A stretch of DNA of 64,000 bases from a virus, in the IMG/VR virus record IMGVR_UViG_3300037502_001683, positions 6,252 to 70,251 of that record; one strand, written 5' to 3'. The position numbers and the translations under genes were made by a program. The first letter of the stretch is position 1, and each line of letters opens with the position of its first letter. Below, one piece after another: positions 1 through 64,000 of this stretch. The notes below the pieces were generated by a model. That model did no database searches and was not told where the DNA came from. It was given only the letters and a program-made list of their open reading frames with translations.

Positions 1-2
1 AG

Positions 3-3000
3 CCGACAGTTCCCGTCACTCCGCCCGTAGAACCCACTCCCGAAGGCGCAGTAGCCCCTGTAGAGCCAGTTGTTGAGCCAGCAGTAGCAGAGTCGCCAGT
101 CGTTGAAACAAAGGCCGAGAATCCCGTTGTAGAGACAGAACAGAAGTCGCAAGAGCAAACCAATACAGTCAAGGTGTTTCGGGGCGTGGCCGAGGCTGGC
201 AATATCCCAGATGGTGGTGCGTTCTTTACCGACTCTGAAAAGGATGCTTCGGCGTATGCCCAGCTTGCGGCACTGCGAAAAGCTGTGGATGAGAACGAGC
301 AACTTAGCGAAATCGTTGGCGAGATCATGTCGGAGGAAGGCGCGGAAAGCATCACCGACTTGTCCATAAGCACAGTCAAAAACATCATTGAAGGCAACAA
401 GATTGAAGTGGGAAATATATCCGAGGGCACAGTCCTTCGCGGCAACATCAACCTTGGAAACACTCTCAACCTTGAATCCTTCGGGTCTGAAGTCGGCAAC
501 TTGCCCGAAACATGGAATGAAATGAATGAACTAGGCTTGGTTCCCGAAACTTGGGAAAGCCTAGACGAGGATGTTCAAGCCGAACTTCAAGACAAATACC
601 GCAACAAAGCTTTCTATTCTCTGCTTGAGGGTGAGGTGAATCTCAACGAACAATTCAACAAAGGCATAGACACTATTGTCTTCACCGACCAAAACACCGA
701 AGGCAAAGGAACCCACCGAACCTACCTCACCAAAGCAGCAGAGCAGTTCACGCAAGAAGCCGCCCCCGCAGTGACTCCTCCCGCCGAGGTGGCTCCCGAA
801 GTAACCCCGACCCCCGAAGCCCCGAATCTTGAACCTCTACGCCGAGTAGCAAGAGCAGAACAAGCCCCAGAAGATGTTCCTTCTTTGGTGGAGGCGGGGT
901 TGGTCGAGGTGTATAAAGATCAACCCGTCATTACGGAGGCGGGGTTGGCCGCGCTGCCCGAAGCAGAACGCCCAAGGCTGACTCCGCAAGCCCGAAAGAT
1001 CCAAATCGACACAGGATCAAACGAAGTAGTAGCCGAAGCCATCTCCAAGAATCTTCGTATCGGGGTCGATCAGGTAGGGCCTAATGTGCGTATGCCCGCA
1101 GGCTGGACACTGGTAGAGGATATCTATGTGCCGCCCGCACCGCAGGAAGTGGCTCCTGAAGCTATTACTCCAACGGTTGAACCAATTACTCCCGAAAAAC
1201 AAGTCATTCCAGAACAACAAGAGCAAGTTGCTCCAGTTGTGAGGGTTGAGCAAGAACAGGTAAACCAAGGAAAGCCCGATGTTGCCAAAATCATCAATCA
1301 ATTCACGGTGCTTGAAAGAGCCGCCGTTGCTGGTAAGTTGCTGGAAGAAGGATATATCGATGGAAGAACAGCAGACAAATTTGTTAAAGAGGCAACCAGT
1401 GATAAAACTGGAGGGTTCTCAATGGCGCAAATCCGAGATGCCCAAGCATCCGCCGACGAAAAATTCAATCAGCAAATCGCAGCGGCAAGAACTTCTCAAC
1501 CAGTTGCGGGAGAAGTATCGCCAGCGGCAGTCGATCTCGCGGCAGAAGATGCAACAAGATCCACAAAAGAAAGAACTCGTCCAGCTACCGCTTTAAGACC
1601 AAAAACCATTCTTGGTAAGACCGCTCGCGAAGCACTCTCATATCTTTCTAGCCTTAATCTTATTGAGTCAAGAGACTTGGACGCAGAAAGCGGTATCGCA
1701 AGATGGAGACAAGATCCCAATATTCCCAAACCATTTTATGCCCAAATTCAGGATGCAGCGGCAATCTTGTCCAAATTGCCTCTTAGAATTCTTGATGCTG
1801 ACAAGATTATTTCTAATGCCGACAGAGGATACAAGGGCGGGGCCAAGCGATTTGGTGATGGAGATATTGGAATTCCATTAACAGAAACAGCTAGAGTCCA
1901 AACAGCTACTGGATCGTGGGTAAGAAGGTCGGTTCCGAAACCACTGAATGTTGCAACGCTTGTTCACGAAGTTGGGCACACACTCACAGCGGATGCTATC
2001 GACAAATATATCAGTTCAAAAAAACCAAAGGGTGATGATTATTTAAAATTGCTTGATAGTGCTTTAAAAAACAAGACAACGCCGCAACCAATTAAGGATC
2101 TAATTGCTCTTTACAAAACAACAATTAGCCAACTTGGACTTGAGCAGGAATATTTTGGCAAAAAGGGGTTGGCTGGCGGAAGGGCTAGAGATTCACAAAG
2201 AAAAGCTTATGATAAAAAGATTGTAAACAATCTTACTGGGAACCCATTTACTTGGAGCCAGTATTATGGCTTGGCAAATATTGATGAATTTGTGGCGCAA
2301 ACTTGGAGCAGTCAATCTTTTCAGGATCTTCTCAAACAAATAAAAGCCCCAGATCAACAGAGCTTGTGGACAAAATTCACTAAAATAATTCGGGATCTTT
2401 TTGGATTCCCATCTGATTCCATGGCAAGCGCCGTGATTGATGTTTCTATGCAAATTGCAGAACTTGAAACACCGATTGGCGCAAGGAAAGGAGTCGCATT
2501 CTCTGGTGTTACAATTGCTGATAGAATTGCTGGAAGAGGCGAAGAACCAGCGCCCCCGACTAGAAATATATGGCAAGCCCCAGAGCAAGAAATCACCTCG
2601 CAAGAAACATCTATTAACGAAAAAAAGATTCCAGCCGTCTTTAATCAAGTCAAAGAATGGAAAGAAGGAACAGTCAATGCCGATATTGGCGGTGGAAGAT
2701 TTGACAATGTTACTGATTGGTTGCGGGATCGTGGCGTTGAAAATCTGATTATTGACTGGTTTAATAGAGATCGGGCCTTTAATGAGAAAAATATCAATCG
2801 TGTTCGCGGTGGGCGGGCCGATACGGCAACCGTTTCTAACGTATTAAATGTCATTCAAGAGCCTGAAGCTAGGGATCTTGTAATTAGCCAAGCCGCAGAT
2901 GCAATTAAGCCAGACGGGACTGCATATTTTTATATCTATGAAGGCAAAGGCGATGGTGTTGGTCGCCAGACAACCAAGGGATGGCAGGAAAATCGCAAGA

Positions 3001-6000
3001 CCCAAACATACATAGACGAAATTTCTCAGCATTTTGAAAACGTCGAACGCCGCAACCAAATGATTGTGGCTACTGGCCCGATAAAAGAAATAGGATTTGC
3101 CGAAGCAGAACCAGAAATGCCATCCGAAGGAATCCCCACCTTCTCCGAGGGAAGCCCCGAAGCATCTACTCTTTCCAATATGAAGGCGTCTATGGCCAAG
3201 GTGGATGCGGCGTCCGAGGCCAAGCCAAACCCCGAAAACAAACCCACCTACAAGATCAGCGAGATAGCCTCTGTCTGGATGGATCAAGGGGGAGATGCCC
3301 GCCAACTCCAAGACCTAATCACCGAGAACACCAATCTCACGCCAGCCAACGCCAAGCGGGTAGCCAATGCCATTGCCAAACAATACGATATCCAGCAGTC
3401 TATTGCTTCGGCGTTTATCGAAACCCAGACTGGCCTTTCGGTGGAAGCTTTGCCAGAAGGCGTGACTCTTCCCAAGGAGGTTGATCCTGATCGTCCGCGC
3501 CCAGTGATGCAACGCCTATTTGATGTGTTTATGGGGGTGCGTGTTAAGCCTGTTAAAATCACAGTCAACGAGAAGACCGCGCTTAATCAGCAGATCCGCC
3601 TCAAGGCAGCGGCTACTCGCGAGGCCAAGAAAGCCCAGCAAGAAACGGCCAATGAAGTAGTGGAGATCATCAAAGCTATGGAGCTTCGCGGCCCAGTGCG
3701 CCCGAAACAAGCCCAAGCCCTTGCCAAACGCGCAGCTAAAGTTATCTGGACTAGCGAGAAATCCATCGAATCTTTCACCGACTATGCCGCAAAAGTTGTA
3801 GAGAATACAAATTACGATGCTGATCTTCGGGCGGCAAGGGATGCACAAAAACGCGCCAAGGCTTTGTCTACCCAGAAAAAGGTTGCACTGTCCCCGCAGC
3901 GTGAGGTTCTGAGCGATATCAGCAAGATCGCCGTCAATCGCATTGAAGATCCAAGGATGTTTGCAGAGATGGTGAACTACTATCTGAGAGGATTTAAAAA
4001 AGCTATATCTCCAGATTATGTAGTCGTTCCAGATGCAGAAATTCAGGGCTACCTTTCCAGCGTTAAAGACGAAGAGATTCAAAGCCAGCGCGAACTTGAC
4101 CGCGCCGTCAACCTCCGCCTTGCCGAGAAATACGGGGTCGATCCCGAAGAAGTAAATGAGGTTTTGGCGGCGTTTGACGTTATCAAGGAAATCGAAGCCA
4201 GCGAGAATCGCGAGGCCATCGACAATCTTCTGACCGAGAAAGCCATCGAAACCCGCGATGGACTCAGGGCTTATGATTCAATTCAGCTTCGACAAGACCA
4301 GCGCAAGGTTGTTGATGCCATGGCAAAAGTTGATCCAGCGGCCTTGGATGCCGAGGAGCGCCAACGTTTTATTCGTATTGCCAACAATGTGATCTTCAAC
4401 AACCAAACCAATGGCGCGGAATACTTTATGTCTGTTGCCAATGGCCAACAGAATGCCAGAAAATCGGCACAGGATAGCGAGATGATCGCCCGCAACAAAG
4501 CTTGGGTGAATCTTATTAAGACATTCGGGTCAACCAAGCTTGAAAAGGTTACCAGAAGTTGGGCGCTGGAATTGCAGTCTGTCTCAGACACATTCCGAAA
4601 TGCTTTTGGCAAAAATTCGATGGCCAAAATATATGACCTTATGGGCATGCTTGACCTCAACTCAAGCTTTACCCAAGCCAACAATACGGTTGACCAGATT
4701 CAGGAAGAGATGGCTGAGTTCCACAACAAGCTTGAGAAAGACTATGGCGCGGCGTCCCGCAACCAAGACGGCATCCTTGCCGAGGGTGTGGTTGGATTCC
4801 TGATCCAGCGTGTTCCAAAGAAGGGTGAAGCGGATTCAATTGCCCAACGCCGAGACCTGATTAGGCAGGATATTGCCAACCGCCGCGCCTCAAATGAAGG
4901 TGACCGTGTTGCCATGGCGGATCGCATTGAAGCAATTCTAAACCAGATTGACGGGGCATCTACGCAAGAGATCTTGGGCAAACTGAAACAGACTTATCCA
5001 GCTAACCACGAATCCTTGGTTTGGTATAAAGATACACTACTTCCTAAATACAAAGACTTCCTCAAAAACTTTGACGAGAACTTCAACGATCAGGCCAACA
5101 ACTACGATAATCCTGATTATCTTCCGATTGCCTTCACTTCGGCTGGGCCTTCGCTTGCTATCACCAAGGAAGAAGAACAGGTGTTCTATGATCAAGTTTC
5201 TCTAACGCCGAAACAATCCGCCAACACCATCAAGCGTGTTGATTACACAAAGATTCCAAAAGATCGCACAACCGATAAGCCCAAGGAGATTAGCTACAAC
5301 CTCCGCCGCAACGCATTCAACAGTCTTTCAGATCAGATTAACAAAGCTTATACCTCTGGAGCGTGGCAACAGATTGCCTCGTTTATGAAGACACCTGAAT
5401 CTACTCAGGTTTTTGGTGGAGATGCCAATAAGGATTTCTTTATTGAACGACTCAATCGTTTGCGTCTTTCCAGAATGCGGCGTGGGGCCATGAGTCGTGG
5501 AGCTTTTGAGAAAGCCGCCGATGCTATTGGCGTGATCTCGCGCAAACTTGGCACTGGTATTGCCCTTGGTGGTGTCTATCAGTGGATCAAGCAGCCCCCC
5601 GACCAGCTTATCACGGCTTGGGGAAGTGGTGCGCGTGGCGAAGTGTTGGCCCGAAACATTGCTCCATCTAACCAGAAAGCCGCCCGTAACCTCCTTAATA
5701 AATTCTCAATTGGACGGCGTGGTGATGCTTCCGCTGGGTACAAATATATCAATCAGATGGAAGGCCATCAAAATAGACTTGAGCGTTACTTCTCTGAAAG
5801 TAAGTGGGAACAGGCCAAGGAACAGGCTGGTAAGATTGCCGATGTCTGGATGATTGGACTCAAGAAATCTGATTTCATTGCTGCATCCGCAGCATGGATG
5901 ACTTACTACGAGACAGAACTTAACAAGAAAAATATCCAAATCGAAGATTGGAGCAAGGAAGCAGATCTCATTGATGGAGATCGGGACAGGCGGGAGGCAG

Positions 6001-6857
6001 CAGCCTATGCCGAGCAGATGACCGATATCTATCAGGGATCTTCCGATCCTACCCAGATGGCGGTGTTTGCCCAAAGCGGAAAGTCTGGTGCCGAGAATCT
6101 TCTCAAGGCTATGTTTGTTCCGTTTAACTCCTTTGCCGTGCAGCAACGCATGAGGCTTTATTCGGACATGCGGGATGTTTTGAATGGCGAGAAAACAGGG
6201 CGGGGCGGTCTTGCTGGCACTATTGGTGGCCTTATCCTTTTCCATGCTACCAAGCGGTATGTCCTTCCTGTTATTTCTGGATCGGCTATTGGCGTTCTAT
6301 ACAGCCTCATGGGTGTGGATGTTGAGGAACCAGACGAAGATAAACAGAAAGAACAGGCCAGCAAGAACTTCCGTCAGTTCCTTGCCGATGCCAGTTCCAA
6401 CCTTCTTGTTGGCGGAACTCCGCAAGTTATTGAATCCCAAATGATTAAGGCTTTTAACTACGCCGCATATCTCACCGCAATGCAACTTGAGGATGAATCT
6501 GTAATGGGCGATGACGGAGAGCTTATCTCGTTTGATAAATACCAAAAAGAACGCTCACCACTTTACCGCTATCAAACTTATGGCGGGGCAATGAGTCTTG
6601 GCATGTTGGAAATTGGATTTGACCAAGCTAAACAGGTGGCACTGAATACCAAGATGCTGGCTTCACCAGAAGAGATGGAGAATTTTACTCCTGAAGAAAA
6701 ACGGCTTCTTTATTTCTCCGCACTATCCGATTGGTTGTATCTCATGCGCCTAAATGACACCGACTTTGCGCGTATGGTTCAAAAGGCCCGCCGTGACATG
6801 ATCAAAGCCGCCGAAGAGCGCGAGAAAGAACTGGCGCGTATCCGAGCAGGACGCTAG
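3..6857 (+). CDS. Giant polyvalent protein, probably an internal virion/ejection protein; 5' end lies outside the window. Contains ART-like, zincin metallopeptidase and class I SAM-methyltransferase domains and a long helical C-terminus
   Basis: Frame is open from position 3, upstream of the ORF-track start at 174. VFRG...GAFFTD..A.AYA...IDTIVF resembles polyvalent-protein ADP-ribosyltransferases. HEVGH (1965-1979) with a downstream DEFVAQ is a zincin motif. DIGGGRFD...SNVLNVI...AIKPDG (from 2682) is a Rossmann methyltransferase. Pro/Glu-rich linkers separate the domains. Confidence 0.8.
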   Translation, partial: PTVPVTPPVEPTPEGAVAPVEPVVEPAVAESPVVETKAENPVVETEQKSQEQTNTVKVFRGVAEAGNIPDGGAFFTDSEKDASAYAQLAALRKAVDENEQLSEIVGEIMSEEGAESITDLSISTVKNIIEGNKIEVGNISEGTVLRGNINLGNTLNLESFGSEVGNLPETWNEMNELGLVPETWESLDEDVQAELQDKYRNKAFYSLLEGEVNLNEQFNKGIDTIVFTDQNTEGKGTHRTYLTKAAEQFTQEAAPAVTPPAEVAPEVTPTPEAPNLEPLRRVARAEQAPEDVPSLVEAGLVEVYKDQPVITEAGLAALPEAERPRLTPQARKIQIDTGSNEVVAEAISKNLRIGVDQVGPNVRMPAGWTLVEDIYVPPAPQEVAPEAITPTVEPITPEKQVIPEQQEQVAPVVRVEQEQVNQGKPDVAKIINQFTVLERAAVAGKLLEEGYIDGRTADKFVKEATSDKTGGFSMAQIRDAQASADEKFNQQIAAARTSQPVAGEVSPAAVDLAAEDATRSTKERTRPATALRPKTILGKTAREALSYLSSLNLIESRDLDAESGIARWRQDPNIPKPFYAQIQDAAAILSKLPLRILDADKIISNADRGYKGGAKRFGDGDIGIPLTETARVQTATGSWVRRSVPKPLNVATLVHEVGHTLTADAIDKYISSKKPKGDDYLKLLDSALKNKTTPQPIKDLIALYKTTISQLGLEQEYFGKKGLAGGRARDSQRKAYDKKIVNNLTGNPFTWSQYYGLANIDEFVAQTWSSQSFQDLLKQIKAPDQQSLWTKFTKIIRDLFGFPSDSMASAVIDVSMQIAELETPIGARKGVAFSGVTIADRIAGRGEEPAPPTRNIWQAPEQEITSQETSINEKKIPAVFNQVKEWKEGTVNADIGGGRFDNVTDWLRDRGVENLIIDWFNRDRAFNEKNINRVRGGRADTATVSNVLNVIQEPEARDLVISQAADAIKPDGTAYFYIYEGKGDGVGRQTTKGWQENRKTQTYIDEISQHFENVERRNQMIVATGPIKEIGFAEAEPEMPSEGIPTFSEGSPEASTLSNMKASMAKVDAASEAKPNPENKPTYKISEIASVWMDQGGDARQLQDLITENTNLTPANAKRVANAIAKQYDIQQSIASAFIETQTGLSVEALPEGVTLPKEVDPDRPRPVMQRLFDVFMGVRVKPVKITVNEKTALNQQIRLKAAATREAKKAQQETANEVVEIIKAMELRGPVRPKQAQALAKRAAKVIWTSEKSIESFTDYAAKVVENTNYDADLRAARDAQKRAKALSTQKKVALSPQREVLSDISKIAVNRIEDPRMFAEMVNYYLRGFKKAISPDYVVVPDAEIQGYLSSVKDEEIQSQRELDRAVNLRLAEKYGVDPEEVNEVLAAFDVIKEIEASENREAIDNLLTEKAIETRDGLRAYDSIQLRQDQRKVVDAMAKVDPAALDAEERQRFIRIANNVIFNNQTNGAEYFMSVANGQQNARKSAQDSEMIARNKAWVNLIKTFGSTKLEKVTRSWALELQSVSDTFRNAFGKNSMAKIYDLMGMLDLNSSFTQANNTVDQIQEEMAEFHNKLEKDYGAASRNQDGILAEGVVGFLIQRVPKKGEADSIAQRRDLIRQDIANRRASNEGDRVAMADRIEAILNQIDGASTQEILGKLKQTYPANHESLVWYKDTLLPKYKDFLKNFDENFNDQANNYDNPDYLPIAFTSAGPSLAITKEEEQVFYDQVSLTPKQSANTIKRVDYTKIPKDRTTDKPKEISYNLRRNAFNSLSDQINKAYTSGAWQQIASFMKTPESTQVFGGDANKDFFIERLNRLRLSRMRRGAMSRGAFEKAADAIGVISRKLGTGIALGGVYQWIKQPPDQLITAWGSGARGEVLARNIAPSNQKAARNLLNKFSIGRRGDASAGYKYINQMEGHQNRLERYFSESKWEQAKEQAGKIADVWMIGLKKSDFIAASAAWMTYYETELNKKNIQIEDWSKEADLIDGDRDRREAAAYAEQMTDIYQGSSDPTQMAVFAQSGKSGAENLLKAMFVPFNSFAVQQRMRLYSDMRDVLNGEKTGRGGLAGTIGGLILFHATKRYVLPVISGSAIGVLYSLMGVDVEEPDEDKQKEQASKNFRQFLADASSNLLVGGTPQVIESQMIKAFNYAAYLTAMQLEDESVMGDDGELISFDKYQKERSPLYRYQTYGGAMSLGMLEIGFDQAKQVALNTKMLASPEEMENFTPEEKRLLYFSALSDWLYLMRLNDTDFARMVQKARRDMIKAAEEREKELARIRAGR

Positions 6858-7498
6858 ATCAGTCCGCGCTTTTTAGCTTCGTCCAATTCTTCCTGAGTCC
6901 ATTGCTGGGCATACCAGACTTCGGCGTCCCAAGGCAGTGGTCTCATGCGGTCAACCCCGAATGATAGGCGTCCGTAGCGGTCTGGACTATTCTCCTCCAG
7001 CTTCACAAACTTGTCCTCTGGCAGCATGTCCTTGTCATGTGGAAGGAATAGGTAGCCACGCAAGAAATCCAGAATGAAACTATGGCGGATAAGAAAGGCG
7101 GATTGGGCGCAAGCCATCCAAGGCGCGGCATCCATCTTGGCCCCGAATACCATCCCCTTGTCACCAAGATCTTGATACATGCGTTCTGGAACAGGCCCGA
7201 ACCACAGGCAATCAGCCTCTTTATAGATGAAGTCCTTCCCACAGTTGTAGGCAATCATGGCCAGCGCACAGATAGATGCCGACCATCCGCACAGCCCCTC
7301 GCGTCCTTCTTTGATTAGATCTCCCACATGTCCAACATTGTGGTTGCAAATGATTTGATTGGTTGTCGGAACACCTCTATCTGTTGAGATGATGTGGTAA
7401 TCATGGGTGTATTTTTCGGTGTTGACCCGCCAGATATCAAAGAAAGACCGATCCCAATCAGATCGGTAGTGATAGCCAGAACCAATGACGTAATTCAT
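6854..7498 (-). CDS. Putative GT-A fold glycosyltransferase
   Basis: FIYKEADCLW DxD-like motif; ATG at 7498 overlaps the upstream stop (ATGA); operon context. Confidence 0.6.
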   Translation of the reverse strand: MNYVIGSGYHYRSDWDRSFFDIWRVNTEKYTHDYHIISTDRGVPTTNQIICNHNVGHVGDLIKEGREGLCGWSASICALAMIAYNCGKDFIYKEADCLWFGPVPERMYQDLGDKGMVFGAKMDAAPWMACAQSAFLIRHSFILDFLRGYLFLPHDKDMLPEDKFVKLEENSPDRYGRLSFGVDRMRPLPWDAEVWYAQQWTQEELDEAKKRGLI

Positions 7499-8019
7499 TT
7501 TTCCAAAACTACTGTTGGCCATTCTTCATCTGTGACAAGGGTTTTTTTCCAACCGTTTACTTTTATCCATTCTTCAACAGCTTCTACTACTCCCCAATTG
7601 TGTTTTCGCGTAATCTCGTTCTCGCAGAAATCATGGAGCATAAGCATTCCGCACATTCTGGAATACCAAACAAGATCAAACCAAACGGCTTCAAAACTAT
7701 GGTTGGCGTCGATATAAACCCAATCAACATCCTGAAGAGCGTCCATAACGGCCTGAGATCCGCTCTCTTCGCGCAATATTATGGCGCGTGGATTGTTAGC
7801 AAATTTAGCGCAGACATTGCGGTATCTATGGTCTTGTCCACCCTGATTCACGTTGGCCGAATCATCGTAACCAGTTTCGTAGTGCTTCCAAGGGTCTACC
7901 AGATAAAGCTTTTTCACGGGAGTAGCGAGGATTTGCGCGGAGAACTCTCCCTCCAAAACGCCAATCTCAGCCCCGATAGTTCCTTCGGGTAGGCTTTCTA
8001 TGTGTTGGATGCGCGTCAT
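7495..8019 (-). CDS. Class I SAM methyltransferase (Methyltransf_24-like)
   Basis: GAEIGVLEG, LYLVDPW, VDWVYIDANHSFE and LHD motifs. Confidence 0.85.
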   Translation of the reverse strand: MTRIQHIESLPEGTIGAEIGVLEGEFSAQILATPVKKLYLVDPWKHYETGYDDSANVNQGGQDHRYRNVCAKFANNPRAIILREESGSQAVMDALQDVDWVYIDANHSFEAVWFDLVWYSRMCGMLMLHDFCENEITRKHNWGVVEAVEEWIKVNGWKKTLVTDEEWPTVVLEK

Positions 8020-8576
8020 TTCAGCCAGCTTCCTTCCCAAATATGGTAAGCCAAGGTGTTTTCTGTCGGTGGTTTCTTTGATTCGTGGTGGCCATAAGGA
8101 TAAAAAGTATCAGTGGGAAGCAAGGTAACGTCTGGTGTTAAATGCTCTTCCATAATGTAGCATCCCCAAGCCGCATCTTTTTTTCTCTGGTCGCCATAGT
8201 TTTCAAGCATGGCATTGATCCAAGAATGGGAGGGTTCCGCGCCCATGGCGGCATTGCAGATTACGCCGTCTGGCTGCCTAGCGGCAAATGCGCTATATTT
8301 TGCTAGTTCATCTATGGGTTTAACTGCTACAAAATCCAAATCGAAATAGACTCCTCCATATTTTTGTAGGGCTTTGAGGCGGATGATGTTGGAAGATCCA
8401 GCCTTGGTGGAGTGGGCATATTCATAGCAATCACAGAGCAAGATTTCCACTGACTCCTCATCCCATAGTTTAACCATCCAATCTGGATTCATTTCTTTCA
8501 TGGCTTTGTGTAGATCGGCCAAGTGAGGTGGCAATTCCCCACCAATCCATACTTGATGGATTATCTTCGGGATCAC
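8016..8576 (-). CDS. Glycosyltransferase family 32 (OCH1/DxD sugar-binding)
   Basis: IPKIIHQVW, RLKALQKYGGVYFDLD, YHIWEGSW; GTG start overlaps the upstream TGA. Confidence 0.9.
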   Translation of the reverse strand: MIPKIIHQVWIGGELPPHLADLHKAMKEMNPDWMVKLWDEESVEILLCDCYEYAHSTKAGSSNIIRLKALQKYGGVYFDLDFVAVKPIDELAKYSAFAARQPDGVICNAAMGAEPSHSWINAMLENYGDQRKKDAAWGCYIMEEHLTPDVTLLPTDTFYPYGHHESKKPPTENTLAYHIWEGSWLK

Positions 8577-9100
8577 TTCACTGCCTCCATAATAATGGTT
8601 TCGATTTTGTTGTTGTGGTCTCCGATGACTTTGCCATGCCACTCCAGTTCACTGAAGTCGCAGCCATATATCTTGTCAGGGTCAAACCCCGCAGCAAACA
8701 AACAGGCATCAAGGATTGATTCGTTCCACGCTGAGAGATGGCCATGATCCAGCAAGATAGAACGGACTGCCCCACGCTTTGTTCCGTCTCCGAATCCAGA
8801 TTGTCCGTGCCATTTGAGGTAGGCTCCGTCTGCCAGATCGTAGATCTTAGACGCGCTAGGAACCGCCACTCGCAATGTTCCCTCTGGTTTCAAGACTCGC
8901 AGGGCTTCCGCAAAAAACCGCACAGCATCAGGTGTTGTGGTGTGTTCGACAGTGTGAGATGTATAGATAAAATCTACAGAGTTTTCTTCAAATGGAAGCG
9001 GTTTTGTAATGTCTATCCGATTCGGAGGATCAAACATGATGTCCATGTTTCTCCATCCTTCTTTGATATCTCCTCCAGCGCCAAGGTTTAACTTAATCAT
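8573..9100 (-). CDS. Class I SAM methyltransferase (Methyltransf_11-like)
   Basis: KLNLGAG, DITKPLPF, SHTVEH, RVLKPEGTLRVAVP. Confidence 0.88.
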   Translation of the reverse strand: MIKLNLGAGGDIKEGWRNMDIMFDPPNRIDITKPLPFEENSVDFIYTSHTVEHTTTPDAVRFFAEALRVLKPEGTLRVAVPSASKIYDLADGAYLKWHGQSGFGDGTKRGAVRSILLDHGHLSAWNESILDACLFAAGFDPDKIYGCDFSELEWHGKVIGDHNNKIETIIMEAVK

Positions 9101-10410
9101 GTCAGTAGCATCTTGAATATTCTTTCATTCCATTTTGAGGCAGGACGATCCATGCAATCTGTCCAGCTTGATGGGTGTTCTTCATGGAAAAGGATTTTTT
9201 CATTCGGGATTTCAGCAGGATAGCGATCTTCGATCAGGTTGTCCATCGTGGAAACCCATCCAAATTGCCGCCTAATCCAAGCCGCTACCGCCAAGTCAAA
9301 CCAAGGGGAAGCCACAGCGCAGTCAGGAAAATTATAGATTCGGTCTGCCAGCCAATCCCAACGGAAGGCAAATAATTCCCTTCCGATGTGGGCAGGGTCA
9401 CGCCGCACCCCTATAGCCCCGAATTTGCGGCAATGCTCGACTACCTTATGGAGGTTGATGATTTGAACATCGTCATTAGTCCAGACAATGATATCCCGAC
9501 CACTTGTAAACTTCAGAGCCTTGGCCAGCACCTCCTTCAGCATAGGTAGAGGACGCCGATCCCCAATATTTTGAGCCGTACGAAGAATATTGTCCGCTGT
9601 CAGCATGTGGTCGAAGTGGGCTTTTTGGCTCTTAAAAGCCTCTCTATGGCGTTTTTCCTGCCCGAATCTATCCACAATCGCCCACACCTCACCCACTGGA
9701 AGCAGGGTTTTCTCCACCTCATCACAGATCTGGTCTATGTTATAGTCCCGATATCGGAAGGTGGAGGTAGCGGTAACTGGAGGTGGACTGCCTCGCCACC
9801 CCTCATTGATCAATGCAATCGTCGGACACTTGGCAGCATTGGCCAGCCAGAGGTGGAGGGTATCGATGGTTATTAGACAGGACGCCGCATCCAGAACACC
9901 CAATAAATCAAATGGCTTTTCTGCCTGTATTGTAGATAGGTCTACGATCTTGTAATCGGGGAACCTTGCCTTGAGACCGCGCATCAAGTTTTCGCTATTC
10001 GCGAATGGCGAACTTATCCCATGGGTTGCCACGGCAATGAATGGGCCTTCGGGAATTAACTTTTGTTCCCGTTCGGGATTACGCCGATCAAACACATAGG
10101 GAAACTTCCTCCAAAGATCCCGAAATCTTCCCAAGCGGTAACTTTCCAAGGCATAGTTCTTTTCTTGTTTTGTTTCTTTGGGATGCATGAAGACTTGTGC
10201 AACCCGTAGATCTGGCAATCCTTGGCAAAGACCGATGCAGTGATGGAGTTCTACAGGATCGCCGCTATACTTCTTGGTCTGGCAGTAGCTTGTCCCTTCA
10301 AAGATCGAAGCATATTTCTCTGCTGTGATAAATGTAGCTCCCTTGTTGGCGTAAGCTACGGGCAAGAGGTTGATATTGTCTCCGAGTCTCCCCAGATTCA
10401 GGATGGTCAT
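9097..10410 (-). CDS. Two-domain glycosyltransferase: GT9/heptosyltransferase-like N-terminus plus GT-A-like C-terminus
   Basis: GRLGDNI at the N-terminus and LITIDTLHLWLANA (GT9 DS/T-x-x-H/W-LA motif); second half has VWTNDDV and WFDL. Confidence 0.7.
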   Translation of the reverse strand: MTILNLGRLGDNINLLPVAYANKGATFITAEKYASIFEGTSYCQTKKYSGDPVELHHCIGLCQGLPDLRVAQVFMHPKETKQEKNYALESYRLGRFRDLWRKFPYVFDRRNPEREQKLIPEGPFIAVATHGISSPFANSENLMRGLKARFPDYKIVDLSTIQAEKPFDLLGVLDAASCLITIDTLHLWLANAAKCPTIALINEGWRGSPPPVTATSTFRYRDYNIDQICDEVEKTLLPVGEVWAIVDRFGQEKRHREAFKSQKAHFDHMLTADNILRTAQNIGDRRPLPMLKEVLAKALKFTSGRDIIVWTNDDVQIINLHKVVEHCRKFGAIGVRRDPAHIGRELFAFRWDWLADRIYNFPDCAVASPWFDLAVAAWIRRQFGWVSTMDNLIEDRYPAEIPNEKILFHEEHPSSWTDCMDRPASKWNERIFKMLLT

Positions 10411-11987
10411 AGCTTTTTGAGCGTATCCAAAAGAGGAAAGAGGTCAACCATGGAGGTGCGGCGTTTGATCTCCGCTTCCAGCATGGACTTGTATATACTA
10501 TGTATATCCAGATCAGCTATATCCTCACGGGATATACCACTGATTGCAGCCTCTGCATTATTATCCAACTGAGAAATAACCTTGGCTAGGGATGACGGGT
10601 TCCCTGCCTCGTAGTCGCTTTCCATGATGGTGGAGATGTCGCCGTCCGCCAACAAATCCCAATTGTAGGCTAACGCCGACTTCTTGCCACAGAGTAACAG
10701 ATGGGCTACCAACTGCTTCCAAGCCTCTCCCTTCTGCTCCCCGTAGCGGGTTTCGGTAGGAAGTGCCCGATGGCCTCCGCCCATGGCAGCTTGTTTCTTT
10801 AGCTGCGAGGGCTTGATGCCAAGCAGCTTCGCACAACGATTAGCTAACTCATCCCGCTCAATCCCATCTTCCAAGACAGACAGAGCTTGCCCAACCTTGC
10901 CCATGGCAATCTGTTTATCCTCAATTGAGTTTTTATCCAGCGATTCTGCCAGTGCTTCGGGATAGAGCTTTGCTTCTGATATCAGACTCGCAAGATCCCC
11001 GCCCGAAACCAAGAAAGAATCTGGATCTCCATCTAATAACATTACGGCTTTGACCCTTACTCCGAGACTAGCCAGCCCCGCAAATGCCTTGGAAGCGGCC
11101 TCCTTGCCCGCTTTATCCCCATCAAATACCAAGACAGCCTCCTCGCACAGACGGCGAATGGTGGCCCCGTGGGATGCGGTAAACCCTGTCCCAAGGGGAG
11201 CGATGGCATTGGTAATTCCTGAAAGGTGGCATCTGATCGTATCAATCTGTCCCTCGACAATGACCGCTTGCCCCGAATCAATGATGGATCGTTTGGCCTT
11301 GTCCAGTCCGTAGAGAAGCTTTCCCTTATGGAATATGGAGGATTCGGGAGAGTTGAGATACTTCGCAGGGTGGTTGTCGGTGGTTCTCCCGCTGAATCCG
11401 ACCAGCGTCCCCGACTCGTCCGCTATCCCGAACATAATCCGATTGGTAAAACGCAGTGTCCCGTTGTCGTAGGTTAGACCCGATAGGGTATGATGATTTG
11501 CACTACCAGACAGAGCATAGCTCTTGGGCGCGAATCCGATCTTCCATTCCTCGCAGATCTCCTTATTGAATCCCCGCTCTTTGAGGATCTTTCGGGCTTC
11601 GGCCCCTTCCTTGCTCAAAAGCAAACTGAAAAATTGTTGGTGGGCTTTATAGACTACCGATACCAAGCCCCTTCGTAGCTTATCGGCCTCGCTTTCCTGT
11701 TCCTCTATGGTTATCCCCGCTTTGGCCCCAAGCTTGCGGACAGCTTCGGGAAAATTGATCTTGTCCATCTCCATGACGAAACGAAAGACCGACCCACCAG
11801 CCCCGCAACCGAAACATTTATAGTTTCCTTTTTCATCATTGATAAAAAAAGAAGGAGTCCTCTCCCGATGGAAGGGACAAAGCGCAACGAATCGTCCGCC
11901 CCTCTTTTTCACAGGAAAGTAATCTCCTGCTACTTCAGAGAGACGGACGTTCGCCGCTATCGAAGCAATGGTGGAGTCAGAGATCAA
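10407..11987 (-). CDS. dnaG: DNA primase, bacterial DnaG type
   Basis: CPFH...CFGC zinc finger, KYLNSPES, TOPRIM VEGQID and FDGDKAG. Confidence 0.97.
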   Translation of the reverse strand: MISDSTIASIAANVRLSEVAGDYFPVKKRGGRFVALCPFHRERTPSFFINDEKGNYKCFGCGAGGSVFRFVMEMDKINFPEAVRKLGAKAGITIEEQESEADKLRRGLVSVVYKAHQQFFSLLLSKEGAEARKILKERGFNKEICEEWKIGFAPKSYALSGSANHHTLSGLTYDNGTLRFTNRIMFGIADESGTLVGFSGRTTDNHPAKYLNSPESSIFHKGKLLYGLDKAKRSIIDSGQAVIVEGQIDTIRCHLSGITNAIAPLGTGFTASHGATIRRLCEEAVLVFDGDKAGKEAASKAFAGLASLGVRVKAVMLLDGDPDSFLVSGGDLASLISEAKLYPEALAESLDKNSIEDKQIAMGKVGQALSVLEDGIERDELANRCAKLLGIKPSQLKKQAAMGGGHRALPTETRYGEQKGEAWKQLVAHLLLCGKKSALAYNWDLLADGDISTIMESDYEAGNPSSLAKVISQLDNNAEAAISGISREDIADLDIHSIYKSMLEAEIKRRTSMVDLFPLLDTLKKL

Positions 11988-14913
11988 AAACTAAACGGAT
12001 TAGGACTTGATGGCATATCTTCCACGCGAGGCAGGACATGGACTGTCCCGTCCCGCTTTGGTTTGCGCGGTACTTCGATGGCAGTCACCACAAACAAAAA
12101 CGAAGTGACGGCTACTATCAGTGCGAGGAATGCATAGGGTTTCATTTCTTTCCGTGCTTTCTGGTTTCTTGAATATTATTGATGATTAGTGTTGAGAATG
12201 ACCACGTTGCAATGGCAACGAATGTTCCAATGACTACGAAGGAGAGGATCATACCAAACATAGATCCTCCTGATCGTAGAGTTCTCCAAGATCGCGGAAG
12301 TGTTCCAAGATCTTGCCCATCAACTCGTTGGATATAACATCTTCGATGTCGATGAAGAAGCGGCGTTCCAGTTTGCGGCATTCGGCCACACTCATGGTCA
12401 ATTCAATGTTATTTGAATCGTTCCATACTGTGACCCTTCCCCTGCAACGCCTTTCGGCATTGAGGCCAGCTTTGGTTATGTGGTGGTGGATCATTGGTCC
12501 TTCCCGTGCCATTGAAGCGGGGCAAGTTCATCAACAGCCATGCTGTAAATCACTTCCCTTTGACGCTCACTCAAAGGATTGCCGACATTGACTGAGTTCC
12601 TCAGTATGGTGATGGCGCTCCTGACATTGGCGATAAGGATGTTGTTTTTGCCGAAATCCTCACTCTGTGGAATTTTTGTTTTCATGGTCAGCAAACAATC
12701 AGGAGGTTATTCTTCATCCAATCTTTGCTGATTCCTTTTTCAGCAAGACGATGAGTGATAGCTTTCTTGATTTGCTTTTCGCGCTGCGAAGCGCCCGACT
12801 TTTTACTTTTTGGTTTCTGTTTCATGGTTGTGTTTGTTGGATAGCCAGTTGTCTAACTGGCGGTAGGCTACCAGACGTTGCATCCAGTTTGCTTGATTAG
12901 TGAACTGAATGCCTCGTGCCAGTAGCGAAGGTTGTTGTTTCGGGCCGCGAACCTTGAGCATGATGTCATGCCACAGGTCGCAGACAAATCTTACTTGTTC
13001 TTTAGACATAGGAATCCTCCTGACGTTGGCATTCGTCGCGGATGGTTGACAGGTCTTCCACGCATGGGCGACATCCGAGATGGACACAGGCATCCAATAC
13101 CTGTGCGTCCCCGAATTCTTGACACAAGAAATAAAGCGGTTTGGATTGATAGGTTTTTCCATCCAGCTTGATTCCGCCCCAAAATTCGTAGTGGTCATTG
13201 CCACAGGCATCAGTCCACATTTTGCACCTCCGTTGCTTTGATCATTCGGTAGGCTTTGATGGCATCACGCACATCATCTTTTCTCCAGTTTTTGCAAGCT
13301 GGAAGAATTGACTTGTTTCTGTTTTTGTATCCGTAGCGGATCGCTCGCCTTAGAACAATGTCCAGCAGAGTTAAGTTGGCTATGGTTGGTTTGAACTTCT
13401 GTATTTTGGTTTTCATGGTGGTATTTGATTAGACTATGTGTTAGGGGTTTTGTTCAATGAAATCTTCATGGTCGATCCACGATTTTCCTGCCGAAGAAGG
13501 GGAGAGGCCCGCGCCCGAAGCAGACAAGCCTTGGGTTCCCCCCCCTCTCACCAATGCAGAGAAGCAAGCACTGAAGTTTGCCATGATTCGGAACCGCCCC
13601 GATAGGAAAGGACGGGGAGCCAGACGGCGAGCGGGGGAAAAGAAATGGGCAACAAAAGGCAAATAGTTTTTCATGCGGTTCTCCAGAAGCGGAGTTTTTT
13701 CTTTCCGCCCTCTGTCACCATCCTTGTAGGATAGCGTTTCCCGTGGCGGCGACCTTCCTTTGAAGCGAGCGAGCGAAGAAAATTCCAGTTGGTTTTTAAT
13801 CCAGTTTCAGGCCAAGCAAAGGACTCTCCGACTTCCAGTTTTGAGAGCATGAAGGGGAGAGGATGGACGAGCGGCCCTCTCTCCCCCTTACGGGGGAGGA
13901 GGACCTTATCGTCAATGACTATGGTATAGCTTCGCTTCACAGGCTATCCACAATCTTTTGGAACCAGTTTTTCGGTAGTTCGTAGGCAACCCCGTCAACA
14001 ATCATTGACTGATTGTGCATGGGCCTAGCCCAACCCCCGCCGAAGTAATAGAGTCCAGCAGGAATAAACCTCATTGGTTTTTCTCCTCCAAGACTCCCCT
14101 TTATTTGTTTTGCTTTTACTTGTGCTGTCATAATCTTATTCTCTAAACCATTCGGCCCGCGCCATTTCGTAATCCTCCGCGACATCCAGACCGATGAAGC
14201 GGCAATTATCCTCCGCGAAGGTGCGGATTTCCTCGTCCAGTGCGTCCTCAATAGCCTTGGTTAGCTCTGGATGGCCCTCTACGACGATTTTCTCGTATTG
14301 TCTGCCCTCCGTAGTCCACGGCAGATATTTCCCCTCGTCTGCTTCGATTTCGCACTTTGTCACCTCTATGCCTTGGACATCGACATCCCCATCAAACTCG
14401 ACGTTGACTTCCGCATCGACGTAATAGGTTTTGTCTCCGACTGAGATTTCATTACTGAATCCGACTTTGTATCCGCATGTATGGGTTTTCATTTGTTTTA
14501 TTGTGGGTTGGGTTCCAGATCCCCGAAGACGGCGCGGAGATCCTGCTCGACAGCTTCAAGCTTGCGTTTGAATTCCGCGAACATTTCATTCTGGTTTTCG
14601 TAGCCAATTTCCTTGGCAGACTCCCCCTTCAAGCGGTCACAAACGTCGAAGTAGACCTCTTGGAGGTGGGTGATGGTGGATTGATGGATGGTCTTCACAG
14701 TGTCTTTCCTTTCGATGGGGCTTGAGTGACGATAGCCTTGCAGGCGGATCGTGCCGCCGCTTCGACTCTGTCGATAGTTTCCTGTGATACTCTGGAAAAC
14801 TTATGGGCGCGATTAGCCTCTGCGAATTCCAGAATGTATTTTTTTACTTTGGATTTGTTGATTAGTGCGTTCATGGTGTGGTTTTTTATTTGGTTTTTGT
14901 TTAGTCGATCCAC
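11984..14913 (-). other. Run of about 12 short, tightly packed early/middle hypothetical genes (e.g. 11984-12145 membrane peptide, 12491-12685, 13210-13416, 13671-13940, 14136-14492, 14498-14698)
   Basis: Abutting or ATGA-overlapping minus-strand ORFs with A/C-rich leaders; several begin MKT. Confidence 0.7.
13429..13457 (-). promoter_or_regulatory. TGAAC-N17-GTC class (ECF/sigmaE-like) promoter
   Basis: Minus strand reads TTGAAC-17 nt-GTCTAA, 12 nt before the ATG at 13416. Confidence 0.7.
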
Positions 14914-15356
14914 GGGGCAGTTTTTCCCGTGAAAGTTTCGTAGAGGTTGATTGCCTCTTTCCAGTCTTCCGAATCCCCGTCCGAAGAGAAGGAGAAAACA
15001 CTTCTCCCAAGCTTTTCAACGAGGGTCAATAGAGCAAAGCAAACCAGCAAGTCATAGGGCTTGTGTGCCGTTTTGCAGAACCAGTCGCAGGGGTTGGTTC
15101 TGCTTTTCTCATGCCAACGAATGGCGAATGTCTCATGGTCAAGATCCGCCGAGGAGTCACCATTGAACCAGATTTCGCTTTCGTTGAATACTGGTTTGCC
15201 CTCACCAGACCCGCCGCGAATCTTGAAAAGATCCTGACGTTCGATGAATTTGGCAAACTTCTTAATCTGACCGCTTGCCGATTTGAATTTGCGGCGAAGC
15301 GTCTCAGTGCATTCGATTTTTTCGGGACTGTATTCCCAATAGTGTGTGTATCCCAT
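14901..15356 (-). CDS. Conserved phage hypothetical protein (MGYTHYW family)
   Basis: MGYTHYW...FNG...HETF...FCKT..KPYD...SSDG pattern, common in phage early regions. Confidence 0.8.
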   Translation of the reverse strand: MGYTHYWEYSPEKIECTETLRRKFKSASGQIKKFAKFIERQDLFKIRGGSGEGKPVFNESEIWFNGDSSADLDHETFAIRWHEKSRTNPCDWFCKTAHKPYDLLVCFALLTLVEKLGRSVFSFSSDGDSEDWKEAINLYETFTGKTAPWID

Positions 15357-15384
15357 ATGTTTTTATGTGTTGTGGTTTATCGGG

Positions 15385-15435
15385 GAAGATTCCCCATTCT
15401 GCCCTCTCCGAAGAGAGGACAGATGGGAAACCCTC
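15385..15435 (-). promoter_or_regulatory. Long intergenic UUCG hairpin (RNase III-like processing or stability site)
   Basis: Minus RNA GAGGGUUUCCCAU-CUGUCCUCUC-UUCG-GAGAGGGCAG-A-AUGGGGAAUCUUC, about 23 bp with G-U pairs and no U-tract. Confidence 0.65.
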
Positions 15436-15437
15436 GC

Positions 15438-16481
15438 TTAATTAGCGAGAGCAGCTTGCCTGACCGCTTCGCGGCCCTTGGAAAGCATAACTTCACGCTC
15501 TCCGCGACCCGCGAGCATGGCGATGAAGTTGCGCTTATGCTCTGCTGCTGAACCAAGTTGCGAGCGGTAAACCCGCGAGGCAAGATTGGCTTTGCGTCCC
15601 GTGCCGTTACCGCTTGTCCAGTATTCCGTAGCACCATTTGCGAGGTCATACAGGTTGCGGCCATTGTTCCCGATGCCATTGGCGAACAGGTCAGCAATCT
15701 CGCGAGCCGCATTCATCGAACGGGTTGCAAGCTTGTTTTCCTTGGCATCTGTGGTCATGCAGAAATAACCCGCCGCCATAGCGAGCGCATCATTAGCGTC
15801 ACAGGCGTGATCTGCGAGGTATTCCATGACTTTGACCAACTCCACGCGACCCTTCAGGATGGCGTTCAGGAGGTCACCCAAGCCTTCAAGCGCAAACTCT
15901 GCATTCTTGGTATGGTAAACCTTGAACTTGTTTTCCGCAGCATTGCGCGACCACTGAAACGTATTCATACAGACAATACGGATTGCGGAATCGAAAGACT
16001 CCATCGCAATCGTGCCATCATGCGAGGTAACGAAGTTTAGATTCGCCTTGAACTTGTCCCCGTTTATCACAAGGTCAGAGTTTCCGATATCGCACGAGAT
16101 GGAAAACTTCTTTCCACGCTCTAACGTGCAGACACTTGTCACCTTGCAATCCAGATCCCGAAGTGACTTTTGCATAACGTTCCAGATCTCGCGGTTGCTG
16201 ATCACTTTGTAACCCGCTTTCGGAATGTGAAGCGGAACCAAGGCATTCCGCCCCGAAAGATCAGGGCGAACTTTGCGGTGATCCGCGACAAGAACTTTGT
16301 AGTCTTCAAGCGTTGCCTGTTCCCCGTCCACCTGAACGTAAGCGGGGCTTTCGATTATGTCGAACAGCAAAGGAGAGACTTCCGTGTCTCCAATTGCTGA
16401 AACGTGTTGCGCTAATCCATGCCATTCTGTCCCCTGAACGGAAAGGACGATGTCATGCGGTTGTTCGATTTTGTGACTCAT
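15438..16481 (-). CDS. DUF932 family protein
   Basis: WHGL, YKVISN, TSHDG, IRIVCMNT, HTKN motifs; start moved to MSHKIE. Confidence 0.88.
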   Translation of the reverse strand: MSHKIEQPHDIVLSVQGTEWHGLAQHVSAIGDTEVSPLLFDIIESPAYVQVDGEQATLEDYKVLVADHRKVRPDLSGRNALVPLHIPKAGYKVISNREIWNVMQKSLRDLDCKVTSVCTLERGKKFSISCDIGNSDLVINGDKFKANLNFVTSHDGTIAMESFDSAIRIVCMNTFQWSRNAAENKFKVYHTKNAEFALEGLGDLLNAILKGRVELVKVMEYLADHACDANDALAMAAGYFCMTTDAKENKLATRSMNAAREIADLFANGIGNNGRNLYDLANGATEYWTSGNGTGRKANLASRVYRSQLGSAAEHKRNFIAMLAGRGEREVMLSKGREAVRQAALAN

Positions 16482-16774
16482 ATGTGTTTTTCTATGTGGT
16501 GTTTTTGGTTTTTGTTCGCCGCCCTTTGTCACCCTCAATTGAGGGGCAGAGGTTGTCGAACGAAAGTAAAAATAGCTTGGGAAGAAAGTTTGTCAAATGT
16601 TTTTCTTTGCCCGAAAGAAAAAAAGATTCGGCCCCTTGTCACCTTGTCAGGCTGCTTTTGTTTTGCTTTGGGGAGTGTTGCCATAGCGAGGAGGGAAAGA
16701 AAATCGTTTTGCGGGGCATTTAAAGCGCGAAAATCGGGCGGGACGGGGCGGAGGATCGGACTCCGCGCACCTTG

Positions 16775-17068
16775 TCACTTTGTTTCGTCGGGATATCTTC
16801 CGTTTGCGTATAGCGTTTTCCCGCTTGCCGTTTTCACCTCATCATAAATACGGGTATGCTCTGGAAACTGCTCTCGCCTTAAATCAAACTCCAGACTTTT
16901 ATATAGGGTATCCAAAGCATGCCGCCGCGCTTGCTTGTCTCCAGTGTCAAAACGTTGCGTTTCCAGATTCAGAAACGCCACCTTGTCACCTTCTGACTTT
17001 GTAATGGCCGCGAGATAGTATGTTCCGAGACTTTCGGACTGCTCTGATATTTCAATATTGAATTTCAT
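16775..17068 (-). CDS. Hypothetical early protein
   Basis: 97-aa ORF in the early operon, 4 nt downstream of the 17073-17294 ORF. Confidence 0.7.
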   Translation of the reverse strand: MKFNIEISEQSESLGTYYLAAITKSEGDKVAFLNLETQRFDTGDKQARRHALDTLYKSLEFDLRREQFPEHTRIYDEVKTASGKTLYANGRYPDETK

Positions 17069-17072
17069 TTGA

Positions 17073-17294
17073 TTAGAATACTCCCTTTGTCAAATCGTAA
17101 CCTGTCAGGATTCCGAGAGATGCAATGCGCCTCCGCGCCCGATTACCTGTTCCGATAGGTTTTGCCCTCAAATTGTCCGCGATATGCCAGCGGATTTTCT
17201 GCTTGGCGCGGATTGCCTTGCCTTGTGACTCAATTCCCGTCCCGCGCCGATAAATGGCAAGGGAGAGACCTAATTTTTTCAGTGTGGTTTTCAT
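17073..17294 (-). CDS. Small basic hypothetical early protein
   Basis: MKT start after a hairpin and A/C-rich leader. Confidence 0.65.
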   Translation of the reverse strand: MKTTLKKLGLSLAIYRRGTGIESQGKAIRAKQKIRWHIADNLRAKPIGTGNRARRRIASLGILTGYDLTKGVF

Positions 17295-17305
17295 TGGTTT
17301 TAATG

Positions 17306-17354
17306 GGTTTCCCCGTGCGCCCCGCGCCGAAACGCGAGGCGAGGCGGGAGAGCC
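17306..17354 (-). promoter_or_regulatory. Intergenic UUCG hairpin, second copy of the type at 15385
   Basis: Minus RNA CCCG..CGCCUCGCGU-UUCG-GCGCGGGGCG..CGGG directly after the gp88-like stop and before the leader of the next gene. Confidence 0.6.
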
Positions 17355-18064
17355 TATACTTGCACCACAAATCCCGAATCATCCTTTCGCGCTTTGCCCT
17401 TGGCCTTAAGCCCGACAACGCACCCGCGAGGGTCTAGGAAACGAAGGTCAGATTCGTCCCCGTCCACTACGGGCTTGCCTTGGAAGGATTCGGGAAGCTT
17501 GGCCGATGAAAAGACAATTGCCACGTTCCCGCCCGAACCAAGGATGGAAAGCGCAACCTGACCATTGTCTTCTGACCGAGAAAAGGTCAGTTGATAATTG
17601 CGGGGAAGCTTGCCCTCCAGATAAGCCGCAATCCTGTTCGGGTTTTTCGTGTAATCATAGAATTGAATCGCGGGGAATCGTTCCATGATCGAAGCAAACC
17701 CGCCGCAAGGGATCTTTTCCCACGGGAGGTCACTTGTCCCGTTCAAACGGACACACGGAGTCATGCCAAGCTTTTCCGCTTTTTTGATAAGGCGGGAAAC
17801 GTCCGCCGCGAGTGTTTCCATGAATCCCGCACGATCACGGACGAATTCAAGAGTCTTCGCGATTCGTGCGCTTCTTACGTTGTCAAATGCGCCACGGCCA
17901 GCGGTGAACAGGCAAGCCGCCGCGCATCCTTGGGAAGCATGGGGGCATACATTAATCGCGCCCGACTCTTTCACGGGTGCAAGGTAGAGAATCCCCGTGA
18001 GGAATCCTTTCGCCTGACCTTTAACTGTTTTTGCGTTGGTGTCGATGGATAATAGCGTTTTCAT
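17354..18064 (-). CDS. Phage gp88-like protein (Cys cluster, radical-SAM-like fold)
   Basis: NAKT.K, VCP.AS.GC.AACL, VRLNGTSD, FYDYTK, DGD..DLRFLD, VVGLKAKG. Confidence 0.85.
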   Translation of the reverse strand: MKTLLSIDTNAKTVKGQAKGFLTGILYLAPVKESGAINVCPHASQGCAAACLFTAGRGAFDNVRSARIAKTLEFVRDRAGFMETLAADVSRLIKKAEKLGMTPCVRLNGTSDLPWEKIPCGGFASIMERFPAIQFYDYTKNPNRIAAYLEGKLPRNYQLTFSRSEDNGQVALSILGSGGNVAIVFSSAKLPESFQGKPVVDGDESDLRFLDPRGCVVGLKAKGKARKDDSGFVVQV

Positions 18065-18085
18065 GATATGGTGATGGTGTTGGTT

Positions 18086-18489
18086 TTAGTGTTGAAAAAA
18101 ATACTTGATCATACAGAGCCCGAAAAAAGGAGACATCCCCGCTACGCAAACAAGCGCAAAGGGAGAAGCTTCCTTGAATTCCCGTAAGATCCCGTGAGCA
18201 TAGAAAGCAAAGCGGGACGGGTTGCGGACAATGCAAGACAGATGCAGCTTGCAACGTGTAACTGATGGATTGGTTTTTTTCATGGTCAAACAAGCTCCCA
18301 TCCGAATTTCTTGGCGATCTTTTGAGCGGAAAAAAGGTGCGCTTCTGGCGTCCTGCGTTCGCTCAAGTGATAGAGAATTTCATCGGTGATGGCGTCACGG
18401 ATAGCAGCAAAGCCGCAAACGTGGGCAAAGTAGACTTTCCGCGAGGCAGCTTGAAGCTCCCCGCCCATTTCGGTGGCATTGGTTTTCAT
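18086..18489 (-). other. First two small early genes (18286-18489 and about 18086-18283)
   Basis: Consecutive ORFs directly downstream of the leftward promoter. Confidence 0.6.
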
Positions 18490-18497
18490 GCACGGGG

Positions 18498-18526
18498 AGA
18501 ATCGGACGGGGCGGGAATGCAGTCAA
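18498..18526 (-). promoter_or_regulatory. Leftward sigma70-like early promoter, near-leaderless
   Basis: TTGACT-17 nt-GATTCT, then 8 nt to the ATG at 18489; A/T-rich UP-like tract upstream. Confidence 0.65.
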
Positions 18527-18604
18527 CAAGTTTTTTCAATTTATTTTTAGCGGGACTAATTGGAATAATTACAAATAAGAATTGACGAAGTGCGGGAGAG
18601 GGTA

Positions 18605-18643
18605 GGACATAGAATGTCCGAGGGGGTAAGACATTGCATGTCC
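18605..18643. promoter_or_regulatory. Two palindromic operator-like boxes GACAT-N3-ATGTC
   Basis: GGACAT-AGA-ATGTCC (18605-18619) and AGACAT-TGC-ATGTCC (18629-18643) between divergent promoters. Confidence 0.6.
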
Positions 18644-18675
18644 TATGCCCCTAAAAAATAAATGAAAAAAATCAT

Positions 18676-18703
18676 TTGACAATTAATGCGGGGGAGATAT
18701 CTT
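18676..18703 (+). promoter_or_regulatory. Rightward sigma70-like promoter
   Basis: TTGACA-16 nt-TATCTT, 9 nt before the ATG at 18713; A-tract upstream. Confidence 0.65.
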
Positions 18704-18712
18704 TGCCAACGT

Positions 18713-18955
18713 ATGGGAAACACCACACACACCACCACGGGCAAGGAACCTCGCAATCGGGTTGCCTTGCGTTTGATTCAATCGGCGGCTGATGCTCTCG
18801 TGACCTACGAGAATTGCGCGGGACTATCGAAAGCCGATGCATGTTGGAGCGGTCTAAAACGCTGCAAAGAGGATCTTGCAGCCATGGGCGGAAACATGCC
18901 AGACCACGAGACGTTGCGCCTTATCGGACGCTACAACGGGGACGGAGAGATTTAG
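18713..18955 (+). CDS. Small stand-alone hypothetical protein
   Basis: Has its own promoter and terminator; start moved to MGNTTH. Confidence 0.65.
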   Translation: MGNTTHTTTGKEPRNRVALRLIQSAADALVTYENCAGLSKADACWSGLKRCKEDLAAMGGNMPDHETLRLIGRYNGDGEI

Positions 18956-18975
18956 TCTCGCCCCGAACCTTACAG

Positions 18976-19012
18976 CCCTCTCCTGCCATTGCGCGGGAGG
19001 GGGTTTCTTTTT
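18976..19012 (+). terminator. Intrinsic terminator
   Basis: CCCTCTCCTGC-loop-GCGGGAGGGGG followed by TTTCTTTTT. Confidence 0.75.
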
Positions 19013-19395
19013 GCCCTGATTTTGGTTTCGGGATTTGGGTCAGGTTGCGCTTTAATTTGGGGCGTCGATTGCGCGAGGATCGCGCCCATTCCTCTGTCGG
19101 TTGTCGGCGGTGAGTAGTCCCGAAAAATGGAAAGTCTCGCCATAGTGCCGTATAAGCGGAGACTCACCTATCAGATCAGGGGATGGGGCGGGGAGGGCAT
19201 GAGAAATGAGAGCCAGCTATCAACCCTGACAGGGGGACGGGACAGGGGCAGGGACGGCCCGACATGGGAGCGGTCCGCTGGCCCAGCGGACCCCACCGAG
19301 AACCAAGAACCCACTCGCACAGCAGACCCCCACCACACGGGTGTCGGCATCGGCCTTTCGCTGTGGACGACAGCGTGACGGACATAATACGGGAT

Positions 19396-19526
19396 CTCAA
19401 ATATTGTGTGCGAAATCTTTCCAGTCAAGTAAAATTATTATTCCTGCTTGGTATACCCCCTCTGTTTAGGGATGTTACCCCCTCTCAAATAGTTTGTGCC
19501 AAAACAATCCCGTCAACAAATTTATT
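19396..19526 (-). repeat. Imperfect ~44-bp direct repeat (period 88), each copy carrying a leftward TTGAC box
   Basis: ctcaaatattgtgtgcgaaatctttccagtcaagtaaaattatt versus ctcaaatagtttgtgccaaaacaatcccgtcaacaaatttatt. Confidence 0.7.
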
Positions 19527-19686
19527 TAGCCCCTACCCCCCCCGTCTTGACTTATTACTGGACTGATACCACCCCGTTGTTTTGGGTAATCCCCGTCTTA
19601 GATATTTTTCTCTGATATGTTTACGGGGTTGCGGGATCGTGTCTGATCTGCGCCAGTGGATGGGGTGTAATTGCGTTTAAATGGGC

Positions 19687-21723
19687 CTACGGGAGCTTTT
19701 CTGCCCAATACTCTATCAAGTCCTCGTAATGCACTACAACGTCTTCTAGGGCTTTCTGGCGCTCTAAGTAGTCTATGGCTTTGGAAAGAATGTAGAAGTA
19801 GACTGGATTTGCCCCTCCCGACCTTCCTCTGACTGGAACCCTGAAGCTGTGCCACCGTTCCCCTGTCTCTTCTTCTTGGTATTGGGGGATGAAGATGGGG
19901 TCGGATTCGGGGTCTTCGACCTTCTTGACTATCCTGTATGCTGTTCTTATGGAGACTTTCATGCTTCGGGATTGGTCTCAATCGGCCCTAATGGTATGGG
20001 TTGTTTGAGCATAAAAGGCCGCTGGTGGGCTTTTCTGCTGGTTGCCTTCCTCCGATAGCCTACGAGGCACAAAGTCTCTCCTATGGCGTTGTAGATAGGA
20101 AGCAGCCTTCCATCCTTGAGTAGCTTATTGATCTTGGGATTCACGTTTCGGGGTTTTGGGGTGTGGATTGCTGGGTTGCGGTCTTGCTTGACTCCTATTT
20201 GTTTTGCTCGCATAAATAAAATCGTAGTTGTCCCGATACTTCGGGCCATCCACTTTGCGTGGCCTATCTCCCTTTCCTGCGCTCATTTGCTGCCCTCCTT
20301 CAGTCGTTCAAACTCAATGAGCGCGCCGTGTTTTGCGCTTCCTATTCTAAGCGATGGGCTTTCCTGCCAAACTGCTTGAGCCAACTTCTTCGCGCACTCG
20401 CGCCACGCATTGCATTGTTCGTTCTGTTCTTCCAGCGCACCGAACAGCTTCTCAATCGTCTCCTGATTTTTGGCGTTCAGCGCCTCCCAGCGCTGGCAAT
20501 AGTCTTTGTATGGGTTGGGAAGCGCAGAAAACACGTGCCCGAAAACAATGGAAGCCGCACCGCCTATTATGGTGGCTAAAAGGAAGAGTTCTATGCTCAT
20601 TCCTCCACCGCCTTCCCGCCGTGCTTGAACCCGTGTCTGACGGCGTCAGCAATTTTATGCAGCGCGAACCGCATATTATCCCGCTGGCGGGAGACCTCCC
20701 AATAGTTCTCGTTGGAACTGGCCTTGAGTTTGGCGATCTCTCGACGCGCCTCCTCAAGCTCCCTCCTGATTTCGGTGTTGGTCGCGCACGTTTGTCGGAG
20801 TGCTGCCAACGCCTCGCCACGCTCGAGCTTTGCTTTTCGCAAATCCTCCGCAAGCCCAGCGTTGGCGTTCCGCAGGTTTTCAACGTCCTTTGGCAACATT
20901 CCTTCTGGCAACCCATCGGCCAGCTTGTCGGCGTAGGCTTTCAACTCATCGCGTTCGCGTTCCAAGTCCCCGACAACCAGCGCGCACACGACAGTCATTA
21001 AACGCCCATTTGCAGAATGCGGATCGAACGTGCGCGTCTCATGTCTGGTGTTGTAACCAAACGCAGGGGCAAGACGCTCATATGTCTCATGGAATTTGCG
21101 TGCTAGTGTCTCGCTCATTTGCTGCCCCACTCTTTGTCTGTTTCGGGCGTGTCGCTCATTTCGTTTTAAATTGGAATTTGGCATCACCATTTGCATCAGC
21201 GACCCATTCGGCTACTCTCGCTTTTATAGCCTCTTTCTGCCATTGGATTCCACTAAAGATGCCACCGATGATGAAAGCCGCAATAAAAACAAACACTGTA
21301 AACAAAATGTATACTGGTGCTGGTGAGTCATTCATATTTTTTCTATGGTTTCCTCTTCATAAAGACTAATATCAATTCTCCAGAGGTGAGGCCAAACAGT
21401 CTGCTTTTTAAGCCATGTAAAGAACTTATCCATTGCCTCTGATGAAGATTCTGCATCAATGGCAACTTTCCCCTCAAAGATGTTTCCATCAGAATTATAA
21501 TGAGCAATATATGTTTTCATTGTTGTTAGAACTCCAATGGGTCAACCACCCACCCTAATTGGGAATGGCGGTCTGTGATTCGGCGTTGCAGCCCCTTAAC
21601 AAAGTCATCTCCAGACTCTTTGATGTCACTATCCAGCCAATCTCTGGCAGACTCCAACAGAGATCTTAACGTGGATTCGGCGTGGCTTAGATCGTCGTTA
21701 AGCTGTTCGATTGTTTTATTCAT
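19687..21723 (-). other. Cluster of small hypothetical genes (19687-19962, 19959-about 20213, 20283-20600, 20597-21118, 21332-21520, 21526-21723)
   Basis: Overlapping stop/start junctions; coiled-coil LERER and WRECA modules. Confidence 0.7.
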
Positions 21724-21733
21724 ATAAGTAGGT

Positions 21734-21774
21734 GGGGCGAGAGAGGAACAAGGAGGTAAGAACTCCCCCGCCCC
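21734..21774 (-). ncRNA. Intergenic 12-bp hairpin with an anti-Shine-Dalgarno loop
   Basis: Minus RNA GGGGCGGGGGAG-UUCUUACCUCCUUGUUC-CUCUCUCGCCCC; two G-U pairs define the strand. Confidence 0.55.
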
Positions 21775-21780
21775 AAAAGC

Positions 21781-21999
21781 TTAGAAAGCCTCGTCTACTT
21801 CTCCCTGCTTCTTGTAAGGAGGAGAGAATTTAACGGAAAGATATGGCTTGCCGTCTTTCTTGGAAGTTTGACTCCATGCCGCAAAATCGAGCATGACTCC
21901 GTTTACCATGCAACTACCCTTATGGGCAGGAGCTTTAGGGTTGCTGCTTTGATTCTGGAACAAGGCTCCCGAATTATCTTTTTGTTGTTGATTGCTCAT
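21781..21999 (-). CDS. Small ssDNA-binding-like protein (DUF736-like)
   Basis: SGALFQN...PAHKG...AAW...GKPYLSVKF with an acidic tail ending in F. Confidence 0.65.
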   Translation of the reverse strand: MSNQQQKDNSGALFQNQSSNPKAPAHKGSCMVNGVMLDFAAWSQTSKKDGKPYLSVKFSPPYKKQGEVDEAF

Positions 22000-22005
22000 A
22001 TGTTA

Positions 22006-22470
22006 TTATTTTTTTATTGTTGTTTCGCTAATGGCCAATAGATCCACGGTGGGTGCTACGGTCATCAGATCTTTTCTACCGTTGCGTTGGTAAAGTTTAT
22101 AGACAGAGGGACTCAAGCTTTGTTCACTATTTTCTGTCTTTTCTTCGATATAAAACATCAGGGTGCGGCGTTTGACCACAATCCAGTAGCGTCTAGTTTC
22201 GAAGACGATAAAATCGGCTCCCCCATAAAGCCAGCCCAACTCCCCGTTGACATTGCGGAGTTCGACGTAGTGGATTGAGTCATCGGCTTGATCGTCCGAC
22301 CTTCTCAAGCGTTTCATTGCCTTGACATCATAACGCACTCCCAAATCGTCTTCTATGTCCCAGTGGGAGAACATGTCTTCGGATCGTTCGGCAAATCTTC
22401 CGCCTTGCAGGGCTTTCATAAACCTTTCTTCGGCGCGTTGCCCGCGCTCGACAGAGTGTGTGTATTTCAT
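22006..22470 (-). CDS. PD-(D/E)XK family nuclease-like protein
   Basis: G.RAE, HWD...YDVK, VELRNVNG..GWLYG.AD. Confidence 0.7.
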   Translation of the reverse strand: MKYTHSVERGQRAEERFMKALQGGRFAERSEDMFSHWDIEDDLGVRYDVKAMKRLRRSDDQADDSIHYVELRNVNGELGWLYGGADFIVFETRRYWIVVKRRTLMFYIEEKTENSEQSLSPSVYKLYQRNGRKDLMTVAPTVDLLAISETTIKK

Positions 22471-22479
22471 AGTGGTAGC

Positions 22480-23883
22480 TTAGACCCTGTGCTTTTCAAA
22501 GTGTTCAATATTTGTCGCCATCCACATCATAGCCTCTTTATCGTTGCCGACATCTTCGGCATAGACGCAGTTGTCGGAGATGACTCCGTAGTCCTGCAAA
22601 ATATTCAGCACTTCGGTTTCTTTGGCAAATCTGGCGCGAATCCAGTTTTCCAGTTTATTTCCAGTAGATAAACGAGTAGACGCCATAGGAAAAAAAGCTC
22701 CAAAAAAACAAAGAAAGAGCCAAACAGGCAATCAAAGTAAGGAGTTTCATTGTGGTGGTTTTTGCATCACATCTTTTATTGCCTTGTAAAATACAATGGC
22801 AGTAGCGAGCCAGAATAGTATGGCTAAAATATTATCCATTATGTTTTTTGTCCAAATGCTTGTCGGTGTATTTCCACCAACAGACAAACACAGAACCAAA
22901 AAAGCAATACAGTCCGATTATTGTTTCCATGTGTTATTTGTTTCCATAAAGTGTGATCCAAAGCAGTCCCCATTGGGAAAAGCAATAGCCCCCCCAAACA
23001 ACCGATAGGGCGTAGTTGCCACGAATCGCCTGCTCTAGAGCAACGATTCCGTAACAGATGCCAACCGCCCCAATCAACCAGATACTGGTCATTTTGCTTT
23101 GACTTGTCGTTTTTTGACAGTTGGTTTCTTTTTTGCGGGCTTGCACTTGGTTGACTTGGACTTGACTGACGCCGTATTAAGTACAAACTGCGCTTCAGGG
23201 TGCATCATGGAAAGAAAGACCCATGTGTAGTAGGCATCTTCTTCGGAAAGAAATAAAGGAGTGTATTCTTCTCCATCAAAGTAGGTAAAAGAATAGGTGT
23301 TGCTTTCAGGGATGTGCCAAGCGCGGATATACCCAAGCGCCCCCACTCTTGCCTCGTAGAGAGGATATTCAAATGCTTCCATCTTTGAGTTCCTCCTTGG
23401 GTTGGGTTTCGGACTCAAGTTGTTCAACCATCTCCTTGGCTCCCTCCCAAGTCATCAAGAGATCGGCTTTGTTCTCTCCCTTGGTGCCATTGATCATCAG
23501 GATGTTGTCGCTACCTCCGTTGAGCAGGGTGTATCCACTGGCGATATACGCCTTGTCTACACGTTCTTGAAGAGTGTCAGGGGCCAGCGGGCTGGCGGTT
23601 TGTTCGTTGGTTTCGCTCATAAATTTATTTGATAGTCTTCGCTGAATCGGACGAAGAGAGTTCCGTCCATATACATATGGTCGAGGTGGACGGGCTCTTT
23701 GTCAACCCTCCACAGAAAAAAAGCCGCTCCATACTCCCCGACTCGTTCTTTGGTGATGTAGCCTTCGTGGTCGTGTTCAAACTCGCAATACTCCCGCCAG
23801 CCACTGACCCTCTCAAAGACTCTAGCTAGTCCTTCGCTCATATAATTAAGGGTTAATAGAGACGGTGTTTCGGGGTGTGTCAA
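22480..23883 (-). other. Cluster of small hypothetical genes, some membrane peptides
   Basis: Packed minus-strand ORFs (e.g. 23089-about 23382, 23369-23620, 23617-23883). Confidence 0.6.
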
Positions 23884-24347
23884 GAGAAAATAACGCGAAC
23901 TTCAGCCTCGTCAAACATTTGAAGAGCCGCTTTGAAAGAGTCAGCCCACCGCTCGTAATTGTCCAGATGGGCATTGAAAGGACAATACACTTCTTTAATC
24001 CCAGCTTGAATAATAGACGCCGCACAATGGGCACACGGTTGGAAGGGCCAGACAAAGATAGAGTAGCCATTAAGCGGCTCCTTGGCCGATAGGATGGCAT
24101 TCATCTCGGCATGAATTGTAAACAACAGCTTGATGTCGCGATTGACAATGCGCTCATGGTAGTCCTCCACCCCACGGGGAAAGCCGTTGAATCCCACCGA
24201 TGCGATGGTTCGATCTGGGCGGACAATCACCGCGCCCACTTGGGACGAAACATCCTTCGACCATGTGGCAACCTCTTGGGCCAAGGCCATAAACCTTGAC
24301 TGCCATTTACCGTCGATTGTATTCATTATGCCGTCAATTGTTGCCAT
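23880..24347 (-). CDS. dCMP deaminase
   Basis: SKD...VGAVIV, GFNG.P, HAEMNA, PCAHC zinc motif. Confidence 0.95.
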   Translation of the reverse strand: MATIDGIMNTIDGKWQSRFMALAQEVATWSKDVSSQVGAVIVRPDRTIASVGFNGFPRGVEDYHERIVNRDIKLLFTIHAEMNAILSAKEPLNGYSIFVWPFQPCAHCAASIIQAGIKEVYCPFNAHLDNYERWADSFKAALQMFDEAEVRVIFS

Positions 24348-24612
24348 CGATTTGGATTCCTTGGTTTTCCATCTTCTTGATCATATTGGCTACCATGGTG
24401 GATTTCAATTTACGCTCGTAGCTATCTTTACTTCTCCACATCTTGACTTCCGAAATTAAAAGATCAATTGAGATAATTGGGCTTTCGCTTTCAAAGGTTT
24501 GATATTCAGAGAGTAGCTGCTTGATTTCTTCAAGCTGGCTACACGAAGGACAGGGGATGTAGTTGTCCTTTCCATTGCTACCATTAAGCCCATCGTTCAT
24601 TAGATCAATCAT
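24334..24612 (-). CDS. Hypothetical protein with CxxC
   Basis: ORF overlaps both neighbours. Confidence 0.6.
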   Translation of the reverse strand: MIDLMNDGLNGSNGKDNYIPCPSCSQLEEIKQLLSEYQTFESESPIISIDLLISEVKMWRSKDSYERKLKSTMVANMIKKMENQGIQIDGNN

Positions 24613-25177
24613 AGTAGGGATCGGTAAGTTTGCTGGGAGGAAATAATGCGGTCTTTAAGGGGATGATTTTTTCGGGCATCTGGCTCCAGATTCTTGTGGT
24701 TTCGTAGCTCTTCTTGCACCACTTGCGGGTGTTGTATGTCCAGTGGTAGCCCAAGATGTAGGCATTGGCCATCTGGGCATACTGCTTGAGGTTTACGGGT
24801 AGCTTGTTTCGGGCGATCTTGCGGACAGCCCGCATCTCGCAATCCCACTCAAGTTCGACTACAAGGCGTATATACTTGTCGATATAGTCTACCTTCTTGC
24901 CAGAAAGCCAATCGTCCAGCTTGCCCACGGCATTTTCGCGAATGTCGTGCCAGCGGGGGCGCTGAAGCTGCTGGTCTAGATGACAAGTCTCATGGACAAA
25001 CACATCTAGCCATGTGGGGATCGGGCGCTTGGTGGCTATGCGTAGCTCTTTGTCGTCAGCCCAACCCGTGGAAGTAGCCTTGCCTGTAATGAGGTATTTC
25101 TGGGGAACGAAAGTCAGCTTGAACTTTCGGTATTTGAGGATAGACCGCCCCAAAAAGTTGATCGTTGCTTGATCCAT
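24605..25177 (-). CDS. Zincin-like (HExxH) protein
   Basis: FVHETCH with a downstream ELEWDCE. Confidence 0.65.
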   Translation of the reverse strand: MDQATINFLGRSILKYRKFKLTFVPQKYLITGKATSTGWADDKELRIATKRPIPTWLDVFVHETCHLDQQLQRPRWHDIRENAVGKLDDWLSGKKVDYIDKYIRLVVELEWDCEMRAVRKIARNKLPVNLKQYAQMANAYILGYHWTYNTRKWCKKSYETTRIWSQMPEKIIPLKTALFPPSKLTDPYYD

Positions 25178-25313
25178 TTATTCCTCTTCTTGGACATCTT
25201 CTTCCTCAACTTGTTCAAATAGCCTTCTGATAGGGTTGTCGCAAAAGCCTTCTTCTTGTTCTGGGAATGGCATCAGAACTCCTGTGTCATCGTAGGCGAC
25301 TTTTAAATCTGCA

Positions 25314-25976
25314 TCAAACTGCGACTGTGTCATTTGGCGTATTTTTACACGAATTAAAAGATTCTTCAATAATCTTTGACCCCTTGCTCATATTTTCTTC
25401 TGGATAAAGGGGTTGTAAATTAGTCCAATGACAAGCAGCTTTTAGTTGTTCGGGATCAGTAAGATCGAATGAATTAAGTGGACGGATGTGATCAATATGA
25501 AAGCTGTGTTTTTTATTCCAACACATCCCTTCGCGAAATTGACTTTCAATATGCTTGCGAAGAAAATCATAAGAGCATCCTATCAATTCAACGGTTTTAA
25601 GAGATTTTTTGACTCCTTTATTTTTTAGAGCCATACAAATTCTTGTCCTTATTCTTAAAATGGTGGCGTATTGGGGATCTCTAGCTTTTCTTTCTTTTGT
25701 ATATTTTGCCCACCAATCTCTTCTTTTTTGTCTGTTCTCTTCTTTGCTATAGTAAATTTTATTTGTTATTTTTTTCTTTTTAATGCTTTCTGGGCGCTTT
25801 TTGTATTCTTTTGTATGTTCCTGTAGTTTTTGTCTGCGCCTATCAAAACTTTCTCGACTTATCCACTCTTCATATATCTGAGTTGGGTCTTTGGGATTAA
25901 CTCGTTTTTTATGGTATCCCCAAAATATCTTTCCATCAGATTCGCGAACGTCACCCCACTTATGCTCCATTTTCAC
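25314..25976 (-). mobile_element. Free-standing HNH homing endonuclease
   Basis: LIGCS..FLR.HIE.QF..GM.W...HIDHIRP..SFDL...HWTNLQPL...N.SKG; more AT-rich than its flanks. Confidence 0.88.
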
Positions 25977-26337
25977 GGAACAACTCTATAATCGTCTCTT
26001 CTTTTTGACGAGTTTTTTCTTGTTTCGTTTCGATAGTGACATCTTCCGCACGGTCATCTGGAATTGCTCCAGCATAGCGGAGGCAGTCAATGAAGTATTT
26101 GAAAACGAGATTGTCGGGGTCAATAAGTCGCTTCCTTCTTGCCGTAAGGCGGATATGAATGCGTCCTGTATTTTCTTTTTTGCTGCCTGCCTTCGCCAGT
26201 GGTTCATTGCGAATAGAGCGTTTAGGCTTGGGGTTACGGCTGGAACCCTTATTGTTAAGAAAGGCTCGTTGGATTGTATCGATTCGCTCATAGACTCCTT
26301 TGCTTACTTCCACATAGCCTGCTGGGATTTCTTTCAT
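25960..26337 (-). CDS. rusA: RusA-like Holliday junction resolvase, catalytic (C-terminal) half
   Basis: RLIDPDNL.FK.FID.L..AG.IPDD motif; this frame lacks the PSxN N-terminal motif. Confidence 0.8.
   Translation of the reverse strand: MKEIPAGYVEVSKGVYERIDTIQRAFLNNKGSSRNPKPKRSIRNEPLAKAGSKKENTGRIHIRLTARRKRLIDPDNLVFKYFIDCLRYAGAIPDDRAEDVTIETKQEKTRQKEETIIELFRENGA
25986..26291 (-). CDS. Nested same-strand ORF encoding a RusA-like N-terminal half
   Basis: IRVP..TPSLN.L..MNHWRR..AKKK; AAAGGAG upstream of its ATG; in-phase A_AAA_AAG at 26175-26181. Confidence 0.65.
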   Translation of the reverse strand: MSESIQSNEPFLTIRVPAVTPSLNALFAMNHWRRQAAKKKIQDAFISALRQEGSDLLTPTISFSNTSLTASAMLEQFQMTVRKMSLSKRNKKKLVKKKRRL

Positions 26338-28087
26338 GTTTCGGGGTTTGAAGATGGTTTAAGCACCAATATCACAGCAAGCGCAAACCACCAAGGACTC
26401 CAGTCCTGCCACCCCACTAGATAGGCTGTCCCGCCGAAAATAAAGATATTCCAGACTAAGCAGAATATTGCGTTCATGGATTCGGGGTTTCACACATTGT
26501 CCAAGTCTTTGGTTCATATTTATATGGATATGCAGGATATGTGAAGTCGGGTGGCGGCGAGTCCATAAGATCTTTCATTAGTGTTTTCGGGGGTTCGGTG
26601 CATTCGCGGTGGTAGGCTCCAGCATTGCCCCACACGATATCTTTAAGGACTGGTCGCCCGCAATACTTGCAGATGAGATCTGTTCCGTTTCCGTTATATG
26701 TTCCGCCAGTGTTCATTTATTATGAATGATTGGCTTGACGTTATCGTTGTGTTCGGCCCTTGCGATGTATTTTTGTGCTTCTGCAAAAGTATTGAAATCG
26801 GCAGGATTATACATACAGCCAGCATCTACCCAGAATAATCCGAACATCTTCCATTGGACTTGAAACCTTGATCCGTCATATAGCGGATATTCTTTAATTC
26901 GGTATTTCATTGCTCAAGCAATACTTCCTCTTTAAGTCTTTCGGCTTCGGCGTCTGGGGCCACACACATCATTAGTGCTTTTCGGGCTTTCTCTAGTTGT
27001 TTCTCTTTTTGTTCCAGCATGATGTGGAGGATGTTCCTGTCGGCAAACTCCGCAACATTGCTATACACTCGACCTACAGTCATATTCCGTGTCCTCTAAG
27101 CCAATAATCAAACGCCTCCCACACACGCTTGTTTGGGTTTTGGCACTTTCTTTCTGTTCCATCTTTCTTGAGCCACAGAGGCCCGAAACAGCGATCAAAG
27201 TCAAAGCGCCATGTTCGTCCATTCACGGTTATCTCATTATCGGGCATATCGCAGACCGACACGATGGCGTTGTTAAATCGTAGGCATTTCATTTTCTTGA
27301 TCAATTGGAAAATTCAAGAATTTTTCGAATTTCCCTTAAACGATTATTAACGGCTAGATCGGCCTCGTTTTTAGCATATTCTTCAATGGCGTCACTCATC
27401 CATTTCGGAAGTTGAATGCGCTCATCAATTTCATTTTCGTAATTCTTTTCAGATTTAGAATATTCAAATACTCCATACTGATATCTAGGATATATTGCTT
27501 TTTTGGGCAGTTTAATTGTCATTTATTTTTCTCCTTTAGTCGATAAAACTCCTCAAGTGCGATGTGCGCCCTGCCTCCAATGGTCATTGTCCCAGAAAGC
27601 TCATAGAACAATGCTTCGGCCAGCTTATCCGCACATTCGCGCCATTGGCCACGCTCGGATTTTTCATTGTATGTCGAATTACACAAATCGCATGCATAGT
27701 GATCGGTAGACCATGGTTGGTGGCCGCGAACGAATTTGACCCTTCCCTCCTTGCAGTGATCACATTCTGGGAAGTTTTTCAAACACCAGTCGCAATGTGG
27801 TAAATCAGCGCGACCCTCCTTTTTACACCATGGGCAGATTGTTCTATCGCTCATTTGATGGCCTCCTTCAGCCGCTTAAACTTGTCCAGTGCTGCGAGGC
27901 ACTTTTTGCAGTATCCGTTATCGCAACATCTGCCTCGCGGCAGTGCTGCCATCATCTCCGCGCACTCGCGCCATTCGTTGCGCTCGCGTTCTAGATTTTG
28001 TGCAAAATCTTCTGGGACAACGTGACAACAATATGTCAGCCCTCTTGCGTCAAAAGACTCTGAATCTGTTTCAGGTGTATCGCTCAT
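26334..28087 (-). other. Cluster of small hypothetical genes, several with CxxC zinc ribbons or DTPETD/LERER/WRECA modules
   Basis: Chain of ATGA-overlapping ORFs (26474-26716, 26713-26910, 27301-27522, 27519-27854, 27851-28087). Confidence 0.7.
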
Positions 28088-28395
28088 TTAATGATTCCCT
28101 CTTGGCGGGCCATTGCTTCGATCTGGCTCACATACTCGCGGGTGCAGTTGAATTGCTCGGCAATAGCAGCGAAGTTCATTTCGGGGTTGGCCATGAGATA
28201 GCCAAGGATTTTGAAAGCCCGCCCCCCATTGGACATACGCCTCTTGGTAGTCTTCTTGCGCTTGGCCCGAATTCCATTCTTACGCAATGCCTGCGCCATG
28301 GCTCCGTATTTGACTCCATGCTTTTCGGCAAGTTCGCCAATTGTAATTTCGGGGTTTTGTTCGATTTCTTGTGGAAGTAAGGATGCTTTGATCAT
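28084..28395 (-). CDS. Double helix-turn-helix DNA-binding protein
   Basis: TIGELAEKHGVKYGAMAQAL and NFAAIAEQFNCTREYVSQI (sigma region 4-like). Confidence 0.75.
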   Translation of the reverse strand: MIKASLLPQEIEQNPEITIGELAEKHGVKYGAMAQALRKNGIRAKRKKTTKRRMSNGGRAFKILGYLMANPEMNFAAIAEQFNCTREYVSQIEAMARQEGIIK

Positions 28396-28405
28396 ATGAT
28401 TATGT

Positions 28406-28434
28406 ATTGACATTTAACCTTATCTGGCGTTCAA
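28406..28434 (-). promoter_or_regulatory. TGAAC-N17-GTC class promoter
   Basis: TTGAAC-17 nt-GTCAAT, 10 nt before the ATG at 28395. Confidence 0.65.
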
Positions 28435-28460
28435 TCTTCGTCAACTAAGTTCTTTTAAAT

Positions 28461-28534
28461 CGCGGGAACAAGCCTTGGTAGGCTAACCAGTTTCATAAGC
28501 TGGGGCAATGTGAGTTCAATTCTCACTCCCGCTA
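28461..28534 (+). tRNA. Atypical tRNA with CAT anticodon (Met/fMet-like or Ile2)
   Basis: Acceptor CGCGGGA/TCCCGCT, D arm AGCC-TTGGTA-GGCT, anticodon arm CCAGT-TTCATAA-GCTGG, T arm GTGAG-TTCAATT-CTCAC, discriminator A, no encoded CCA. Confidence 0.85.
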
Positions 28535-28561
28535 CCTTTGCAAAGGTTCCACCTCAATGAC

Positions 28562-28704
28562 AAAAGCCCATGGGGCTTTCTCTGTCGAGTAGTTGGGGTG
28601 GTCGAAGTTTAGCGCGGCCCACGCGAAACCCGCCCCCGAAGATCCCAGACTTCTACTCTGACAAGTTCGACGGGAATAAGGCGGTGTGGCCGCGCTTTTC
28701 TTTT
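28562..28704 (+). ncRNA. Candidate structured ncRNA downstream of the tRNA
   Basis: At least seven complementary segment pairs (see findings); 3' stem followed by TTTTCTTTT. Strand is not certain. Confidence 0.55.
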
Positions 28705-29244
28705 TCATCGGCGTCTTTTGCTGGCGCGGATCTTCTTTCCAGCCAACGCTTGCTGGTAGGCTTCTTCGGTGATGACTCGGCCTCGGAGGCGGAAGAGCCA
28801 GTTAGGTTGTTTGGTGAAGTTCCAGCTTAATCCCAAAGCCTTGAGGGTCGCCGCTGTCATTCCGCCTTTGATTTTGAGGCTTTCGACAATCTTGGAATCA
28901 ATAACTCTGGTGTTGGTAAGTTTGTCTCGCCTGTTAGGCTCTACTGGATCGACTACAGGTTCGGGCTTGGGTCGGGACAACTTGCGTTGAAACTTGCGGG
29001 ATTCCTCGCGTTCCACGGCATGGAAGTTCTTGTGACACTTTTTACAGAGACAAATCAAGTCATCAAGGTGGTTTAGCTCGTCTCCCTTATGCTCATAGGT
29101 TCTGTGGTGGGCCTGTAAATCTAGTGGACTGTTGCAAAGTTGGCAGCGAAATCCCGCCCGCTTCTTGACTGCCCGACTCACTTCTCGCCAATGAGGTGTT
29201 TGGAGATAGGCTTGGTATTGAGATTGAGTATTGGTTATCATCAC
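28705..29244 (-). CDS. HNH endonuclease with an extra basic C-terminal domain
   Basis: Y..YL.T.HW, CQLC, AHHRTY, LICLCKKCH..FH. Confidence 0.88.
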   Translation of the reverse strand: MMITNTQSQYQAYLQTPHWREVSRAVKKRAGFRCQLCNSPLDLQAHHRTYEHKGDELNHLDDLICLCKKCHKNFHAVEREESRKFQRKLSRPKPEPVVDPVEPNRRDKLTNTRVIDSKIVESLKIKGGMTAATLKALGLSWNFTKQPNWLFRLRGRVITEEAYQQALAGKKIRASKRRR

Positions 29245-29307
29245 GGAACCTGTGCGCTGCGCGGCTTATGGGTTCTGTCAGTAACTGGATTATTTCGGGA
29301 TTTCATC

Positions 29308-29820
29308 CTACCACAATCCCCGAATTTCCCTCTGACACTCTTCCTCATCCCCATAACCCGATACAATATCATCCTCTATATATTGATTATTCTGTATATT
29401 GTTATTTATGGGTATTGATAGTTCTTGTGTGGTGCAGGTTTCCTGTAGCACCACAGAACATGTAGCACCAGCTTTTGGCTTCCAGTTGGTTTTGTTGCTT
29501 CGCTGGTCTAGCGGGATCGCGTTGCTAAAAAATTCCCAGATGTTACAAAACCCTCCATCATGGCGTTCAACGCTGAATCGCGCATAACCGCTGGACTCAA
29601 TTTCCTTCATGTAGGATTTAACTTTGGTTCTTCCATCTTTATTGGAAGAGTTCACAAGATATTCACGATTAATGAACCAATCGTCTGAATTGGAAAAAAT
29701 TGTTAGTAAAAGTCCCTTGGCCCCCATAGAAAGATTGGGGTTCTTGGATATCTCGTTAGAGACAATCGTGTAGTGTTCATTTTTCTTTACTCTGTAATAA
29801 ATGGTCTTGTTTCTTGTCAT
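29308..29820 (-). CDS. Replication initiator/replisome organiser-like winged-helix protein
   Basis: YTIVSN.I.K...LS..AKGLL...S..DDW, KEIE..GY, NNNIQNN linker. Confidence 0.75.
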   Translation of the reverse strand: MTRNKTIYYRVKKNEHYTIVSNEISKNPNLSMGAKGLLLTIFSNSDDWFINREYLVNSSNKDGRTKVKSYMKEIESSGYARFSVERHDGGFCNIWEFFSNAIPLDQRSNKTNWKPKAGATCSVVLQETCTTQELSIPINNNIQNNQYIEDDIVSGYGDEEECQREIRGLW

Positions 29821-30161
29821 GGCTGGCTTCTCCAATTGGTTCGGTTGCTGCGGTTTGGTTCGGGTAATGGTGTGTCGAAAAATTTGAGGCTAGTCTTAAT
29901 CCTGCCATTTGAAGATATTTCGTAGTGGGCATATCCTGCTGCTTCAAGCTCTCTGATATATTTCTTGATCGGAAACTGGCGGTCTTTCGGGCTTGCCGCG
30001 CCAAAGTGTTCGCGATTTAGCTCAACTGATAAATCTTTATCATTCTGGATAGACAAGGCATAAGTCAAAAGCCCCTTGGCCCCGAAGCTAAGATTACTGT
30101 CTTTAAATGCCTCGCTGGACATTTCCAGATATCCTTCTTTAGTCATTGGAATAATATTCAT
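29817..30161 (-). CDS. Paralogue of the initiator winged-helix domain
   Basis: LSFGAKGLL, IRELEAAGYA, FF...P...RSNRTNW align with the next gene. Confidence 0.75.
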   Translation of the reverse strand: MNIIPMTKEGYLEMSSEAFKDSNLSFGAKGLLTYALSIQNDKDLSVELNREHFGAASPKDRQFPIKKYIRELEAAGYAHYEISSNGRIKTSLKFFDTPLPEPNRSNRTNWRSQP

Positions 30162-30169
30162 GCGGTCTA

Positions 30170-30299
30170 ATAGACACCACTTCTTGCTCTGTGTTCAAAT
30201 TATTCGATGGACGCAAGATTGTGAGATCCATGGGATTTAAGCACAGTGTTCCACGATTGTCAAAAAAAGTTTGAACATCCGCCAAACCGTGTGGTCTAT
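30170..30299. promoter_or_regulatory. Divergent pair of TGAAC-N17-GTC promoters
   Basis: Minus 30170-30198 and plus 30271-30299 both read TTTGAACA-N16-GTCTATTA. Confidence 0.8.
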
Positions 30300-30305
30300 T
30301 ACTCT

Positions 30306-30690
30306 ATGAACAACTTTGCGGGATGCATTGAGGGTGCCACTGTGAATACGGGGGCAAGCGACCTGAAATCCCGCAATTCCGAACGTTTCGATGCGCGTCT
30401 TCATGGCGCGGGAATAAACGATGAGGAAAATGCTGGGCGGTATAGCAATACGGATGAGCGCCACATCGGGAGACAGAGGTTCGGCCTTAGTCTGCGAACG
30501 GTGGGTGCCACATCGTGGTCGGGAGATAGTAAGGTTTATTGGCCCGTGTCGGCCCCTTATAATACGGCACCCCACTGCTATCGCAACCATGGAAACCCGT
30601 ATATCGGAAAGGGGATGCATACCCGTTCCCAGCAAATCTTTTTTGGAGGCGGGGAGACCCGCATGCAAATGCGAAGCTTTGCCAATCTGG
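30306..30690 (+). ncRNA. Candidate large (~380 nt) structured ncRNA
   Basis: Own promoter; many stems, two GNRA-capped hairpins and long-range pairings (see findings). Confidence 0.6.
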
Positions 30691-30730
30691 GGAGGTTGAC
30701 AAAGTGCGCCACCCCGCCTCCAATCTCTTT

Positions 30731-31084
30731 ATGAACAGACAAGACGCCATACAACTACAAATAGATGACATCATGGATACATTTGACTTCCAATGCGTTA
30801 TGAAGGTGTTGGAAGCCTATAAGTCTATGGAGCGGGGTTACCCCAAAGATTGGTTCTTCAATGATGAACCATTTGAACCCGCGATTCGAGCAGCAGCCCG
30901 TGATTGCATGAAAGCGGCGGTCAAGCACGGCTATGCTGGTCATAGCTATTTTGAGGCCCGCTTTACCGAAGGAGAAGACCATGACGGCCCGTGGGTTAAA
31001 ATTGATTTTGGCTTCGGGGATCATACCCACAATGATGGAACATCTTATGAAAAAACTACTACTACTACCCCTATTACTGAGTAA
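30731..31084 (+). CDS. Hypothetical protein (IDDIMDTFDF motif)
   Basis: ATG at 30731 downstream of a TTGACA box; protein-like composition. Confidence 0.75.
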   Translation: MNRQDAIQLQIDDIMDTFDFQCVMKVLEAYKSMERGYPKDWFFNDEPFEPAIRAAARDCMKAAVKHGYAGHSYFEARFTEGEDHDGPWVKIDFGFGDHTHNDGTSYEKTTTTTPITE

Positions 31085-31328
31085 CACCCTCGCCCAAGAT
31101 GGATCGTTTAATGGGACGGTCTATGATTTGAATTCGGGGCGGATACAGATCATTAGCGGATCGGTTGATGTGAAACCCAAAGAATCCACTTATCTGTCTA
31201 CGCTTCGTAGAATCAATGCGGAATTGGCCGAATCAAACGCCCGTTTGAGTGCGGAGATTGCCGCCAACAACCAACTTTACGAACTGCGCGAGCAAACACG
31301 ACTCCTTCGCAAGATTGCCAATCAATGA
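31047..31328 (+). CDS. Small secreted protein with coiled coil
   Basis: MKKLLLLPLLLSNTLA|QD signal-peptide-like N-terminus. Confidence 0.65.
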   Translation: MKKLLLLPLLLSNTLAQDGSFNGTVYDLNSGRIQIISGSVDVKPKESTYLSTLRRINAELAESNARLSAEIAANNQLYELREQTRLLRKIANQ

Positions 31329-31975
31329 GCAACTATCTCAACGTCAACATCCCGACCTTCTTTGCCTTCGTAGACGAAGGGTTCTTCTACGATCTGGAAC
31401 CCAGCGTTAGCAGGGAAAGACAATTGGTTGAGGTATTCGCCTATACGTCAATACCACAGCGTTGTGGGATGTTCAGCGTGATGACCGAATATGGAAGCCA
31501 GCATGCCAGAGTCCCAATCCATTACCTCCACACCGATGAGATTGGCGGCACATTCTATCCTTTGGACTGGATACAACTCTGGGACTCCATGAGCTACTAT
31601 TGTAGCGTTACATTGCACGATTATTGCAAAAACCGTGCAGCAAACATCATGCTAAAAAACAAAACCTTTGAGAAGGCCAAATATATGTTCACCTTGGATT
31701 GGTGTTTCGGGCCGCATTATACTAGTGGCTACGGCGAGATGGCGGCGGGGCACAAGTGCGGCCATGTGTTTGCAGGCGAAGGTGGTCAATATTTTTTACA
31801 ACCCAACAACCGTGTGCTGTGGATGGACGGGGGATCGTTCATTGCCAAGAAATTCCCTACCAAGCCCGACTGGAAAGTCTTCAGCCAAGAGTTTAGCTGC
31901 GAGCATGTCGGTAGCCGCTGGGTCAGCGAAAGCGAGGAAGAACTATGGTTTTACGACTTCAAAGAACAGGGATAG
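31325..31975 (+). CDS. Conserved phage hypothetical protein
   Basis: YLN.NIP, RVPIH, QLWD..SY, Y.FT.DW, HKC.H, QPNNR.LW.D pattern. Confidence 0.8.
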   Translation: MSNYLNVNIPTFFAFVDEGFFYDLEPSVSRERQLVEVFAYTSIPQRCGMFSVMTEYGSQHARVPIHYLHTDEIGGTFYPLDWIQLWDSMSYYCSVTLHDYCKNRAANIMLKNKTFEKAKYMFTLDWCFGPHYTSGYGEMAAGHKCGHVFAGEGGQYFLQPNNRVLWMDGGSFIAKKFPTKPDWKVFSQEFSCEHVGSRWVSESEEELWFYDFKEQG

Positions 31976-32232
31976 CAATCGCACTACTTATTGCAAGTGG
32001 TTGTGTTTCTTATCCACGGCCCTACCCTTGGAACTTCCCCCCAGAGGAGGAATGGAACGCCCCGCTGGAAACAAGCTGGGTCAATCTTGTCGATAACTGG
32101 CGGAATCTGACAGCCCCGCGCAAAAAGGTGTGGAATCCGATTATTCGGGAGTATGAGACTGACTTTGGCTACGAGATTGAGCTTCTGAAGATTCGGGATC
32201 GGGATCTTGAAGAACATGAACTGTATCAATGA
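31945..32232 (+). CDS. Putative lipoprotein
   Basis: Basic N-terminus, hydrophobic stretch and ASGC lipobox. Confidence 0.55.
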   Translation: MVLRLQRTGIAIALLIASGCVSYPRPYPWNFPPEEEWNAPLETSWVNLVDNWRNLTAPRKKVWNPIIREYETDFGYEIELLKIRDRDLEEHELYQ

Positions 32233-32527
32233 TCCAGCCTTGCTTTCTAGCCTCCCGCCCGTTCTCATGTATCCACCGATGGCAACCCGAACAGAGCGCG
32301 GCAAAAAGGTCGTAGCGGTTGAGCAGCGACCCATGGCGCTGGGCTTTGTGATGAATTTCAGTAGCCTTACTTTTCTTGCAACGCTCGCAAATCGGGTGGA
32401 GAGCCAGATAGGCTTTGCGAACATTTGCATACTCCTTGTATTCGCGCTGGCGCTTGGGGGATGCATACCGCAACCTTCCGCTGCGTTTCAATGGAGTTTT
32501 TGAACGAAGTGGAGTTTTTCTTGTCAT
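32141..32527 (-). CDS. HNH endonuclease-like protein
   Basis: RKTPLR, CERC, EIHH...R, ALCSGCHRWIH...AR.QGW. Confidence 0.85.
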   Translation of the reverse strand: MTRKTPLRSKTPLKRSGRLRYASPKRQREYKEYANVRKAYLALHPICERCKKSKATEIHHKAQRHGSLLNRYDLFAALCSGCHRWIHENGREARKQGWIIDTVHVLQDPDPESSEAQSRSQSQSHTPE

Positions 32528-32528
32528 A
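32500..32528 (+). promoter_or_regulatory. TGAAC-N17-GTC class promoter, leaderless
   Basis: TTGAAC-17 nt-GTCATA, 5 nt before the ATG at 32534. Confidence 0.65.
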
Positions 32529-32533
32529 CCTTT

Positions 32534-33513
32534 ATGATCACTTGGAACGATTACAACGATACAAAGCCCGATACAGAGGGAATCTATCTTATCAAAAACG
32601 ACGAGTCAAATCCTCCTTTAAAGTGGGCTTGTTATTACCATCCCCACCATGGATGGAGCGGGATTGGACATATCCTTGAACGTGTGATTAAGTATTGGAG
32701 TCCATGGCCCGATTCAAAGTAGTATTGACTGTCATCAATGAAGACTCCGTCACTCCATTCGTGGTTGGCCCACGCTTTCGCAGGGCGGGGAGGATGCCAA
32801 TGGAGCATCTGGCAGCAGAGCGAAGCGGCTATTGGTTCGACCCTGTTAAAGAGCTTGATCTCGCGCAAGAATGCGCCGATCAATTCACCAAATACATCAA
32901 AGATGCAGAAGCAAAGAAAAAGAAAAAATGAACGATAAAACCAAAACATTCATTGTGTCCCACGGAGAAAAAGTTGTCGAACTCCATGGATTCGGGCTTT
33001 CCCATGAGGAAGCGACATTGCAGTCTGATCAGCTAACAAGGGCTGGCAAACGCAACGTTCGCATCCGCTTGGAAGACCCCATCCACCCAAGCTGGCCGCT
33101 CAACTTCGACGCACAATGAGTAACGATTGGAAACAAGATTGTGTACAGGGTGATGATGGTGTTTGGATTTTTTGGCCCACAGAAAATACTGGAGCCTATC
33201 CAGCACACTTACTACGCACTATCGCGGATTACATTGACAAACTAAACGCCGAAAACGACAAATGAACGACACGCCCGAAACAGATAAAGAGTGGGGCAAC
33301 TGGCTTCACAAATTAAAAATGCCCATTGAATCGTTTGTGGATTTTGCTCGCAAGCTGGAACGTGAACGGAATGAAGCCTTGGACTCATTAAAGTTTATCG
33401 CTGAGTGGGGCGGAAAAACACATGAAACGGAATGCGGCGATATCCGTTGTGATGGAGGCTGGTGCGCCGAACAAGCCCGTTCCGCAATTTATTTACTGAA
33501 AGAAAACCAATGA
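32534..33513 (+). other. Five small hypothetical genes
   Basis: Coupled ORFs, including 33262-33513 of the DTPETD/LERER family. Confidence 0.65.
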
Positions 33514-34604
33514 ACATCGTATTTGTCTACCACAACGGAGACGCCGATCTGGCCATGGAGTCCGCCAAGGCTATCACGGCAATGGGGATCAACATGCGCC
33601 ACAAAGCCACGGTGTGTATCAGAAATGGAACATCCAAGGTTTCCGATATCACCCATGAACTAAAAAAGTCCTTTCCCGAAGTTGACCAGTTGATCGTCCA
33701 AGATGGATTCGATGGCTGGCCGCTTGGCCCCAACCAGATGTTTGCCGATGTATCCGCTGCCATGTATTCGACCAAGGTTCCATTCTTTTTCTGGGAGCCA
33801 GACTGCGTTCCAATGAAAGAAGGCTGGCTGGACGATCTCGACGCCGAATACCACAGGAAAGTCGGCATCATGGGCCACCTCTACGAAGGAGGCATGGCAA
33901 CCAACGGTAAAAACATCTACAAGATGATTGTGGGTAGTGCCGTTTATCCGCCCAATTTCTTAGACTTTTGCCCTTCCGCGCAGTCCCTATCGACCTACAA
34001 CTTGGCCTACAGGAACGCAGGCACGATCCCAGAGCCTTGGGATGTGCGCTGCCGCTGGAATTTTATGGCTATCGGACGGGACACTCCGCTGATCCGCACC
34101 TACTGGAAAAGTGTCAATTACCAGTGGAAGGATGGAAAGATTGTCTTTTATGCCGAAGACCCCGAAGCCCAAGCAGTTCAAGGAGTCACTTGCCAAGACA
34201 GAGTTATCTCCAGCCAAGCTGTAGTCATACACGGATGTAAGGATGGATCGCTCCACAAAATGGCTCAAGAAGGATTTCCAATGCCGTCAGATTCGACGGG
34301 ATTGGTACAAAGTGTCAACAATGAGGTACAAAGTCCTACAGTTTGCAACAATACCTCAGATAAGGTGCCTAATGGTGTGGGAATTGCAACAGATTGCGAC
34401 TTAGCGCCATACCCAATTCAGGTGTTGTGTGAGGCTGTTGGACTAACTACAAGAGAAAACCGATTGCGGGCGGTCAAGCAAGATCCTCCAAAAAAAGTTA
34501 AGAAAAAGCGGGTTATCTCAGAGGCAGAGCGCGAACGCCGCAGGCAATCCATGTTGGCGATTTTGGCAAGAAAGCGTGAACGAAAAGCCCAAGCGGCTGT
34601 CTAA
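33510..34604 (+). CDS. Putative GT-A fold glycosyltransferase-like protein with a basic C-terminal tail
   Basis: GWPLGPN.MF, FFFWEPDCVP...WLD.L..EY, G.AVYP, VVIHGCKDGS. Confidence 0.6.
   Translation: MNIVFVYHNGDADLAMESAKAITAMGINMRHKATVCIRNGTSKVSDITHELKKSFPEVDQLIVQDGFDGWPLGPNQMFADVSAAMYSTKVPFFFWEPDCVPMKEGWLDDLDAEYHRKVGIMGHLYEGGMATNGKNIYKMIVGSAVYPPNFLDFCPSAQSLSTYNLAYRNAGTIPEPWDVRCRWNFMAIGRDTPLIRTYWKSVNYQWKDGKIVFYAEDPEAQAVQGVTCQDRVISSQAVVIHGCKDGSLHKMAQEGFPMPSDSTGLVQSVNNEVQSPTVCNNTSDKVPNGVGIATDCDLAPYPIQVLCEAVGLTTRENRLRAVKQDPPKKVKKKRVISEAERERRRQSMLAILARKRERKAQAAV
34576..34604 (+). promoter_or_regulatory. TGAAC-N17-GTC class promoter for dnaB
   Basis: GTGAAC-17 nt-GTCTAA, 8 nt before the ATG at 34613. 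Confidence 0.7.
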
Positions 34605-34612
34605 CGCTTCCT

Positions 34613-35917
34613 ATGCACGAAGTCATCTACGAACCATCGGCGGAAACCGCAATTCTGTCCTGCCTCTGCCACGCGCCAACAGAGGATCAAAGAGAAATCC
34701 TTCTTTCCATTAAGGAGGATCATTTCTACCTACAGGAGAACAAAATCATCTTTCGGGCGATCATGCGGTGTATCGCCAAGGGGATGCAGGCAGACATCAT
34801 TAATGTGAAGGCTGAAATCGAAGCGGCCAACGAATACGATATCATTGGTGGTGAACAAAAGCTTACAGAAACTGCAACTTCGTGTGTAGCGCATAACAAC
34901 TGGAAACGCTACTACCCCAAGCTGGAAGAAGCCCGCTATCGCAGGTCTTTGGAGTATTTGGCCAATGACATGGTTCACAAGGCCCGTGACCGTGAACTAA
35001 AGATCGAAGAACTTAAGAACTGGTCGGAAACCACAGTGATGAAGGCCGACTACGAGATGGATGATGGGGACAAGCTTTCCATTATTAATGCCCTAGACCG
35101 CGCTGCCCAGAACATCGAATCCACTATTGCGGGTAAACCCTGTGTCGGCATCAAGACGGGACTGGTTCCAGTAGATGATCTCTTGATCTTCGGTATGCGC
35201 GGCGGAGACATGGTGGTGGTCGCCGCCCGACCAGCGGTGGGAAAAACCAGTAGCGCCATGCAGATTGCAGAGCATGTGGCCCTCAACCAGCAAAAGCGGG
35301 TGCTAGTATTCTCCCTTGAGATGACCAGCGTTGCACTCATGGAACGTCTAATTCGCTCCCGTGCGCGTGTGCGAGCCGCCGATATCCTCGCAAGAACGGT
35401 GACCCCGCTACAGAAGAAGGCTCTGGCAGACGCCACAATGGAGATCCAACAGTCCAAGATTCTCTGCGATGATAGTTCTGCCAAGTCGATTGGCTATCTC
35501 AAAGCGGTAGCTCGCCGCGCCCACCAGCGCGAACCACTCGACCTTATCATTATTGATTACCTCCAGCTTGTCAGAGGAGACAGCAGGCGCGGGAAAGAAA
35601 ACCGTGTGTGCGAGGTGGAAGAGATTAGCGGCGGAATCAAAGATCTAGCCAAGACTCTTAAGGTTCCCGTTTTGGTGCTGGCTCAACTCAACCGCGATCC
35701 CGACAAGCGCGGTGGACGCCCAAGTCTTGCTGATCTCAAAGGATCAAGCGCCATTGAGATGGATGCCGATATCGTCATTATGCTCCACAGCGAGGAAGCT
35801 GCTGATCACGGGCAAAACCCAACGATGGAATTCATAGTCGCCAAGCATCGTGAAGGGCCGACAGGTGTGGCCAACATGATCTTCAACAAGGCGATTACTC
35901 GCTTTGAGATTGCTTAG
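34613..35917 (+). CDS. dnaB: Replicative DNA helicase
   Basis: AARPAVGKT, FSLEM, IIIDYLQL, LAQLNR, DLKGS.AIE.DAD, AKHREGPTG. Confidence 0.97.
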   Translation: MHEVIYEPSAETAILSCLCHAPTEDQREILLSIKEDHFYLQENKIIFRAIMRCIAKGMQADIINVKAEIEAANEYDIIGGEQKLTETATSCVAHNNWKRYYPKLEEARYRRSLEYLANDMVHKARDRELKIEELKNWSETTVMKADYEMDDGDKLSIINALDRAAQNIESTIAGKPCVGIKTGLVPVDDLLIFGMRGGDMVVVAARPAVGKTSSAMQIAEHVALNQQKRVLVFSLEMTSVALMERLIRSRARVRAADILARTVTPLQKKALADATMEIQQSKILCDDSSAKSIGYLKAVARRAHQREPLDLIIIDYLQLVRGDSRRGKENRVCEVEEISGGIKDLAKTLKVPVLVLAQLNRDPDKRGGRPSLADLKGSSAIEMDADIVIMLHSEEAADHGQNPTMEFIVAKHREGPTGVANMIFNKAITRFEIA

Positions 35918-36503
35918 ACTTCCAGCAGAAATCGGGGAATTCCAGATTTTCTCCACCTTGAACCTCAACGGGTAGGTGGACGCTGACGGAATTAAAACAG
36001 CCACATATACCACAAGCCTTGAGTTGCATGTCGTAGGAAGTCTTTCTTGCTCCCGCGATGTGTGGGAGCATCCCAGCAATCCCCTTGCACCCCCAACAAC
36101 CAGAGGTGGCGATTTGATGTGGGCAGGCCGCACAAATCTTGGCTCGGCGTTCGGCTTCTTCTTGGGAGACAAGCTCAAACTTTCCGTTGACCGCAAACTG
36201 ATACATTGCCCGAACCCAACGGACAATCTCGGCAAATCCCAACTTTTGTTTGGCTTGGGTGCAAGGAACACAGTTTGGATTTCCAGCTAGTCGGTCACAA
36301 AGATTGTGTTCTATTTGTGACACAAAATCTACAGGAGGAGTAATTCCTTTGGAGACCAGAAGCTTCTCGCAATTCCCGACCATGTCCCAGAAGTCTCCTC
36401 CATATACTTCTTCGTTGACTATTGGGCACTTGACGATCCACCCTTTCGGCGGGACATCAGTCTTGCGCGGATAACAAAATTTCGGAGCCTCACTCATTGA
36501 CAA
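35895..36503 (-). CDS. Cys-rich putative metal-binding protein (DUF6171-related)
   Basis: AERRAKICAACP, CWGC, CGICGC, P..CW. Confidence 0.65.
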   Translation of the reverse strand: MSMSEAPKFCYPRKTDVPPKGWIVKCPIVNEEVYGGDFWDMVGNCEKLLVSKGITPPVDFVSQIEHNLCDRLAGNPNCVPCTQAKQKLGFAEIVRWVRAMYQFAVNGKFELVSQEEAERRAKICAACPHQIATSGCWGCKGIAGMLPHIAGARKTSYDMQLKACGICGCFNSVSVHLPVEVQGGENLEFPDFCWKSKQSQSE

Positions 36504-37260
36504 CTAGCTCCGCTTCATAGGTTGAATCATCTGGAATCTTCATGGATTCCAGCTTGGTGGCGATATTAATCTGAATGGCATTCTGTTGGTTTACGCCTTC
36601 AGAAAAGTTGATGGCAGCAGCTTCGGCAAGTTGCTTAATATTTCTCATCATCCCAAGAGCCTCCATGCCGTCTAGGTCTTGCGCGGCATCAGCAGCCTTG
36701 ACCAACACCTTACCAGTCAGAAACTTGATAGATTTTTTCATGGTCTCCAATGAAGCCGTAATTTCCGACATCAAAGTTGGAACCCCGTCATCCTCCCAAG
36801 GGGCGGGGGATTGCTCGTTAACCAGACGCTCTCGGCATTGAATCCAACGCTGGGTATCGCGCCACAGGCAGACGGTAGACTCGCTAACTTTCAGTTCGTC
36901 AGCAATGTCCCGAATCGTTCGACCAGAACAATACATGGAGAACCCCTTAATGCATTCAAGCCTGCGCTTCTTGTCCATCTCTTCCATCTTGGCGGGAGGC
37001 GGAACCAAGGCTACAGGCTTCTCGACATCCCAAGGATAGAGGTTTTCTTTTTCGGGATTTTCCTGCCAGATCTTCACATGGTCATCCCACTTTTCGCTAT
37101 AGATCAGCTTTTCAAGTGTGGGTTTGTGTTTGGTGTCCAAGGCTTTCATCACCTCTGGCATGTTTCGACCAGCGGCATACAACCGAAATGCATTCTGTTT
37201 TTTGAGGCGGTTTTCGGGACTATCCCAATCCCGTTCTGCAACCTTGCGCTTTTTCTCCAT
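36490..37260 (-). CDS. Probable terminase small subunit with tandem HTH
   Basis: Two AF.LY..G/GF.MY..G HTH repeats each ending in PW[DE]; coiled-coil C-half; 28 nt from terL. Confidence 0.55.
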   Translation of the reverse strand: MEKKRKVAERDWDSPENRLKKQNAFRLYAAGRNMPEVMKALDTKHKPTLEKLIYSEKWDDHVKIWQENPEKENLYPWDVEKPVALVPPPAKMEEMDKKRRLECIKGFSMYCSGRTIRDIADELKVSESTVCLWRDTQRWIQCRERLVNEQSPAPWEDDGVPTLMSEITASLETMKKSIKFLTGKVLVKAADAAQDLDGMEALGMMRNIKQLAEAAAINFSEGVNQQNAIQINIATKLESMKIPDDSTYEAELVVNE

Positions 37261-37288
37261 TGCGATTAGTGTAGTATAAATTTCATAA

Positions 37289-39130
37289 ATGGCAACAGTT
37301 GATCAAGGTGTAGAGAAATACGGGAGGTTGTGGCTACCCAAAGACGGACAGGCGATTACGCCGATCCGTATTGAGATGGATGCATTCCTGCAAGGGTTGA
37401 CCCCCGAAGAGGGCGGTTTAGGCAAAGCCCGCCACTACCGAAATATCGTTTCAGCTATCTGGCCCACTTTCCAATGGCACAAGTGGGCGGAACTGGCCGC
37501 ACAGGCATTTTGTACAAATACCTACGAAGTGGATGAGGCCACTGGAAACAAGTTTGTCCGAAGCGTTACAGGTTTGGCTGGCGGTACAGACTCTGGCAAA
37601 TCCTATGGAATGGCCGCATTCGCGCTAGTTAACTGGTTCTGCGACCCAATCAATACGATGTGCATTGTGGTCTCTACGAGCAAAATAGACGCAAAGCAGC
37701 GTATCTGGGCGGCACTGGTTAAGATGTATCGCGAAGCCCGAAACATGGGACTAGCCTCTGGAAGGCTCATTGAGTCTATGGACATCATCAAGCTGTCTGA
37801 CGAAGAGGGGGCGATCATCGATCCCGAAACAGGGGTAAGTGATGCATCATCGATCATGCTTTTGGCGGCTGGCGACGAATACAAAGATGATGCCCAAAAA
37901 CGGCTTCAGGGCAAAAAGAATCGTCGTATTGTGTTGATAATAGACGAGTTACAAGACTGTTCGGCTTCCGTGATTAATGAGGCAGTCTGGGGATTTAAGG
38001 GCGCTCAAGAGCTTTATATCGTTGGCGCGGGAAACCCCTCCTCCATCTTTGATCCCCACGGAAAATTCTGCGAACCCATCAAGGGATGGATGAGTGTGGA
38101 CGAGGACACCCCGAACTGGAAAATACGGGTGGCTGGTATTGAGGGAGTGTGTATCAGATTTGACTCCGAAAAAGACAATCCCAACCAACAGTCGTTTGAA
38201 GCTGGCAAAGGACTTCGCTATCCATTCCTTCCAAAGCCAAACGATGTGGCGTTGGCCCGAAAGGAACTTGGAGAACTTAACCCTCAGTATTGGAGGAAGT
38301 TCAGGGGCTTCTGGCCTCCCGCAGACGCCGATGATTCCACGATTGTTTCAGACATACTTTTAGCCCGTCACGGGGCCATGGATAAGCCAATCTGGGATGG
38401 AACCCCGAAAGATATTGCTGGAATTGATCCAAGCTACACCGAAGGCGGAGACAGGTTTGTCTTTACCCACATGAAGTACGGAAGGCTAATTACGGGCAAG
38501 TGGGCCATAGCCGTGGAAAAACAATACGTCTTGAACCGCAGGGCTGGTTCTACAGAAGACTTCCAGTATGAGATGATCCAACAAATTCACGACCTCTCTC
38601 TCAAATTGGGAATACCGAATCAATGGATGGGGGTGGATGCTTCGGCGGGTGGTATTTTCTGGTCTATTGGAGAAAGAGATCTCTTAAAAGGTTGGAATGC
38701 AGTGAGTTTTGCGGGAGCGGCATCCGATCTTCCTGTGAGCGCCCAATACGCCATGAGGGATGAGGCAACAGGAAAACCACAAGTCGGCAAGGAATTGTTC
38801 CACAATATGGCTTCAGAACTATGTTTTGTTGCCCGATATTTCCTAGAATGTGAGCAACTCAAAGGCATAACCCCCGATTTGGCTTGGGAAATGACCCAGA
38901 GAAAGTATGTGCGCCGAACCAGAAAGATCATCATTGAGTCAAAGACCGACATGAAAAAGCGGATCGGAAAATCTCCCGACTTATTCGACTCATTTGCGGT
39001 AGGACTGTTTGTTGCTCGCAAAGTTTTTGGGGCCATGGCTGGATCAGAGGCTATTGAGGAAAAGAAGCGGATCAACAAAGAAACCTTCAAGAAACTTAAA
39101 CAAACCTTGACTCTAAGAAAGAATTGGTAG
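37289..39130 (+). CDS. terL: Terminase large subunit
   Basis: Walker A GGTDSGKS, Walker B LIIDE, GAGNP, nuclease GIDP...GGD and KSPD..D. Confidence 0.93.
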   Translation: MATVDQGVEKYGRLWLPKDGQAITPIRIEMDAFLQGLTPEEGGLGKARHYRNIVSAIWPTFQWHKWAELAAQAFCTNTYEVDEATGNKFVRSVTGLAGGTDSGKSYGMAAFALVNWFCDPINTMCIVVSTSKIDAKQRIWAALVKMYREARNMGLASGRLIESMDIIKLSDEEGAIIDPETGVSDASSIMLLAAGDEYKDDAQKRLQGKKNRRIVLIIDELQDCSASVINEAVWGFKGAQELYIVGAGNPSSIFDPHGKFCEPIKGWMSVDEDTPNWKIRVAGIEGVCIRFDSEKDNPNQQSFEAGKGLRYPFLPKPNDVALARKELGELNPQYWRKFRGFWPPADADDSTIVSDILLARHGAMDKPIWDGTPKDIAGIDPSYTEGGDRFVFTHMKYGRLITGKWAIAVEKQYVLNRRAGSTEDFQYEMIQQIHDLSLKLGIPNQWMGVDASAGGIFWSIGERDLLKGWNAVSFAGAASDLPVSAQYAMRDEATGKPQVGKELFHNMASELCFVARYFLECEQLKGITPDLAWEMTQRKYVRRTRKIIIESKTDMKKRIGKSPDLFDSFAVGLFVARKVFGAMAGSEAIEEKKRINKETFKKLKQTLTLRKNW

Positions 39131-39146
39131 ATTCTATTTACCATTT

Positions 39147-39521
39147 ATGGCTCAACTACCGATTGCCCAAGCGGATATTTGCATCTTCCAAGGGGCTACT
39201 TTCGATCAAGTCTTGTATTATGAAACTGGAGAACCCTCAACTCCAGTCGATCTTACTGGATATACGGCCAAGATGCAAATTCGTTCAAAGCCCGAATCCA
39301 AAGCTGTAATTCTTGAGTTGTCTACCGATGTAGGTAATGGTAGGATCACCCTAAATTATTCTGGTAACAATGGGGCTATTCGACTTTTTATCTCGGCTGC
39401 TGACACGGCGAACCTCTCGGTCTGTGACAAGGCCGTATATGACCTATTCCTATACAACGGGGCCGTCAAGCTTCCAATCCTGTCGGGCAATGTTATCATT
39501 TCAAAGACTGTTACGCGATGA
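39147..39521 (+). CDS. Virion adaptor/baseplate-like Ig-fold protein
   Basis: I.QGATF...PVDLTGYTAKMQIR...VYDL pattern. Confidence 0.75.
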   Translation: MAQLPIAQADICIFQGATFDQVLYYETGEPSTPVDLTGYTAKMQIRSKPESKAVILELSTDVGNGRITLNYSGNNGAIRLFISAADTANLSVCDKAVYDLFLYNGAVKLPILSGNVIISKTVTR

Positions 39522-39841
39522 GTAAAATTTGCATTCCAATCCCATCTTCCACTGTTATTGGAGTTTCTTCAACCCCGATTCAAACCCCCAGCGTCAACAT
39601 TCTTCGTGTTGAGCCATCAATCACAGGATTGGATGGGGGCGGAGCAACTAATCTTGACGGACTTAATACGGTGAGCGGAAACTACGCTGTTGGCATTGTT
39701 ATATTTTTGGTGATCGACGGAATCCCAGCGATCTATCAACTAACCAATGGCACAGACGAACAAAACTTGCCATTTGTAGTCAGGCCCAACGACTATGATA
39801 GCCAAACAGGAACAAAGCGGGTTTGGAAGCGACTAATGTAA
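39518..39841 (+). CDS. Small structural protein
   Basis: ITGL.GGG..NLDG...VRP.DY...VW; tail module context. Confidence 0.7.
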   Translation: MSKICIPIPSSTVIGVSSTPIQTPSVNILRVEPSITGLDGGGATNLDGLNTVSGNYAVGIVIFLVIDGIPAIYQLTNGTDEQNLPFVVRPNDYDSQTGTKRVWKRLM

Positions 39842-39842
39842 A

Positions 39843-41921
39843 ATGAAATATATTCTCTCACTTATTATCAGTGGAGCCTTGGTTGTTTCGGGCTTCGGGC
39901 AAACTCGCAATGTGCTGGTTAATACCAACAATGCCGTAGTCCAGCCTACCAACTTCTGGAGTGCTGACGCCTCCAATGCTCGCTCTGGTCTTGGACTCGG
40001 AAGCGCGGCTACCAATGCTTCTTCGGCATTCCAAGGTTCTTCTTTGGTTCTTTCCAATTTGGCTTCCAGCAATGGGGTCAACCTGACAAACATTCCATTG
40101 TCTGGGGTTGTGGGAGCCTTGGCCACCAATGGCAATGGCGCAGGATTAACGAATCTCACAGCAGCCAATATCACGGGAACCGTGGGGTTGGCATCTAATG
40201 TCACGGGAACGATCGCTATTAGCAATGGAGGAACGGGAGCCACCAACGCGGGTGGGGCAAGGACGAATTTGGGGTTGGGGTGGAATGGCTTAACCAATAC
40301 TAATGCTAGTGATTTTAGAAATGCTCTAGAACTTGGCAGCATAAATTCAGTTAGCTTTACAAGAATAACAGTTGATCCATCAGTAGACGCATCAGCTATT
40401 AGATTTGGAACAAATATTACTGGATTTTGGTCTGGACCAAATACAAATTATAGTTCTTTTAGTGTTAGGGCTGGTGGAAACAATCTTGTTTTATTTGAAA
40501 CCAACAGAGTATTATTTTTTACAAATATTGTTTTTGATGGAGGTTCGTCTGGCTCTGTTGCGGGCGCTACACGAACCAATCTTGGATTAGGTGCCACCAA
40601 TGTTGTAGAATTCAATGAAATTGTTATTGGCAATGGAAGAATCAACTATGGCGGGGGTAGCCCGAACGGGTTAAGACTTTTTGATGGAACAAATGAGGGT
40701 ATAAGGATTATTGGTGATACCGCTGTTGGAAGATTTAGCGGATCTCTTAGTGGTTTGATAAATCTTGGAACTGGAAGCAGTATTACATTTGGCGCAAATA
40801 GTCAGGGAATTATTTTCAATGACACCAATGCAAGAAACATTACGCGCACCAATTTAGGTCTGGGCCTCCCAGCATTAACCAATACTAACAACTCCGATTT
40901 CCTTGCGGCATTCTTCGGAGCCAATACCAATCCAGTTTTAGTCAACACCAACGGAGAAGTGGTAAGCCCGACCAACTTTTGGCAAGTGGCTCCGATATCC
41001 ACAACTGTTCAATATCAGACAAATGTTACTGAAACATCCACAAATGCCGCGACAAACAGCCGTAATCTTTTCTTGTTTAGTCTCGCTCCTTCGGTGTCGG
41101 GAGTGACGAATACGGTCACGCTGCCGACCAACCCCGCAACCACATTTGAAGGAGACAGGGCCACTATTACTCATCTAGCCCAAACAACCAACGCAGTGAC
41201 GGCTATTAGGCAATTGGGCGCAGCAACCAATCTAATCACTCTCAACCAGCTTGATGAGGCGGTTCTATTGATGTATCGCGGTGGAGCATGGATATTGGCC
41301 GATAATATCTCCTACATTGAGCCTATCTATTTTTCGGGCACCAACGCCGCAGCCAATGCGGCTTCAAGCAGAACCAATCTTGGACTTGGAGCTACATGGC
41401 TCACCAATACCAATGCAGCAACGTTTCGCACTGACATTGGGTTGGGCTGGTCGGCGTTGACCAATAGCAATGCGGCAACGGCACTGCTCGGCTATAACAA
41501 AACTAATGGACGGGTGGTTTATTCTGAGGAGAATATGCTGACGTTTACAAACAATATATCTATTTTTGAAGACGTTGAGGCCGTCGAACTTATTAGAGAT
41601 GCTGCTTCAGAATTTCTTTATGGTATTACAATGGGTTCTGCGTTGTCTTTTTTTGGCACTAATACGGAACTATCTGCTTCCACCACCCGCACCAACCTCG
41701 GCCTTGGGGCCACCAACAGCGTCTCCTTCTCCAATGTCACGGCATCTGGAACTCTGACAGCTACTGGCACTGTGACGGCAACCACCAATCTTGTGGTTAA
41801 TGGGTTTGTAGACTTCTCCACCAACCACACCAACTCAAACCCCGCAACCAACAACCAGATCAATGACTTCATTGAGATTCGTGTTGGAACCAATCAATTC
41901 TGGCTACCAGTTTATAAATGA
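39843..41921 (+). CDS. Tail-fibre-like Asn/Thr-rich protein with RTNLGLG repeats and a signal-peptide-like N-terminus
   Basis: Eight RxxLGLG-type repeats, GGTGAT motif, C-terminal WLPVY. Confidence 0.8.
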   Translation: MKYILSLIISGALVVSGFGQTRNVLVNTNNAVVQPTNFWSADASNARSGLGLGSAATNASSAFQGSSLVLSNLASSNGVNLTNIPLSGVVGALATNGNGAGLTNLTAANITGTVGLASNVTGTIAISNGGTGATNAGGARTNLGLGWNGLTNTNASDFRNALELGSINSVSFTRITVDPSVDASAIRFGTNITGFWSGPNTNYSSFSVRAGGNNLVLFETNRVLFFTNIVFDGGSSGSVAGATRTNLGLGATNVVEFNEIVIGNGRINYGGGSPNGLRLFDGTNEGIRIIGDTAVGRFSGSLSGLINLGTGSSITFGANSQGIIFNDTNARNITRTNLGLGLPALTNTNNSDFLAAFFGANTNPVLVNTNGEVVSPTNFWQVAPISTTVQYQTNVTETSTNAATNSRNLFLFSLAPSVSGVTNTVTLPTNPATTFEGDRATITHLAQTTNAVTAIRQLGAATNLITLNQLDEAVLLMYRGGAWILADNISYIEPIYFSGTNAAANAASSRTNLGLGATWLTNTNAATFRTDIGLGWSALTNSNAATALLGYNKTNGRVVYSEENMLTFTNNISIFEDVEAVELIRDAASEFLYGITMGSALSFFGTNTELSASTTRTNLGLGATNSVSFSNVTASGTLTATGTVTATTNLVVNGFVDFSTNHTNSNPATNNQINDFIEIRVGTNQFWLPVYK

Positions 41922-42286
41922 CCAACTACTGGAGACTTGAGAGAGATATTGAAATCGTCCAAGGAAAAACATGGACGGCAAAGTTTCGTTATCTGACCAA
42001 GTCCTGCAACGGGAAATCCAATGTGCCCGTCAACCTTTCGGGCTACGGGGCCAACATGGTGATTCGGGAGTGTGCCAAGGATAGTGCTACATTGCTCACA
42101 TTGACCTCTGGAAGTGGGATTGCCTTGGGTGGAGCGGCGGGAACCATCGAAATCGAAATCACCGCCACACAGGCCGCAAACCTTACCGCTGGAGACAACG
42201 TTTACGAAATAGAGCTTTATCAGGGATACACCTATATAGCTTTTGCAACTGGTAAGGCCAAGGTTTATCAAGAAATTGCGCGATAA
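41918..42286 (+). CDS. Second adaptor paralogue
   Basis: I.QGKTW...PVNLSGY.A.M.IR...VYEIEL. Confidence 0.75.
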   Translation: MTNYWRLERDIEIVQGKTWTAKFRYLTKSCNGKSNVPVNLSGYGANMVIRECAKDSATLLTLTSGSGIALGGAAGTIEIEITATQAANLTAGDNVYEIELYQGYTYIAFATGKAKVYQEIAR

Positions 42287-42287
42287 T

Positions 42288-43610
42288 ATGTCTGTAGAAA
42301 TTATAGAAATAATCAAAAACGGTTTTGAGGTTATTGAGGTGGTGGAGCGGGGGCCAATTGGCCCAGTTGGCCCAGTTGGCCCAACGGCTGTTACAAGTGT
42401 TGGAATAAGCGGCTCAGATGGTATAGAAGTGGATTCGGGGTCTCCTGTGACAGGCGCGGGAACCATTACTTTAGGGATCAACGCCGCAACTCTAAGAAGC
42501 CATATCAACGTGGCAGACGGGGCCGAAGTGAACGTCAACGCAGACTGGAACGCCACAACGGGCGATGCCCAGATACTTAACAAGCCCTCGTTCAACACAG
42601 GTAAAACAATCTACGTTGACGCGGGAGTTGGAACAGACACGAGAACAGGGTTGTCGAAATACGATGCTTCTAAACCCTTTTTGACCATCGCGGCAGCAGT
42701 TGCTGCTTCGGCTGTCGGTGATTTGGTGTGGGTTCGTAATGGAAGTTATACGATAACTTCAACGATTGATTTGAATAATAAAGGCAACACCTATTTCGAG
42801 CCAAATACTACAGTTGTCGTTCCTAACGGAATTGTAGCATTTACCTATTCCACCAATTCTGCATCAGCGGCAGTATCTATCGATGGGCAGGCAAACTTTT
42901 TTATTCAAGGAAGCGGTGGATTGATACAAAAAGGCGGTGCATCAGTAATGTATTTTCGTTGCAAATCTATATTAGATTTGGTTCCAGCCTCCCCTTCAGC
43001 TAAAATCCTATTTTCTTGCACAGGGGGAACCTTTTTTGTCAACGCCGAAGCAATTACCACGCCTTCTGCTTCAGTGTTTCAAGTTACAGATACTGATAAT
43101 ATCGATTCCGTAATATCTGCTAATGTACCATATATTATCGGAGGTAATGTCATTGATGTTAGCGGAACATCAACACCATTTAGGAAAGCAGGTTTCAGTG
43201 GGGATTTTTGGAGTATAGGCAGCTATGGTCAACCAGTCAAAATAACTGGCTCTGCTAATGCAAGCATTTTATTGAGAAGTGTAATTTATAGATTTAGCGG
43301 ACTCTATACGCAACCTGCTATTCGTCTTATATCAAATTCTAATGCGTATGGACATGGTATAATTTTTCGTGGTGGCACCATAAGAGAACCAAACAACAAC
43401 CCTGCGGTTGGCATTGAAGGCGATAATTGGGCCACTGGAAGAATAGCTTTTATGAATACAATGTTTCAAACTAATACTAATGTACCTTGTATTAGTTCTG
43501 ATAGAGCGAGAAATGTTTCTATGACTACTTGTTATGCACAAAATTCTGCATCTTCAGAGACAAATATTGTGTGTGGTAGCTTGGTTGTAGACCCAGATTT
43601 TGATTGGTAA
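42288..43610 (+). CDS. Tail spike/receptor-binding protein with short collagen repeat and beta-helix-like body
   Basis: GPIGPVGPVGP, VNADWNA..G.A.ILNKP, IYVD..G.D...KPFLTIAAA...GD.V.V..G.Y. Confidence 0.8.
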   Translation: MSVEIIEIIKNGFEVIEVVERGPIGPVGPVGPTAVTSVGISGSDGIEVDSGSPVTGAGTITLGINAATLRSHINVADGAEVNVNADWNATTGDAQILNKPSFNTGKTIYVDAGVGTDTRTGLSKYDASKPFLTIAAAVAASAVGDLVWVRNGSYTITSTIDLNNKGNTYFEPNTTVVVPNGIVAFTYSTNSASAAVSIDGQANFFIQGSGGLIQKGGASVMYFRCKSILDLVPASPSAKILFSCTGGTFFVNAEAITTPSASVFQVTDTDNIDSVISANVPYIIGGNVIDVSGTSTPFRKAGFSGDFWSIGSYGQPVKITGSANASILLRSVIYRFSGLYTQPAIRLISNSNAYGHGIIFRGGTIREPNNNPAVGIEGDNWATGRIAFMNTMFQTNTNVPCISSDRARNVSMTTCYAQNSASSETNIVCGSLVVDPDFDW

Positions 43611-43612
43611 TT

Positions 43613-43715
43613 GCAAACGTGAATATTTTAGGCGGCACATTGAATGTTGATACTGATTTTAACTTCTAATATCAGCGTGTCTGGAGTTTACACACAAATA
43701 GCCGCAATATTTTAA
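43613..43715 (+). pseudogene. Relic alternative C-termini of the tail spike
   Basis: ANVNILGGTLNVDTDFNF* (43613-43669) aligns with the present end SETNIVCGSLVVDPDFDW*; then SNISVSGVYTQIAAIF* (43665-43715). Confidence 0.65.
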
Positions 43716-43792
43716 GTAGTAATATGCAAGAAAAAGTAATAGAAGCAGTCATATTTTATCGACTCGTTGCTCTCAGCTTATTCAGCAATAGT

Positions 43793-43821
43793 TTGACTTT
43801 TAACAGATCAACAAATAAACT
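43793..43821 (+). promoter_or_regulatory. sigma70-like promoter for the portal gene
   Basis: TTGACT-17 nt-TAAACT, 9 nt before the ATG. Confidence 0.7.
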
Positions 43822-43830
43822 TATACACTA

Positions 43831-46104
43831 ATGGCTTCTAGCGGAAATACAGAATTAGAGAATCTATCAGAGAGCGGTGCAGCGCCTAAAAAGCGGATCA
43901 AGTCATCCGATAGTCTCGTTTCTATCGCAGATAAGTATATCGAACAAGATGAGGATGCGGCGTATCTTCGGGCGCGGGCGCAAGCCTTGGTCAATGGAGA
44001 GGCCCCCTACGATGCCGAAGAACTGAAAAGTAAAGGATTGACCCATGTGGTTAATGCCAACTTCGGGGAAGCCAACGCTATTATGGAAGCGGCCTTGGCC
44101 CCGTATATCGAACTTCAAAACGGCGTTCCGCGCATTGCTAATGTCATCATGGACTCCTACGAAGGAGACTCCAATGAGGATTCCGAAATCATCTCTGAAG
44201 AGTTTGATTGGATGCTTAAAGAATGGAGTGACCATGCCTACAATATGCAGCTTCTTTCCCGCGAGTTTGTGGGTGACGGGGTCGGGGTTGCCATGTGGCC
44301 CGATGAACGCTCCATCTTCTGGGAGCCTTGCGGACTCAAAGACTTCAAGGTAGCCCGTGACACTAAAGTATCAGATGAGGCCATCGAAGTAGCCATTGTC
44401 CAACGCTCCATGAGCGTGAGCGAGCTATACCACTATATCCGCAATCCTAAAGCAGCAAAAGCCTTGGGTTGGAATCTTAATGCGGTTAAGCAGGCCATTT
44501 GGAAGGCTTCGACCAAGCGCGACCAGTGGAAAAACTACACCGCTCACTGGGAAGACTTTGAGCGCGAAATAAAAGAAAACGACCTTTATGCGGGTGAATC
44601 TGCATATCATAGAGCGCAGCTAATCTATGGATACAATCGCGAATTTGATGGCAAGTTTACCCAGCTTATCGGTTCCCGCGATTCTTCGGACTTCCTCTAC
44701 GAGCGGTATAGCCGCTACGGAAACGTAAACCAATGCTTTGTCATTTTCACATACGGAGTTGGTCAAGGGACGTTCCACACCATTCGCGGACTCAAGCAGA
44801 AGATCTACAATCAGATCCAGATTTCTAATAGGGTTCTTTGCCAATCGGCCCAAGCCGCTATCACGGCTGGACTCATCCAGTTGCAGGGTGATGCCGAAGC
44901 CATCCAAGACTTCCAGTATATCGAAGTCGGGCCGTATACATTCATCCCTAGTGGGCTGACCCCGATCCAACTTCAACCTCCGTCGATTGCTACACAGGGT
45001 CTTCCTGTCTATAATCTGATGAGCCAAGTGTTGCAGAATAACACAGGTAGTTACCGCTCGCGGCAAACTAGCCCAGACGGCCAAGCCCGTTCTGCCACGG
45101 AAGTTGTTCAGCAAGCCCGCCAAGAATCCACGCTCAACGCCGCAGCACTGGAACTCTTTTACACTCCGTATAATAAACTCTTAACCGAGCAATACCGCAG
45201 GGCGGTAAACCCCTATCTGACTGCCAACGATAAGGGCGGAGCTTTGGCTCTTGAATTCCGCCGCCGCTGTGCCCGTCGAGGAGTGTCTGTCGAGCGTATG
45301 CGCCAGTTTCTCAAGGTCACGGCATTCCGTGCCATGGGTGACGGAAGTCCTGTGATGACCGAGATGGCAAGCAGGCAACTCATGGAACTCTATTCCTTGA
45401 TGGACGAGAAAGGTAAGGAGAATACGCTCCGTTCTGTCATTGCTGGCATCTCTGGGGTGGGTTGGCAGAAGGTTAATCTCTTTGTCTCCGACAAGGGGCC
45501 GCGCCGAACCATCGATTACGATATTGCTAATCTTGAGAACGGCAACCTCCGTCAAGGTATCCAGCAGATGGTTCACGACAGCCAGAATCATGCGGTGCAT
45601 ATCGAAGCACACATCCCGATGATTGCCGAAATTATTGAGGCCCATAGGCAGCAGCAGATGGCCGATGAGCAAGCAATGCAAATCCTTCGTCCCGCCGCAG
45701 ACCATGTGACCGAACACCTTGTCTTATTCTCAAACAACAGTTATAGGGCACAGGAGGTTCGCGAACTTCGCCGCCAACTTCAAAACCTCACAGCTTATAT
45801 CGATGAATTAGAGCAACAGGTCATTAACCGCATGATGGCCCAACAGAGCCAGATGCAGGAACAAGCCATGCAGCAAGTGCCTCAAGGCCAGATCGACCCC
45901 CGTGCCGAAATGGAACTCCAGAAGGCTCAGTTGAAGTTGGCTGAGATGCAGGAGAAGCGGATGATGAACCAAGAAACCCATCAGCAAAAGATGGAGACTA
46001 TTCGTCAGCAGATGGCTCTTAATGATCTTAAAACCCGTAGTTCTATTTTAGAGAAGACGGCAAGACCAGCAGGCCGACCCCCGATGGCCGCACAAACAGC
46101 GTAA
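43831..46104 (+). CDS. Portal protein
   Basis: 757 aa, SATEV motif, Gln-rich barrel C-terminus, upstream of scaffold and capsid. Confidence 0.85.
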   Translation: MASSGNTELENLSESGAAPKKRIKSSDSLVSIADKYIEQDEDAAYLRARAQALVNGEAPYDAEELKSKGLTHVVNANFGEANAIMEAALAPYIELQNGVPRIANVIMDSYEGDSNEDSEIISEEFDWMLKEWSDHAYNMQLLSREFVGDGVGVAMWPDERSIFWEPCGLKDFKVARDTKVSDEAIEVAIVQRSMSVSELYHYIRNPKAAKALGWNLNAVKQAIWKASTKRDQWKNYTAHWEDFEREIKENDLYAGESAYHRAQLIYGYNREFDGKFTQLIGSRDSSDFLYERYSRYGNVNQCFVIFTYGVGQGTFHTIRGLKQKIYNQIQISNRVLCQSAQAAITAGLIQLQGDAEAIQDFQYIEVGPYTFIPSGLTPIQLQPPSIATQGLPVYNLMSQVLQNNTGSYRSRQTSPDGQARSATEVVQQARQESTLNAAALELFYTPYNKLLTEQYRRAVNPYLTANDKGGALALEFRRRCARRGVSVERMRQFLKVTAFRAMGDGSPVMTEMASRQLMELYSLMDEKGKENTLRSVIAGISGVGWQKVNLFVSDKGPRRTIDYDIANLENGNLRQGIQQMVHDSQNHAVHIEAHIPMIAEIIEAHRQQQMADEQAMQILRPAADHVTEHLVLFSNNSYRAQEVRELRRQLQNLTAYIDELEQQVINRMMAQQSQMQEQAMQQVPQGQIDPRAEMELQKAQLKLAEMQEKRMMNQETHQQKMETIRQQMALNDLKTRSSILEKTARPAGRPPMAAQTA

Positions 46105-46161
46105 AATTTACGATATTTATACTAGACAAGATTATAATCTGCGTATAGTTAGGACTTATTA

Positions 46162-46452
46162 ATGGAGTGGACAGATCAAGATGCCCGCGAGTGGGCTAAA
46201 ACATGGGCGATGCCCCATATGCAGAAGGGACTTAAATTTATTTCCAAACGGGTTCGCCCGAAACGGAGCAGCAGTCCTGTGGCGCAAGGTTTCGATCTGT
46301 CGCCAGTGTTCATTAAGAGCGCGGGATTTTATGAAGGCTCACAAGAGGTGATGGATCTCATTGAGACTCTTGGTTATGGTCAGGTAAATAAACCTAAATT
46401 TGACTTGCCAGAACCCTTTTCCCATATAACTTCAGAAGAACAAACCAAATAA
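46162..46452 (+). CDS. Small head-region protein
   Basis: Between portal and scaffold. Confidence 0.7.
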   Translation: MEWTDQDAREWAKTWAMPHMQKGLKFISKRVRPKRSSSPVAQGFDLSPVFIKSAGFYEGSQEVMDLIETLGYGQVNKPKFDLPEPFSHITSEEQTK

Positions 46453-46465
46453 CTAATATACTACC

Positions 46466-47797
46466 ATGGCTGATATCCTTAATTCCGCCCTCACGGGTGA
46501 CGCAGACTTTGCTGGCACAATCTTTGGCGGCAAAAACCAAGAACCTGTAGCAGAAGCTCCGAGTGAAGCGCCCGCGCCCGAAGCAACCCCCGAAGTTTCC
46601 CCCGAAGCCCCGAAAGAGGAAACTCCCAAAGAGGAGAAAAAGGTTCCCGTCAAAGCGGAATCCAAGACCGAAAAGAAGTCCAAGTCCACCAAGGAAGAAG
46701 TAGAAAAGAAGGTTGCGGATATCACCAAAGAGGTATCATCTAAGGATACTAACGAGCAAAAAGAGGCAAAAAGTGAAGATCCCAGTGAAGATCTTCCGCT
46801 CAACCCCCACTTCCAAGATAAGGCGGTAGCCGACAAGCCCGAAGGGGATGATTCTGAGAAGGGAATCTCAAGCTGGAAAGAGATCAAAACTGAAATGAAA
46901 AAGGCCCGCGAGGAGCGGGACCGCCTCAAAGCCGAATTGGAAGCCACCAAGGAGAAGGTGGGTAAATATGAAGGTGAGACGGTCAAAACCCTCCAAGAAG
47001 AGCTAGAGGGCTACAAAACCCGCATTGCCGAGCTAAATCGCGAGCTAAAGACCGCCAACTTTGAAAGAAGCCCCGAATACGTTGAATCCATCAAAAAGCC
47101 TCTGGCGGGCCTTCAGGGCGATTTAAAGGCCATTGCAGAAGCCAATGACGCCGACTTCTCCAAACTCTGGCAAGCCCTGACCGAGCCAGACGCCCGCAAA
47201 CGCATCGACTCTTTGGAAGACCTAACCTCCGACTTCAAGCGCATGGAACAGTTGTCCATTGTCAAGATGGCCGACAAATACCATGAATTGGCCCAATACC
47301 ATGAGCGGTTCCAGAAGGAGGCCGAGACCCTCGCAGAAGCAGAAGCCGCTCGCAAGGCCCAGTCTGAGCAGGAGTTTATTGAAAACGACCTCCGCCTCCA
47401 GAAGGCATTCACGGCCAAAACATGGACCAATCTGGAAGACCGCCATAACTTCCTACAAGAAGTTGAGGGTCAGGATGAGTGGAACACCCATTTGCGTAAC
47501 GCCAAGAAGACCGCCGCCGAGACCAATCTGGATCGTTTGAGCGTCGAAGACCGAAGCGCCATCCTCGCACGGGCTGCTGTTGTCCCCTTCCTAGAATCAG
47601 CCATCAACCACTATACCACCCAAATGGAGCGGGTGAACGCCGAAAAAGACGCCAAGATCAAGGAACTCAAGACTCAGCTAGAGGGATTGGTCGGAGCCAC
47701 GCCCAGCTTGGGCAAGGCCACCGAGACCGATAGCAATGACGATGGGGATGAAAATCCCGACAGCCTGATGAATTTCGGAAAATCTATATTCCGCTAA
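46466..47797 (+). CDS. Capsid scaffolding protein
   Basis: Acidic, Pro/Lys/Glu-rich N-terminus, long coiled coil, directly before the capsid gene. Confidence 0.75.
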   Translation: MADILNSALTGDADFAGTIFGGKNQEPVAEAPSEAPAPEATPEVSPEAPKEETPKEEKKVPVKAESKTEKKSKSTKEEVEKKVADITKEVSSKDTNEQKEAKSEDPSEDLPLNPHFQDKAVADKPEGDDSEKGISSWKEIKTEMKKAREERDRLKAELEATKEKVGKYEGETVKTLQEELEGYKTRIAELNRELKTANFERSPEYVESIKKPLAGLQGDLKAIAEANDADFSKLWQALTEPDARKRIDSLEDLTSDFKRMEQLSIVKMADKYHELAQYHERFQKEAETLAEAEAARKAQSEQEFIENDLRLQKAFTAKTWTNLEDRHNFLQEVEGQDEWNTHLRNAKKTAAETNLDRLSVEDRSAILARAAVVPFLESAINHYTTQMERVNAEKDAKIKELKTQLEGLVGATPSLGKATETDSNDDGDENPDSLMNFGKSIFR

Positions 47798-47807
47798 AAT
47801 TCTGCTA

Positions 47808-47970
47808 TTGACAAATTTAGGGAAATGTAATAATTTCCCACCAAGACTGAAGTCTGAGTTGGTCGCAGACACCTCGCTGGCGGGTTAGCGCCTTCAAAAT
47901 TTGTAGCCGTAAATTTCTGGTCGCGGCCCAGAAACTCAACCGATAGACGGGCATTTTATGCCTCGATATC
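47808..47970 (+). promoter_or_regulatory. Capsid promoter and structured 5' leader
   Basis: TTGACA-17 nt-TAATTT with an overlapping GGGAAAT-N6-ATTTCCC palindrome, then five hairpins. Confidence 0.65.
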
Positions 47971-48006
47971 AAAACTAACCCATAAACCAAATAGAAATAA
48001 AATAAT

Positions 48007-49233
48007 ATGTCAGCACAAACTGCTACTACCTGTGAGGCTATTAGCGACCAGTTTCAACGCGAGACTGGACGTATCGCTCTTGGCACTCATCGCTTGGGTC
48101 TTTATAAAGATCCCTATCTGCGTTTTGTCACCCAGTCGGCCTTCCCCGACAATATGGGCAAAACGATCACCAACACCATCGCCCAGCGCACGGTTGCCAC
48201 TGGCAGCGGCTGGGAGGAAATCGGTGTGACTGGTGAGTCTGGTCAGGACAACTCCTGCTTGGCTCCCGTCAAGAAAGTCGGCTACGCCTTCGACCAAAAG
48301 ACCTTTTCGCTCCGCCATCAGGCGATTGAGTCGGATTGGATCTGCTTGGAAGACGTTCGTACTTCGGCCTTCCCGATTGATGATGTCAACAACTACATCA
48401 AAATCCTTGCCGACAACGTCAACAAGGAATGGATTGAGCGTTATGACAACGACTACTATGCCGCTGTGACGAAAGTCTCCGTGGAACCTGGCCTTGCCGA
48501 GTCCACGGGAAGTTCGTTTGGTTCCTTGCCGAACCCGACCTCCGTCCTCACGATTGGCGTCCTTCGTGAACTCTATGATCGTCTCTACCAGAACAACGCT
48601 GGTGATGACGGTGATGCGGTTACCGATGATGGCTCGCCCGTCTTCAACGTGTTTGCCGAACGCGCCACGATTGAGAACCTGATCAAACTCAACGACGATG
48701 TCCGTCAGGACATTCGCTGGAGTGATCGCGTTAACGATCTGCTTGGTGCCAACGGTTCCTCGCTGTTGCCCCGCAAGGCTTACGGTGGATTCGTGTTCCA
48801 TAGCCGTCCGTTCCCGAAACGTTTCAACGACAACGGTTCTGGTGGTTATGTCGAAGTTGCTCCGTATATCGCTACGAGCGGCGCGACCAAAGGAACCAAG
48901 TTCATCATCAACCCCGCCTACAAGGCTGCGAAGTACACCTCCACGGTGATCTTCCACCCGAAGGCCGTTGAGTGGCTTGTCCCGAATCCCAACCTCAAGG
49001 TTGGCAAGCTTGTCTATGATGCTCAGAACTATCGCGGAGATTTCCGCTGGATCAATGAGTACGACAAGAACTGCAACCCTGACAAAAACAGCGGTTACTG
49101 GCGTGCCAAGATGGCTTGCGCGGCGAAGCAGATTTTCCCCGAATTCGGGTTCTACATTCTGCACCTCCGTTGCAACCTCGCGAACGACCTCGTCGCCTGC
49201 CCTAGCGGCTCTGGCTACGGATACTTGGTCTAA
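48007..49233 (+). CDS. Major capsid protein
   Basis: 408 aa, strongly biased high-expression codons, position after the scaffold, own promoter and 3' hairpin. Confidence 0.85.
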   Translation: MSAQTATTCEAISDQFQRETGRIALGTHRLGLYKDPYLRFVTQSAFPDNMGKTITNTIAQRTVATGSGWEEIGVTGESGQDNSCLAPVKKVGYAFDQKTFSLRHQAIESDWICLEDVRTSAFPIDDVNNYIKILADNVNKEWIERYDNDYYAAVTKVSVEPGLAESTGSSFGSLPNPTSVLTIGVLRELYDRLYQNNAGDDGDAVTDDGSPVFNVFAERATIENLIKLNDDVRQDIRWSDRVNDLLGANGSSLLPRKAYGGFVFHSRPFPKRFNDNGSGGYVEVAPYIATSGATKGTKFIINPAYKAAKYTSTVIFHPKAVEWLVPNPNLKVGKLVYDAQNYRGDFRWINEYDKNCNPDKNSGYWRAKMACAAKQIFPEFGFYILHLRCNLANDLVACPSGSGYGYLV

Positions 49234-49241
49234 TAGTTAGG

Positions 49242-49298
49242 CTCCCTTCATCAAGGCTTGCCTTGGAGTAAAATCTAAGGCAAGCTCTATGAGGAGAG
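49242..49298 (+). promoter_or_regulatory. Post-capsid long hairpin
   Basis: GCTTGCCTTGGA-GTAAAA-TCTAAGGCAAGC with an outer stem covering the GAGGAG of the next gene. Confidence 0.65.
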
Positions 49299-49307
49299 AT
49301 AACTATT

Positions 49308-49553
49308 ATGAAACTAACTATACCTGAAGGATACACCCTGCCCGAAGACGTTTCCGATGGCGATACGTTTGAGGAGCTTGTTACATTCCGTGTTGACGGT
49401 GATGAACTGATTCCCACCATGTTGGCTGGCGTCGAGATTGCGGCTGAAGAGGCCGAAGACGAAGGCGAGGACATGGAAGAAGAGGCTACCGCCGAAATGG
49501 AAGCCGCTGCTCCTATGCGCGGAATGGGCGAGCGAATCATGGGCATGGCCTAA
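49308..49553 (+). CDS. Small acidic protein
   Basis: Clean ORF after the capsid gene. Confidence 0.75.
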   Translation: MKLTIPEGYTLPEDVSDGDTFEELVTFRVDGDELIPTMLAGVEIAAEEAEDEGEDMEEEATAEMEAAAPMRGMGERIMGMA

Positions 49554-49574
49554 CTCTGGGAGAGACCATAGACT

Positions 49575-50708
49575 ATGGCTCTTCCAACTTTAGATGCTAC
49601 GTTTGCTTCGGCGGCGGATCAGCCCCGAAGGTATATGCTTTCCCAATGGCTGGTAAATATCCAGTATTCGGGGTCGGTTGCTGACTACGTCACACTTCCA
49701 GAGTATTATTTGTGGGCCAAGATTGCGGTAGCAGCGGGGGCACCAAGAGGAGAGGCTGATTACATCCATCTTCCCAAGAACTATATTTGGAAGGATATCT
49801 ATGATGCGGTTTCGGGGTCGAGCGCGGGAACTATCGATTGGGGAGAAAAGCAGGCTATAGGCCATATTGCGGCGGCGTATAGGGGTGATACAGGAAATCC
49901 CGCAAACCTCGCCACCTATATTGATTGGCCTTGGCGCTACCAGATTGCCTCTATCGTCACCCAAACCAATATTGACACAGACGCCCAAGCGTTCATTACA
50001 AACAGCGGGGCTACAGACAAAGAAGGAATCGATCAATTTGTCAAAGGTGTAAAAAATCTTGGCTTGTGGAACTCTATGGTCTGCTGGCCCCTCCGCAGCA
50101 GTCAAAACGCAGGCACAGGAACCACGGCGTTTTCGCTGGGTGGTTTGGGGACGTTTAATGGGACGCTGGTCAATGGGCCGACTTGGGGGGTGGATGGGAT
50201 TAATTTTGACGGGACCGACGACCGCATTGATCTTCCGGCTATTGCTGCGGATACAACGGCATCGTTGTTTTATGCGGTTGCTTACAGCAACGCCAACGAA
50301 CAAAAACCACTAAGAATTAATGAAGCAGAACTCGGCGCCGCGTTTTTTGTAAACGAGGGCATTGAGGCGGCGGGTGTTTTATCTCCCTTTCCGCTGGTGG
50401 GCCGAAGCACGGTGATTTCTGGATTGGGAGCGGATGTTTGGCATACGGCAACTGGCATTTTTGATAATGCTGCAACAACTTTTTCTCGATTCTACAACGG
50501 CGGCAGCAAGCTAAGTAATACATCCGCATCGCTAACTGGTGGAGCGGCGAATTTTGCATATATCGGCGCAAGGCAGCCCGGCAACTCGCATGTCGATGGA
50601 ACTATTGCAGTTGCCGCATATCTCAACGTGCCGATGTCGGATTCACAAGTCACCGCCCTGCATAACCTCTACCGCCAAACCCTCGGCGCCGGCCTCGGAC
50701 TCAGTTAA
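49575..50708 (+). CDS. Virion decoration-like protein with a LamG/concanavalin-like C-terminal domain
   Basis: DTDAQAFI...G, VK..GLW, GTLVNGPTW...G..FDGTDD.I, YIGA, GTIA..AY.N..MS..QV.AL. Confidence 0.75.
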   Translation: MALPTLDATFASAADQPRRYMLSQWLVNIQYSGSVADYVTLPEYYLWAKIAVAAGAPRGEADYIHLPKNYIWKDIYDAVSGSSAGTIDWGEKQAIGHIAAAYRGDTGNPANLATYIDWPWRYQIASIVTQTNIDTDAQAFITNSGATDKEGIDQFVKGVKNLGLWNSMVCWPLRSSQNAGTGTTAFSLGGLGTFNGTLVNGPTWGVDGINFDGTDDRIDLPAIAADTTASLFYAVAYSNANEQKPLRINEAELGAAFFVNEGIEAAGVLSPFPLVGRSTVISGLGADVWHTATGIFDNAATTFSRFYNGGSKLSNTSASLTGGAANFAYIGARQPGNSHVDGTIAVAAYLNVPMSDSQVTALHNLYRQTLGAGLGLS

Positions 50709-51463
50709 TGAAACTAGACGCGCCAATACTTATTAGAATGTGTCCTCAATGCAGTGGGGAAATGAAGTATTCGTGCAATTATACTCGCAAACGCGCAGAT
50801 GCAAAAGCTGCATTATGTAAGTCTTGCGCGAACTCAAAACAGAATAATCCAATGTTTGGCAGGAGGGGTGCAAACAATCCTCTTTTTGGTATTCGCCCAA
50901 AATCAAACTGGATGGGCAGAAAGCATTCTTTTGAAACAAAGCAAAAACTTTCCACAATAGCGCGGGGCCGACCAGCTTCATTTAAGGGCAGGCATCACAC
51001 TGAAAAAACAAAACAGATTCTTTCGGAAATCGCAAAAAACAGACCAGCACATATTATTGAAAAATACCGAATTCAAAGGGTTAAATTCATTGAAGCTCAT
51101 GGTGGCAACAAGTCTTTCAATCCTATTGCTTGTGCTGCGTTTGACGCCCTAAACACTCGCTTTGAATGGAACGGCATCCATGCTAAAAATGGCGGTGAGA
51201 AAATACTGTCTGGATATTATTTAGATTATTTTAATGAACCTGAAAAGATTTGCATTGAATGGGATGAGGTTGGGCATTTTTCACAAAAGCGCAAGATTAG
51301 AGACGAGAAAAAACACAAAAGGCTTGTGGATGTTTTGGGTTATGAATGGTGTGTTGTTCGCTGGAGCCAAAAAGACAAGGCGTGGAGAGATGATTTCATA
51401 ACGCCCTTTAGACATAAGCGGCTGGATGAAATTGCTGAAACACTTAAAAATACAATACCATGA
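50708..51463 (+). mobile_element. Homing endonuclease: zinc finger, NUMOD3 repeats and Vsr/EDxHD-like nuclease
   Basis: CPQC...CKSC, NPMFG, GRKHSFETKQKLS, GRHHTEKTKQILS, GYYLD...CIEWDE.GH; AT-rich; overlaps both neighbours. Confidence 0.85.
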
Positions 51464-51810
51464 GCAACTTCGAGACCACCGAACGCATCATCGCCGTGCC
51501 CGCCGAAGCGGTAAGCACGATGTTTCCCGACCTCCTCGCGCAGTATGGCCAAGAACTGCCCGATGGCAACCGACAGATCCTCACTATCGGAGGCCATTGG
51601 GATGATGGCGCAAAGACCCGCATTCGTGCGGCTAGTTTACACAAAGGAACCATAACGGGCCAACCCCTGACCGATGGGCGTGTGGCCTTCACTTGTCTAT
51701 GGCAAGCCGACCTAGCTGCTGCATTTGACGCTGGGCAGATTACTGGGGTTGAAGAACTCACCCAACTACAATTGGCACAACTAACCCCGCAACCCGAAGA
51801 AGAGCCATGA
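51460..51810 (+). CDS. Hypothetical virion-associated protein
   Basis: Coupled ORF in the late operon. Confidence 0.7.
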   Translation: MSNFETTERIIAVPAEAVSTMFPDLLAQYGQELPDGNRQILTIGGHWDDGAKTRIRAASLHKGTITGQPLTDGRVAFTCLWQADLAAAFDAGQITGVEELTQLQLAQLTPQPEEEP

Positions 51811-52907
51811 GCATCGAAGAAATACCAAGACGCAGAGGTTTGGAGCGTGGAGTGAAGCTTACAATGAGCGAGTTGATTGCGGGAATTGCCCTGATGGTCA
51901 CTTTGTTTTCGGCCCTCAATGGATGGGTGGTTCTCCCAGAGCAGATGCGGTCTATCCAAGCCAATGATGCTAAACAGGATGCGCGGATTGAGATGATCAA
52001 TAAAGAAAACCAAGAGAGATCTGAGACATTGGCCCGAATTGACGAGCGCACAAAAAGAATCGAAGATTACTTGAAATCTAAAGGATTCTAGTCTAGCTTT
52101 AGACCTATGAAATCATTCTTTGCCAAAATCTGGGGGATTACCTCAAACGTCTTCAACTTCTTCCTTCCCGTCCTTCGGGAAATTGCCTCCTCTTCGGTAG
52201 CAGTTCTTCTCCCGATTGCCTTGGAGATCGTCCAATCGCTGGCCTCCACCGACAAGACGGGAGCCGAAAAGCGGGAGGCCGCAGTCAAGAAGCTTGCTAC
52301 CGCAGCCAAGAAACAGGGCGTGGCCGCATCTGAATCACTGATCCGCTTTACTATTGAGTCGGCAGTCCAACGCTACAAGCTGGAGCAATAATCAAATGAA
52401 AGATAAGTTTCTCGCATTTCTGGTATCCAAGCTGGGTGGAGTGATTACCCCGTTTATTGCCATGGCGATTGCCGCTGTGGTGAGTAAGCTTGCTATGATT
52501 GACCCTAAGTTGGCGGAATCTGTAGATCAGGTTAGCCTGACGGGATTTGTTGTTGCTCTCCTTCTTTCGATTGTTAACTACGTTACCAACGAAGTGAACG
52601 TCAATGGGGTCAAAAAGATTCAAGCCTTGGTTAATACCGATGTGGACGGTGTGGCGGGGCCGATCACCTATACCGAAGTCCGCAGGGCCATCGCGGTCAA
52701 AAAACCCACCAAACGGCCTTCTAGGCGCAAATGAAGCTATCCCATGAAACCCTCAAAGCAATACTTGTCAAAAGCCCGCCCCCAGAAGATAGCCGAAATT
52801 TCTTTATCCGTTTACTCAGTTCCCTCAAATTCGGAATCAAAATCAAGCGGAGCCATGATGGAAAGATTACCAAGTCCTACCGAATCGGAGGTCGAGCGGA
52901 TTTCTAG
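51807..52907 (+). other. Lysis-associated membrane genes: 51807-52091 (TM plus coiled coil), 52107-52391 (holin-like), 52396-52734 (two TM plus DG.AGP.T peptidoglycan-binding motif), 52731-52907
   Basis: Hydrophobic segments; directly upstream of the endolysin. Confidence 0.6.
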
Positions 52908-52966
52908 GAACTGGGATATCGGGCGGCGGGTTTGCAAATGGTGGTAACTTGTGATGGGATCGACTC

Positions 52967-53617
52967 ATGTGGCAGTCAATCCTGAAACTACTTGGGCTAG
53001 GGTCAAAAAGTGGCCCAGCGCCGTCCTTGCCGAGTTTGCCATCCGCATCCAAGCCGAAATCCATGAAAGAGCAGAGCGGCAAAAAGCCCAAAGATCAAAA
53101 CGCACTAAAAAAGCTCGCTGAAATAGCGATGTCCCAAGTCGGGGTCAAGGAGACTGGCGGGAACAACAACGGAGCCAAGATTCGGGAATATCAAGCCTCC
53201 ACAAACCTGAAGCCTGCCGCATGGCCGTGGTGTGCCGCTTTTACGGGCTGGGTGATCCAGCAGTGGCTCAAGGACGAGAGCGTTGTCAAATGGCTCAACA
53301 TCCAGACCATGACCCCCGACAAGTGGAGGCCGCGCACCGCAGCAGCATTCGGGTATATCTCATGGGCCAAGTCCCGCCCCTGTACCACCCAAATTCTTTC
53401 TTCCAAAGCCAAGCCCAAGGTTGGTGATTTTGCCGTATTTGACTTCTCCCACATAGGCGTTATCGTTGGCGTCAACAAAGACGGTTTCCAATGCGTCGAA
53501 GGCAATACCAACGGGCGCGGTGATCGGGATTCAACATCAGGTGATGGGGTTTGGCTCAAGACCAGAACAGCCTCGCTTGTAAGGAATTACATCAGAATTA
53601 ATCCATCAAAGAAGTAA
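52967..53617 (+). CDS. CHAP-domain endolysin
   Basis: A.SQVGVKE..GNN, PWCAAF, GD..VF..SHIG.I, VEGNT. Confidence 0.9.
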   Translation: MWQSILKLLGLGSKSGPAPSLPSLPSASKPKSMKEQSGKKPKDQNALKKLAEIAMSQVGVKETGGNNNGAKIREYQASTNLKPAAWPWCAAFTGWVIQQWLKDESVVKWLNIQTMTPDKWRPRTAAAFGYISWAKSRPCTTQILSSKAKPKVGDFAVFDFSHIGVIVGVNKDGFQCVEGNTNGRGDRDSTSGDGVWLKTRTASLVRNYIRINPSKK

Positions 53618-53776
53618 TGAAAGACAATTCAAAACCCCACAAGAAAAAAGCGTATAAAAAGCCCGAAATTAAAGAATGTTACTATTGCGGGTCAAAAAAT
53701 TTTGAACAAAGCTACTGCAAGCATGTCGGAGTTATTCGGACATGCAAATCATGCGGCGAACAAGCAGACTAAGTCT

Positions 53777-54260
53777 ATGGCCTCTCACGACAAGAGACTC
53801 CAAGAGGTGTTGGACAAGCTGGCCAAAGAGCTTGTGGAATACTTTGATTCGGGGTTTGTTGTGGCCACGTTCCAAGATGGCGGGGAAACCAAGAACGCTT
53901 TTCTCAAATTCGGCAACGACTACGCCATCGAAGGCATTGTCTCCAACATCCACGATATCCTCTACGGACAGGACGAGGAAGACGATGATGACGATTTGGA
54001 TGACGGGGATTTAAAAAAAGTAATCAAGGACTCTTGATATGGCAAATGGATCACTCTCGTTCGGCTTACCCGAAGAACAGGTTGAATTTGAGCAGGCAGT
54101 TAAAGCGGGTGACATGTATAGCGTTCTTGTTGAGCTTGATAGCGAGCTACGCAATCATCTCAAGCACAATTCTCATCCTGATTGGGATAACGCTACTGTT
54201 GAAGAAATTCGCAAGATTTTGAACGAATTGATGACCGATCGGTCTATTCATTTCAACTAA
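53777..54260 (+). other. Two small hypothetical genes (53777-54037, 54039-54260)
   Basis: Consecutive ORFs; the second has the F.LPEE..EF..A phage pattern. Confidence 0.7.
54219..54247 (+). promoter_or_regulatory. TGAAC-N17-GTC class promoter
   Basis: TTGAAC-17 nt-GTCTAT, upstream of the ATG at 54284. Confidence 0.7.
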
Positions 54261-54283
54261 ACCATACCAACCACACACAAACT

Positions 54284-54889
54284 ATGACCACACTCTATCT
54301 ATGTGGGCCGATGCGCGGCTTGCCACAACTCAATCATCCAGCCTTCTTTGAGGCTGAAGAAGCCTTGAAAGCAAAGGGCTACAACGTTATTAATCCCGCA
54401 AGAATGGATCAAGAGCTTGGGCTAGACCCCCACAACTCTCAAATGGACGGGAAGTTCATAGAGGATGCCGCCCGAAGAGACATCGATGCAGTCTTTGAGT
54501 GCGATGAGCTAGTCCTCCTTCCGAAGTGGGAAAAATCAAAAGGAGCAAGGGCCGAAATCGCCGTAGCCCAATGGTTGAGCAAAACCATCCGCCTCTATCC
54601 GACCATGGTCAAAATAGAAAAAGAAGATGTCTGTGATGTCGCAAAACGGTTGACATCCTATGACCGTCAGCTAGATTATGGTAGTCCAATTGAAGACTTT
54701 ACCAAGCAGGCGCGGATGTGGAGTGTTATCTTGAATACGAACGTGACCCCGCAACAGATTGCCATGTGTATGATCGCCGTGAAACTTTGCCGCCTTACCA
54801 ACTCGCCCCGCCATCGCGATTCCGCTATTGATGTGGTTGGATATGCGCGGTGTTTAGATCTCTGTAACCAAGCAACATCCTCTCTATGA
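54284..54889 (+). CDS. Fusion of DUF4406 (nucleoside deoxyribosyltransferase-like) and DUF6378 (MazG-like) domains
   Basis: YLCGPMRG...N.PAF...NPA...WEKSKGARAE, then R..DYGSP..DF...A.MWS...K..R...DS..D..GYA. Confidence 0.85.
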   Translation: MTTLYLCGPMRGLPQLNHPAFFEAEEALKAKGYNVINPARMDQELGLDPHNSQMDGKFIEDAARRDIDAVFECDELVLLPKWEKSKGARAEIAVAQWLSKTIRLYPTMVKIEKEDVCDVAKRLTSYDRQLDYGSPIEDFTKQARMWSVILNTNVTPQQIAMCMIAVKLCRLTNSPRHRDSAIDVVGYARCLDLCNQATSSL

Positions 54890-55683
54890 GCAAAAAAATA
54901 GCAGTCCTTTCGGACTTTCATTGCGGCCATCGTTTCGGGCTTACCCCGACTGGATGGTTACCCGAAAAGGACGAAAATGGCAAACGTCCCTTGTGGGCCG
55001 AAATCAACAAAGCCCACTGGGATTGGTATGCGCGGGAAATTGCGCGTAATGGCCCCTACGACATTGTTTTTGTCAACGGGGATCTGGTGGACGGTAAAGG
55101 CAAGAAAAGTGGCGCTACGGAGCTTCTAGCCCCCGATATGGAGGATCAATCGGATATGGCGACCAAGATTATCCGTATGGTGCCCAAAACCAAGAATTGC
55201 AAGATCGTTATCACTAGGGGAACCCCCTTTCATGTGAGTTCCAGTGACGGAGAAGACTGGGAGAATATCATAGCCGAACGAGTCGGGGCAACAGTCACCG
55301 ACCATGCTTGGGTAGAAGTCGAAGGAATCGTCTTCGATCTTAAGCACCATCCCGCAGGAAGCTCATCTTTGCCCCATGGGAGGCATACAGGAGTAGCTAA
55401 AGACCGTCTTTGGAACTCTATCCTTGCAGCAGAAGGAGAGCAGACCAAGGCTGACGTTTTGATTCGCAGCCATGTCCATTACCACAACTTCGCAGGAGGC
55501 CCAGACTGGATCGCGATGACCACCCCAGCATTACAGGGCGCAGGCAGCAAGTTTGGCGCAAGACGCTGTGTTGGCAAAGTAGATTTCGGCTTCCTCACTT
55601 TCACCGTAGACAAAGGTACATTCTCATGGAAACAACACATAGCAAAACTCGTAGAGCAAAAGGCTCCTCTCCTAAAATTGTAG
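54886..55683 (+). CDS. Calcineurin-like metallophosphoesterase
   Basis: SDFHCG, NGDLVDG, GTPFH, KHH, SHVH. Confidence 0.9.
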   Translation: MSKKIAVLSDFHCGHRFGLTPTGWLPEKDENGKRPLWAEINKAHWDWYAREIARNGPYDIVFVNGDLVDGKGKKSGATELLAPDMEDQSDMATKIIRMVPKTKNCKIVITRGTPFHVSSSDGEDWENIIAERVGATVTDHAWVEVEGIVFDLKHHPAGSSSLPHGRHTGVAKDRLWNSILAAEGEQTKADVLIRSHVHYHNFAGGPDWIAMTTPALQGAGSKFGARRCVGKVDFGFLTFTVDKGTFSWKQHIAKLVEQKAPLLKL

Positions 55684-55943
55684 TCCCGTCATGGGATAGT
55701 GTCTGGAACTCTTTCAACGAAGAGAACAGCAAGACTACAGTTGAGGCCATGAACGCCGAAGGATGGAAGACCGAAGCTCAGGCATCCGAAGAAAGCGGTC
55801 TATCCCGCAAGCGCATCAACGACTTGGCCAATAATGGCAGGATGGACAGGGTTAAGAAAAAAGTGTTTCTTTCGGGGCTGACCCGCGAAGTCAACTTTGT
55901 CAGGCCGAAGCCTACCACTTGCCAACAGGGCATTTTTCGGTAG
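55626..55943 (+). CDS. Small HTH-like protein
   Basis: GWKT..Q.SEE.GLS...I..L; follows the phosphoesterase. Confidence 0.6.
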   Translation: METTHSKTRRAKGSSPKIVVPSWDSVWNSFNEENSKTTVEAMNAEGWKTEAQASEESGLSRKRINDLANNGRMDRVKKKVFLSGLTREVNFVRPKPTTCQQGIFR

Positions 55944-56352
55944 CCATGCGAAGTTTGGCCCAAGTAGAGCAACCACATTTCATGCAGCGTCCAGTTCCGC
56001 CAAAAGCTTTTTGGTTCCAAAATTCGCACGCTTTACAAATGGCTTGCCTTTCTTCAAATAATTCCTTTGAAGAAATAGGAATACCGCTTTGAATCCAGTT
56101 TGAAGCGGACTGAGTGACGGTTTTTGCCATAGTCGTTAAAGAGGGAAGCGTATTGTTTTCTTTTTCTCTTTTTATTGTTTTTGTGGAAACAAGCTGATAA
56201 GAACCATTTATTGGGGGTTTTTCGCAAAGCACTGGCCCCCAAACCATTCTAGGGCACTGAGAACAGGGGCTGGAAAAATCAACATCACAACTGCACCCAG
56301 CACATGAAAGTTTTCTTGATCTAACTACGCAGTCTGGCAAAAAATCTTTCAT
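55912..56352 (-). CDS. DUF6171-like Cys-rich protein
   Basis: ER.AIC..CE...GRC.KCGC...K......CP..KW, with a shorter N-terminal copy of the motif. Confidence 0.75.
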   Translation of the reverse strand: MKDFLPDCVVRSRKLSCAGCSCDVDFSSPCSQCPRMVWGPVLCEKPPINGSYQLVSTKTIKREKENNTLPSLTTMAKTVTQSASNWIQSGIPISSKELFEERQAICKACEFWNQKAFGGTGRCMKCGCSTWAKLRMATEKCPVGKW

Positions 56353-56358
56353 AGCAAA

Positions 56359-58011
56359 TTAGATTAAATTGGGATAACCGTCCTTTTTGCTCCCAGCAGT
56401 CCATGCCCACTCAGGAGTGGCGGCACGAACATCTGGTGGGTCTGGCTGATAATTTTTTATGTAAGAATAAGTAAAAACCAATTCAACTGTAGTTCCAGAA
56501 ACATCAGGCGACAAAATTTCATGTTCTGTTTCGTCAACAATATATTCTTCGCATTCTTCCATTTTTAAGTGGGTTGGACTTGGTGTGGTTGCAATAGTTA
56601 AATCGGCACATTTCGGAGTTGCATCAAATGGATCAGTAAAAGTTTCTGTGCTTTCATATTCATACTCTGTAAATAGCTCATACCAAACAACAGGATTTCC
56701 AAAATCAAAAACTCTTCTAGCCCTAGATGGACATTCAATTATGCCGCCCCAAGGCTCTCCTGTTGGACAAGGCGGATTTGCAACATACTCTATTCCTCCA
56801 GAAAGAATTAATGTTTTGCAAGGAAGAAATGTGTATTTTTTATACACCCAAACCTTTAAATAGCAAGTGGGGGATGCGGCGTGAGCTATCTTAAATTTGA
56901 GATTTTGTTTATATTTGCCTCCTCCTATTGCGGTATTACAAATTGAAAGATTGTAAGCTGAATCTCCGTATCCTTGACCAGCAATAAGATTAGGGTAGGT
57001 ATAGGGATTCCCGTCAGGAAAAGCCTCCCAATCCCAAGGCCAAACTGGATCTGTTTCTGAGTTATAAATGCACCCGTCACCAAATGCATGGGCATCTGAT
57101 TCCCGAACGGACTTAAATTCTGGATAGGGAGGAAACTCTTGAGAAGCGGGCCATATACCGCCGCAATCGTCAGTCCCGCACCCTGTGCAACTTTCGCCAT
57201 CATCTAAGCATGCAGCGCCACCAGATCCATTTTCTCCTAGCTCTTCCCAGCCTTCTGAAACAATGTCGCCATTCTCATCTTTTATTTCCAGCCAAGTATA
57301 AAAAGTTCCACCGAATTTTACAACATCGCCAACAGCACCAGCTTCGGGCAGTTCTTCTGGTTCAGCCGAAACAATTTCTCCATCTTCGTTAATAGTATCC
57401 CCCGACCCCTCGATAGTGAAAATGGTTCCGCAAGCTAATGGATCAGAATGAGATAAAACCCTCCTTATCTGCCAAAAACTACAGTCGCCACCACCGATCA
57501 GTCCCCACTCTCTTAAAGCATCAGGGCAACAGAAATTAGTTATTGGGCCACCGCTGCTTGGGTTTGGGACTTCAACTGTGCATTCTTCGCCATCATAGTA
57601 TCCACCTGTAAGCAAATTAAAAGAATAAGGGTATCCATCGGCGTTTGTTGGGTCAGTGTCTTCCGACTGGAATTTAAGATTGTAGCAGCAGGTAATTGTT
57701 TCTGTGGCACCGTTTGAATAGTTCTGAAGCTCCACAGTTCTGCATCTATGCACCAAACAGGATCCACTTGGCTGTTGAACAGGCTCTGTGTTCTCGTTGT
57801 TTTCTGGGGTAGCTGGAGCGGTTTCGTCGTAAGGACAAGTGCCTCTAAATGGCGGGCCTTCCCAACCTACACATTCCCTTTGAGCGCAAGAAAGCGTTGA
57901 TGTAACTGTTAGCAGTAATATTCTAGAAAATCTTGCTCGGCACCCGCAAGGTTCATCTTCTCCAGAACTCCAATAGCAATCTGCAACATCTTTATAAGGC
58001 GCGTTTCCCAT
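56359..58011 (-). CDS. Cys-rich acidic protein, probably distal tail
   Basis: 550 aa with many Cys, Pro, Trp and Tyr; in the leftward tail operon. Confidence 0.65.
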   Translation of the reverse strand: MGNAPYKDVADCYWSSGEDEPCGCRARFSRILLLTVTSTLSCAQRECVGWEGPPFRGTCPYDETAPATPENNENTEPVQQPSGSCLVHRCRTVELQNYSNGATETITCCYNLKFQSEDTDPTNADGYPYSFNLLTGGYYDGEECTVEVPNPSSGGPITNFCCPDALREWGLIGGGDCSFWQIRRVLSHSDPLACGTIFTIEGSGDTINEDGEIVSAEPEELPEAGAVGDVVKFGGTFYTWLEIKDENGDIVSEGWEELGENGSGGAACLDDGESCTGCGTDDCGGIWPASQEFPPYPEFKSVRESDAHAFGDGCIYNSETDPVWPWDWEAFPDGNPYTYPNLIAGQGYGDSAYNLSICNTAIGGGKYKQNLKFKIAHAASPTCYLKVWVYKKYTFLPCKTLILSGGIEYVANPPCPTGEPWGGIIECPSRARRVFDFGNPVVWYELFTEYEYESTETFTDPFDATPKCADLTIATTPSPTHLKMEECEEYIVDETEHEILSPDVSGTTVELVFTYSYIKNYQPDPPDVRAATPEWAWTAGSKKDGYPNLI

Positions 58012-58015
58012 AAAA

Positions 58016-58885
58016 TTAAAATCTTGTTAAAGACACAGAATATGGTCCAAAATCATCAGAAACAAAATAGCGACGACAAACTTTTGCTTCCAGACTTCCG
58101 CATCCATAATTGGTAACAGTTGGTGTATTGCCATCATATTCATAATATCCAAGAACATAATAATATTCTCCAGTAGAAGGATCTTCATACGGAAAATCTG
58201 AATAACCTCCATTTATTTGAATTGAATTTATGCTGCCAGTTGCATTGTTAACTGTTACAAGGGCTGCAACATATCCACTGCCATCGCTGGCTATAACCTT
58301 TCCCTCCGTTGGATCAAATCCCGAAGGAAGCTGTCCAGCTACAGTTCCAGCCCCAATCCATACATTTCCATTTTTTACATAAAGAGCCAAGCCAATGCAT
58401 GTTTCCGCCGCTTCTTCTGGTATTTCTGGCTTTCTGGTGATTAACTGAAATGAAGGGCGGGCGGGAGAAATATCAAAAGAACTTGAAGGGGTAGATTGAA
58501 TTACGTCAACAACGGCCTGCCTGAACGCAGATTGTTGTGCTGCGTTTTGTGCGGCCTCGGCCTTGATTGTTTCTCCCGCAAGCCAACTGCTAACCCTGCC
58601 AGTTTGTTGAAATTGTCTAATCTCTCTTTCAAGCTTTCTTCCAACTGGCCCACCCTGACTTGCTATTGTTGCAAGCTGGATATTTGCTGTTCCAGAATTT
58701 AAAATATTTGTTGCCGACAATCTTTCTTGTCTGATTTCGGCACTTTTTTCGTTGGCTTGTTTGGCTCTTTCTTCTGACGAAAGCCTGCTTTCTTTTTGTG
58801 CGCGTTCACTGGCTTCTTGTCTAACCCTTTCCCTTTCCCTTGCCGCCTCATCACGCTCATTTACAACATCTGTTGCGGTTTTCAT
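58016..58885 (-). CDS. Tail-associated protein (coiled-coil N-terminus, beta C-terminus)
   Basis: MKT start 1 nt after the upstream stop. Confidence 0.7.
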   Translation of the reverse strand: MKTATDVVNERDEAARERERVRQEASERAQKESRLSSEERAKQANEKSAEIRQERLSATNILNSGTANIQLATIASQGGPVGRKLEREIRQFQQTGRVSSWLAGETIKAEAAQNAAQQSAFRQAVVDVIQSTPSSSFDISPARPSFQLITRKPEIPEEAAETCIGLALYVKNGNVWIGAGTVAGQLPSGFDPTEGKVIASDGSGYVAALVTVNNATGSINSIQINGGYSDFPYEDPSTGEYYYVLGYYEYDGNTPTVTNYGCGSLEAKVCRRYFVSDDFGPYSVSLTRF

Positions 58886-58886
58886 T

Positions 58887-61265
58887 TTAAGCAAATATCG
58901 AAGCGTCGAGGCTTATGGCACGAATTAAAAACCACCCAAATTTATAAGGTTCTGTTGAAGAACTAATAAGATAAGTTCCAGATGTTGGTATTGAAGAGGT
59001 TCCTTCAGATTTTGGCACGGTAAAATTGGCATCGGCTGATATTTCATGTTCAAGTGTTTTGTTTATATCTGGCCCAACAAGAGGGATTTGTTGATTATTA
59101 AGTGTTAATGTTATTGTAGTGTAGCTTAAATTGATATTAAGTCCGCTGGCTGAAAGCGTTTTTGAGGGTGATCCAGATATGGTTATTCCTTTATTCAAAC
59201 ACGGAGGAATGTTTACCGAAACTGGAATTAGTCTTTTTGATGATTCTGTTTGATCTCCTTTTGTTGGTATGTATCCAAACCCAGCAGGGGTGTCATTGAT
59301 TTGAATAGCCCTAGAAATTGTTGCCTGTATCGATTTTGTTTCAGAAACTCCATAAACGGTTGTGGAAAAACTAACTAATTTAAAATTTGGCCAGCTTGCA
59401 GAAGCGCCAACCTTTAATCTTATTTGGTCTTCATTAAGTTGATCTTTTTTTAGAAAAAACAAGTGACCTTTTGCTGGTAAATTTTTTCCCCATTTATCTT
59501 TAAAAGATATTTCAAACTTTGGAACGAGGGTTAGCGACGAAGAAACATATCCCTTGTCTTCTTGGGTCAAGGATTTGAATTGCCCATCTAATCCACTAGA
59601 ATCAAATTCTTGAATGGCTTCAGACTTTTCTTCCTGCCATTCAATAGAAATTTTGTCCAATTCTCTTGGCAATTCCAAGTCTATAGAAGTTGGATATGTT
59701 ATATTAAAAGAAGAAAGTGTAGAATCTAGTTCTTTTTTATCGTACTCTCTTACAAGATTATTTCTGTCATCAAGCCCCTCGACTTCATAATTATCTCCAT
59801 TTGGAATTGATGATGAAATATATTCTTTGTAGGGAATTTGTATTCCCCAATTTTCCTCAAGTCTTTGATTGTTTGTTTCATTAAAAATATCTTCTCTTTC
59901 GACTATTGTTTTTTGAACTGTAAACTCTGTAAGCCTTTGTTCTGTTTTGGAAAGCTGGCTTCCAGAAAGCTCTTGATCTTCAACATTTGTTTTTTCAACA
60001 ATCTCTTCGATTCTTTTTACAGGAGTATTAACCCTGAACTTTTCTGGTATGGTGTCGGGTTTTGATACCGAAAGTGTTTTGTTGTCAAACACCTTTGGAA
60101 CTTCTGTCTTTCTCACCACATAATTCCCGTCACCCAAGGCTTCAGACTCCATGGTCTTGGTTGCTGTCGGGGTTTCGGTGGTATCACCAGATTGAAGTGT
60201 TTCGGTGATGGTTACCACCTGTTTCTCGTTGTTTGTAGATTTTTGGGTAAGTGACTTCGGAAGCGATTGCACTCTCTTTGTCAAAGAGGTTCTCTTGGTG
60301 AATTCGGTCAACTGCTGCTCGGATTTTGCAAGCTCTCCAGTATTCAAGGTAGCGGGCATCGCGGCATCGCCTTCCAAGGTTTTTTGTTCGGTCTCGGCGG
60401 GAACAAGAACCCTAAACTTTTCTGGTATGGAGTCGGGCCTTTCTTTTGAAAATGTCTTTCCATCAAATACCTTTGGTGTATCCACAATCCTCTCGATCAA
60501 GGATTCAGCGTCTTCGCGGGAAACTTCAACAGTTCTGGTTGCGGTGAGCTTGGGGGGATTGTATCCAGCGGCCCCCTTGCGCTGAGTGGTGACGGTTAAA
60601 CGTTGTCCCTCGTTGTTGGTGGAAAATCCCTGTAGTAGGGGTCCAGCAACCCCGTAGGTCTGAACCACTTTGACCGAAAGAAATTCATTGTAGGGTTCGT
60701 AGGAGGTTTGGGTGATGACCCCGTTGACATTCGTAAGGGAACCGATCTCTTCACCTGTGGGGACAAATAACTGGCGGCGTTCTTGGACGGGACCACGGGA
60801 CGCATCATAAAAATCCCGATCCCGAATAGGAAAAAGAGAATTGCCATCATCGTCGGTCTTGATCGACCAAGACTCTTCAATTTCGGTATAGACAATGGCA
60901 GAGCCTTCGCGGGCCTCGTAGGTAACTCGTTTGTCGGCGGCTAGGCTGGCTACCTGTCCTTCGTTTTTGACGGAGCGGCGTCTACCCTGAATTGGGCCTA
61001 GATCATCATCGTAGCGGGTAAACGGCACCCAAGGAGAAGGAAGAATCTCGTAGATGTGGGTAACAATCTGATCTCCAGAGGAAGGCTGGGCACCCGTGAA
61101 AACGTGGTTGGGGTAGCGTTTGGAATCTGGGTGGGGGCTGAGATCTTCGGGAATCCTGTAGCCAGCAACGCGAGGATCTTTTTTAATCCCGATGACGGGG
61201 AAGTCGCGGTCATTTGCCGCATAGGAGACAACGTAGAACTTGTCAAAAGGAGGATAGGAGGCCAT
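58887..61265 (-). CDS. Large Thr-rich beta-strand tail/structural protein with an internal repeat
   Basis: Start reassigned to MASYPP; PKVFD.KT.S...PD.IPEKFRV..P...L.K.EQ.LTEFT occurs twice. Confidence 0.75.
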   Translation of the reverse strand: MASYPPFDKFYVVSYAANDRDFPVIGIKKDPRVAGYRIPEDLSPHPDSKRYPNHVFTGAQPSSGDQIVTHIYEILPSPWVPFTRYDDDLGPIQGRRRSVKNEGQVASLAADKRVTYEAREGSAIVYTEIEESWSIKTDDDGNSLFPIRDRDFYDASRGPVQERRQLFVPTGEEIGSLTNVNGVITQTSYEPYNEFLSVKVVQTYGVAGPLLQGFSTNNEGQRLTVTTQRKGAAGYNPPKLTATRTVEVSREDAESLIERIVDTPKVFDGKTFSKERPDSIPEKFRVLVPAETEQKTLEGDAAMPATLNTGELAKSEQQLTEFTKRTSLTKRVQSLPKSLTQKSTNNEKQVVTITETLQSGDTTETPTATKTMESEALGDGNYVVRKTEVPKVFDNKTLSVSKPDTIPEKFRVNTPVKRIEEIVEKTNVEDQELSGSQLSKTEQRLTEFTVQKTIVEREDIFNETNNQRLEENWGIQIPYKEYISSSIPNGDNYEVEGLDDRNNLVREYDKKELDSTLSSFNITYPTSIDLELPRELDKISIEWQEEKSEAIQEFDSSGLDGQFKSLTQEDKGYVSSSLTLVPKFEISFKDKWGKNLPAKGHLFFLKKDQLNEDQIRLKVGASASWPNFKLVSFSTTVYGVSETKSIQATISRAIQINDTPAGFGYIPTKGDQTESSKRLIPVSVNIPPCLNKGITISGSPSKTLSASGLNINLSYTTITLTLNNQQIPLVGPDINKTLEHEISADANFTVPKSEGTSSIPTSGTYLISSSTEPYKFGWFLIRAISLDASIFA

Positions 61266-61276
61266 TTGGTCACGAA

Positions 61277-61346
61277 AACTTACCCTAAAAAAGGTTGAGC
61301 GGCAAGATGATTTTCCGCTTGCATAGATTATCTCTTGTGCTAGATT
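61277..61346. promoter_or_regulatory. Divergent sigma70-like promoters (tail operon leftward, sRNA rightward)
   Basis: Minus TTGCCG-17-TAAGTT, 11 nt before ATG 61265; plus TTGCAT-16-TAGATT with a TG extension (61319-61346). Confidence 0.6.
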
Positions 61347-61351
61347 CCCAA

Positions 61352-61426
61352 CTTGGAAGGCACTCGTCTTCCTGTTTTCATGTGTGTGGGGCGGGGTCGG
61401 GCTAAAAACTCGGCCCCGCTTTTTTT
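61352..61426 (+). ncRNA. Candidate ~75-nt small RNA: 5' hairpin, single-stranded UGUUUUCAUGUGUGUGG, intrinsic terminator
   Basis: GGAAGGC-ACTC-GTCTTCC hairpin; GCGGGGTCGGG-CTAAAAA-CTCGGCCCCGC-T7 terminator with no plus-strand gene upstream to terminate. Confidence 0.7.
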
Positions 61427-61473
61427 GAACGCTTGACAAGTTGGGTTGTCGGATATAACGAACATCTACCTAT

Positions 61474-62100
61474 ATGGCATATCAATCCAACCAACCCAAA
61501 GCACCAGTCCTCTCACATTTCACGCTCGCGAAAAACGGGCCAAAGCTTGTAGTCATCAAATCAGCCCCCAAATGGGTGAAGAACAACTCGTTGTGCGTTA
61601 TCGAATTAATCGTTGATGGCGTAGCTCATGTGTATTTCACTGAGAACAAGGACATTGCGTCGAAGTTCCAGCAGTATGTGGGCAAGTCCGTAGTGCTGAT
61701 TGCCTCTGGCAATTCCAAGCAAAAGACCGATTCCATGGAGATTCAGCCTGCTGGGGTTCCCGCTTCCAGCCTGCCTGCCGCCCAGAGTACCCCGCAAGTA
61801 GCCCAGAAAGCCCCACAAAGCGTTGTAGAGGCCGCAAAGACTCCAGAGCGCGAAGCCAAGAGATTCCTCTGTCAGGCGGCAAATCTGATGCGTCTGTGCG
61901 TCAAGAAGGCCAACGACATTGCGGTGGAATTGAACTTGCCCGAACAGCACCGTCAGGGTATAGCTACAACATTGTTTATTCAAGCTGATAGACAGGGCCA
62001 CATTCCCGCCATGCCGATTGATCCTTACAAGCCAGAGCAACTGGGCTTCGGGGCAAGCAAGGCTGAATCCCTCAAAAACCCCGAACCAAACAATGACTGA
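61474..62100 (+). CDS. Hypothetical protein, possibly ssDNA-binding/recombination
   Basis: Beta-rich N-domain, Pro/Ala/Gln linker, ATTLFIQ helix; near the Cas4-like nuclease. Confidence 0.6.
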   Translation: MAYQSNQPKAPVLSHFTLAKNGPKLVVIKSAPKWVKNNSLCVIELIVDGVAHVYFTENKDIASKFQQYVGKSVVLIASGNSKQKTDSMEIQPAGVPASSLPAAQSTPQVAQKAPQSVVEAAKTPEREAKRFLCQAANLMRLCVKKANDIAVELNLPEQHRQGIATTLFIQADRQGHIPAMPIDPYKPEQLGFGASKAESLKNPEPNND

Positions 62101-62353
62101 CGATGGAAAGCGCGGCATCGAAATTTTGTCGCATGATAAGGGATCATTCCTCGTTCAAAGTCGGTCTAATCGCGAAGACTACTACATGGTGGAATTCACT
62201 ACCGATGAAGTCGGAGACATCACAGGATGCTCCTGCACTTGTTCAGGCTATCACTTCCGCAAAGAATGCTTCCACATCCGCTACCTCTGTAAACTCTTGG
62301 GCGTCGAAACGCCGAAGCCAACCAACAACAACCAACTAGAAATAGCAGCATAA
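62093..62353 (+). CDS. SWIM zinc-finger protein
   Basis: V.S.S...YY.V, CSCTC..Y.FR..C.HI. Confidence 0.8.
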   Translation: MTDDGKRGIEILSHDKGSFLVQSRSNREDYYMVEFTTDEVGDITGCSCTCSGYHFRKECFHIRYLCKLLGVETPKPTNNNQLEIAA

Positions 62354-62357
62354 TACT

Positions 62358-62700
62358 ATGGCTAAAGATAAAAACTGGATTGCGGGAGCAATCAAAAAAG
62401 AAGGCGCTCTTCGTAAAACGATGGGCACCAAAAAAGGTAAAACTATCCCGAAGGGCAAGCTGGAGGCAGCGGCCAAGAAGAGTGGCAAAACTGGTCAACG
62501 TGCGCGTTTAGCCATGACACTTGGAAAACTCCGCAAGAAATAATATGAAGAAATCCAAAGCAGAAAAGAAGATCAGCAAGACGATGCGTGAATTCAAAGC
62601 TGGAAAGCTTAAAAGCAGTTCTGGCGCTAAAGTCACCAATCCCAAACAGGCGATTGCTATCAGTCTTTCAAAAGCTGGTAAGAGTAAAAAGAAACGCTAG
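62358..62700 (+). other. Two very basic small proteins (62358-62543; 62545-62700, DUF6496-like)
   Basis: NWI.GAIK..GALR...RARLA.TL; K.MREFK.GKL.S.SG..VTN.KQAIAI.LS.A. Confidence 0.75.
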
Positions 62701-62702
62701 TC

Positions 62703-62740
62703 GGATAAGCGGGGTTGTGTTTCGGCGCGGTCCCGCATCC
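62703..62740 (+). promoter_or_regulatory. Third intergenic UUCG hairpin, before ORF 62749-62925
   Basis: GCGGGGTTGTGT-TTCG-GCGCGGTCCCGC with outer GGAT/ATCC. Confidence 0.6.
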
Positions 62741-62921
62741 AACACCACATGATATCCAATCTTACAGAACAAGACTTACATTTATTGAACGAGGTTCTTC
62801 TTGAAGATGTCTTAGATCTTGAAGACGAATTGACGGCTTTTGAAAGAACCCAAGATTCACAACTTGAAGATTATTACCAGAAGTTAAAAGCGTTGCAGGA
62901 AAAAATCTACAGTTTAATACA

Positions 62922-63785
62922 ATGACCATCACGAACCAATTTGGATTACCACAACCTTTCGTAGACCTCGTCAGCGAGGACACCTACAGCAAGGGCGAGT
63001 CCGATATCACAACTACGGGGTTGGCTCAACCTCCCAAGATCTCCGAACTGTGGAGACGCCATGGCAACGAGATCACCATAGACTGTTCCGAAAAAGTGTG
63101 GACAATGCTAGGGACAGCCAACCATTATGTTTTAGAGCAAATTGCCAAGAGGAATCCCGAAAGATACTTGACTGAAGTCCGCCTCTACATGGATGTGGAC
63201 GGAATGAAACTCGGTGGCCAGATCGACCTCTATGACAAGCAAGGGCAAGTTCTCTATGACTACAAGGTCAGCAGCGTCTATAAAGCTTTGTCCGATGACA
63301 GGTTTGATTGGACGGCACAGGCCGCAATCAATACCCTTCTTCTACAGCATAATGGCTATCCTGTAAAACGTGCGGCCATCATTCTCGTAATGAAGGACTG
63401 GAAGTTGCGTGATTCCAAGATCAAGGCCGACTACCCGAAGTGCGCTATTGTCGAGATTAAGCTAGAACCATGGAAGCCCGAAGAAACATTTGCATATATC
63501 AAAAGTCGTATTAATCTTCACCAGCAAGCAAAAGAACTTTCCGATGACCAGATACCGATCTGCACCGAATCCGAACGTTGGCGCGTCCCAGACCTCTATG
63601 CCGTCCTCCCGAAAAAAGGAGCAAAGCGAGCGGTCAACAATGGGACTTACGAAGACAGACTACAGGCTGAAGCTCACGCCAAGCGTATCGGAGGTGTTGT
63701 TGAGGAACGGCTTGGGGAAGATAAACGTTGCGCGGACTACTGCCGTGTTAGAGCCTATTGCAACTACGGAAGAAACTTGAAATAA
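62922..63785 (+). CDS. Cas4-like PD-(D/E)XK exonuclease
   Basis: GTA.H..LE, E.R, GQID...LYDYK, Q...N..L, C...ERW, RC..YC.V..YC. Confidence 0.88.
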   Translation: MTITNQFGLPQPFVDLVSEDTYSKGESDITTTGLAQPPKISELWRRHGNEITIDCSEKVWTMLGTANHYVLEQIAKRNPERYLTEVRLYMDVDGMKLGGQIDLYDKQGQVLYDYKVSSVYKALSDDRFDWTAQAAINTLLLQHNGYPVKRAAIILVMKDWKLRDSKIKADYPKCAIVEIKLEPWKPEETFAYIKSRINLHQQAKELSDDQIPICTESERWRVPDLYAVLPKKGAKRAVNNGTYEDRLQAEAHAKRIGGVVEERLGEDKRCADYCRVRAYCNYGRNLK

Positions 63786-63793
63786 TAATTACT

Positions 63794-64000
63794 ATGAGCA
63801 AATCAAATAGAACACAGTCAACGCTGAAACGTCTTGGACTTTCTGGCGTCAATAAACCGAAGCGAACCCCATTCCATCCAACCAAGAGTCATGTTGTGTT
63901 GGCCAAAGAAGGAGATAAAACCAAAGTCATTCGTTTTGGTCAGCAGGGGGTTAGTGGATCTCCCAAGAAAGAAGGGGAATCGGCGTCCTATCGCAAGCGC
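63794..64000 (+). CDS. Conserved basic phage protein, 3' end outside the window
   Basis: NKPKRTP.HPTKSHVVLAKEGD..K.IRFGQQG. Confidence 0.75.
   Translation, partial: MSKSNRTQSTLKRLGLSGVNKPKRTPFHPTKSHVVLAKEGDKTKVIRFGQQGVSGSPKKEGESASYRKR

Follow-up and report, generated by a model that had tools for sequence, protein, structure and literature searches.

On the minus strand of the window, by which we mean the whole 64,000-nucleotide stretch of viral DNA analyzed, two open reading frames occupy nearly the same DNA: ORF A (25960–26337; 125 residues) and ORF B (25986–26291; 101 residues, the end coordinate taking in the TAG stop at 25988–25986). The overlap is near-complete (306 of 378 nucleotides). 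B codons begin one base 3′ of A codons, which puts B in the +1 frame of A and means that passing from B to A requires a −1 shift. The start of B lies 46 nucleotides downstream of the start of A. The ATG of A overlaps the stop of a 47-residue upstream ORF (ATGA), and the ATG of B follows, at a distance of three nucleotides, a Shine-Dalgarno-like AAAGGAG (minus strand, 26295–26301) embedded in A codons K13-G14-V15. An initial annotation of the window had described the two overlapping frames, the AAAGGAG ahead of the ATG of B and the openness of both frames over about 100 codons; every positional detail proved right, and the third frame contains ten stops. The record is a complete virus genome of 70,251 bp with direct terminal repeats, whose other genes include those for a primase and a large terminase, and the neighbours of A are replication and recombination genes. 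Gene callers pick either A or B at such loci, and both are labelled “hypothetical”.

The layout recurs in relatives of the window. Of 128 related loci, 126 have the catalytic motif of A in the −1 frame relative to the motif of B and none has the two in the same frame, counts that overstate the number of independent observations, since the sequences are not phylogenetically independent; the two exceptions consist of a 23-residue fragment and a weak match. The initial annotation had proposed checking the dual-frame layout in homologues, and had named a single continuous frame there, or a nested ORF that is not conserved, as grounds for abandoning its reading. Neither is seen: in none of the 128 loci do B core and catalytic motif share a frame, and a +1-frame ATG-initiated ORF of 98–109 residues is open in 54 of the 56 homologous genes first examined. 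Sixty-three further viral loci were obtained from two extra scans, and contigs of metagenome-assembled genomes (MAGs) from genome searches. A pattern scan of the genomes of 185,579 species returned two short MAG contigs, labelled Planctomycetales and Verrucomicrobiaceae; in one of these two phyla 3 of 401 genomes contain matches, which is too thin for naming a host. Searches of GenBank phages with blastn and tblastn, using A (at E ≤ 10) and B, gave no match, and thus no cultured phage with the pair.

ORF A comprises an N-terminal hairpin, a linker that shadows B and a RusA-like catalytic half. Of 193 candidates, 185 are homologues at E ≤ 0.001; the matches listed, 120 of them, are 123–136 residues long and align with 94–100% coverage and 53–100% identity. 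Indels in the middle of A are multiples of three. The N-terminus, upstream of the start of B, is conserved, with residues P5, G7, E10, G14, V15, Y16 and R18 invariant; across subfamilies it is of the GYVEV.KGVYER or the RFPNAS type, or is near-absent (as in L056 and L123). The catalytic half, residues 57–120 (25978–26169, minus strand), contains a strand, a helix with D73-x-D75-N76...K80...D84, the pair D94-D95 and two further strands. The D.DN..K...D...DD motif had been assigned to the −1 frame, and it is indeed read in ORF A, as RKRLIDPDN...K...D...DD. In 56 A sequences D73, N76, K80, D84, D95 and Q106 are invariant and D75 nearly so, being replaced by Cys in some relatives.

This half was compared with RusA by profiles and by structure prediction. 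PHROG 34 (“RusA-like”) matches residues 44–110 of A with an E-value of 1.9e-7 and recognizes 32 of 56 family members. In an hhalign alignment (E 4.5e-4), A residues 53–122 fall on residues 48–120 of E. coli RusA, pairing RusA D70, D72, N73, K76, D80 and D90-D91 with A D73, D75, N76, K80, D84 and D94-D95. Pfam PF05866 matches neither A nor B at E ≤ 10, nor anything in a six-frame translation of the whole 70-kb genome. The AlphaFold2 (AF2) model of A (pLDDT 64) places a hairpin at residues 8–18, disorder at 22–56, where the helix of RusA is absent from the model, and then a strand-helix-strand-strand succession. A PDB sequence search with A found no RusA, and a PDB Foldseek search with the model gave nothing at E ≤ 0.001; in BFVD, the model aligns with RusA-named entries over 61–86 columns at probabilities of 0.51–0.99, with weak E-values of 0.08–0.7. 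As judged by these sequence comparisons, A is RusA-like in its C-terminal half only.

ORF B has a conserved core, residues 9–50 (26142–26267, minus strand), that reads as a strand, a PSLN loop and an HW..R...KK...F..AL helix. Residues S22, N24, R34, F45 and L49 are invariant, and the motif PSLNALFAMNHW.R...KK..Q.AF.SAL is kept even where the N-terminus of A differs. The ATG of B is conserved; in the window-like subfamily it is preceded by a purine-rich GGAG, GGGA or GGGG, and other subfamilies keep the ATG without a clear Shine-Dalgarno sequence. The AF2 model of B (pLDDT 77) has helices at residues 23–28, 31–56 and 62–100 and, for B alone, no strand before the PSLN loop. The tail, residues 51–101 (25986–26141, minus strand), is under no frame-B sequence selection, yet is free of stops, and ends in a run of Lys and Arg. 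Among 1.84 billion representatives, a profile of B matches 323 clusters at E ≤ 1e-3, of which 155 reach E ≤ 1e-10; most of the 18 clusters retrieved contain a “DSST.TT”-like stretch, which is the B-frame shadow of “RLID.DN” in A.

The initial annotation had read a RusA N-terminal signature in B. The motif resemblance stands: the B core matches the first 47 residues of RusA in size and order, with P-S-x-N as in PPSNN of the E. coli protein. Homology finds no such backing, since the RusA models of Pfam and PHROGs match neither B nor any of 56 family members, and hhalign gives no match between B and E. coli RusA plus 94 close homologues, a poor profile because the search with the E. coli protein gave close relatives only (at least 69% identity). 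Foldseek with the B model found no fold match (best E 1.5) and a protein atlas search with B no usable match; with Pfam, PHROGs, hhalign, the protein atlas and Foldseek taken together, no relatives of B were detected outside the dual-frame family. B, a small protein with a conserved strand-loop-helix and a basic tail, likely completes A or acts as its partner.

Selection and stop avoidance in the two frames

We compared the mean pairwise diversity at each codon position among 19 representatives of the window subfamily. Over A codons 1–20 (IPAGYVEVSKGVYERID; 26278–26337, minus strand) the wobble position of A is the most variable (0.47–0.61), indicating selection on frame A only. Over codons 21–65 the most variable position is the first position of A, which is the wobble position of B, and frame B is the one selected; within this stretch, at codons 36–45, the wobble diversity of A falls to 0.12–0.17, as expected for strong selection on frame B. 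Over codons 66–120 the wobble position of A is again the most variable in nine of eleven five-codon blocks, and selection is on frame A. The same sharp switch from B to A occurs in two other, independent and more divergent subfamilies (24 and 20 representatives). Counted from the P of PSxN, B-phase periodicity runs from ten codons before it to codon +29 and A-phase periodicity begins at +30 in two subfamilies; with the A-run at +17/+18, the constraint on frame B extends 11–12 codons beyond that run. The tail of B has A-like periodicity and no B-phase sequence constraint.

Where the two regimes meet, at 26143–26172 (minus strand), A codons 56–65, which form the first catalytic strand, coincide with B codons 41–50, which form the end of the helix, and all three codon positions are constrained. 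This bears out an earlier remark that the same DNA encodes a helix continuation in one frame and the next β-strand in the other. Every representative has T as the wobble base of A codons 60 and 64, because the invariant F45 and L49 of B require it, and the same stretch encodes the pattern R-[IV]-x-[IVF]-[RK]-[LIVF] of the first catalytic strand of A; roughly ten codons are therefore truly dual-coding. Distant pairs of loci show a matching division of constraint at the protein level: in the N-terminal part identity is 41% for B vs 36% for A (B higher in 2527 of 3304 pairs), and in the C-terminal part 41% for A vs 24% for B (A higher in 3243 of 3304).

Both frames also avoid stops beyond what the other frame imposes. 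When synonymous codons of A are reshuffled with local codon usage, the probability that frame B is stop-free over its 101 codons, given the A protein and the codon usage of the window, is 0.010, with 3.6 stops expected, so the layout goes beyond chance; in nine lineages the probability is 0.001–0.04, with 2.7–5.1 stops expected. Conversely, frame A is stop-free across the B core in all 91 members, vs 34.6 expected from the protein sequence of B. The tail of B remains open for 52 codons after the helix in 64 of 89 unique members, vs 10.3 expected; a stop falls at codon 50 of the tail in 19 further members and at codons 6–41 in six. Because the tail is cut early in these six and carries no B-phase constraint, part of B may be dispensable. 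On the evidence of conservation and selection in the two frames, we are confident that the locus carries two overprinted genes, which are predicted to be translated separately.

A candidate two-chain resolvase and the alternatives

We modestly favour a reading in which the two overprinted genes are translated separately and B binds A, the two forming a two-chain resolvase. Two genes would be translated in two frames of the same 350 bases: A from its own ATG, coupled to the stop of the upstream gene, and B in the +1 frame from its own ATG behind AAAGGAG. A would then consist of a lineage-specific N-terminal piece, a linker whose sequence is dictated by frame B, and the C-terminal 60% of a RusA-type Holliday-junction endonuclease; in B, a 45-residue core (strand, P-S-x-N loop and long, basic, amphipathic helix) would precede a basic tail under loose constraint. 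Along the DNA, selection passes from A alone, through a stretch dominated by B and about ten codons under both, to dominance of A. In RusA, the first strand and the first helix pack on the sheet. Because A lacks both elements, its N-terminus is variable, and the B core has the matching size and order, we propose B as the N-terminal half of RusA; by binding A, it would supply the missing strand and helix. A and B thus probably form a RusA-like resolvase of two chains. The stricter version, an obligate RusA-type enzyme in which B provides the first strand and helix and A the catalytic sheet-helix half, we put forward tentatively, as somewhat short of an even chance. Overprinting would ensure that both parts are inherited and transcribed together.

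Structure prediction of the heterodimer, which had been suggested as a check, gives A with B residues 1–60 an ipSAE of 0.47 (0.46, 0.48 and 0.47 in the individual runs), vs 0.00 for the best of three controls, a score to be read against a pass mark that 58 of 80 solved complexes attained, as did 2 of 110 mismatched pairs, and where passing scores of 0.60 or less comprise 7 of the 80 solved complexes and both passing mismatches. At least 63% of contacts are common to the runs, and the pLDDT of the partner is 66 or more. The pair thus outscores its controls, although the verdict of the tool goes no further than “weak support”. Also in favour of the pairing, a C-terminal domain of about 45 residues is present in several members, in frame with A in L046, L094 and L108 and in frame with B in L095–097, L107 and L109. 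At E ≤ 0.01 Pfam matches neither this extension domain nor the small upstream ORFs nor the downstream nuclease.

Three other explanations of the locus were weighed. It is very improbable that the layout is an artefact or due to chance, that is, that an assembly indel in the A6 run split a single RusA gene or that frame B is a compositional, non-coding ORF. Homopolymer runs are common sites of sequencing error, but the same two-frame layout is found in the 126 contigs described above, including members without any A-run, and contigs of relatives from three other sequencing runs, two of them RNA libraries, span the run without an indel (evidence of presence, not of translation). An assembly error is therefore excluded as the cause of the split, and the periodicity of frame B in its own phase, its conserved start and its stop avoidance argue against a non-coding ORF. 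Programmed −1 frameshifting had been proposed in the initial annotation as a means of limiting the dose of resolvase. A shift at 26181–26175 would join B residues 1–39 to A residues 54–125 in a 111-residue single-chain RusA with the strand-loop-helix ahead of the catalytic half, either as the functional enzyme or as an extra product in the lineage of the window. The A_AAA_AAG at this site (26175–26181, minus strand) is of the classic dnaX type and, as claimed, in phase for a −1 shift from frame B (GCA AAA AAG, encoding K38-K39); it is invariant in the close relatives of the window, and an AAGG lies 8 nucleotides upstream as a candidate element. We nevertheless judge this explanation improbable. 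The heptamer is not conserved across homologues: among 63 unique members, 21 have a canonical in-phase X_XXY_YYZ in the junction region, the other 42 retain the dual-frame layout without it, and in L046, L056, L059, L062, L067 and L112 the A-runs are just two or three bases long. In three subfamilies the switch of selection from 0 to −1 frame occurs 11–12 codons past the A-run and not at the slip site, and the invariant F45 and L49 lie in this interval. The 87 nucleotides from the heptamer onward form no stable structure (−13.3 kcal/mol, z −1.11; 30 of 200 shuffles fold as well). All 91 members keep frame A open ahead of the site, and frame B stays open far beyond it; two full-length translations need both of these and the frameshift model neither, which again argues against it. 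Given no conserved heptamer, selection on B past the site and no downstream structure, programmed −1 frameshifting is not the mechanism of the family. The A-run encodes nearly invariant lysines of B and is most likely incidental, a consequence of Lys-Lys codons in the helix of B, although a minor frameshift product may be made in the lineage of the window. An in-phase A_AAA_AAG between two open frames is by itself no evidence of programmed frameshifting.

The remaining explanation accepts two real overprinted genes but makes A a lone, minimal RusA-like nuclease and B a small, basic and unrelated protein (such as a DNA-binding protein, a regulator or an inhibitor) overprinted on the linker of A. 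We regard it as unlikely, if by no means negligible. The evidence for selection in two frames fits it equally well, B resembles no RusA model or structure, and its predicted basic helices would suit nucleic-acid binding. Moreover, BFVD contains RusA-named or RusA-matching proteins of just 78–94 residues that align to the C-terminal half of A, so half-size RusA-like proteins may exist alone. It is opposed by the agreement of the B core with the beginning of RusA, by the complex prediction, weakly, and by the N-terminal part of A, which changes between subfamilies from a hairpin to the RFPNAS type to near-absence and is therefore no substitute for a conserved core element. Of the split enzyme assembled from two overprinted polypeptides, as first proposed, the two polypeptides fit the data, both frames being conserved, open and selected; their union in one RusA fold is what we infer.

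Relation to known systems

The closest single-chain counterpart of A is RusA (E. coli DLP12 RusA; PF05866; PHROG 34), a protein of about 120 residues that cleaves Holliday junctions as a dimer and in which the N-terminal strand-helix and the catalytic half share one chain, an arrangement found in none of the 128 loci. A resembles it in the matched catalytic D-x-D-N...K...D...DD residues, in the predicted strand-helix-strand-strand order and in being a small phage-encoded protein among replication and recombination genes. It differs in having no Pfam RusA match and in missing the first strand and first helix, for which B, in the other frame of the same DNA, is the sole candidate, even if homology is undemonstrable.

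The overlap itself recalls Rz/Rz1 of phage lambda, where one spanin gene is embedded out of frame in another and the products make up one complex. Like that pair, A and B use two frames of the same DNA, are conserved across phages and are proposed to act as a single complex, predicted in the case of A and B. Here, however, the overlap takes in almost all of both genes, selection is partitioned with a short dual-coding zone, and the putative product is a nuclease and not a lysis protein. In dnaX, a −1 programmed frameshift at A_AAA_AAG gives rise to tau/gamma. The A/B locus has the identical heptamer, correctly phased and lying a few bases after a purine-rich element; unlike dnaX, it has no family-wide slip site and no downstream hairpin, selection on the 0 frame continues past the site, and the −1 frame starts from an ATG of its own and encodes a separate, conserved N-terminus.

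To our knowledge, few long out-of-frame overlaps are conserved in tailed phages, and gene callers usually overlook them. The family offers hundreds of natural replicates of one overlap with cleanly partitioned selection, which makes it a good model for the origin and persistence of overprinted genes. Should A and B make up a single resolvase, it would mean that in a well-studied junction nuclease the catalytic half can work with the structural half in trans. It would also be the first case in which one enzyme fold is divided between overprinted frames, with conservation across hundreds of phage lineages, and a natural system where the genetic code enforces the co-inheritance of two parts.

Full-text literature searches found no description of an overprinted RusA-like arrangement. 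Passages of PMC10885494 place “RusA/RuvC” in a list of genes “known to contain a frameshift”; they describe no RusA frameshift or overlap. There, the only Holliday-junction entry in the cited range [35-42] is the 1991 ruvC paper of Sharples & Lloyd, on which the “RusA/RuvC” entry appears to rest.

Start sites and catalytic motif of A

The start order of A, the frame carrying the catalytic RusA-like half, and B, the overprinted frame with the PSxN loop, is reversed in the related loci L056 and L123/L126, with the B start located upstream of the A start. In these loci, the open frame of A starts only 12–13 codons 5′ of the PSxN site; in L056, the A ATG has no visible Shine-Dalgarno-like sequence ahead of it. 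The 'FPNAS' motif of A is conserved in L061, L073, L074, L095, L107, L108 and others, where the B ATG lies inside the conserved Pro-Asn-Ala codons of A (CCA AAT GCC). Judging from this placement in the sequence, part of the conservation of the motif in A may serve the start codon of B.

One branch of A homologues (L036–L044; proteins P0104–P0119) has DPCN in place of DPDN, such that a Cys occupies the position of the second catalytic Asp (equivalent to RusA D72), with the remaining motif residues retained; the active site in this branch may be inactive or altered. Four viral proteins of 78–94 aa in BFVD (A0A516L1H7, A0A516L876, A0A2I7RZ93 and A0A8S5U618) were aligned to the catalytic half of A, and one of them carries the name RusA. 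Half-size RusA genes may be present in further phage groups, perhaps with a hidden partner frame.

3′-end domain and B tail

In some loci, a domain of ~45 aa (...AELIEAYW...SSWNR.AFDVF...LRQYI...) is found at the 3′ end of the A/B pair, in the A frame in three loci (L046, L094 and L108) and in the B frame in five (L095–L097, L107 and L109); a Pfam search with the domain gave no match. Since it starts close to a Met in most loci, the domain may be a small gene of its own.

Distant B relatives (P0153, P0181, P0191, P0211 and P0221) share the C-terminus ...SKS...K(V/P)PF. The B tail otherwise shows no constraint on its sequence, and a conserved motif at its very end is a hint of a docking peptide.

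Genes flanking A

Immediately 5′ of A, on the minus strand, there is a hydrophobic, Trp-rich ORF of 47 aa (26334–26477); it has no match in a Pfam family search. Its stop overlaps the start of A in an ATGA, which suggests translational coupling of the two. The next gene downstream of A (25314–25976, minus strand) shares 17 nt with the 3′ end of A, contains an HNH-like motif and matches PHROG 1035, 'endonuclease VII' (E 1.1e-12), which together with A places two junction-type nucleases next to each other.

Follow-up and report, generated by a model that had tools for sequence, protein, structure and literature searches.

Intrinsic terminators that lie downstream of tRNA genes close short non-coding units with a GC-rich stem and a U-tract, and their loops usually measure 3-8 nt. 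Structured non-coding stretches also adjoin genes for HNH-domain proteins: IscB, a protein of ~400-500 aa, combines a split RuvC domain with an HNH domain, and the HEARO/omega RNA beside it is an HNH-associated guide RNA. Small RNAs can in addition derive from the region behind a tRNA, the precedent being 3'ETS-leuZ of E. coli (Lalaouna 2015, cited in PMC8383071), which, as far as the citing account describes it, lies between the last tRNA and the operon terminator, includes the terminator hairpin and could be freed by tRNA processing. Homing endonucleases, in turn, carry flanking DNA along with them, and SegB in the tRNA region of phage T4 is an example (PMC2330249). According to PMC2330249 and PMC2790892, segB and mobE are small nuclease genes of patchy presence beside phage tRNA genes, and the nuclease and its flanking DNA are shared at high identity between diverged phages.

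Here we analyse a locus of a metagenome-derived phage in which positions 28537-28706, between a tRNA-Met gene and an HNH endonuclease gene, probably make up the trailer, with its transcription stop, at the 3' end of an accessory tRNA-Met cassette on the + strand, judging from sequence, predicted folding and distribution among relatives. As in an intrinsic terminator behind a tRNA gene, a GC-rich stem is followed by a U-tract; unlike the usual case, the stem-loop spans 86 nt and carries a loosely paired apex of 68 nt. The placement recalls 3'ETS-leuZ, whereas the module considered here (two hairpins, termed hairpin 1 and T1) is phage-encoded and optional among close relatives. Its patchy presence, tRNA neighbour and highly similar flanks recall T4 segB and mobE, but the nuclease is of the HNH family, T4 SegB being GIY-YIG, homing is putative, and our subject is an RNA-like spacer rather than the nuclease. 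It adjoins an HNH gene, as HEARO/omega RNA does, but the protein has 179 aa and the HNH motif only, and the RNA lies 3' of the gene, has no Rfam match and is absent beside 11 homologous HNH genes. In kind the feature is ordinary, a tRNA trailer that ends in an intrinsic terminator, and it occurs in a group of unannotated phages; its expansion is unusual but apparently meaningless.

The tRNA-Met locus and its relatives

The stretch analysed (the window; 64,000 nt) comprises bases 6252-70251 of a 70,251-bp IMG/VR record, a metagenome-derived phage genome with direct terminal repeats that is estimated to be complete. All plausible genes around the cassette, from ~6.8 to 30.7 kb, lie on the - strand, in a block of early and replication genes of the 70-kb phage. 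The genes at 29835..29308 and 30161..29817 match replication-initiator PHROGs, DnaG- and DnaB-like genes are present elsewhere in the window, and the cumulative GC skew has its minimum, together with a strand switch, at ~28-31 kb, near the initiator-matching genes. The conserved left neighbour of the cassette encodes a winged-helix/HTH DNA-binding protein (28084..28413, - strand; Pfam HTH_24, E = 1.8e-8), whose DNA is 75-85% identical to the counterparts in the related loci L014, L017, L019 and L020 and ~55% identical to that in L015. On the right lies the HNH endonuclease gene in its long form (28705..29244, - strand; 179 aa), recognised through Pfam and PHROG: the Pfam HNH match (E = 0.0011) falls short of the Pfam cut-off, and matches to ten PHROG families annotated as HNH endonuclease reach E values as low as 4e-12. 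The HNH core occupies residues ~7-83 and is followed by a C-terminal region of ~95 aa without a family match, which the short HNH forms (96-100 aa) lack. A blastn search with 28400-29300 found no match among INPHARED phage records, and a word scan of genome contigs yielded a single chance match (an Acidoferrum MAG) and so no clue to the host.

ARAGORN calls a single tRNA gene in the window, tRNA-Met(CAT) at 28461-28536 on the + strand. This tRNA, which we refer to as type A, is non-canonical, with a C1/U72 mismatch; its best Rfam clan match is only to tRNA-Sec (30.5 bits vs a threshold of 47), it stays below the gathering threshold of RF00005, and two further carriers of type A (L014 and L017) gave no Rfam match at gathering score. 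A canonical tRNA-Met (Rfam, 62.3 bits) takes its place in L013 and L019, and no tRNA is present in L015, L020 and a contig of run X2. Conversely, type A occurs without the module in the tRNA array of another phage (L034) and in a foreign contig of run X4. On this distribution, the tRNA-Met gene is optional within the cassette.

Between the HTH gene and the tRNA gene we located a divergent control region (28406..28446), which reads TTGACA-17 nt-TTCAAT on the + strand and TTGACG-16 nt-TAAGGT on the - strand, the outer TTGAC/GTCAA forming an inverted repeat. The pattern is kept in the window, L014, L019, L015 and L035, and also in relatives that lack the module. We infer that this region is a candidate, and no more than a candidate, promoter for the tRNA unit. 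A consensus promoter scanner made no call at 28406-28446, where TTCAAT, without an A at position 2, is a poor -10 element, and this counts against the assignment of the module as trailer and terminator of a + strand unit.

Relatives were collected in two ways. Retrieval through the HNH protein gave 11 IMG/VR loci, all of them without the module, and exact-word scans of IMG/VR and JGI metagenomes gave eight loci that carry it (L013, L014, L015, L017, L018, L019, L020 and L035), of which L018 is cut by a contig end. Three other word-scan hits (L016, L021 and L022) were chance matches and were set aside. Among the sequencing runs listed as containing the sequence, none is recorded as RNA (X4, X19 and X20, each with a small share, are guesses), and the four runs compared with the window consist of contigs.

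Two hairpins behind the tRNA gene

The first structure, hairpin 1 (28549..28601, + strand), was delineated from the fold model and an alignment of seven sequences (the window and six loci). Its outer stem of 10 bp joins 28549-28558 to 28592-28601 (CCACCUCAAU/GUUGGGGUGG) and encloses an inner hairpin, AAAGCCC-ATG-GGGCTTT (28563-28579); the pair probabilities of the fold model are 0.68-1.00. The original prediction had seen this hairpin only in part. It is common to all module loci that reach that far, and its outer stem is paired in 98.6% of the alignment cells, while a middle helix, GACA/TGTC, occurs in the window only (1/7 sequences). The inner stem is flanked by AAAA before and UUUCUCU after it, the - strand reading UUUUGUCAUU, and the terminator scanner called it on neither strand.

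The substitutions in the outer stem point to an RNA transcribed from the + strand. Three changes in L015 (C>U, C>U and A>G) stay paired on the + strand only, L035 has U-A at two of the same positions, and two U·G pairs are invariant; read on the - strand, the stem contains 2-4 A·C mismatches. One pair has changed on both sides (C-G to U-A, in L035) and three on one side only, a pattern that is not significant against shuffles with these seven sequences (160/500). This single compensatory pair is thin covariation, and the predicted best fold of L015 lacks the outer stem; both points weigh against the trailer with terminator. Because of the shuffle control and the L015 fold, the + strand assignment is supported but weak.

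The second structure, T1 (28611..28706, + strand), has in the window a base stem of 9 bp, 8 of them G-C, formed by AGCGCGGCC (28611-28619) with GGCCGCGCT (28688-28696) and followed directly on the + strand by the U-tract TTTCTTTTTC (28697-28706), which overlaps the stop codon of the HNH gene on the opposite strand. In 7 of the 8 homologous loci, T1 consists of GCGCGGUUUC-UUCG-GGAGCCGCGC and a T-run, that is, a 10-bp stem with a UUCG loop. By its form, this short version is a textbook intrinsic terminator. The closing pair of T1 is A-U in the window and L020, G·U in L013, L015 and L019, and G-C in L014, L017 and L018. The terminator scanner, which accepts loops of <= 8 nt, made no call on the 86-nt rod of the window, where the loop is not compact as it is in the seven short homologues, and called instead a small local hairpin (28681-28693) with the T-run. 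That neither the long rod nor the inner stem of hairpin 1 was called, on either strand, again counts against the trailer and terminator. Long-apex hairpins with T-runs recur on the + strand elsewhere in this phage group, in L035 and, past the short HNH gene of L013, at L013:490-580 (z = -4.7), which makes an overgrown terminator unremarkable in this setting.

T1 has a U-tract on the + strand only: on the - strand side it is followed by UAAACUUCG, the scanner called no - strand terminator here, and T1 thus fails as a bidirectional terminator. The simple outcome against which the original prediction had been set, a bidirectional terminator in which only the terminal stem is conserved and the loop pairings do not covary, is nevertheless close to what we find: the terminal stem has been kept and the loop pairings lack any counterpart with which to covary, but the terminator is one-directional and a second hairpin is conserved too.

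A different origin for both structures is a - strand or DNA-level element, which we consider improbable. Rod and hairpin 1 would then be the 3' UTR and terminator of the HNH mRNA, a guide or partner RNA of the HNH protein, or a DNA element such as a homing-site remnant or an origin hairpin. In its favour, the - strand fold of 28537-28710 is nearly as stable as that of the + strand (-65.1 vs -66.2 kcal/mol; z = -2.8), and the inner stem of hairpin 1 is followed on the - strand by UUUUGUCAUU and, in the short-HNH loci, sits 2 nt past the HNH stop. T1 also accompanies the HNH cassette in 7/8 other module loci, and the skew minimum and strand switch at ~28-31 kb near the replication-initiator matches would suit an origin. 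These points are countered by the lack of a - strand U-tract or scanner call at T1 and by the 2-4 A·C mismatches of the outer stem. For an HNH-bound RNA in particular, the 179-aa protein is a single-domain nuclease and not of the RNA-guided IscB type, Rfam gave no HEARO match, and 11 loci have the HNH gene without the module; for an origin, the repeat search found no iterons or repeats. What survives of the speculation that this is an HNH-associated RNA is that the short terminator travels with the HNH cassette in most loci; the 11 HNH loci without the module, the one locus with hairpin 1 and tRNA but no HNH gene, and the missing IscB-like architecture all speak against it.

Returning to the trailer and terminator of the tRNA unit, transcription would start in the divergent control region (28406-28446), run through the tRNA and then hairpin 1 (28549-28601), and stop at T1, where a GC-rich stem is followed by UUUUCUUUUU. 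Host processing enzymes would cut the tRNA from the precursor, and T1 would keep + strand transcription from reading antisense into the convergent HNH gene. The expanded stem-loop of the window could still terminate through its base stem and the small hairpin beside the U-tract. In outline, this agrees with the earlier proposal of a non-coding RNA co-transcribed with the tRNA: the conserved terminator and the G·U pairs possible on the + strand only point to a + strand RNA that follows the tRNA and ends at the U-tract.

Distribution of the cassette and a possible trailer-derived small RNA

The whole cassette of tRNA, hairpin 1 and T1 (28448..28706) is an indel relative to the 11 HNH-retrieved loci: nothing like 28440-28720 was found in any of them (11/11), and the flanking genes are kept. 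In L004-L006 no more than 2 nt separate the HNH stop from the HTH-gene promoter region, an unrelated spacer of ~50 nt occupies the site in L002, L003 and L007, and L009-L012 have a short HNH gene and no module. No copy of the cassette was found anywhere in a complete 72.8-kb relative, nor in four partial relatives.

Among the module loci the parts assort in several ways. The tRNA, the module and an adjacent HNH gene occur together in the window, L013, L014, L017 and L019, of which L013 and L019 are identical across the module. L015 lacks a tRNA but has both module and HNH gene; L020 also lacks a tRNA, and a gene for a 234-aa unknown protein separates its module from the HNH gene. L035 has the tRNA and hairpin 1, lacks both T1 and the HNH gene, and carries a different hairpin of 56 nt followed by T8. 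As to whether the element belongs with the tRNA or with the HNH gene, a choice that the original prediction had left open, each of tRNA, HNH gene and module is thus found without the others, and T1 is found with the HNH cassette in 7/8 other loci.

The loci without a tRNA suggest how the module came to stand alone. Their junctions differ, reading TTCTTTAAA/GGTTCC in L015 and TTCT/TTTGCAAA in L020 and the X2 contig (the slash marks the junction), and each falls at a 3-nt repeat (AAA in L015; TTT in L020 and the X2 contig). We infer that the tRNA was deleted twice, independently, from an ancestor that carried it, and the hairpins would therefore have begun as a tRNA trailer. Hairpin 1 and T1 are nearly unchanged where the tRNA is gone (L015 and L020), which counts against their being a mere trailer and terminator and hints either that they have a role of their own or that the tRNA was deleted very recently.

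Comparing L015 with L013, module and short HNH gene are 96-97% identical and the neighbouring HTH genes ~52-56%, a pattern that looks like block transfer. Across loci, identity is 88-100% in the module, 52-91% in the left neighbour and 91-100% in the adjacent short HNH gene. As read from these comparisons, the cassette sits in a mosaic hotspot beside a free-standing, homing-type HNH gene, and tRNA, hairpin 1, T1 and HNH gene are gained and lost separately. The locus thereby offers a small, sharply bounded cassette that comes and goes between syntenic phages, its parts assorting independently beside a probable homing endonuclease.

The near-invariance of hairpin 1 and T1 even without a tRNA makes them a reasonable candidate for a trailer-derived phage small RNA. 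The two hairpins (~105 nt in relatives, ~165 nt here) would form a stable small RNA that acts by base pairing and is freed from the tRNA precursor or, where the tRNA is missing, transcribed alone; we regard this as possible, though unlikely. It would account for a module that is 88-100% identical where the left neighbour has diverged to 52-91%, and that persists with two tRNA types, without a tRNA and beside three different right-hand genes. A stem-loop followed by a Rho-independent terminator is the usual layout of such RNAs, the pairing is better on the + strand, and 3'ETS-leuZ, as recounted in PMC8383071, sets a precedent. Yet the adjacent short HNH gene is equally identical (91-100%), which recent block transfer explains equally well, 11 related loci and the complete genome do without the module, and it has no Rfam match.

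As part of the same possibility, the RNA would target the convergent HNH mRNA of the short-HNH phages in cis, as an antisense RNA against its 3' end. In those loci the HNH frame crosses T1 in antisense and reaches its stop codon within hairpin 1. The module is accordingly antisense to the last ~63 nt of that frame in L019 and L014, whose ORFs were listed, and the other short-HNH loci have the same sequence there. In the window, by contrast, the HNH stop lies at the U-tract, and the antisense coding overlap is nil. We consider it doubtful that hairpin 1 and T1 form a tRNA-trailer (3'ETS) small RNA that pairs with host RNAs or, at its 3' end, with the HNH mRNA, the 60-nt expansion described below adding pairing surface; if true, a mobile nuclease cassette would bring along a modular regulator of the trailer-RNA type, encoded by the phage. 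The overlap also bears on the trailer and terminator that we favour: with T1 and half of hairpin 1 inside the HNH frame of the short-HNH loci, part of their conservation could reflect coding constraint or recent shared descent.

An apical extension of T1 that is specific to the window

The rod of the window differs from the short T1 by an apical extension (28618..28689, + strand), in which 72 nt stand in place of the 12 nt (TTTCTTCGGGAG) of the relatives, a net gain of 60 nt. It is inserted between GCGCGG and CCGCGC, with the base stem and T-run as in the relatives, and is missing from 8/8 homologous modules. The whole element is single-copy in its own genome, and no second copy of the extension was found in those 70 kb. 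Scanning IMG/VR with a 17-mer of the extension gave nine matches, none of which extended past the search word (19 letters in L031), and a 20-mer from the 5' arm of the rod gave none. A contig of run X3 with ~96% identity retains the extension gap-free, and the extension is therefore no isolated artefact of assembly.

For the apical 68 nt, 141/1000 shuffles folded as well, against 1/1000 for the whole rod. Since the base stem and the local hairpin 28681-28693 beside the U-tract remain, the extension is probably a lineage-specific, neutral expansion of the terminator loop, although its gap-free retention in the ~96% identical strain leaves room for purifying selection. That the extension arose by inverted duplication of hairpin 1 or the short terminator was also considered and rejected, the best local alignment being 10/11 to the reverse strand of the module, as good as in 59/500 shuffles.

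Proposed alternative pairings

The original prediction described 28562-28704 as a two-state or pseudoknotted RNA, and the words from which it was built are all in place: AAAGCCC-ATG-GGGCTTT at 28563-28579, AGCGCGGCC at 28611 and GGCCGCGCT at 28688; CCGCC at 28630 and GGCGG at 28680, TCCC at 28643 and GGGA at 28672, ACTT at 28649 and AAGT at 28663; and, for the alternative pairings, CTACTCTGACA at 28653 and TGTCGAGTAG at 28583, TTCGAC at 28666 and GTCGAA at 28601, GGGGTGG at 28595 and CCGCCCC at 28630. The T-run (28697-28706), the tRNA-Met(CAT) gene (28461-28536, + strand) and the HNH ORF (28705-29244, - strand) were likewise confirmed.

The folding of this stretch as a whole is unexceptional. 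Its best fold, -51.0 kcal/mol, compares with -47.0 +/- 3.8 kcal/mol in dinucleotide shuffles, 77/500 of which were as good. The statement that nearly every base has a partner did not hold up, the paired fraction being 0.59 vs 0.61 in shuffles (373/500 as high). A signal emerges in the wider stretch 28537-28710 (z = -3.1 on the + strand and -2.8 on the - strand; -66.2 vs -65.1 kcal/mol), owing to the outer stem of hairpin 1 and the 9-bp base of the rod. Of the four helices proposed for the rod, the base stem (P 0.53-1.00) and CCGCC/GGCGG (P 0.56-0.84) are recovered, and TCCC/GGGA and ACTT/AAGT give way to other registers (P 0.00-0.03). The locus carries a caution in this respect, as almost every base of a GC-rich intergenic stretch could be assigned a partner and the stretch still folds no better than shuffles.

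In the proposed switch, the apical loop pairs with 28583-28592 and 28601-28606, or GGGGTGG changes from hairpin 1 to CCGCCCC, the whole acting as a regulated switch. We judge this very improbable. The words do complement each other (over 10 nt with one bulge, 6 nt, and 7 nt including one G·U), the sole variable patch of hairpin 1 contains the upstream partner TGTCGAGTAG, the extension is kept gap-free in the ~96% identical strain, and the pairing of the loop alone with the upstream sequence is marginal (56/1000 shuffles as good). However, every partner of the proposed pairings on the 3' side (CTACTCTGACA, TTCGAC and CCGCCCC) falls inside the window-only extension that 8/8 homologous modules lack; because the extension is unique to the window, the loop pairings can neither be conserved nor covary. 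The duplex of the upstream segment with the entire extension reaches -26.4 kcal/mol vs -22.8 +/- 3.3 kcal/mol when shuffled, with 148/1000 as good. Forcing the alternatives costs 14.1 to 15.5 kcal/mol over the best fold (-66.2 kcal/mol; nested-fold energies only), their pair probability is 0.00, and the centroid fold equals the best fold. GGGGTGG itself is locked in the conserved outer stem of hairpin 1 (P 0.97-1.00), and the two loop pairings come in the wrong order for one coaxial helix.

The two-state RNA, which calls for two conserved folds of similar energy, and the pseudoknot, which calls for loop pairing beyond chance, are therefore both unsupported: the pairings are at chance level, are costly, and lack their partners in 8/8 homologues. 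The complementarities between the extension and the upstream sequence are coincidental, and the most striking pairings sit where, in this lineage, an ordinary terminator loop has expanded by 60 nt. Nor does the module resemble a catalogued RNA family: at E <= 10, Rfam returned for the window only the tRNA and three chance-level matches, with no HEARO among them, and at gathering score it returned for six related loci nothing but the canonical tRNA.

Other candidates and open frames at the locus

Hairpin promoters of the N4 type were considered in view of the 70-kb genome with terminal repeats, and were dismissed when no virion RNA polymerase signature was found in the 10 large ORFs scanned. 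A 58-aa ORF on the - strand (28708..28532), which overlaps the HNH stop in ATGA, was also rejected as a gene; it has no Pfam or PHROG match, and L014 and L017 carry a 1-nt indel that disrupts its reading frame.

Two further open frames are present. The HNH frame stays open for 31 codons past its TGA, to a TAA at 28608-28610, the extension amounting to whole codons (+20) relative to the tail of the short HNH form; this would arise by chance roughly 1 time in 8, and we do not take it as evidence of readthrough. On the + strand, an 86-aa ORF (28570..28830) starts in the hairpin loop and runs antisense into the HNH gene.

Two versions of a tRNA-Met in the same slot

Comparison of positions 28461-28536 of the window with L013 (L013:16-89), L034, L033 and L036 showed that the same slot is occupied by two versions of a tRNA-Met(CAT). 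Their acceptor stem and T arm are identical, and the differences lie in the variable region and in the arms of the D loop and the anticodon. The window-type version, also found in L014, L017, L035 and L034, does not reach the Rfam tRNA threshold; the version carried by L013 and L019 scores 62.3 bits in Rfam. Both have a C1/U72 mismatch, a feature that, we presume, recalls initiator tRNAs.

The control region between the tRNA and the adjacent winged-helix/HTH gene (window 28406-28446) contains TTGACA and, about 29 nt away, its inverted copy CGTCAA, with GTTCAAT in between. This pattern is kept even in the related loci L015 and L035, despite the neighbouring gene being only ~54% identical. The region could hold a divergent promoter pair and at the same time be an operator to which the neighbouring HTH protein binds.

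Open frames opposite the probable trailer of the tRNA

On the minus strand, the frame of the HNH endonuclease gene remains open beyond its TGA for 31 codons, up to a TAA (window 28704..28608), and spans the entire rod, the terminator stem-loop that is extended in the window. It starts with KRKAR, much as the short HNH proteins do in their tail (RKRKARLPKKPRQ...), and the extra 60 nt of the rod correspond to exactly 20 codons in it. A long and a short HNH gene probably once recombined in frame within their basic tails, leaving this open frame behind. A second minus-strand frame, a 58-aa ORF (window 28708..28532) whose start overlaps the HNH stop as ATGA, spans the whole module of hairpin and terminator. 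It has no family match, L014 and L017 disrupt its frame through an indel of 1 nt, and it probably does not represent a gene.

Other features of the window and its relatives

Past the short HNH gene and then a second long hairpin with a T-run, L013 carries a promoter-like site, TTGAC...TAGCCT, with a conserved stretch of ~150 nt after it (L013:590-760), also present in L014, L017, L019 and L035. The stretch contains no ORF that convinces, matches nothing in Rfam at gathering score, and could represent a non-coding RNA; the window lacks it. Only in L020 is the short HNH gene separated from the terminator module by a 234-aa ORF (L020:2300-3004, minus strand), which has no PHROG match.

Within the window, Pfam at E <= 0.001 matched neither a 2227-aa ORF (174-6857, plus strand) nor seven further ORFs of 380-850 aa. 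Cumulative GC skew is lowest (-0.23) at 26-30 kb, and at ~30.7-31.3 kb the sign of the AT skew flips and the genes turn from minus to plus orientation. This region (~26000-31300) adjoins genes matching replication-initiator and DnaD-like PHROGs, and may therefore be an origin of replication or an early region with divergent transcription.

Follow-up and report, generated by a model that had tools for sequence, protein, structure and literature searches.

The window analysed in this study is a stretch of 64,000 nucleotides of viral DNA that corresponds to bases 6252-70251 of a virus record 70,251 bp long; the record has direct terminal repeats and contains the stretch once. Phage proteins matched in it include a primase, a DnaB-like helicase and a terminase, and neither the spacer discussed here (blastn) nor the terminase (tblastn) found a match among cultured phages in the collection searched. 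The structured region lies inside a 540-nt gap with a leftward gene on one side and the first rightward gene on the other. The leftward gene (29817-30161, minus strand) weakly matches PHROG 4707, a replication-initiation protein (E = 1e-6), has Pfam matches below cut-off only, and returned no confirmed relatives when its protein was used as a probe. The first gene of the rightward operon (30731-31084, plus strand) encodes 117 aa of no family, with relatives that are 80-82% identical; its start, ATG 30731, is common to the relatives, an alternative in-frame GTG start lies at 30704, and a search with this downstream protein led to five related viral loci. A preliminary description of this DNA, made from the letters and their open reading frames, had placed the region next to replication initiator genes. 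Adjacent, divergently transcribed genes are indeed present, but the replication-initiator and HTH matches are weak. The tRNA nearest to the leader in the window is a tRNA-Met (CAT) at 28461-28536 on the plus strand, about 1.8 kb upstream; in the relatives L004 and L032 a tRNA-Met lies about 1.0-1.1 kb from the module called A below. Searches of the phage genome for SmpB, L7Ae and RtcB found none of the three.

A promoter-like site at 30271-30300 (plus strand) precedes the structured region and consists of TTGAAC (30271-76), an 18-nt spacer and TGG-TCTATT (30292-30300), which resembles an extended -10 box. A promoter had been proposed at this position, and TTGAAC-N17/18 with a -10-like box does recur, with its spacing fixed, in all 28 distinct leader variants, a set defined as the distinct leaders that include the promoter-like site. 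The site at 30271 is absent from the list produced by a consensus promoter scan.

A composite leader

The same early account had taken the region behind this site for one large structured non-coding RNA. Part of this stands, in that a conserved structured RNA does follow the promoter-like site and is specific to the plus strand. The single large RNA does not stand: the leaders of relatives contain instead at least three independent, exchangeable modules (A, B and C) together with a universal leader element (E), and the folded RNA is real but composite. The absence of a match to known RNA families was borne out. With Rfam 15, no family reaches the gathering threshold anywhere in the window, nothing is matched up to E = 10 in 30100-30800, and a relaxed scan of three relatives gave chance-level hits only (E 2.9-8.8). 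Folding energy on the plus strand is -146.5 kcal/mol compared with -136.9 +/- 6.7 in 100 shuffles (z = -1.42, 6 of the 100 folding as well), and z is +0.64 for the minus strand. These energies are unremarkable, and support for structure therefore rests on the comparison with relatives and not on energy.

A search pattern derived from the conserved 3' part (element E) matched 30 viral stretches. Counted from TTGAAC through the whole 3' element, the 28 leaders fall into length classes of 119-120, 185-186 and 422-489 nt, and a 702-nt leader outside these classes holds an HNH/AP2-like homing-endonuclease ORF. The units from which leaders are built are A (~63 nt), B (~54 nt), C (121-202 nt) and D (~85 nt), in addition to E and a cassette resembling the ends of tmRNA, and they are found in the builds none, A, A+C+D, A+B+C, A+B+C+D and tmRNA-like+C+D. 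The window has the order A, B, C, E, without D. Both ends of the spacer are kept in L004 and the middle is missing; B is missing in L018 and L025, follows A in L123 and precedes it in L064. These comparisons show that A, B and C fold independently, each closed by its own terminal stem, and that they are uncatalogued RNA families which recur, differently ordered and combined, in further phage lineages. The exchange of such cassettes among near-identical phages is new here.

Further units were observed. Module D (UAGCAGGAGCAGGAUGGG...GCAUUCCGC) lies between C and E in L008, L012, L018, L020, L023, L025 and L032, and the tmRNA-end look-alike replaces A and B in L023. In L022, a 138-codon ORF with HNH- and AP2-like words, recognised by eye, stands in place of A+B before C and resembles a free-standing homing endonuclease in the same hotspot. 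A GC-rich phage lineage (L044, L047, L056, L072, L079, L081, L082, L038 and L051) has additional closed RNA-like modules 200-230 nt upstream of A, which start at an ATGA overlapping the stop of the preceding gene and contain GCAGCAG..CUGCUGC in one case and UGCAGGC..GCCUGCA in another.

A single non-coding RNA of about 380-430 nt, acting as a ribozyme, scaffold or primer, would account for the continuous conserved structure behind one promoter-like site, for the lack of a known family and for the RNA-library contigs that cover B and C together. Its parts, however, occur apart and reordered: 9 of the 28 variants have no module at all, 7 have A only, and L064 has B before A. Every module has its own closing stem, and the GTTCGG/CCGAAC pseudoknot that had been suggested, which would join two modules, lacks its partner in all nine distinct relatives bearing B. 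No evidence points to either a ribozyme or a replication primer, and we regard a single large RNA as very improbable.

Module A and its distribution

Module A (30315-30377, plus strand) is closed by the stem P1, TTGCGGGAT/ATCCCGCAA (30316-24 / 30368-76), and contains the hairpin P2 (30335-56) with TGCC/GGCA (30335-38 / 30353-56) at its base. Both pairings were already in the preliminary description, about half of whose pairings are upheld, the pseudoknot and several long-range pairs being among those that are not; P1 and P2 both covary in the family. Two conserved loop strands of kink-turn-like appearance, CATTGAGGG (30326-34) and AGCGACCTGA (30357-66), complete the module on the plus strand. 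The core motif, defined as the two loop strands with a gap of 20-50 nt, occurs in at least 119 viral stretches and, among the matches listed, 77 of 87 distinct copies with flanks have at least seven contiguous P1 pairs. The same motif was found in 114 stretches of 596 Gb of bacterial and archaeal genomes, only 18 of them with a stem of at least six pairs. This total is close to chance by our own estimate and few of the copies have the stem, so that the genomes serve as a control for the viral result.

Covariation in A was assessed in a set of 55 sequences selected for stems of seven pairs or more, a choice that biases P1 and not P2. In this set 96.8% of cells are paired compared with 71.9% after shuffling and 31-43% when the strands are slid, both-side changes occur in 182 cells compared with 49 in shuffles, and all three P2 pairs covary. 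G-U pairs are plentiful on the plus strand only, in this alignment as in that of C. A covariance model of A (R1), built without the window sequence or its close kin, gave 88 matches in 100 viral loci and a single match in the window, at 30315-30377 (54.1 bits, E = 5e-13). The searches for A demanded or favoured the loop sequences, and the few copies found without the pattern vary at single positions (CA[U/C/A]UGAGGG, one CAUAGAGGG, and AGCGACCUG[A/G/U]). Tandem pairs of the module are present in L046 (3693-3891), L130 (about 1415-1530), L194 and L209. In a single full-text literature search with the two loop motifs, the matches listed were all to unrelated primers and siRNAs. The breadth of module A is new here.

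Outside leaders of the window type, A is found among tRNA genes. A tRNA lies within 500 nt in 17 of 125 A loci, and in every case it shares the strand of A. In L080, L098 and L127, with 14-21 tRNAs per array, A begins 11 nt past a tRNA-Leu; L060 has a tRNA-Thr 17 nt after A; and in L173, L211 and L213, with 10-17 tRNAs, A stands between tRNA-Lys and tRNA-Cys, where it fills a tRNA-sized slot (2524-2570, 5660-5707 and 2348-2394, respectively). Among the 18 stem-bearing loci from bacterial genomes, 11 have tRNA genes and 15 are labelled as Verrucomicrobiota-type, the labels being Opitutaceae, Oleiharenicola, Rariglobus, Ereboglobus, Opitutus, 'Akkermansia' and two broader ones; an Rfam scan of six bacterial A loci found tRNAs only. 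In the Opitutaceae-type family the A model finds the module in 8 of 41 genomes, and in a sample from across the phylum in 4 of 151, a count that includes the genome at the centre of the search and was made with stricter filters that lose weak matches. This sporadic occurrence fits mobile tRNA arrays and not a core host RNA. Clustering of the genes neighbouring 124 A loci found no protein family common across lineages. A therefore has the placement of a tRNA-array-associated small RNA in other genomes and not in the window.

Modules B and C

Module B (30377-30430, plus strand) is formed by the hairpin GCGCGTC-TTCAT-GGCGCG (30393-30410) inside an outer helix, CGTTT 30384-88 / AAACG 30416-20. It has nine distinct relatives, two of which (L037 and L085) have the outer helix changed on both sides (CGGTT/AACCG). 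Like A, it is single-copy in the window genome. Two other identities were considered and rejected. RNase P-like words (GAGGAAAA.., AACCCG..) were set aside because B is missing in relatives and the Rfam RNase P models are unmatched, and B with the sequence downstream does not make a tmRNA-like tag frame since there is no tag-like end.

Module C (30431-30634, plus strand) has a complex fold. Its closing stem, TGCTGGG/CCCAGCA (30431-37 / 30628-34), had been proposed as a long-range pairing and is supported by covariation. The inner helices are CGGTATA 30438-44 / TATATCG 30600-06, TCGTGGT 30513-19 / ACCATGG 30586-92, GATAGTA 30525-31 / TGCTATC 30576-82 and GTGTCG 30546-51 / CGGCAC 30565-70, and the module also has an optional sub-domain (about 30452-30512) and a hairpin (30611-24) with a self-complementary ATGCAT (30615-20). 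Covariation thus gives CGGTATA the partner TATATCG in place of the ATACGG/CCGTAT and CGG/CCG pairs suggested earlier, and favours GTGTCG/CGGCAC and GATAGTA/TGCTATC over the earlier GGTGCC/GGCACC and TGCGA/TCGCA. On 13 sequences, RNAalifold predicts 35 pairs in seven helices, 16 of the pairs with compensatory (both-side) change; pairing is 97.1% compared with 87.5% in shuffled and 34-45% in slid alignments, and none of 500 shuffles reached the number of covarying pairs. Relatives of C are present in several other phage lineages, mostly directly after A, so that a complex fold of about 160-205 nt is common to several of them. A BLAST search with C against 121 Opitutaceae-type genomes matched only the A part, in five genomes, apart from one 22-nt hit.

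The optional sub-domain of the window is common to L081, L089 and L070, and the hairpin at 30471-95, also seen earlier, recurs in these three with pairing-preserving changes as judged by eye. The repeated words noticed in the sequence are present as described, AATACGG three times and GCCACATCG twice. The latter forms a direct repeat (30460-30468 and 30507-30515) that flanks the sub-domain and recurs in L081, which makes the sub-domain look like a nested partial duplication of the junction ..CCACAUCG..GGGAG. The hairpin before the 3' closing strand of C contains a Watson-Crick palindrome of at least 6 nt in 8 of 11 distinct variants; four different palindromes are represented, and the expectation from shuffles is 0.20. 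A count allowing G-U pairs was dropped in favour of the Watson-Crick-only count, as shuffles reach the former 50% of the time. Since a gapless palindrome is unable to pair fully inside one hairpin, a loop-loop dimer is a fair reading of this feature and, judging from its sequence, C may pair with itself through the self-complementary loop.

The modules could also be selfish elements inserted in frame and tolerated, without function, because the frame discussed below stays open. Presence and absence differ among close relatives, insert lengths are in frame, and a homing-endonuclease-like ORF occupies the same site in L022, all as this explanation expects. Against it, the loops are the same in the recovered copies (which the searches favoured) though the stems have fully diverged, the window genome has a single copy, and C has a multi-helix fold with conserved junctions. 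Neither the single copy nor such a fold fits decaying selfish repeats, and we hold this origin to be quite unlikely.

Element E

Element E (30642-30730, plus strand) is closed by the helix TTGGAGGCGGGG (30643-54) / CCCCGCCTCCAA (30712-23) and comprises a GNRA hairpin (30661-72), a hairpin with GGGGAGG (30689-95) and the in-frame GTG at 30704. The GNRA hairpin, identified in the window as GCAT-GCAA-ATGC, is kept as GCAU-GNRA-AUGC in relatives; a second proposed tetraloop hairpin, GGG-GAGA-CCC, competes with the covarying 12-bp closing helix and is not retained. There are 34 distinct E sequences. RNAalifold on 20 of them predicts the 12-bp closing helix and two hairpins, with compensatory change in 9 of 23 predicted pairs. 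The G run of the second hairpin (GGGGAGG in the window) is followed after 5-9 nt by a start codon, AUG or GUG, whose frame is that of the next gene in most variants.

This arrangement raises the possibility of a purely cis-acting leader, in which a riboswitch, an attenuator or an antitermination RNA controls operon expression and the modules have no role in trans. The position directly after the promoter and before the first gene suits it, and so does E, a universal element whose pairing spans the start region and which has a Shine-Dalgarno-like run in the loop of a hairpin. However, presence in all orthologous leaders, as expected of an obligatory cis-acting leader, was found for E alone; A, B and C are dispensable in near-identical phages, and modules are also present in other phages and in the tRNA arrays of bacteria, at a distance from leaders of this kind. 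We consider this explanation unlikely.

An open frame through the modules

A stop-free frame, f0, runs from ATG 30306-08, 6 nt past the -10-like box and without a Shine-Dalgarno sequence, to TGA 30732-34 (plus strand), and in the window this stop overlaps the ATG of the next gene at 30731-33. In all 28 variants this ATG is 35 nt downstream of the point where TTGAAC begins. Whether the frame from 30306 is conserved was one of the points raised at the outset, and among the 19 module-bearing variants 18 are free of stops as far as E; only L022, with its endonuclease ORF, departs from this. The other two sense frames have 1-10 stops, and the probability of having no stop is 0.001-0.02 per variant in dinucleotide shuffles. 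Segment-length differences between variants are multiples of three in 11 of 13 cases, the architectures of L005 and L015 breaking phase. Among the 28 variants, f0 is in frame with the next gene in 17, ends on an E-internal start codon in 4, stops in overlap with the next ATG in 2 (window included), passes it out of frame in 3 and falls 10 nt short in a single variant; in the remaining one it is the endonuclease ORF. Of 27 variants, 23 thus have f0 joining, or stopping on, a start codon of the next cistron. This frame signal comes from the lineage of the window, whose members are related to one another. Among 94 copies of A from all lineages, frames of at least 100 codons over the module number 36 antisense and 45 sense, and antisense being about as open as sense makes the GC-rich lineages uninformative.

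The frame is kept open without a conserved protein product. Substitutions are spread over codon positions 1, 2 and 3 as 510, 585 and 614, with no synonymous bias, and variable columns as 48/112, 62/112 and 61/111, and this evenness implies no constraint on the amino acids of f0. The picture is therefore mixed with respect to the alternative of coding sequence that had been kept in mind, as both the open frame and the pairings are conserved and synonymous bias is absent. An ordinary protein-coding gene (30306-30734, 142 aa) with an incidentally structured mRNA would explain the frame being open in 18 of 19 variants, the fixed ATG and the indels that are mostly multiples of three. The substitutions speak against it, and neither purifying codon selection nor a match to a Pfam family was found for f0. 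In addition, the stems covary at the RNA level, whole modules are missing in close relatives, and A also lies between tRNA genes, an untranslated setting. We give hardly any credence to a conventional gene. An alternative is that f0 is an N-terminal extension of the next gene, as it is simply in frame with that gene in 17 of 28 variants. An open frame of this kind is new here, and its lack of amino-acid constraint raises the question of how long arrays of RNA genes are expressed within an operon.

Evidence from RNA libraries

Six RNA-library runs, five from freshwater and one labelled plainly 'metagenome', contain a small share of the words of the stretch, and four runs were compared at 85% likeness. 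Contigs of relatives were found in three of four freshwater metatranscriptome runs (X18, 30376-30526; X20, 30382-30626; X15, 30415-30619 plus others), and run X16 gave no contig at 85% likeness. The short contigs are confined to B+C and two of them begin at the border between A and B; one X15 contig is without A, and one extends upstream through the promoter. The libraries leave 30228-30279, 30332-30357 and 30670-30900 uncovered, gaps that prove nothing. Contigs have unreliable ends and the libraries may contain DNA, so that the coverage of B+C is a weak hint at a stable processed RNA.

A proposed role for the region

We propose, with a probability of about 0.5, that the region is the promoter-proximal leader of the operon turned into a rack for exchangeable stable-RNA cassettes, which is translated and processed. 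Transcription would start at or beside ATG 30306, where ribosomes would load in leaderless fashion and read the stop-free frame through the cassettes, finishing in the window on TGA 30732-34, which overlaps the start codon of the gene that follows; in most relatives reading would instead continue in phase. Passage of the ribosomes would melt E, and over about 400 nt of RNA genes it would keep expression going and guard against premature termination. Some transcripts could be cut at cassette borders in the manner of tRNA precursors to give stable small RNAs, with B+C at about 250 nt, and the released RNAs could act in trans on a conserved host factor. In module A, 19 loop bases are conserved across fully diverged stems in at least 119 viral stretches and in some bacterial tRNA arrays, and loop conservation of this kind usually marks the binding site for a universal cell component.

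A stricter version of this proposal, in which phages of this lineage keep, after an early promoter, a leaderless AUG frame that needs only to stay open while RNA genes are swapped into it in multiples of three bases and are also excised to act in trans, is in our judgement a good deal more doubtful. Its contents would be RNAs of tRNA arrays, a look-alike of the tmRNA ends and a 200-nt RNA that may pair with itself. If this version is true, the RNAs are possibly decoys for host factors involved in tRNA handling or ribosome rescue, and the arrangement would be a novel means of fitting RNA genes into a coding frame. The cassette architecture itself shows that phages trade folded RNA genes as they trade tRNAs.

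Comparison with known systems

GOLLD and ROOL are large RNAs of phages and prophages, of unknown function and with complex conserved folds, that often lie near tRNA islands and assemble via kissing loops (PMC12286853). The tRNA-island context of A and the self-complementary loop of C are points of likeness. The differences are that the Rfam models of GOLLD and ROOL are unmatched here, that the modules measure 55-205 nt as opposed to multi-pseudoknot folds of 600-800 nt, and that those in the window are exchangeable leader cassettes inside an open frame.

Bacteriophage T4 encodes species 1 and 2 (rnaC and rnaD), small stable RNAs of unknown function that are co-transcribed and processed with the phage tRNAs. 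Our comparison with them is by description only, and the window copies differ in that they are not beside tRNA genes and lie in a leader that appears translated.

Tandem sheared G.A pairs are the sequence signature of kink-turns such as Kt-7, box C/D and the U4 5' stem-loop. The sequence of A may be of similar design, reading as a stem, a bulge, G-A / G-A and a second stem beginning G-U, G-C, G-C (GAGGG/CCUGA). Unlike the signature, its bulge has 4 nt (CAUU) instead of 3, the commonest class has a U-G closing pair, and no L7Ae-family protein was found in the phage. The kink-turn G and A positions are invariant in the 55 A sequences, but the search pattern demanded them, and the key A is replaced by G or U in three copies found by the model.

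The tmRNA-end look-alike is a first cassette of 66-70 nt that comes right after the promoter-like site in L023 (about 300-375) and also in L049, L086 and L099. It reads GGGGGAGA..GGA/UUCGACG.., a T-arm-like hairpin and ..CUCCUCCA(CCA), with an acceptor stem containing G3-U70, features that by eye resemble the ends of tmRNA, and more narrowly its tRNA-like domain. It differs from tmRNA in having no tag frame and does not classify as one (no ARAGORN call, no Rfam tmRNA match up to E = 10); it is not in the window, in whose phage no SmpB was found. The cassette could be a decoy of the ribosome-rescue system. A literature search on tmRNA, SmpB and phage mimics gave nothing on point among the abstracts listed.

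Finally, Rickettsia palindromic elements are structured inserts that keep the reading frame of their host gene open. The modules described here differ from them in their conserved loops and covarying stems, in being present in one copy per genome, and in occurring also in non-coding tRNA arrays.

Follow-up and report, generated by a model that had tools for sequence, protein, structure and literature searches.

Between two divergently transcribed genes of a 70-kb phage lies a short unit composed of a promoter-like element (P1), a 5' hairpin, a linker and an intrinsic terminator (Table 1; the window denotes the whole analysed stretch of 64,000 nucleotides). The nearest open reading frames start at 61265 on the minus strand and at 61474 on the plus strand. 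Since the nearest upstream frame is of the minus orientation, no plus-strand gene precedes the unit, and no gene is overlapped by it on the opposite strand. The initial annotation had listed these elements, including a 7-bp hairpin, a strong terminator and the lack of an upstream plus-strand gene, and all of them were found in place.

P1 was not flagged by a generic promoter scan of the window, because its -35 hexamer matches the consensus at 3 of 6 positions only. Its assignment as a putative promoter rests on the extended -10 sequence and on conservation. The P1-class pattern gave 3 matches in the window against 1.4 expected, P1 being the sole good site. The short distance of about 8 nt from the -10 hexamer would place the 5' hairpin at or near the 5' end of the RNA. 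The promoter-like element of the divergent 792-aa gene is arranged back-to-back with P1, and both its hexamers are kept in the inspected relatives.

Both hairpins were recognized as terminator-like in a generic scan. The fold of the segment 61345-61430 has an energy of -35.3 kcal/mol, compared with -23.7 +/- 2.9 for shuffled sequences (z = -4.0), and none of 200 shuffles was equally stable. The linker has G or U at 15 of its 17 positions and stays unpaired in the centroid fold of this segment.

A further promoter-like element, located between the terminator and the plus-strand gene for a 208-aa protein, represents a motif class dispersed over the genome. The pattern TGAAC-N16-18-GTC occurs at 17 sites against 5.5 +/- 2.2 expected (0/100 shuffles), on the strand that matches gene direction, and 10 of the 13 sites with the N17 spacing lie 9-39 nt before an ATG. 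For the 208-aa protein itself, neither Pfam, PHROG nor the PDB sequences yielded a relative, and nothing informative came from the atlas. No relative of it was found in bacterial and archaeal genome contigs, which therefore gave no clue to the host.

Table 1. Position and composition of the features discussed (coordinates of the window)
Feature	Position	Strand	Details
Putative promoter of the divergent 792-aa gene	61277-61305	-	TTGCCG 61305-61300, 17 nt, TAAGTT 61282-61277, 11 nt to ATG 61265
Putative sRNA promoter P1	61319-61346	+	TTGCAT 61319-61324, 16-nt spacer ending TGc, TG 61338-61339 (extended -10), TAGATT 61341-61346
5' hairpin GGAAGGC/GTCTTCC	61355-61372	+	7 bp, 4-nt loop, ~8 nt after -10
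Linker TGTTTTCATGTGTGTGG = UGUUUUCAUGUGUGUGG	61373-61389	+	Exposed between the two hairpins
Putative seed, single-stranded U/G-rich linker UGUUUUCAUGUGUGUGGG	61373-61390	+	
Intrinsic terminator	61391-61426	+	11-bp G+C-rich stem 61391-61419, 7-nt loop, T7/U7 61420-61426
Separate promoter-like element of the 208-aa gene	61425-61450	+	TTGAAC-N17-GTC, one of a genome-wide motif class
DUF4406+DUF6378 gene, C/A-rich leader with start (best candidate target encoded by the phage)	54259-54295	+	Pfam; CCACACACA 54271-54279, ATG 54284

Conservation and covariation of the unit

Of 66 related viral contigs, 65 carry the unit upstream of their homolog of the 208-aa gene, L059 being the only one devoid of it; this adjacency is partly a matter of ascertainment, as the loci were retrieved by means of the 208-aa protein. 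A pattern running from the promoter to TTGAAC extracted the unit from 64 of the 67 loci (window included), and L040 and L036 were recovered with a covariance model. These sequences come from uncultured freshwater, wastewater and subsurface phages, and the RNA is present in one copy per genome. Across the 49 unique RNA sequences of the set, identity of the flanking protein falls to 47%.

The unit is modular and independent of its neighbours. In L003 and L026 a gene for an HNH endonuclease precedes P1, and in L036 such a gene follows immediately on the terminator; these homing-endonuclease inserts occur on either side of the unit and never within it. In the window, no Rfam family was matched at the gathering score, and the phage record collection contained no DNA match to 60900-62100. 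When viral contigs were scanned for GTTTTCATGTGTGT, the element was present in 2 of 80 among the matches listed, both on contigs already known, and most matches were due to chance.

The pattern TTGCA-N15-19-TAnn[ACT][TA] is present in 64/67 loci, and the form of P1 kept among the relatives is TTGCA-N16/17-TGnTAnnTT. Among the 26 sequences of clade A, identity is 100% for TTGCA, 83% for TGn with the -10, and 45% for the promoter spacer. Within the same clade, identity amounts to 96% in stem 1, 91% in the linker, 99% in the terminator stem and 83% in its loop, and to 52% in the 8 nt preceding the hairpin.

RNAalifold run on a plain MAFFT alignment of all clades returned 5 pairs only, because the stems are out of register in that alignment, and a covariance-model alignment was used instead. 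In this alignment, which was fitted to the very structure under test, 17 of the 18 pairs changed on both sides and 98.0% of the cells were paired, compared with 84.7 +/- 0.6 in shuffles, of which 0/500 reached the observed values. Slid registers of the same alignment gave 50-63% paired cells. Both sides changed in all 11 pairs of the terminator stem (99.8% of cells paired), which is followed by a T run in all clades. In the 5' hairpin this was the case for 6 of 7 pairs (e.g. GGAAGG/CTTCC to GAGGG/CCCTC; 94.8% of cells paired), and some distant clades lack the hairpin or have it in a rearranged form (L037-L045).

From the window alone, the proposal had been made of a free-standing sRNA that has its own promoter and terminator and an exposed linker behind a 5' hairpin. 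Comparison of the syntenic region in related contigs, which had been suggested as a check, revealed covarying stems and a conserved linker core, and thus backs this proposal. On account of the anatomy, conservation, stem covariation, insertions sparing the unit and lack of an Rfam family, we consider it very probable that we deal with a real and new family of stand-alone structured sRNAs common to uncultured phages. From the same features we infer that the unit is transcribed, with RNA ends close to the 5' hairpin and the terminator T run. A look through sequencing runs for the interval 60300-62700 listed no RNA run with a match; four runs compared with it contributed contigs of relatives only, two of these runs being of probable DNA origin.

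Composition and variation of the linker

As judged from the alignments, the linker is the only part conserved at the level of sequence, and the conserved feature is a U/G-rich tract. Its core, U..UCAUGUGU, is nearly constant among the 49 unique sequences: T37 and T39 are invariant, and T29, T32, C33, A34, T35, G36 and G38 are each kept in at least 90%. The probability of being unpaired averages about 0.8 for clade A and ranges over 0.46-0.81 for the other clades. At least three TG repeats are present in 59/67 loci, and the number of copies varies from 2 to 6, also among metagenome contigs. A fully invariant linker, as it had been envisaged, did not emerge: GUUUUCAU was found in just 46/67 loci and TCATGTGT in 50/67, and near-identical relatives carry AAU (L004) or CAAU (L003, L028) in place of CAU, which breaks the complementarity to start codons. 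In natural variants that lose CAU, the UG tract is kept or lengthened.

The 15-mer linker complement has no second close match in the window; sites at up to 3 mismatches numbered 3, self included, against 1.9 expected. Three other candidates were set aside. A perfect 10-nt complement, ACACATGAAA, lies at 33418 within codons for K-T-H-E-T, and chance would yield about one match of this kind. Of the non-self duplexes, the most stable one (30404, -25.5 kcal/mol) relies on the G run of the terminator and on an uncertain start. A plus-strand peptide beginning at ATG 61380 would be shifted in frame by the 2-nt (TG) indels of close relatives, and the terminator in its path changes by compensatory substitutions.

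Complementarity to leaders and starts of phage genes

Of 66 long ORFs, 11 have a Shine-Dalgarno-like motif in front of them (background 12%), in agreement with the earlier description of the phage genes as devoid of such sequences; the host probably does not use them either. The C/A-rich sequence CCACACACA, reported in leaders, has perfect copies at 54271-54279 (4 nt ahead of ATG 54284) and 18723-18731, with two more at 26960 (+) and 43568 (-). When one mismatch is allowed, it is not enriched in the window (13 sites versus 9.9 +/- 3.2 expected).

The site at 54271 belongs to the most consistently predicted target, the gene for a DUF4406/DUF6378 protein, the leader of which gives a predicted duplex of -15.9 kcal/mol with the RNA. 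Among 49 ortholog groups (at least 5 genomes each), out of which it was picked post hoc, this gene is a clear outlier, with a mean percentile of 0.016 and 0.205 for the next group. Its start region ranks 4/107, 3/98, 1/103, 2/104, 1/85, 1/28 and 3/49 in the 7/7 genomes that contain it, with linker-shuffle p values of 0.01-0.09. Of the 45 unique leader variants (76 loci), 44 are rich in C and A and poor in G. All 31 unique sRNA/leader pairs are more stable than the mean of leader shuffles (-16.9 versus -13.2 kcal/mol), and an individual p of 0.05 or less is reached by 6 of the 31 only.

No cognate co-variation between the RNA and the DUF4406 leaders was detected; non-cognate linkers pair equally well, so that the pairing is degenerate. 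Close relatives differ freely in their leaders although the seed is constant, which would fit selection for composition rather than for pairing. Moreover, the gene was not found in the clade C contigs G006-G008, of which G007 and G008 reach beyond 9 kb on the upstream side of the RNA, and it is truncated in G004. As all four keep the RNA, the DUF4406/DUF6378 gene cannot be its sole target.

The initial annotation put the emphasis elsewhere, on an RNA covering the start and first codons (AUGAAAAC) of phage mRNAs that lack Shine-Dalgarno sequences or are nearly leaderless, and thereby blocking initiation. The eight starts on which this model was built do exist. In the window, GTTTTCAT occurs 9 times, always on the plus strand, against 3.96 +/- 2.03 expected (1/100 shuffles reach 9), and each of the 8 sites outside the linker is the first or near-first ATG of a minus-strand ORF of 62-289 aa starting with MKT; all 8 ATGAAAAC sites are gene starts on the strand opposite to the RNA. 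Relatives show the same excess and strand bias (G006 6/0, G007 5/0, G008 0/4; controls 0-1). In the window's genome, 8 of the 15 best start regions cluster at 13.4-18.1 kb, and the native linker gives 7 strong matches versus 3.0 +/- 1.9 for shuffles (p = 0.05). Many of the mRNAs would have leaders of a few nucleotides, which would leave the start codon as the sole place for pairing.

A regulon of such genes, however, finds no support in the relatives, where MKT starts number 0-3 per genome and the counts do not follow the linker: 1-3 MKT genes were called in G001-G003, which have the identical linker, and 3 in G004, which lacks GUUUUCAU. The phage G007 has the linker GUUAUCAU, yet retains 5 ATGAAAAC genes. 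A seemingly compensatory case in the same genome, GUUAUCAU with a AUGAUAAC gene, fails, as the ortholog in a GUUUUCAU genome also begins with MIT. The limited occurrence of GUUUUCAU and the loss or interruption of CAU described above argue in the same direction; besides, lysine is the commonest second residue anyway, and an 8-bp A/U-rich duplex is weak. Gene starts were taken from a crude ORF caller throughout. Per-genome complementarity tests were mostly non-significant. The top-5 complementarity of linker and start regions significantly exceeded that of composition-matched shuffles in 4 of 11 genomes, and in 2 of these the excess is inflated because of a spurious self-antisense ORF. On average, the start regions are no more complementary to the linker than to its composition-matched shuffles (-8.70 versus -8.40 +/- 0.48). 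These last two results also speak against a seed for C/A-rich leaders. The antisense of the linker is no 'super-consensus' start region, scoring at about the median of the real ones. We therefore regard the switching off of genes by pairing with AUG-AAA-AC as very unlikely.

Discussion

The best reading of these sequences, to which we subscribe tentatively, is that the linker acts as a GcvB-like base-pairing seed against C/A-rich leaders of mRNAs that lack Shine-Dalgarno sequences. In such a mechanism, a host-type RNA polymerase would start the RNA at the extended -10 promoter, and the strong intrinsic terminator would end it at a length of roughly 72-76 nt. The 5' hairpin probably shields the 5' end, and the exposed U-rich/CAU/(UG)n stretch would most likely serve as the seed for C/A-rich 5' regions. 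Pairing would hinder ribosome loading, in a way comparable to the action of the G/U-rich region of GcvB at C/A-rich enhancers. The leader and start of the DUF4406/DUF6378 gene (54284) are the best candidate target in the phage, and other C/A-rich phage leaders as well as host mRNAs might be further ones. A bolder version, which we find unlikely, would make it an early, host-polymerase-made general 'anti-leader' RNA in a host without Shine-Dalgarno-based initiation. There, U4-CAU-(UG)n would complement a C/A-rich leader, the AUG and an A-rich first codon, and would hold down an entire class of mRNAs, C/A-rich or near-leaderless, be they the phage's own, the host's or a competitor's. This logic would replace the usual anti-Shine-Dalgarno logic of sRNAs.

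A real RNA might instead work via a protein, with the U-rich/(UG)n stretch being the site of a host or phage RNA-binding protein that is titrated or recruited by the RNA, or stabilizes it, and with pairing to mRNAs being incidental. What is conserved is indeed composition and a repeat of 2-6 UG copies, with no fixed long sequence, no co-variation with targets was found, and the RNA persists in genomes devoid of the best candidate target; the constancy of the terminator stem and loop in clade A is also unusual. However, known sponges carry many sites per RNA, and here there is one short site. No candidate protein emerged; the 208-aa neighbour lacks a family, a solved relative and an informative atlas match, and the leaders of the phage's own genes are a natural complement of the UG tract. 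We consider protein binding rather unlikely. Far less probable still is a DNA-level element with no RNA function, in which divergent promoters are combined with an insulating terminator and a (TG)n tract prone to slippage, or else the start of a small minus-strand ORF (MKTGRRVPSKLGI). The copy number of (TG)n does vary in a microsatellite-like manner, metagenome contigs included, and CACACACATGAAAAC, as read on the minus strand, looks like a start region and scores near the median of real ones. Nevertheless, compensatory changes in two stems argue for RNA structure, and the core UCAUGUGU is conserved beyond the repeat. The minus-strand ORF has no evident promoter, crosses a hairpin whose length changes by at least 2 nt, and its products (13 aa in the window, 31 aa in both G001 and G008) are alike in MKT only. 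The same ORF was considered as part of a type I toxin-antitoxin system and rejected, as its product is basic and not hydrophobic.

The position of the unit raises another question, namely whether it belongs to the downstream plus-strand operon (208-aa gene, DUF6496, exonuclease and onward) as a terminated leader close to the promoter, similar to the 6S RNA of the lambda PR'-tR' region, with read-through of the terminator caused by a factor that binds the linker or modifies the polymerase. The layout would suit this arrangement, as the first gene of a long plus-strand unit follows, at a distance of 47 nt, on a terminator that closes a short transcript from a strong promoter, and so would the adjacency to the 208-aa gene in nearly all loci and the lack, in some distant clades, of an evident sigma-70-like promoter between terminator and gene, as judged by eye. 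On the other hand, that adjacency is in part produced by the retrieval of loci, and the conserved TTGAAC-N17-GTC element, of a genome-wide promoter class, stands between terminator and gene. It stays with the 208-aa gene in L036, where the HNH gene parts this gene from the sRNA; the operon thus retains a putative promoter of its own, and does not resemble the lambda 6S case in this respect. There is no -10-like pause element after the start. Nor was a conserved antiterminator pairing of the attenuator or riboswitch kind found, since the sole alternative pairing in the window's fold uses the variable 8 nt 5' of the hairpin (52% identity). The terminated leader consequently appears quite improbable to us.

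Characterized trans-acting sRNAs encoded by phages are few and originate from cultured phages of enterobacteria and vibrios. The comparative signature obtained here is unusually clean, comprising more than 60 contigs of several clades, covarying stems and a fixed seed. If the U/G-rich seed pairs with C/A-rich leaders, this would demonstrate RNA-based translational control where there is no Shine-Dalgarno sequence to mask, and would offer a handle on regulation and its timing in a group of phages whose genes are almost all unannotated. If a protein is bound instead, the invariant UCAUGUGU motif would define its site.

Comparison with known systems

Lambda 6S RNA is the PR'-tR' leader of Q antitermination. 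The phage unit resembles it as a short promoter-proximal transcript with a strong terminator just upstream of an operon, and differs from it in that a promoter-like element follows the terminator and a mobile gene can part the two; neither a pause element nor a Q-like factor was identified here. Lambda OOP, P22 Sar, P1 C4 and P4 CI are likewise short phage RNAs with a dedicated promoter and an intrinsic terminator, which pair with phage mRNAs. They are cis-antisense or immunity RNAs, overlapping their target operon or processed from it. The unit described here, unlike them, overlaps no opposite-strand gene, and its candidate targets lie kilobases away.

Trans-acting sRNAs of prophages and phages, as outlined in PMC12197685, likewise end in terminators and pair in trans with host or phage mRNAs; one phage sRNA has been described to act on host replication (bioRxiv 10.1101/2024.10.31.621285). 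The phage sRNAs covered by these accounts belong to cultured phages of enterobacteria and vibrios and have known targets, whereas the present family is new and belongs to uncultured phages.

The similarity to GcvB (RF00022) consists in a single-stranded G/U-rich stretch between hairpins and an end formed by an intrinsic terminator. GcvB was absent among the 6 weak Rfam matches obtained at E <= 10, and there was no gathering-score match in the window. Moreover, GcvB is about 200 nt long, whereas the RNA studied here would be of about 75 nt and is encoded by a phage. GcvB is described to pair with CA-rich translational enhancers (PMC7534054), and the partners predicted here are similar, being C/A-rich elements in and upstream of start regions. 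By analogy, then, the likeness to GcvB is one of putative mechanism only, and the phage RNA is not a member of that family.

Structure and conservation of the putative sRNA unit

The initial annotation had described a promoter-like element, a 7-bp hairpin, a linker and a strong terminator, and each was found where it had been placed. For the 86-nt stretch, the folding energy is −35.3 kcal/mol, compared with −23.7 ± 2.9 kcal/mol for shuffled sequences (z = −4.0; 0 of 200 shuffles as stable), and the linker is open in the predicted fold. Both hairpins were listed as terminator-like by a generic scan, while the sRNA promoter was absent from the list of a generic promoter scan, since its −35 element matches at only 3 of 6 positions.

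Features of the sRNA region and sites of the TTGAAC promoter-like motif (window coordinates)
Feature	Position	Strand	Remarks
sRNA promoter	TTGCAT 61319-61324; TAGATT 61341-61346	+	16-nt spacer with TGc at its end
5′ hairpin	61355-61372	+	7 bp
Linker	61373-61389	+	UGUUUUCAUGUGUGUGG
Terminator	61391-61426	+	G+C-rich 11-bp stem with U7
TTGAAC-N17-GTC(TA), after the terminator	61425-61450	+	ahead of the 208-aa gene
TTGAAC-N17-GTC(TA), 12 further sites	e.g. 13456, 22507, 25217, 30197, 30272, 34577, 54220	−, −, −, −, +, +, +	
792-aa ORF	start 61265	−	without Pfam or PHROG family
208-aa ORF	start 61474	+	without Pfam or PHROG family

The same layout was present upstream of the 208-aa gene in nearly all of the 66 related viral contigs retrieved with the 208-aa protein (identity 47-94%), and the unit could be pulled out of 64 of 67 loci, the window included, with a pattern running from the promoter to TTGAAC, giving 49 unique sequences. 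A covariance model built from 26 sequences of clade A, one group of sRNA-bearing relatives, matched 47 of the 55 sources searched, among them L040 and also L036, a locus in which the unit sits 660 nt further upstream. Of the eight unmatched sources, two (L077 and L081) were not expected to hold the unit and five (L043, L044, L055, L062 and L063) carry a rearranged or divergent version visible by eye; the remaining one, L059, showed nothing of it. The sRNA occurs in one copy per genome, and none of the Rfam families matches it.

In the model-fitted alignment, which was fitted to the structure under test and includes a few doubtful distant rows, the covariation effect is still large: 98.0% of cells were paired, compared with 84.7 ± 0.6% in shuffles, 17 of 18 stem pairs had changed at both positions, and none of 500 shuffles attained the observed value on any measure. 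Shifting the partner columns by 1-3 positions lowered pairing to 50-63%. Covariation can also be seen by eye, as in the replacement of GGAAGG/CTTCC by GAGGG/CCCTC, and the terminators comprise five or more sequences unrelated to one another. In the linker core, T37 and T39 are invariant among the 49 unique sequences, and T29, T32, C33, A34, T35, G36 and G38 are conserved at 90% or more. Within clade A, stems, linker and −35/−10 elements are 83-100% identical, in contrast to 45% for the promoter spacer and 52% for the 8 nt ahead of the hairpin; this difference may partly reflect a mosaic boundary beside the variable 792-aa gene. The copy number of the linker (TG)n tract (61380-61389) ranges from 2 to 6 among relatives, and two contigs of one metagenome run bear a TG insertion at 61380, which amounts to slippage-like length variation within the putative seed.

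It is highly probable that the predicted unit is a real stand-alone structured RNA, although no RNA run was found to cover the stretch. This putative sRNA, whose comparative signature is strong, represents a novel family within an established class, the phage-encoded, terminator-ended sRNAs.

Genomic setting and putative promoter classes

The virus record is 70,251 bp long, has a G+C content of 48% and is classed as complete, the window covering bases 6252-70251. Its 127-bp direct terminal repeat (ends of G000, the window's own genome; window 63874-64000) falls within an ORF running on across the record's ends. The ends thus reflect overlap in the assembly of a circular or permuted genome rather than a physical end. 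A single tRNA-Met gene (anticodon CAT) is carried by the phage at 28461-28536 (+).

The sRNA unit sits in a 208-bp gap separating two diverging genes. Past the 208-aa gene, the plus-strand unit encodes a protein with DUF6496 and then an exonuclease of the PD-(D/E)XK type. Beyond the ends of the record it reaches an ORF of 2728 aa (G000 4922-13108, +; window up to 6857), for which Pfam gave no family and PHROG a marginal match at best; most large ORFs of the phage are without family. The divergent 792-aa gene is preceded by TTGCCG-N17-TAAGTT (61277-61305, −), 11 nt ahead of its ATG (7 nt in L010), which would leave its mRNA with little or no leader. Between the sRNA terminator and the 208-aa gene, a conserved inverted repeat, GACAA-N6-TTGTC (61436-61451; GACA-N8-TGTC in clade C, another group of sRNA-bearing relatives), looks like an operator. 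Insertions of a gene bearing the HNH endonuclease motif HIDHIRP...NLQPL lie immediately ahead of the sRNA promoter in L003 (2103-2867) and L026, and directly 3′ of the terminator in L036 (2343-2927), which indicates that the unit behaves as a module. An HNH-motif gene is present in L059 as well, where the sRNA was not detected.

The window has 17 sites of TGAAC-N16-18-GTC, versus 5.5 ± 2.2 expected (a number reached in 0 of 100 shuffles), and each points the same way as the genes around it. Among the 13 N17 sites, 10 are followed by an ATG at a distance of 9-39 nt, implying very short leaders. TTGAAC-N17-GTC looks like the main promoter class of the phage and is reminiscent of the ECF-sigma type of promoter (GAAC and GTC about 17 nt apart). 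A 256-aa ORF (36490-37260, −) shows a weak, below cut-off match to Sigma70_r4_2 (15 bits, E 0.0016) and could encode a phage sigma-like factor for this motif; no sigma-70 region-2 match was found anywhere in the genome. The sRNA promoter belongs to another type, the housekeeping one, and has essentially no counterpart elsewhere in the window, which would fit early transcription by unmodified host polymerase. In clade C (L046-L064), inspection by eye placed TTGAAC-N17-GTCTGA roughly 30 nt 5′ of the hairpin, where it overlaps the sigma-70-like sRNA promoter, and both promoter types might drive the sRNA in this clade.

Start codons as proposed targets

According to the initial annotation, the sRNA covers the MKT start codons of SD-less mRNAs and blocks initiation. 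The sites themselves are real: GTTTTCAT occurs nine times in the window, on the plus strand only, versus 4.0 ± 2.0 expected (1 of 100 shuffles), and the eight sites outside the linker, all proposed as its complements, each coincide with the initial ATG, or one close to it, of a minus-strand ORF (62-289 aa) beginning MKT. The CCACACACA leaders are exact at both places named; two further exact sites exist, and the sequence is not enriched. The SD-less character of the mRNAs was borne out, an SD motif preceding 11 of 66 long ORFs against a background of 12%; upstream regions across the window are A/C-rich and G-poor, and the host therefore probably initiates without SD pairing. Leaders of only a few nucleotides would apply to many phage genes.

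The start-codon-antisense regulon is not borne out by comparison with relatives. The linker, supposed to be invariant, contains GUUUUCAU in just 46 and TCATGTGT in 50 of 67 loci, with at least three TG repeats in 59 of 67. Near-identical relatives have UAAUG (L004) or CAAUG (L003, L028), variants that no longer match AUG and are each accompanied by an added UG repeat. The excess and strand bias of ATGAAAAC in several relatives follow the orientation of the small-gene block and a general preference for Lys at the second residue. Called MKT genes number 1-3 in three identical-linker genomes and 3 in G004, a relative whose linker lacks GUUUUCAU; another, G007, has GUUAUCAU, yet five ATGAAAAC sites remain. 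The AUGAUAAC gene of G007 was considered as a compensatory change and rejected, because it is also MIT in a GUUUUCAU genome.

All pairing and regulon tests were based on a crude ORF caller. In the window's genome, linker pairing of start regions beats that of gene interiors (Mann-Whitney p = 4e-4), and its mean is the same as for shuffled linkers of equal composition (−8.70 vs −8.40 ± 0.48). The tail is modestly heavier, with seven regions at or below −14 kcal/mol versus 3.0 ± 1.9 (p = 0.05), and the top-5 mean duplex is −17.0 versus −14.4 ± 1.0 (p = 0.017). When the 11 genomes were each tested with their own linker, four gave a significant top-5 result; in G001 and G008, two of these four, a spurious ORF antisense to the sRNA itself inflates it. 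The AUGAAAAC regulon as first proposed appears very unlikely.

Candidate target and alternative readings

When ORFs of 11 genomes were assembled into ortholog groups and ranked by predicted duplex with their own genome's linker, the DUF4406+DUF6378 gene (54284-54889; Pfam), which is the gene behind CCACACACA at 54271, was an outlier among the 49 groups present in at least five genomes (mean percentile 0.016 vs 0.205 for the next group). Its ranks, two orthologs missed by the ORF caller included, were 4/107, 3/98, 1/103, 2/104, 1/85, 1/28 and 3/49 (linker-shuffle p 0.01-0.09), and in the relative G005 a near-perfect 17-mer over the start codon is predicted (−22.7 kcal/mol). The leader is C/A-rich and nearly G-free in 76 loci (45 unique variants), with one exception, L309, a distant homolog with GGAGG in which the RNA was not detected. 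All 31 unique RNA/leader pairs were more stable than the leader-shuffle mean (−16.9 vs −13.2 kcal/mol), 6 of them at p ≤ 0.05, and no other long complements to the linker were found in the phage.

Several observations count against a specific partnership. The group was picked after the fact, non-cognate linkers pair with these leaders as well as cognate ones, and leaders vary freely in sequence against a fixed seed. Moreover, the clade-C contigs G006-G008 did not yield the gene, and G004 has a truncated copy of it; all four retain the RNA. For these reasons, the defensible statement is limited to a conserved, exposed U/G-rich stretch that would face a genome of C/A-rich leaders, with the DUF4406/DUF6378 leader as its most consistent predicted partner. 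That the U/G-rich seed pairs with C/A-rich 5′ regions, and that the sRNA acts through it, is a possibility we put forward tentatively.

Alternatively, the UG tract of the RNA might bind a protein, which we consider unlikely. The unit could also be read as the terminated leader of the downstream operon, exerting control by read-through; however, the putative start signal of the 208-aa gene itself, the distinct type and near-uniqueness of the sRNA promoter, and the insertion after the terminator in L036 argue against a mere operon leader, and this role seems quite improbable. Least credible is a conserved block devoid of RNA function.

For the putative pairing between the seed and C/A-rich leaders, a concrete, testable candidate target is now at hand. 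PMC7534054 describes the GcvB sRNA as acting at CA-rich enhancers. The phage sRNA is not a member of the GcvB family, as judged by the lack of an Rfam match, but its predicted pairing would follow the same logic, a U/G-rich stretch set against C/A-rich leaders.
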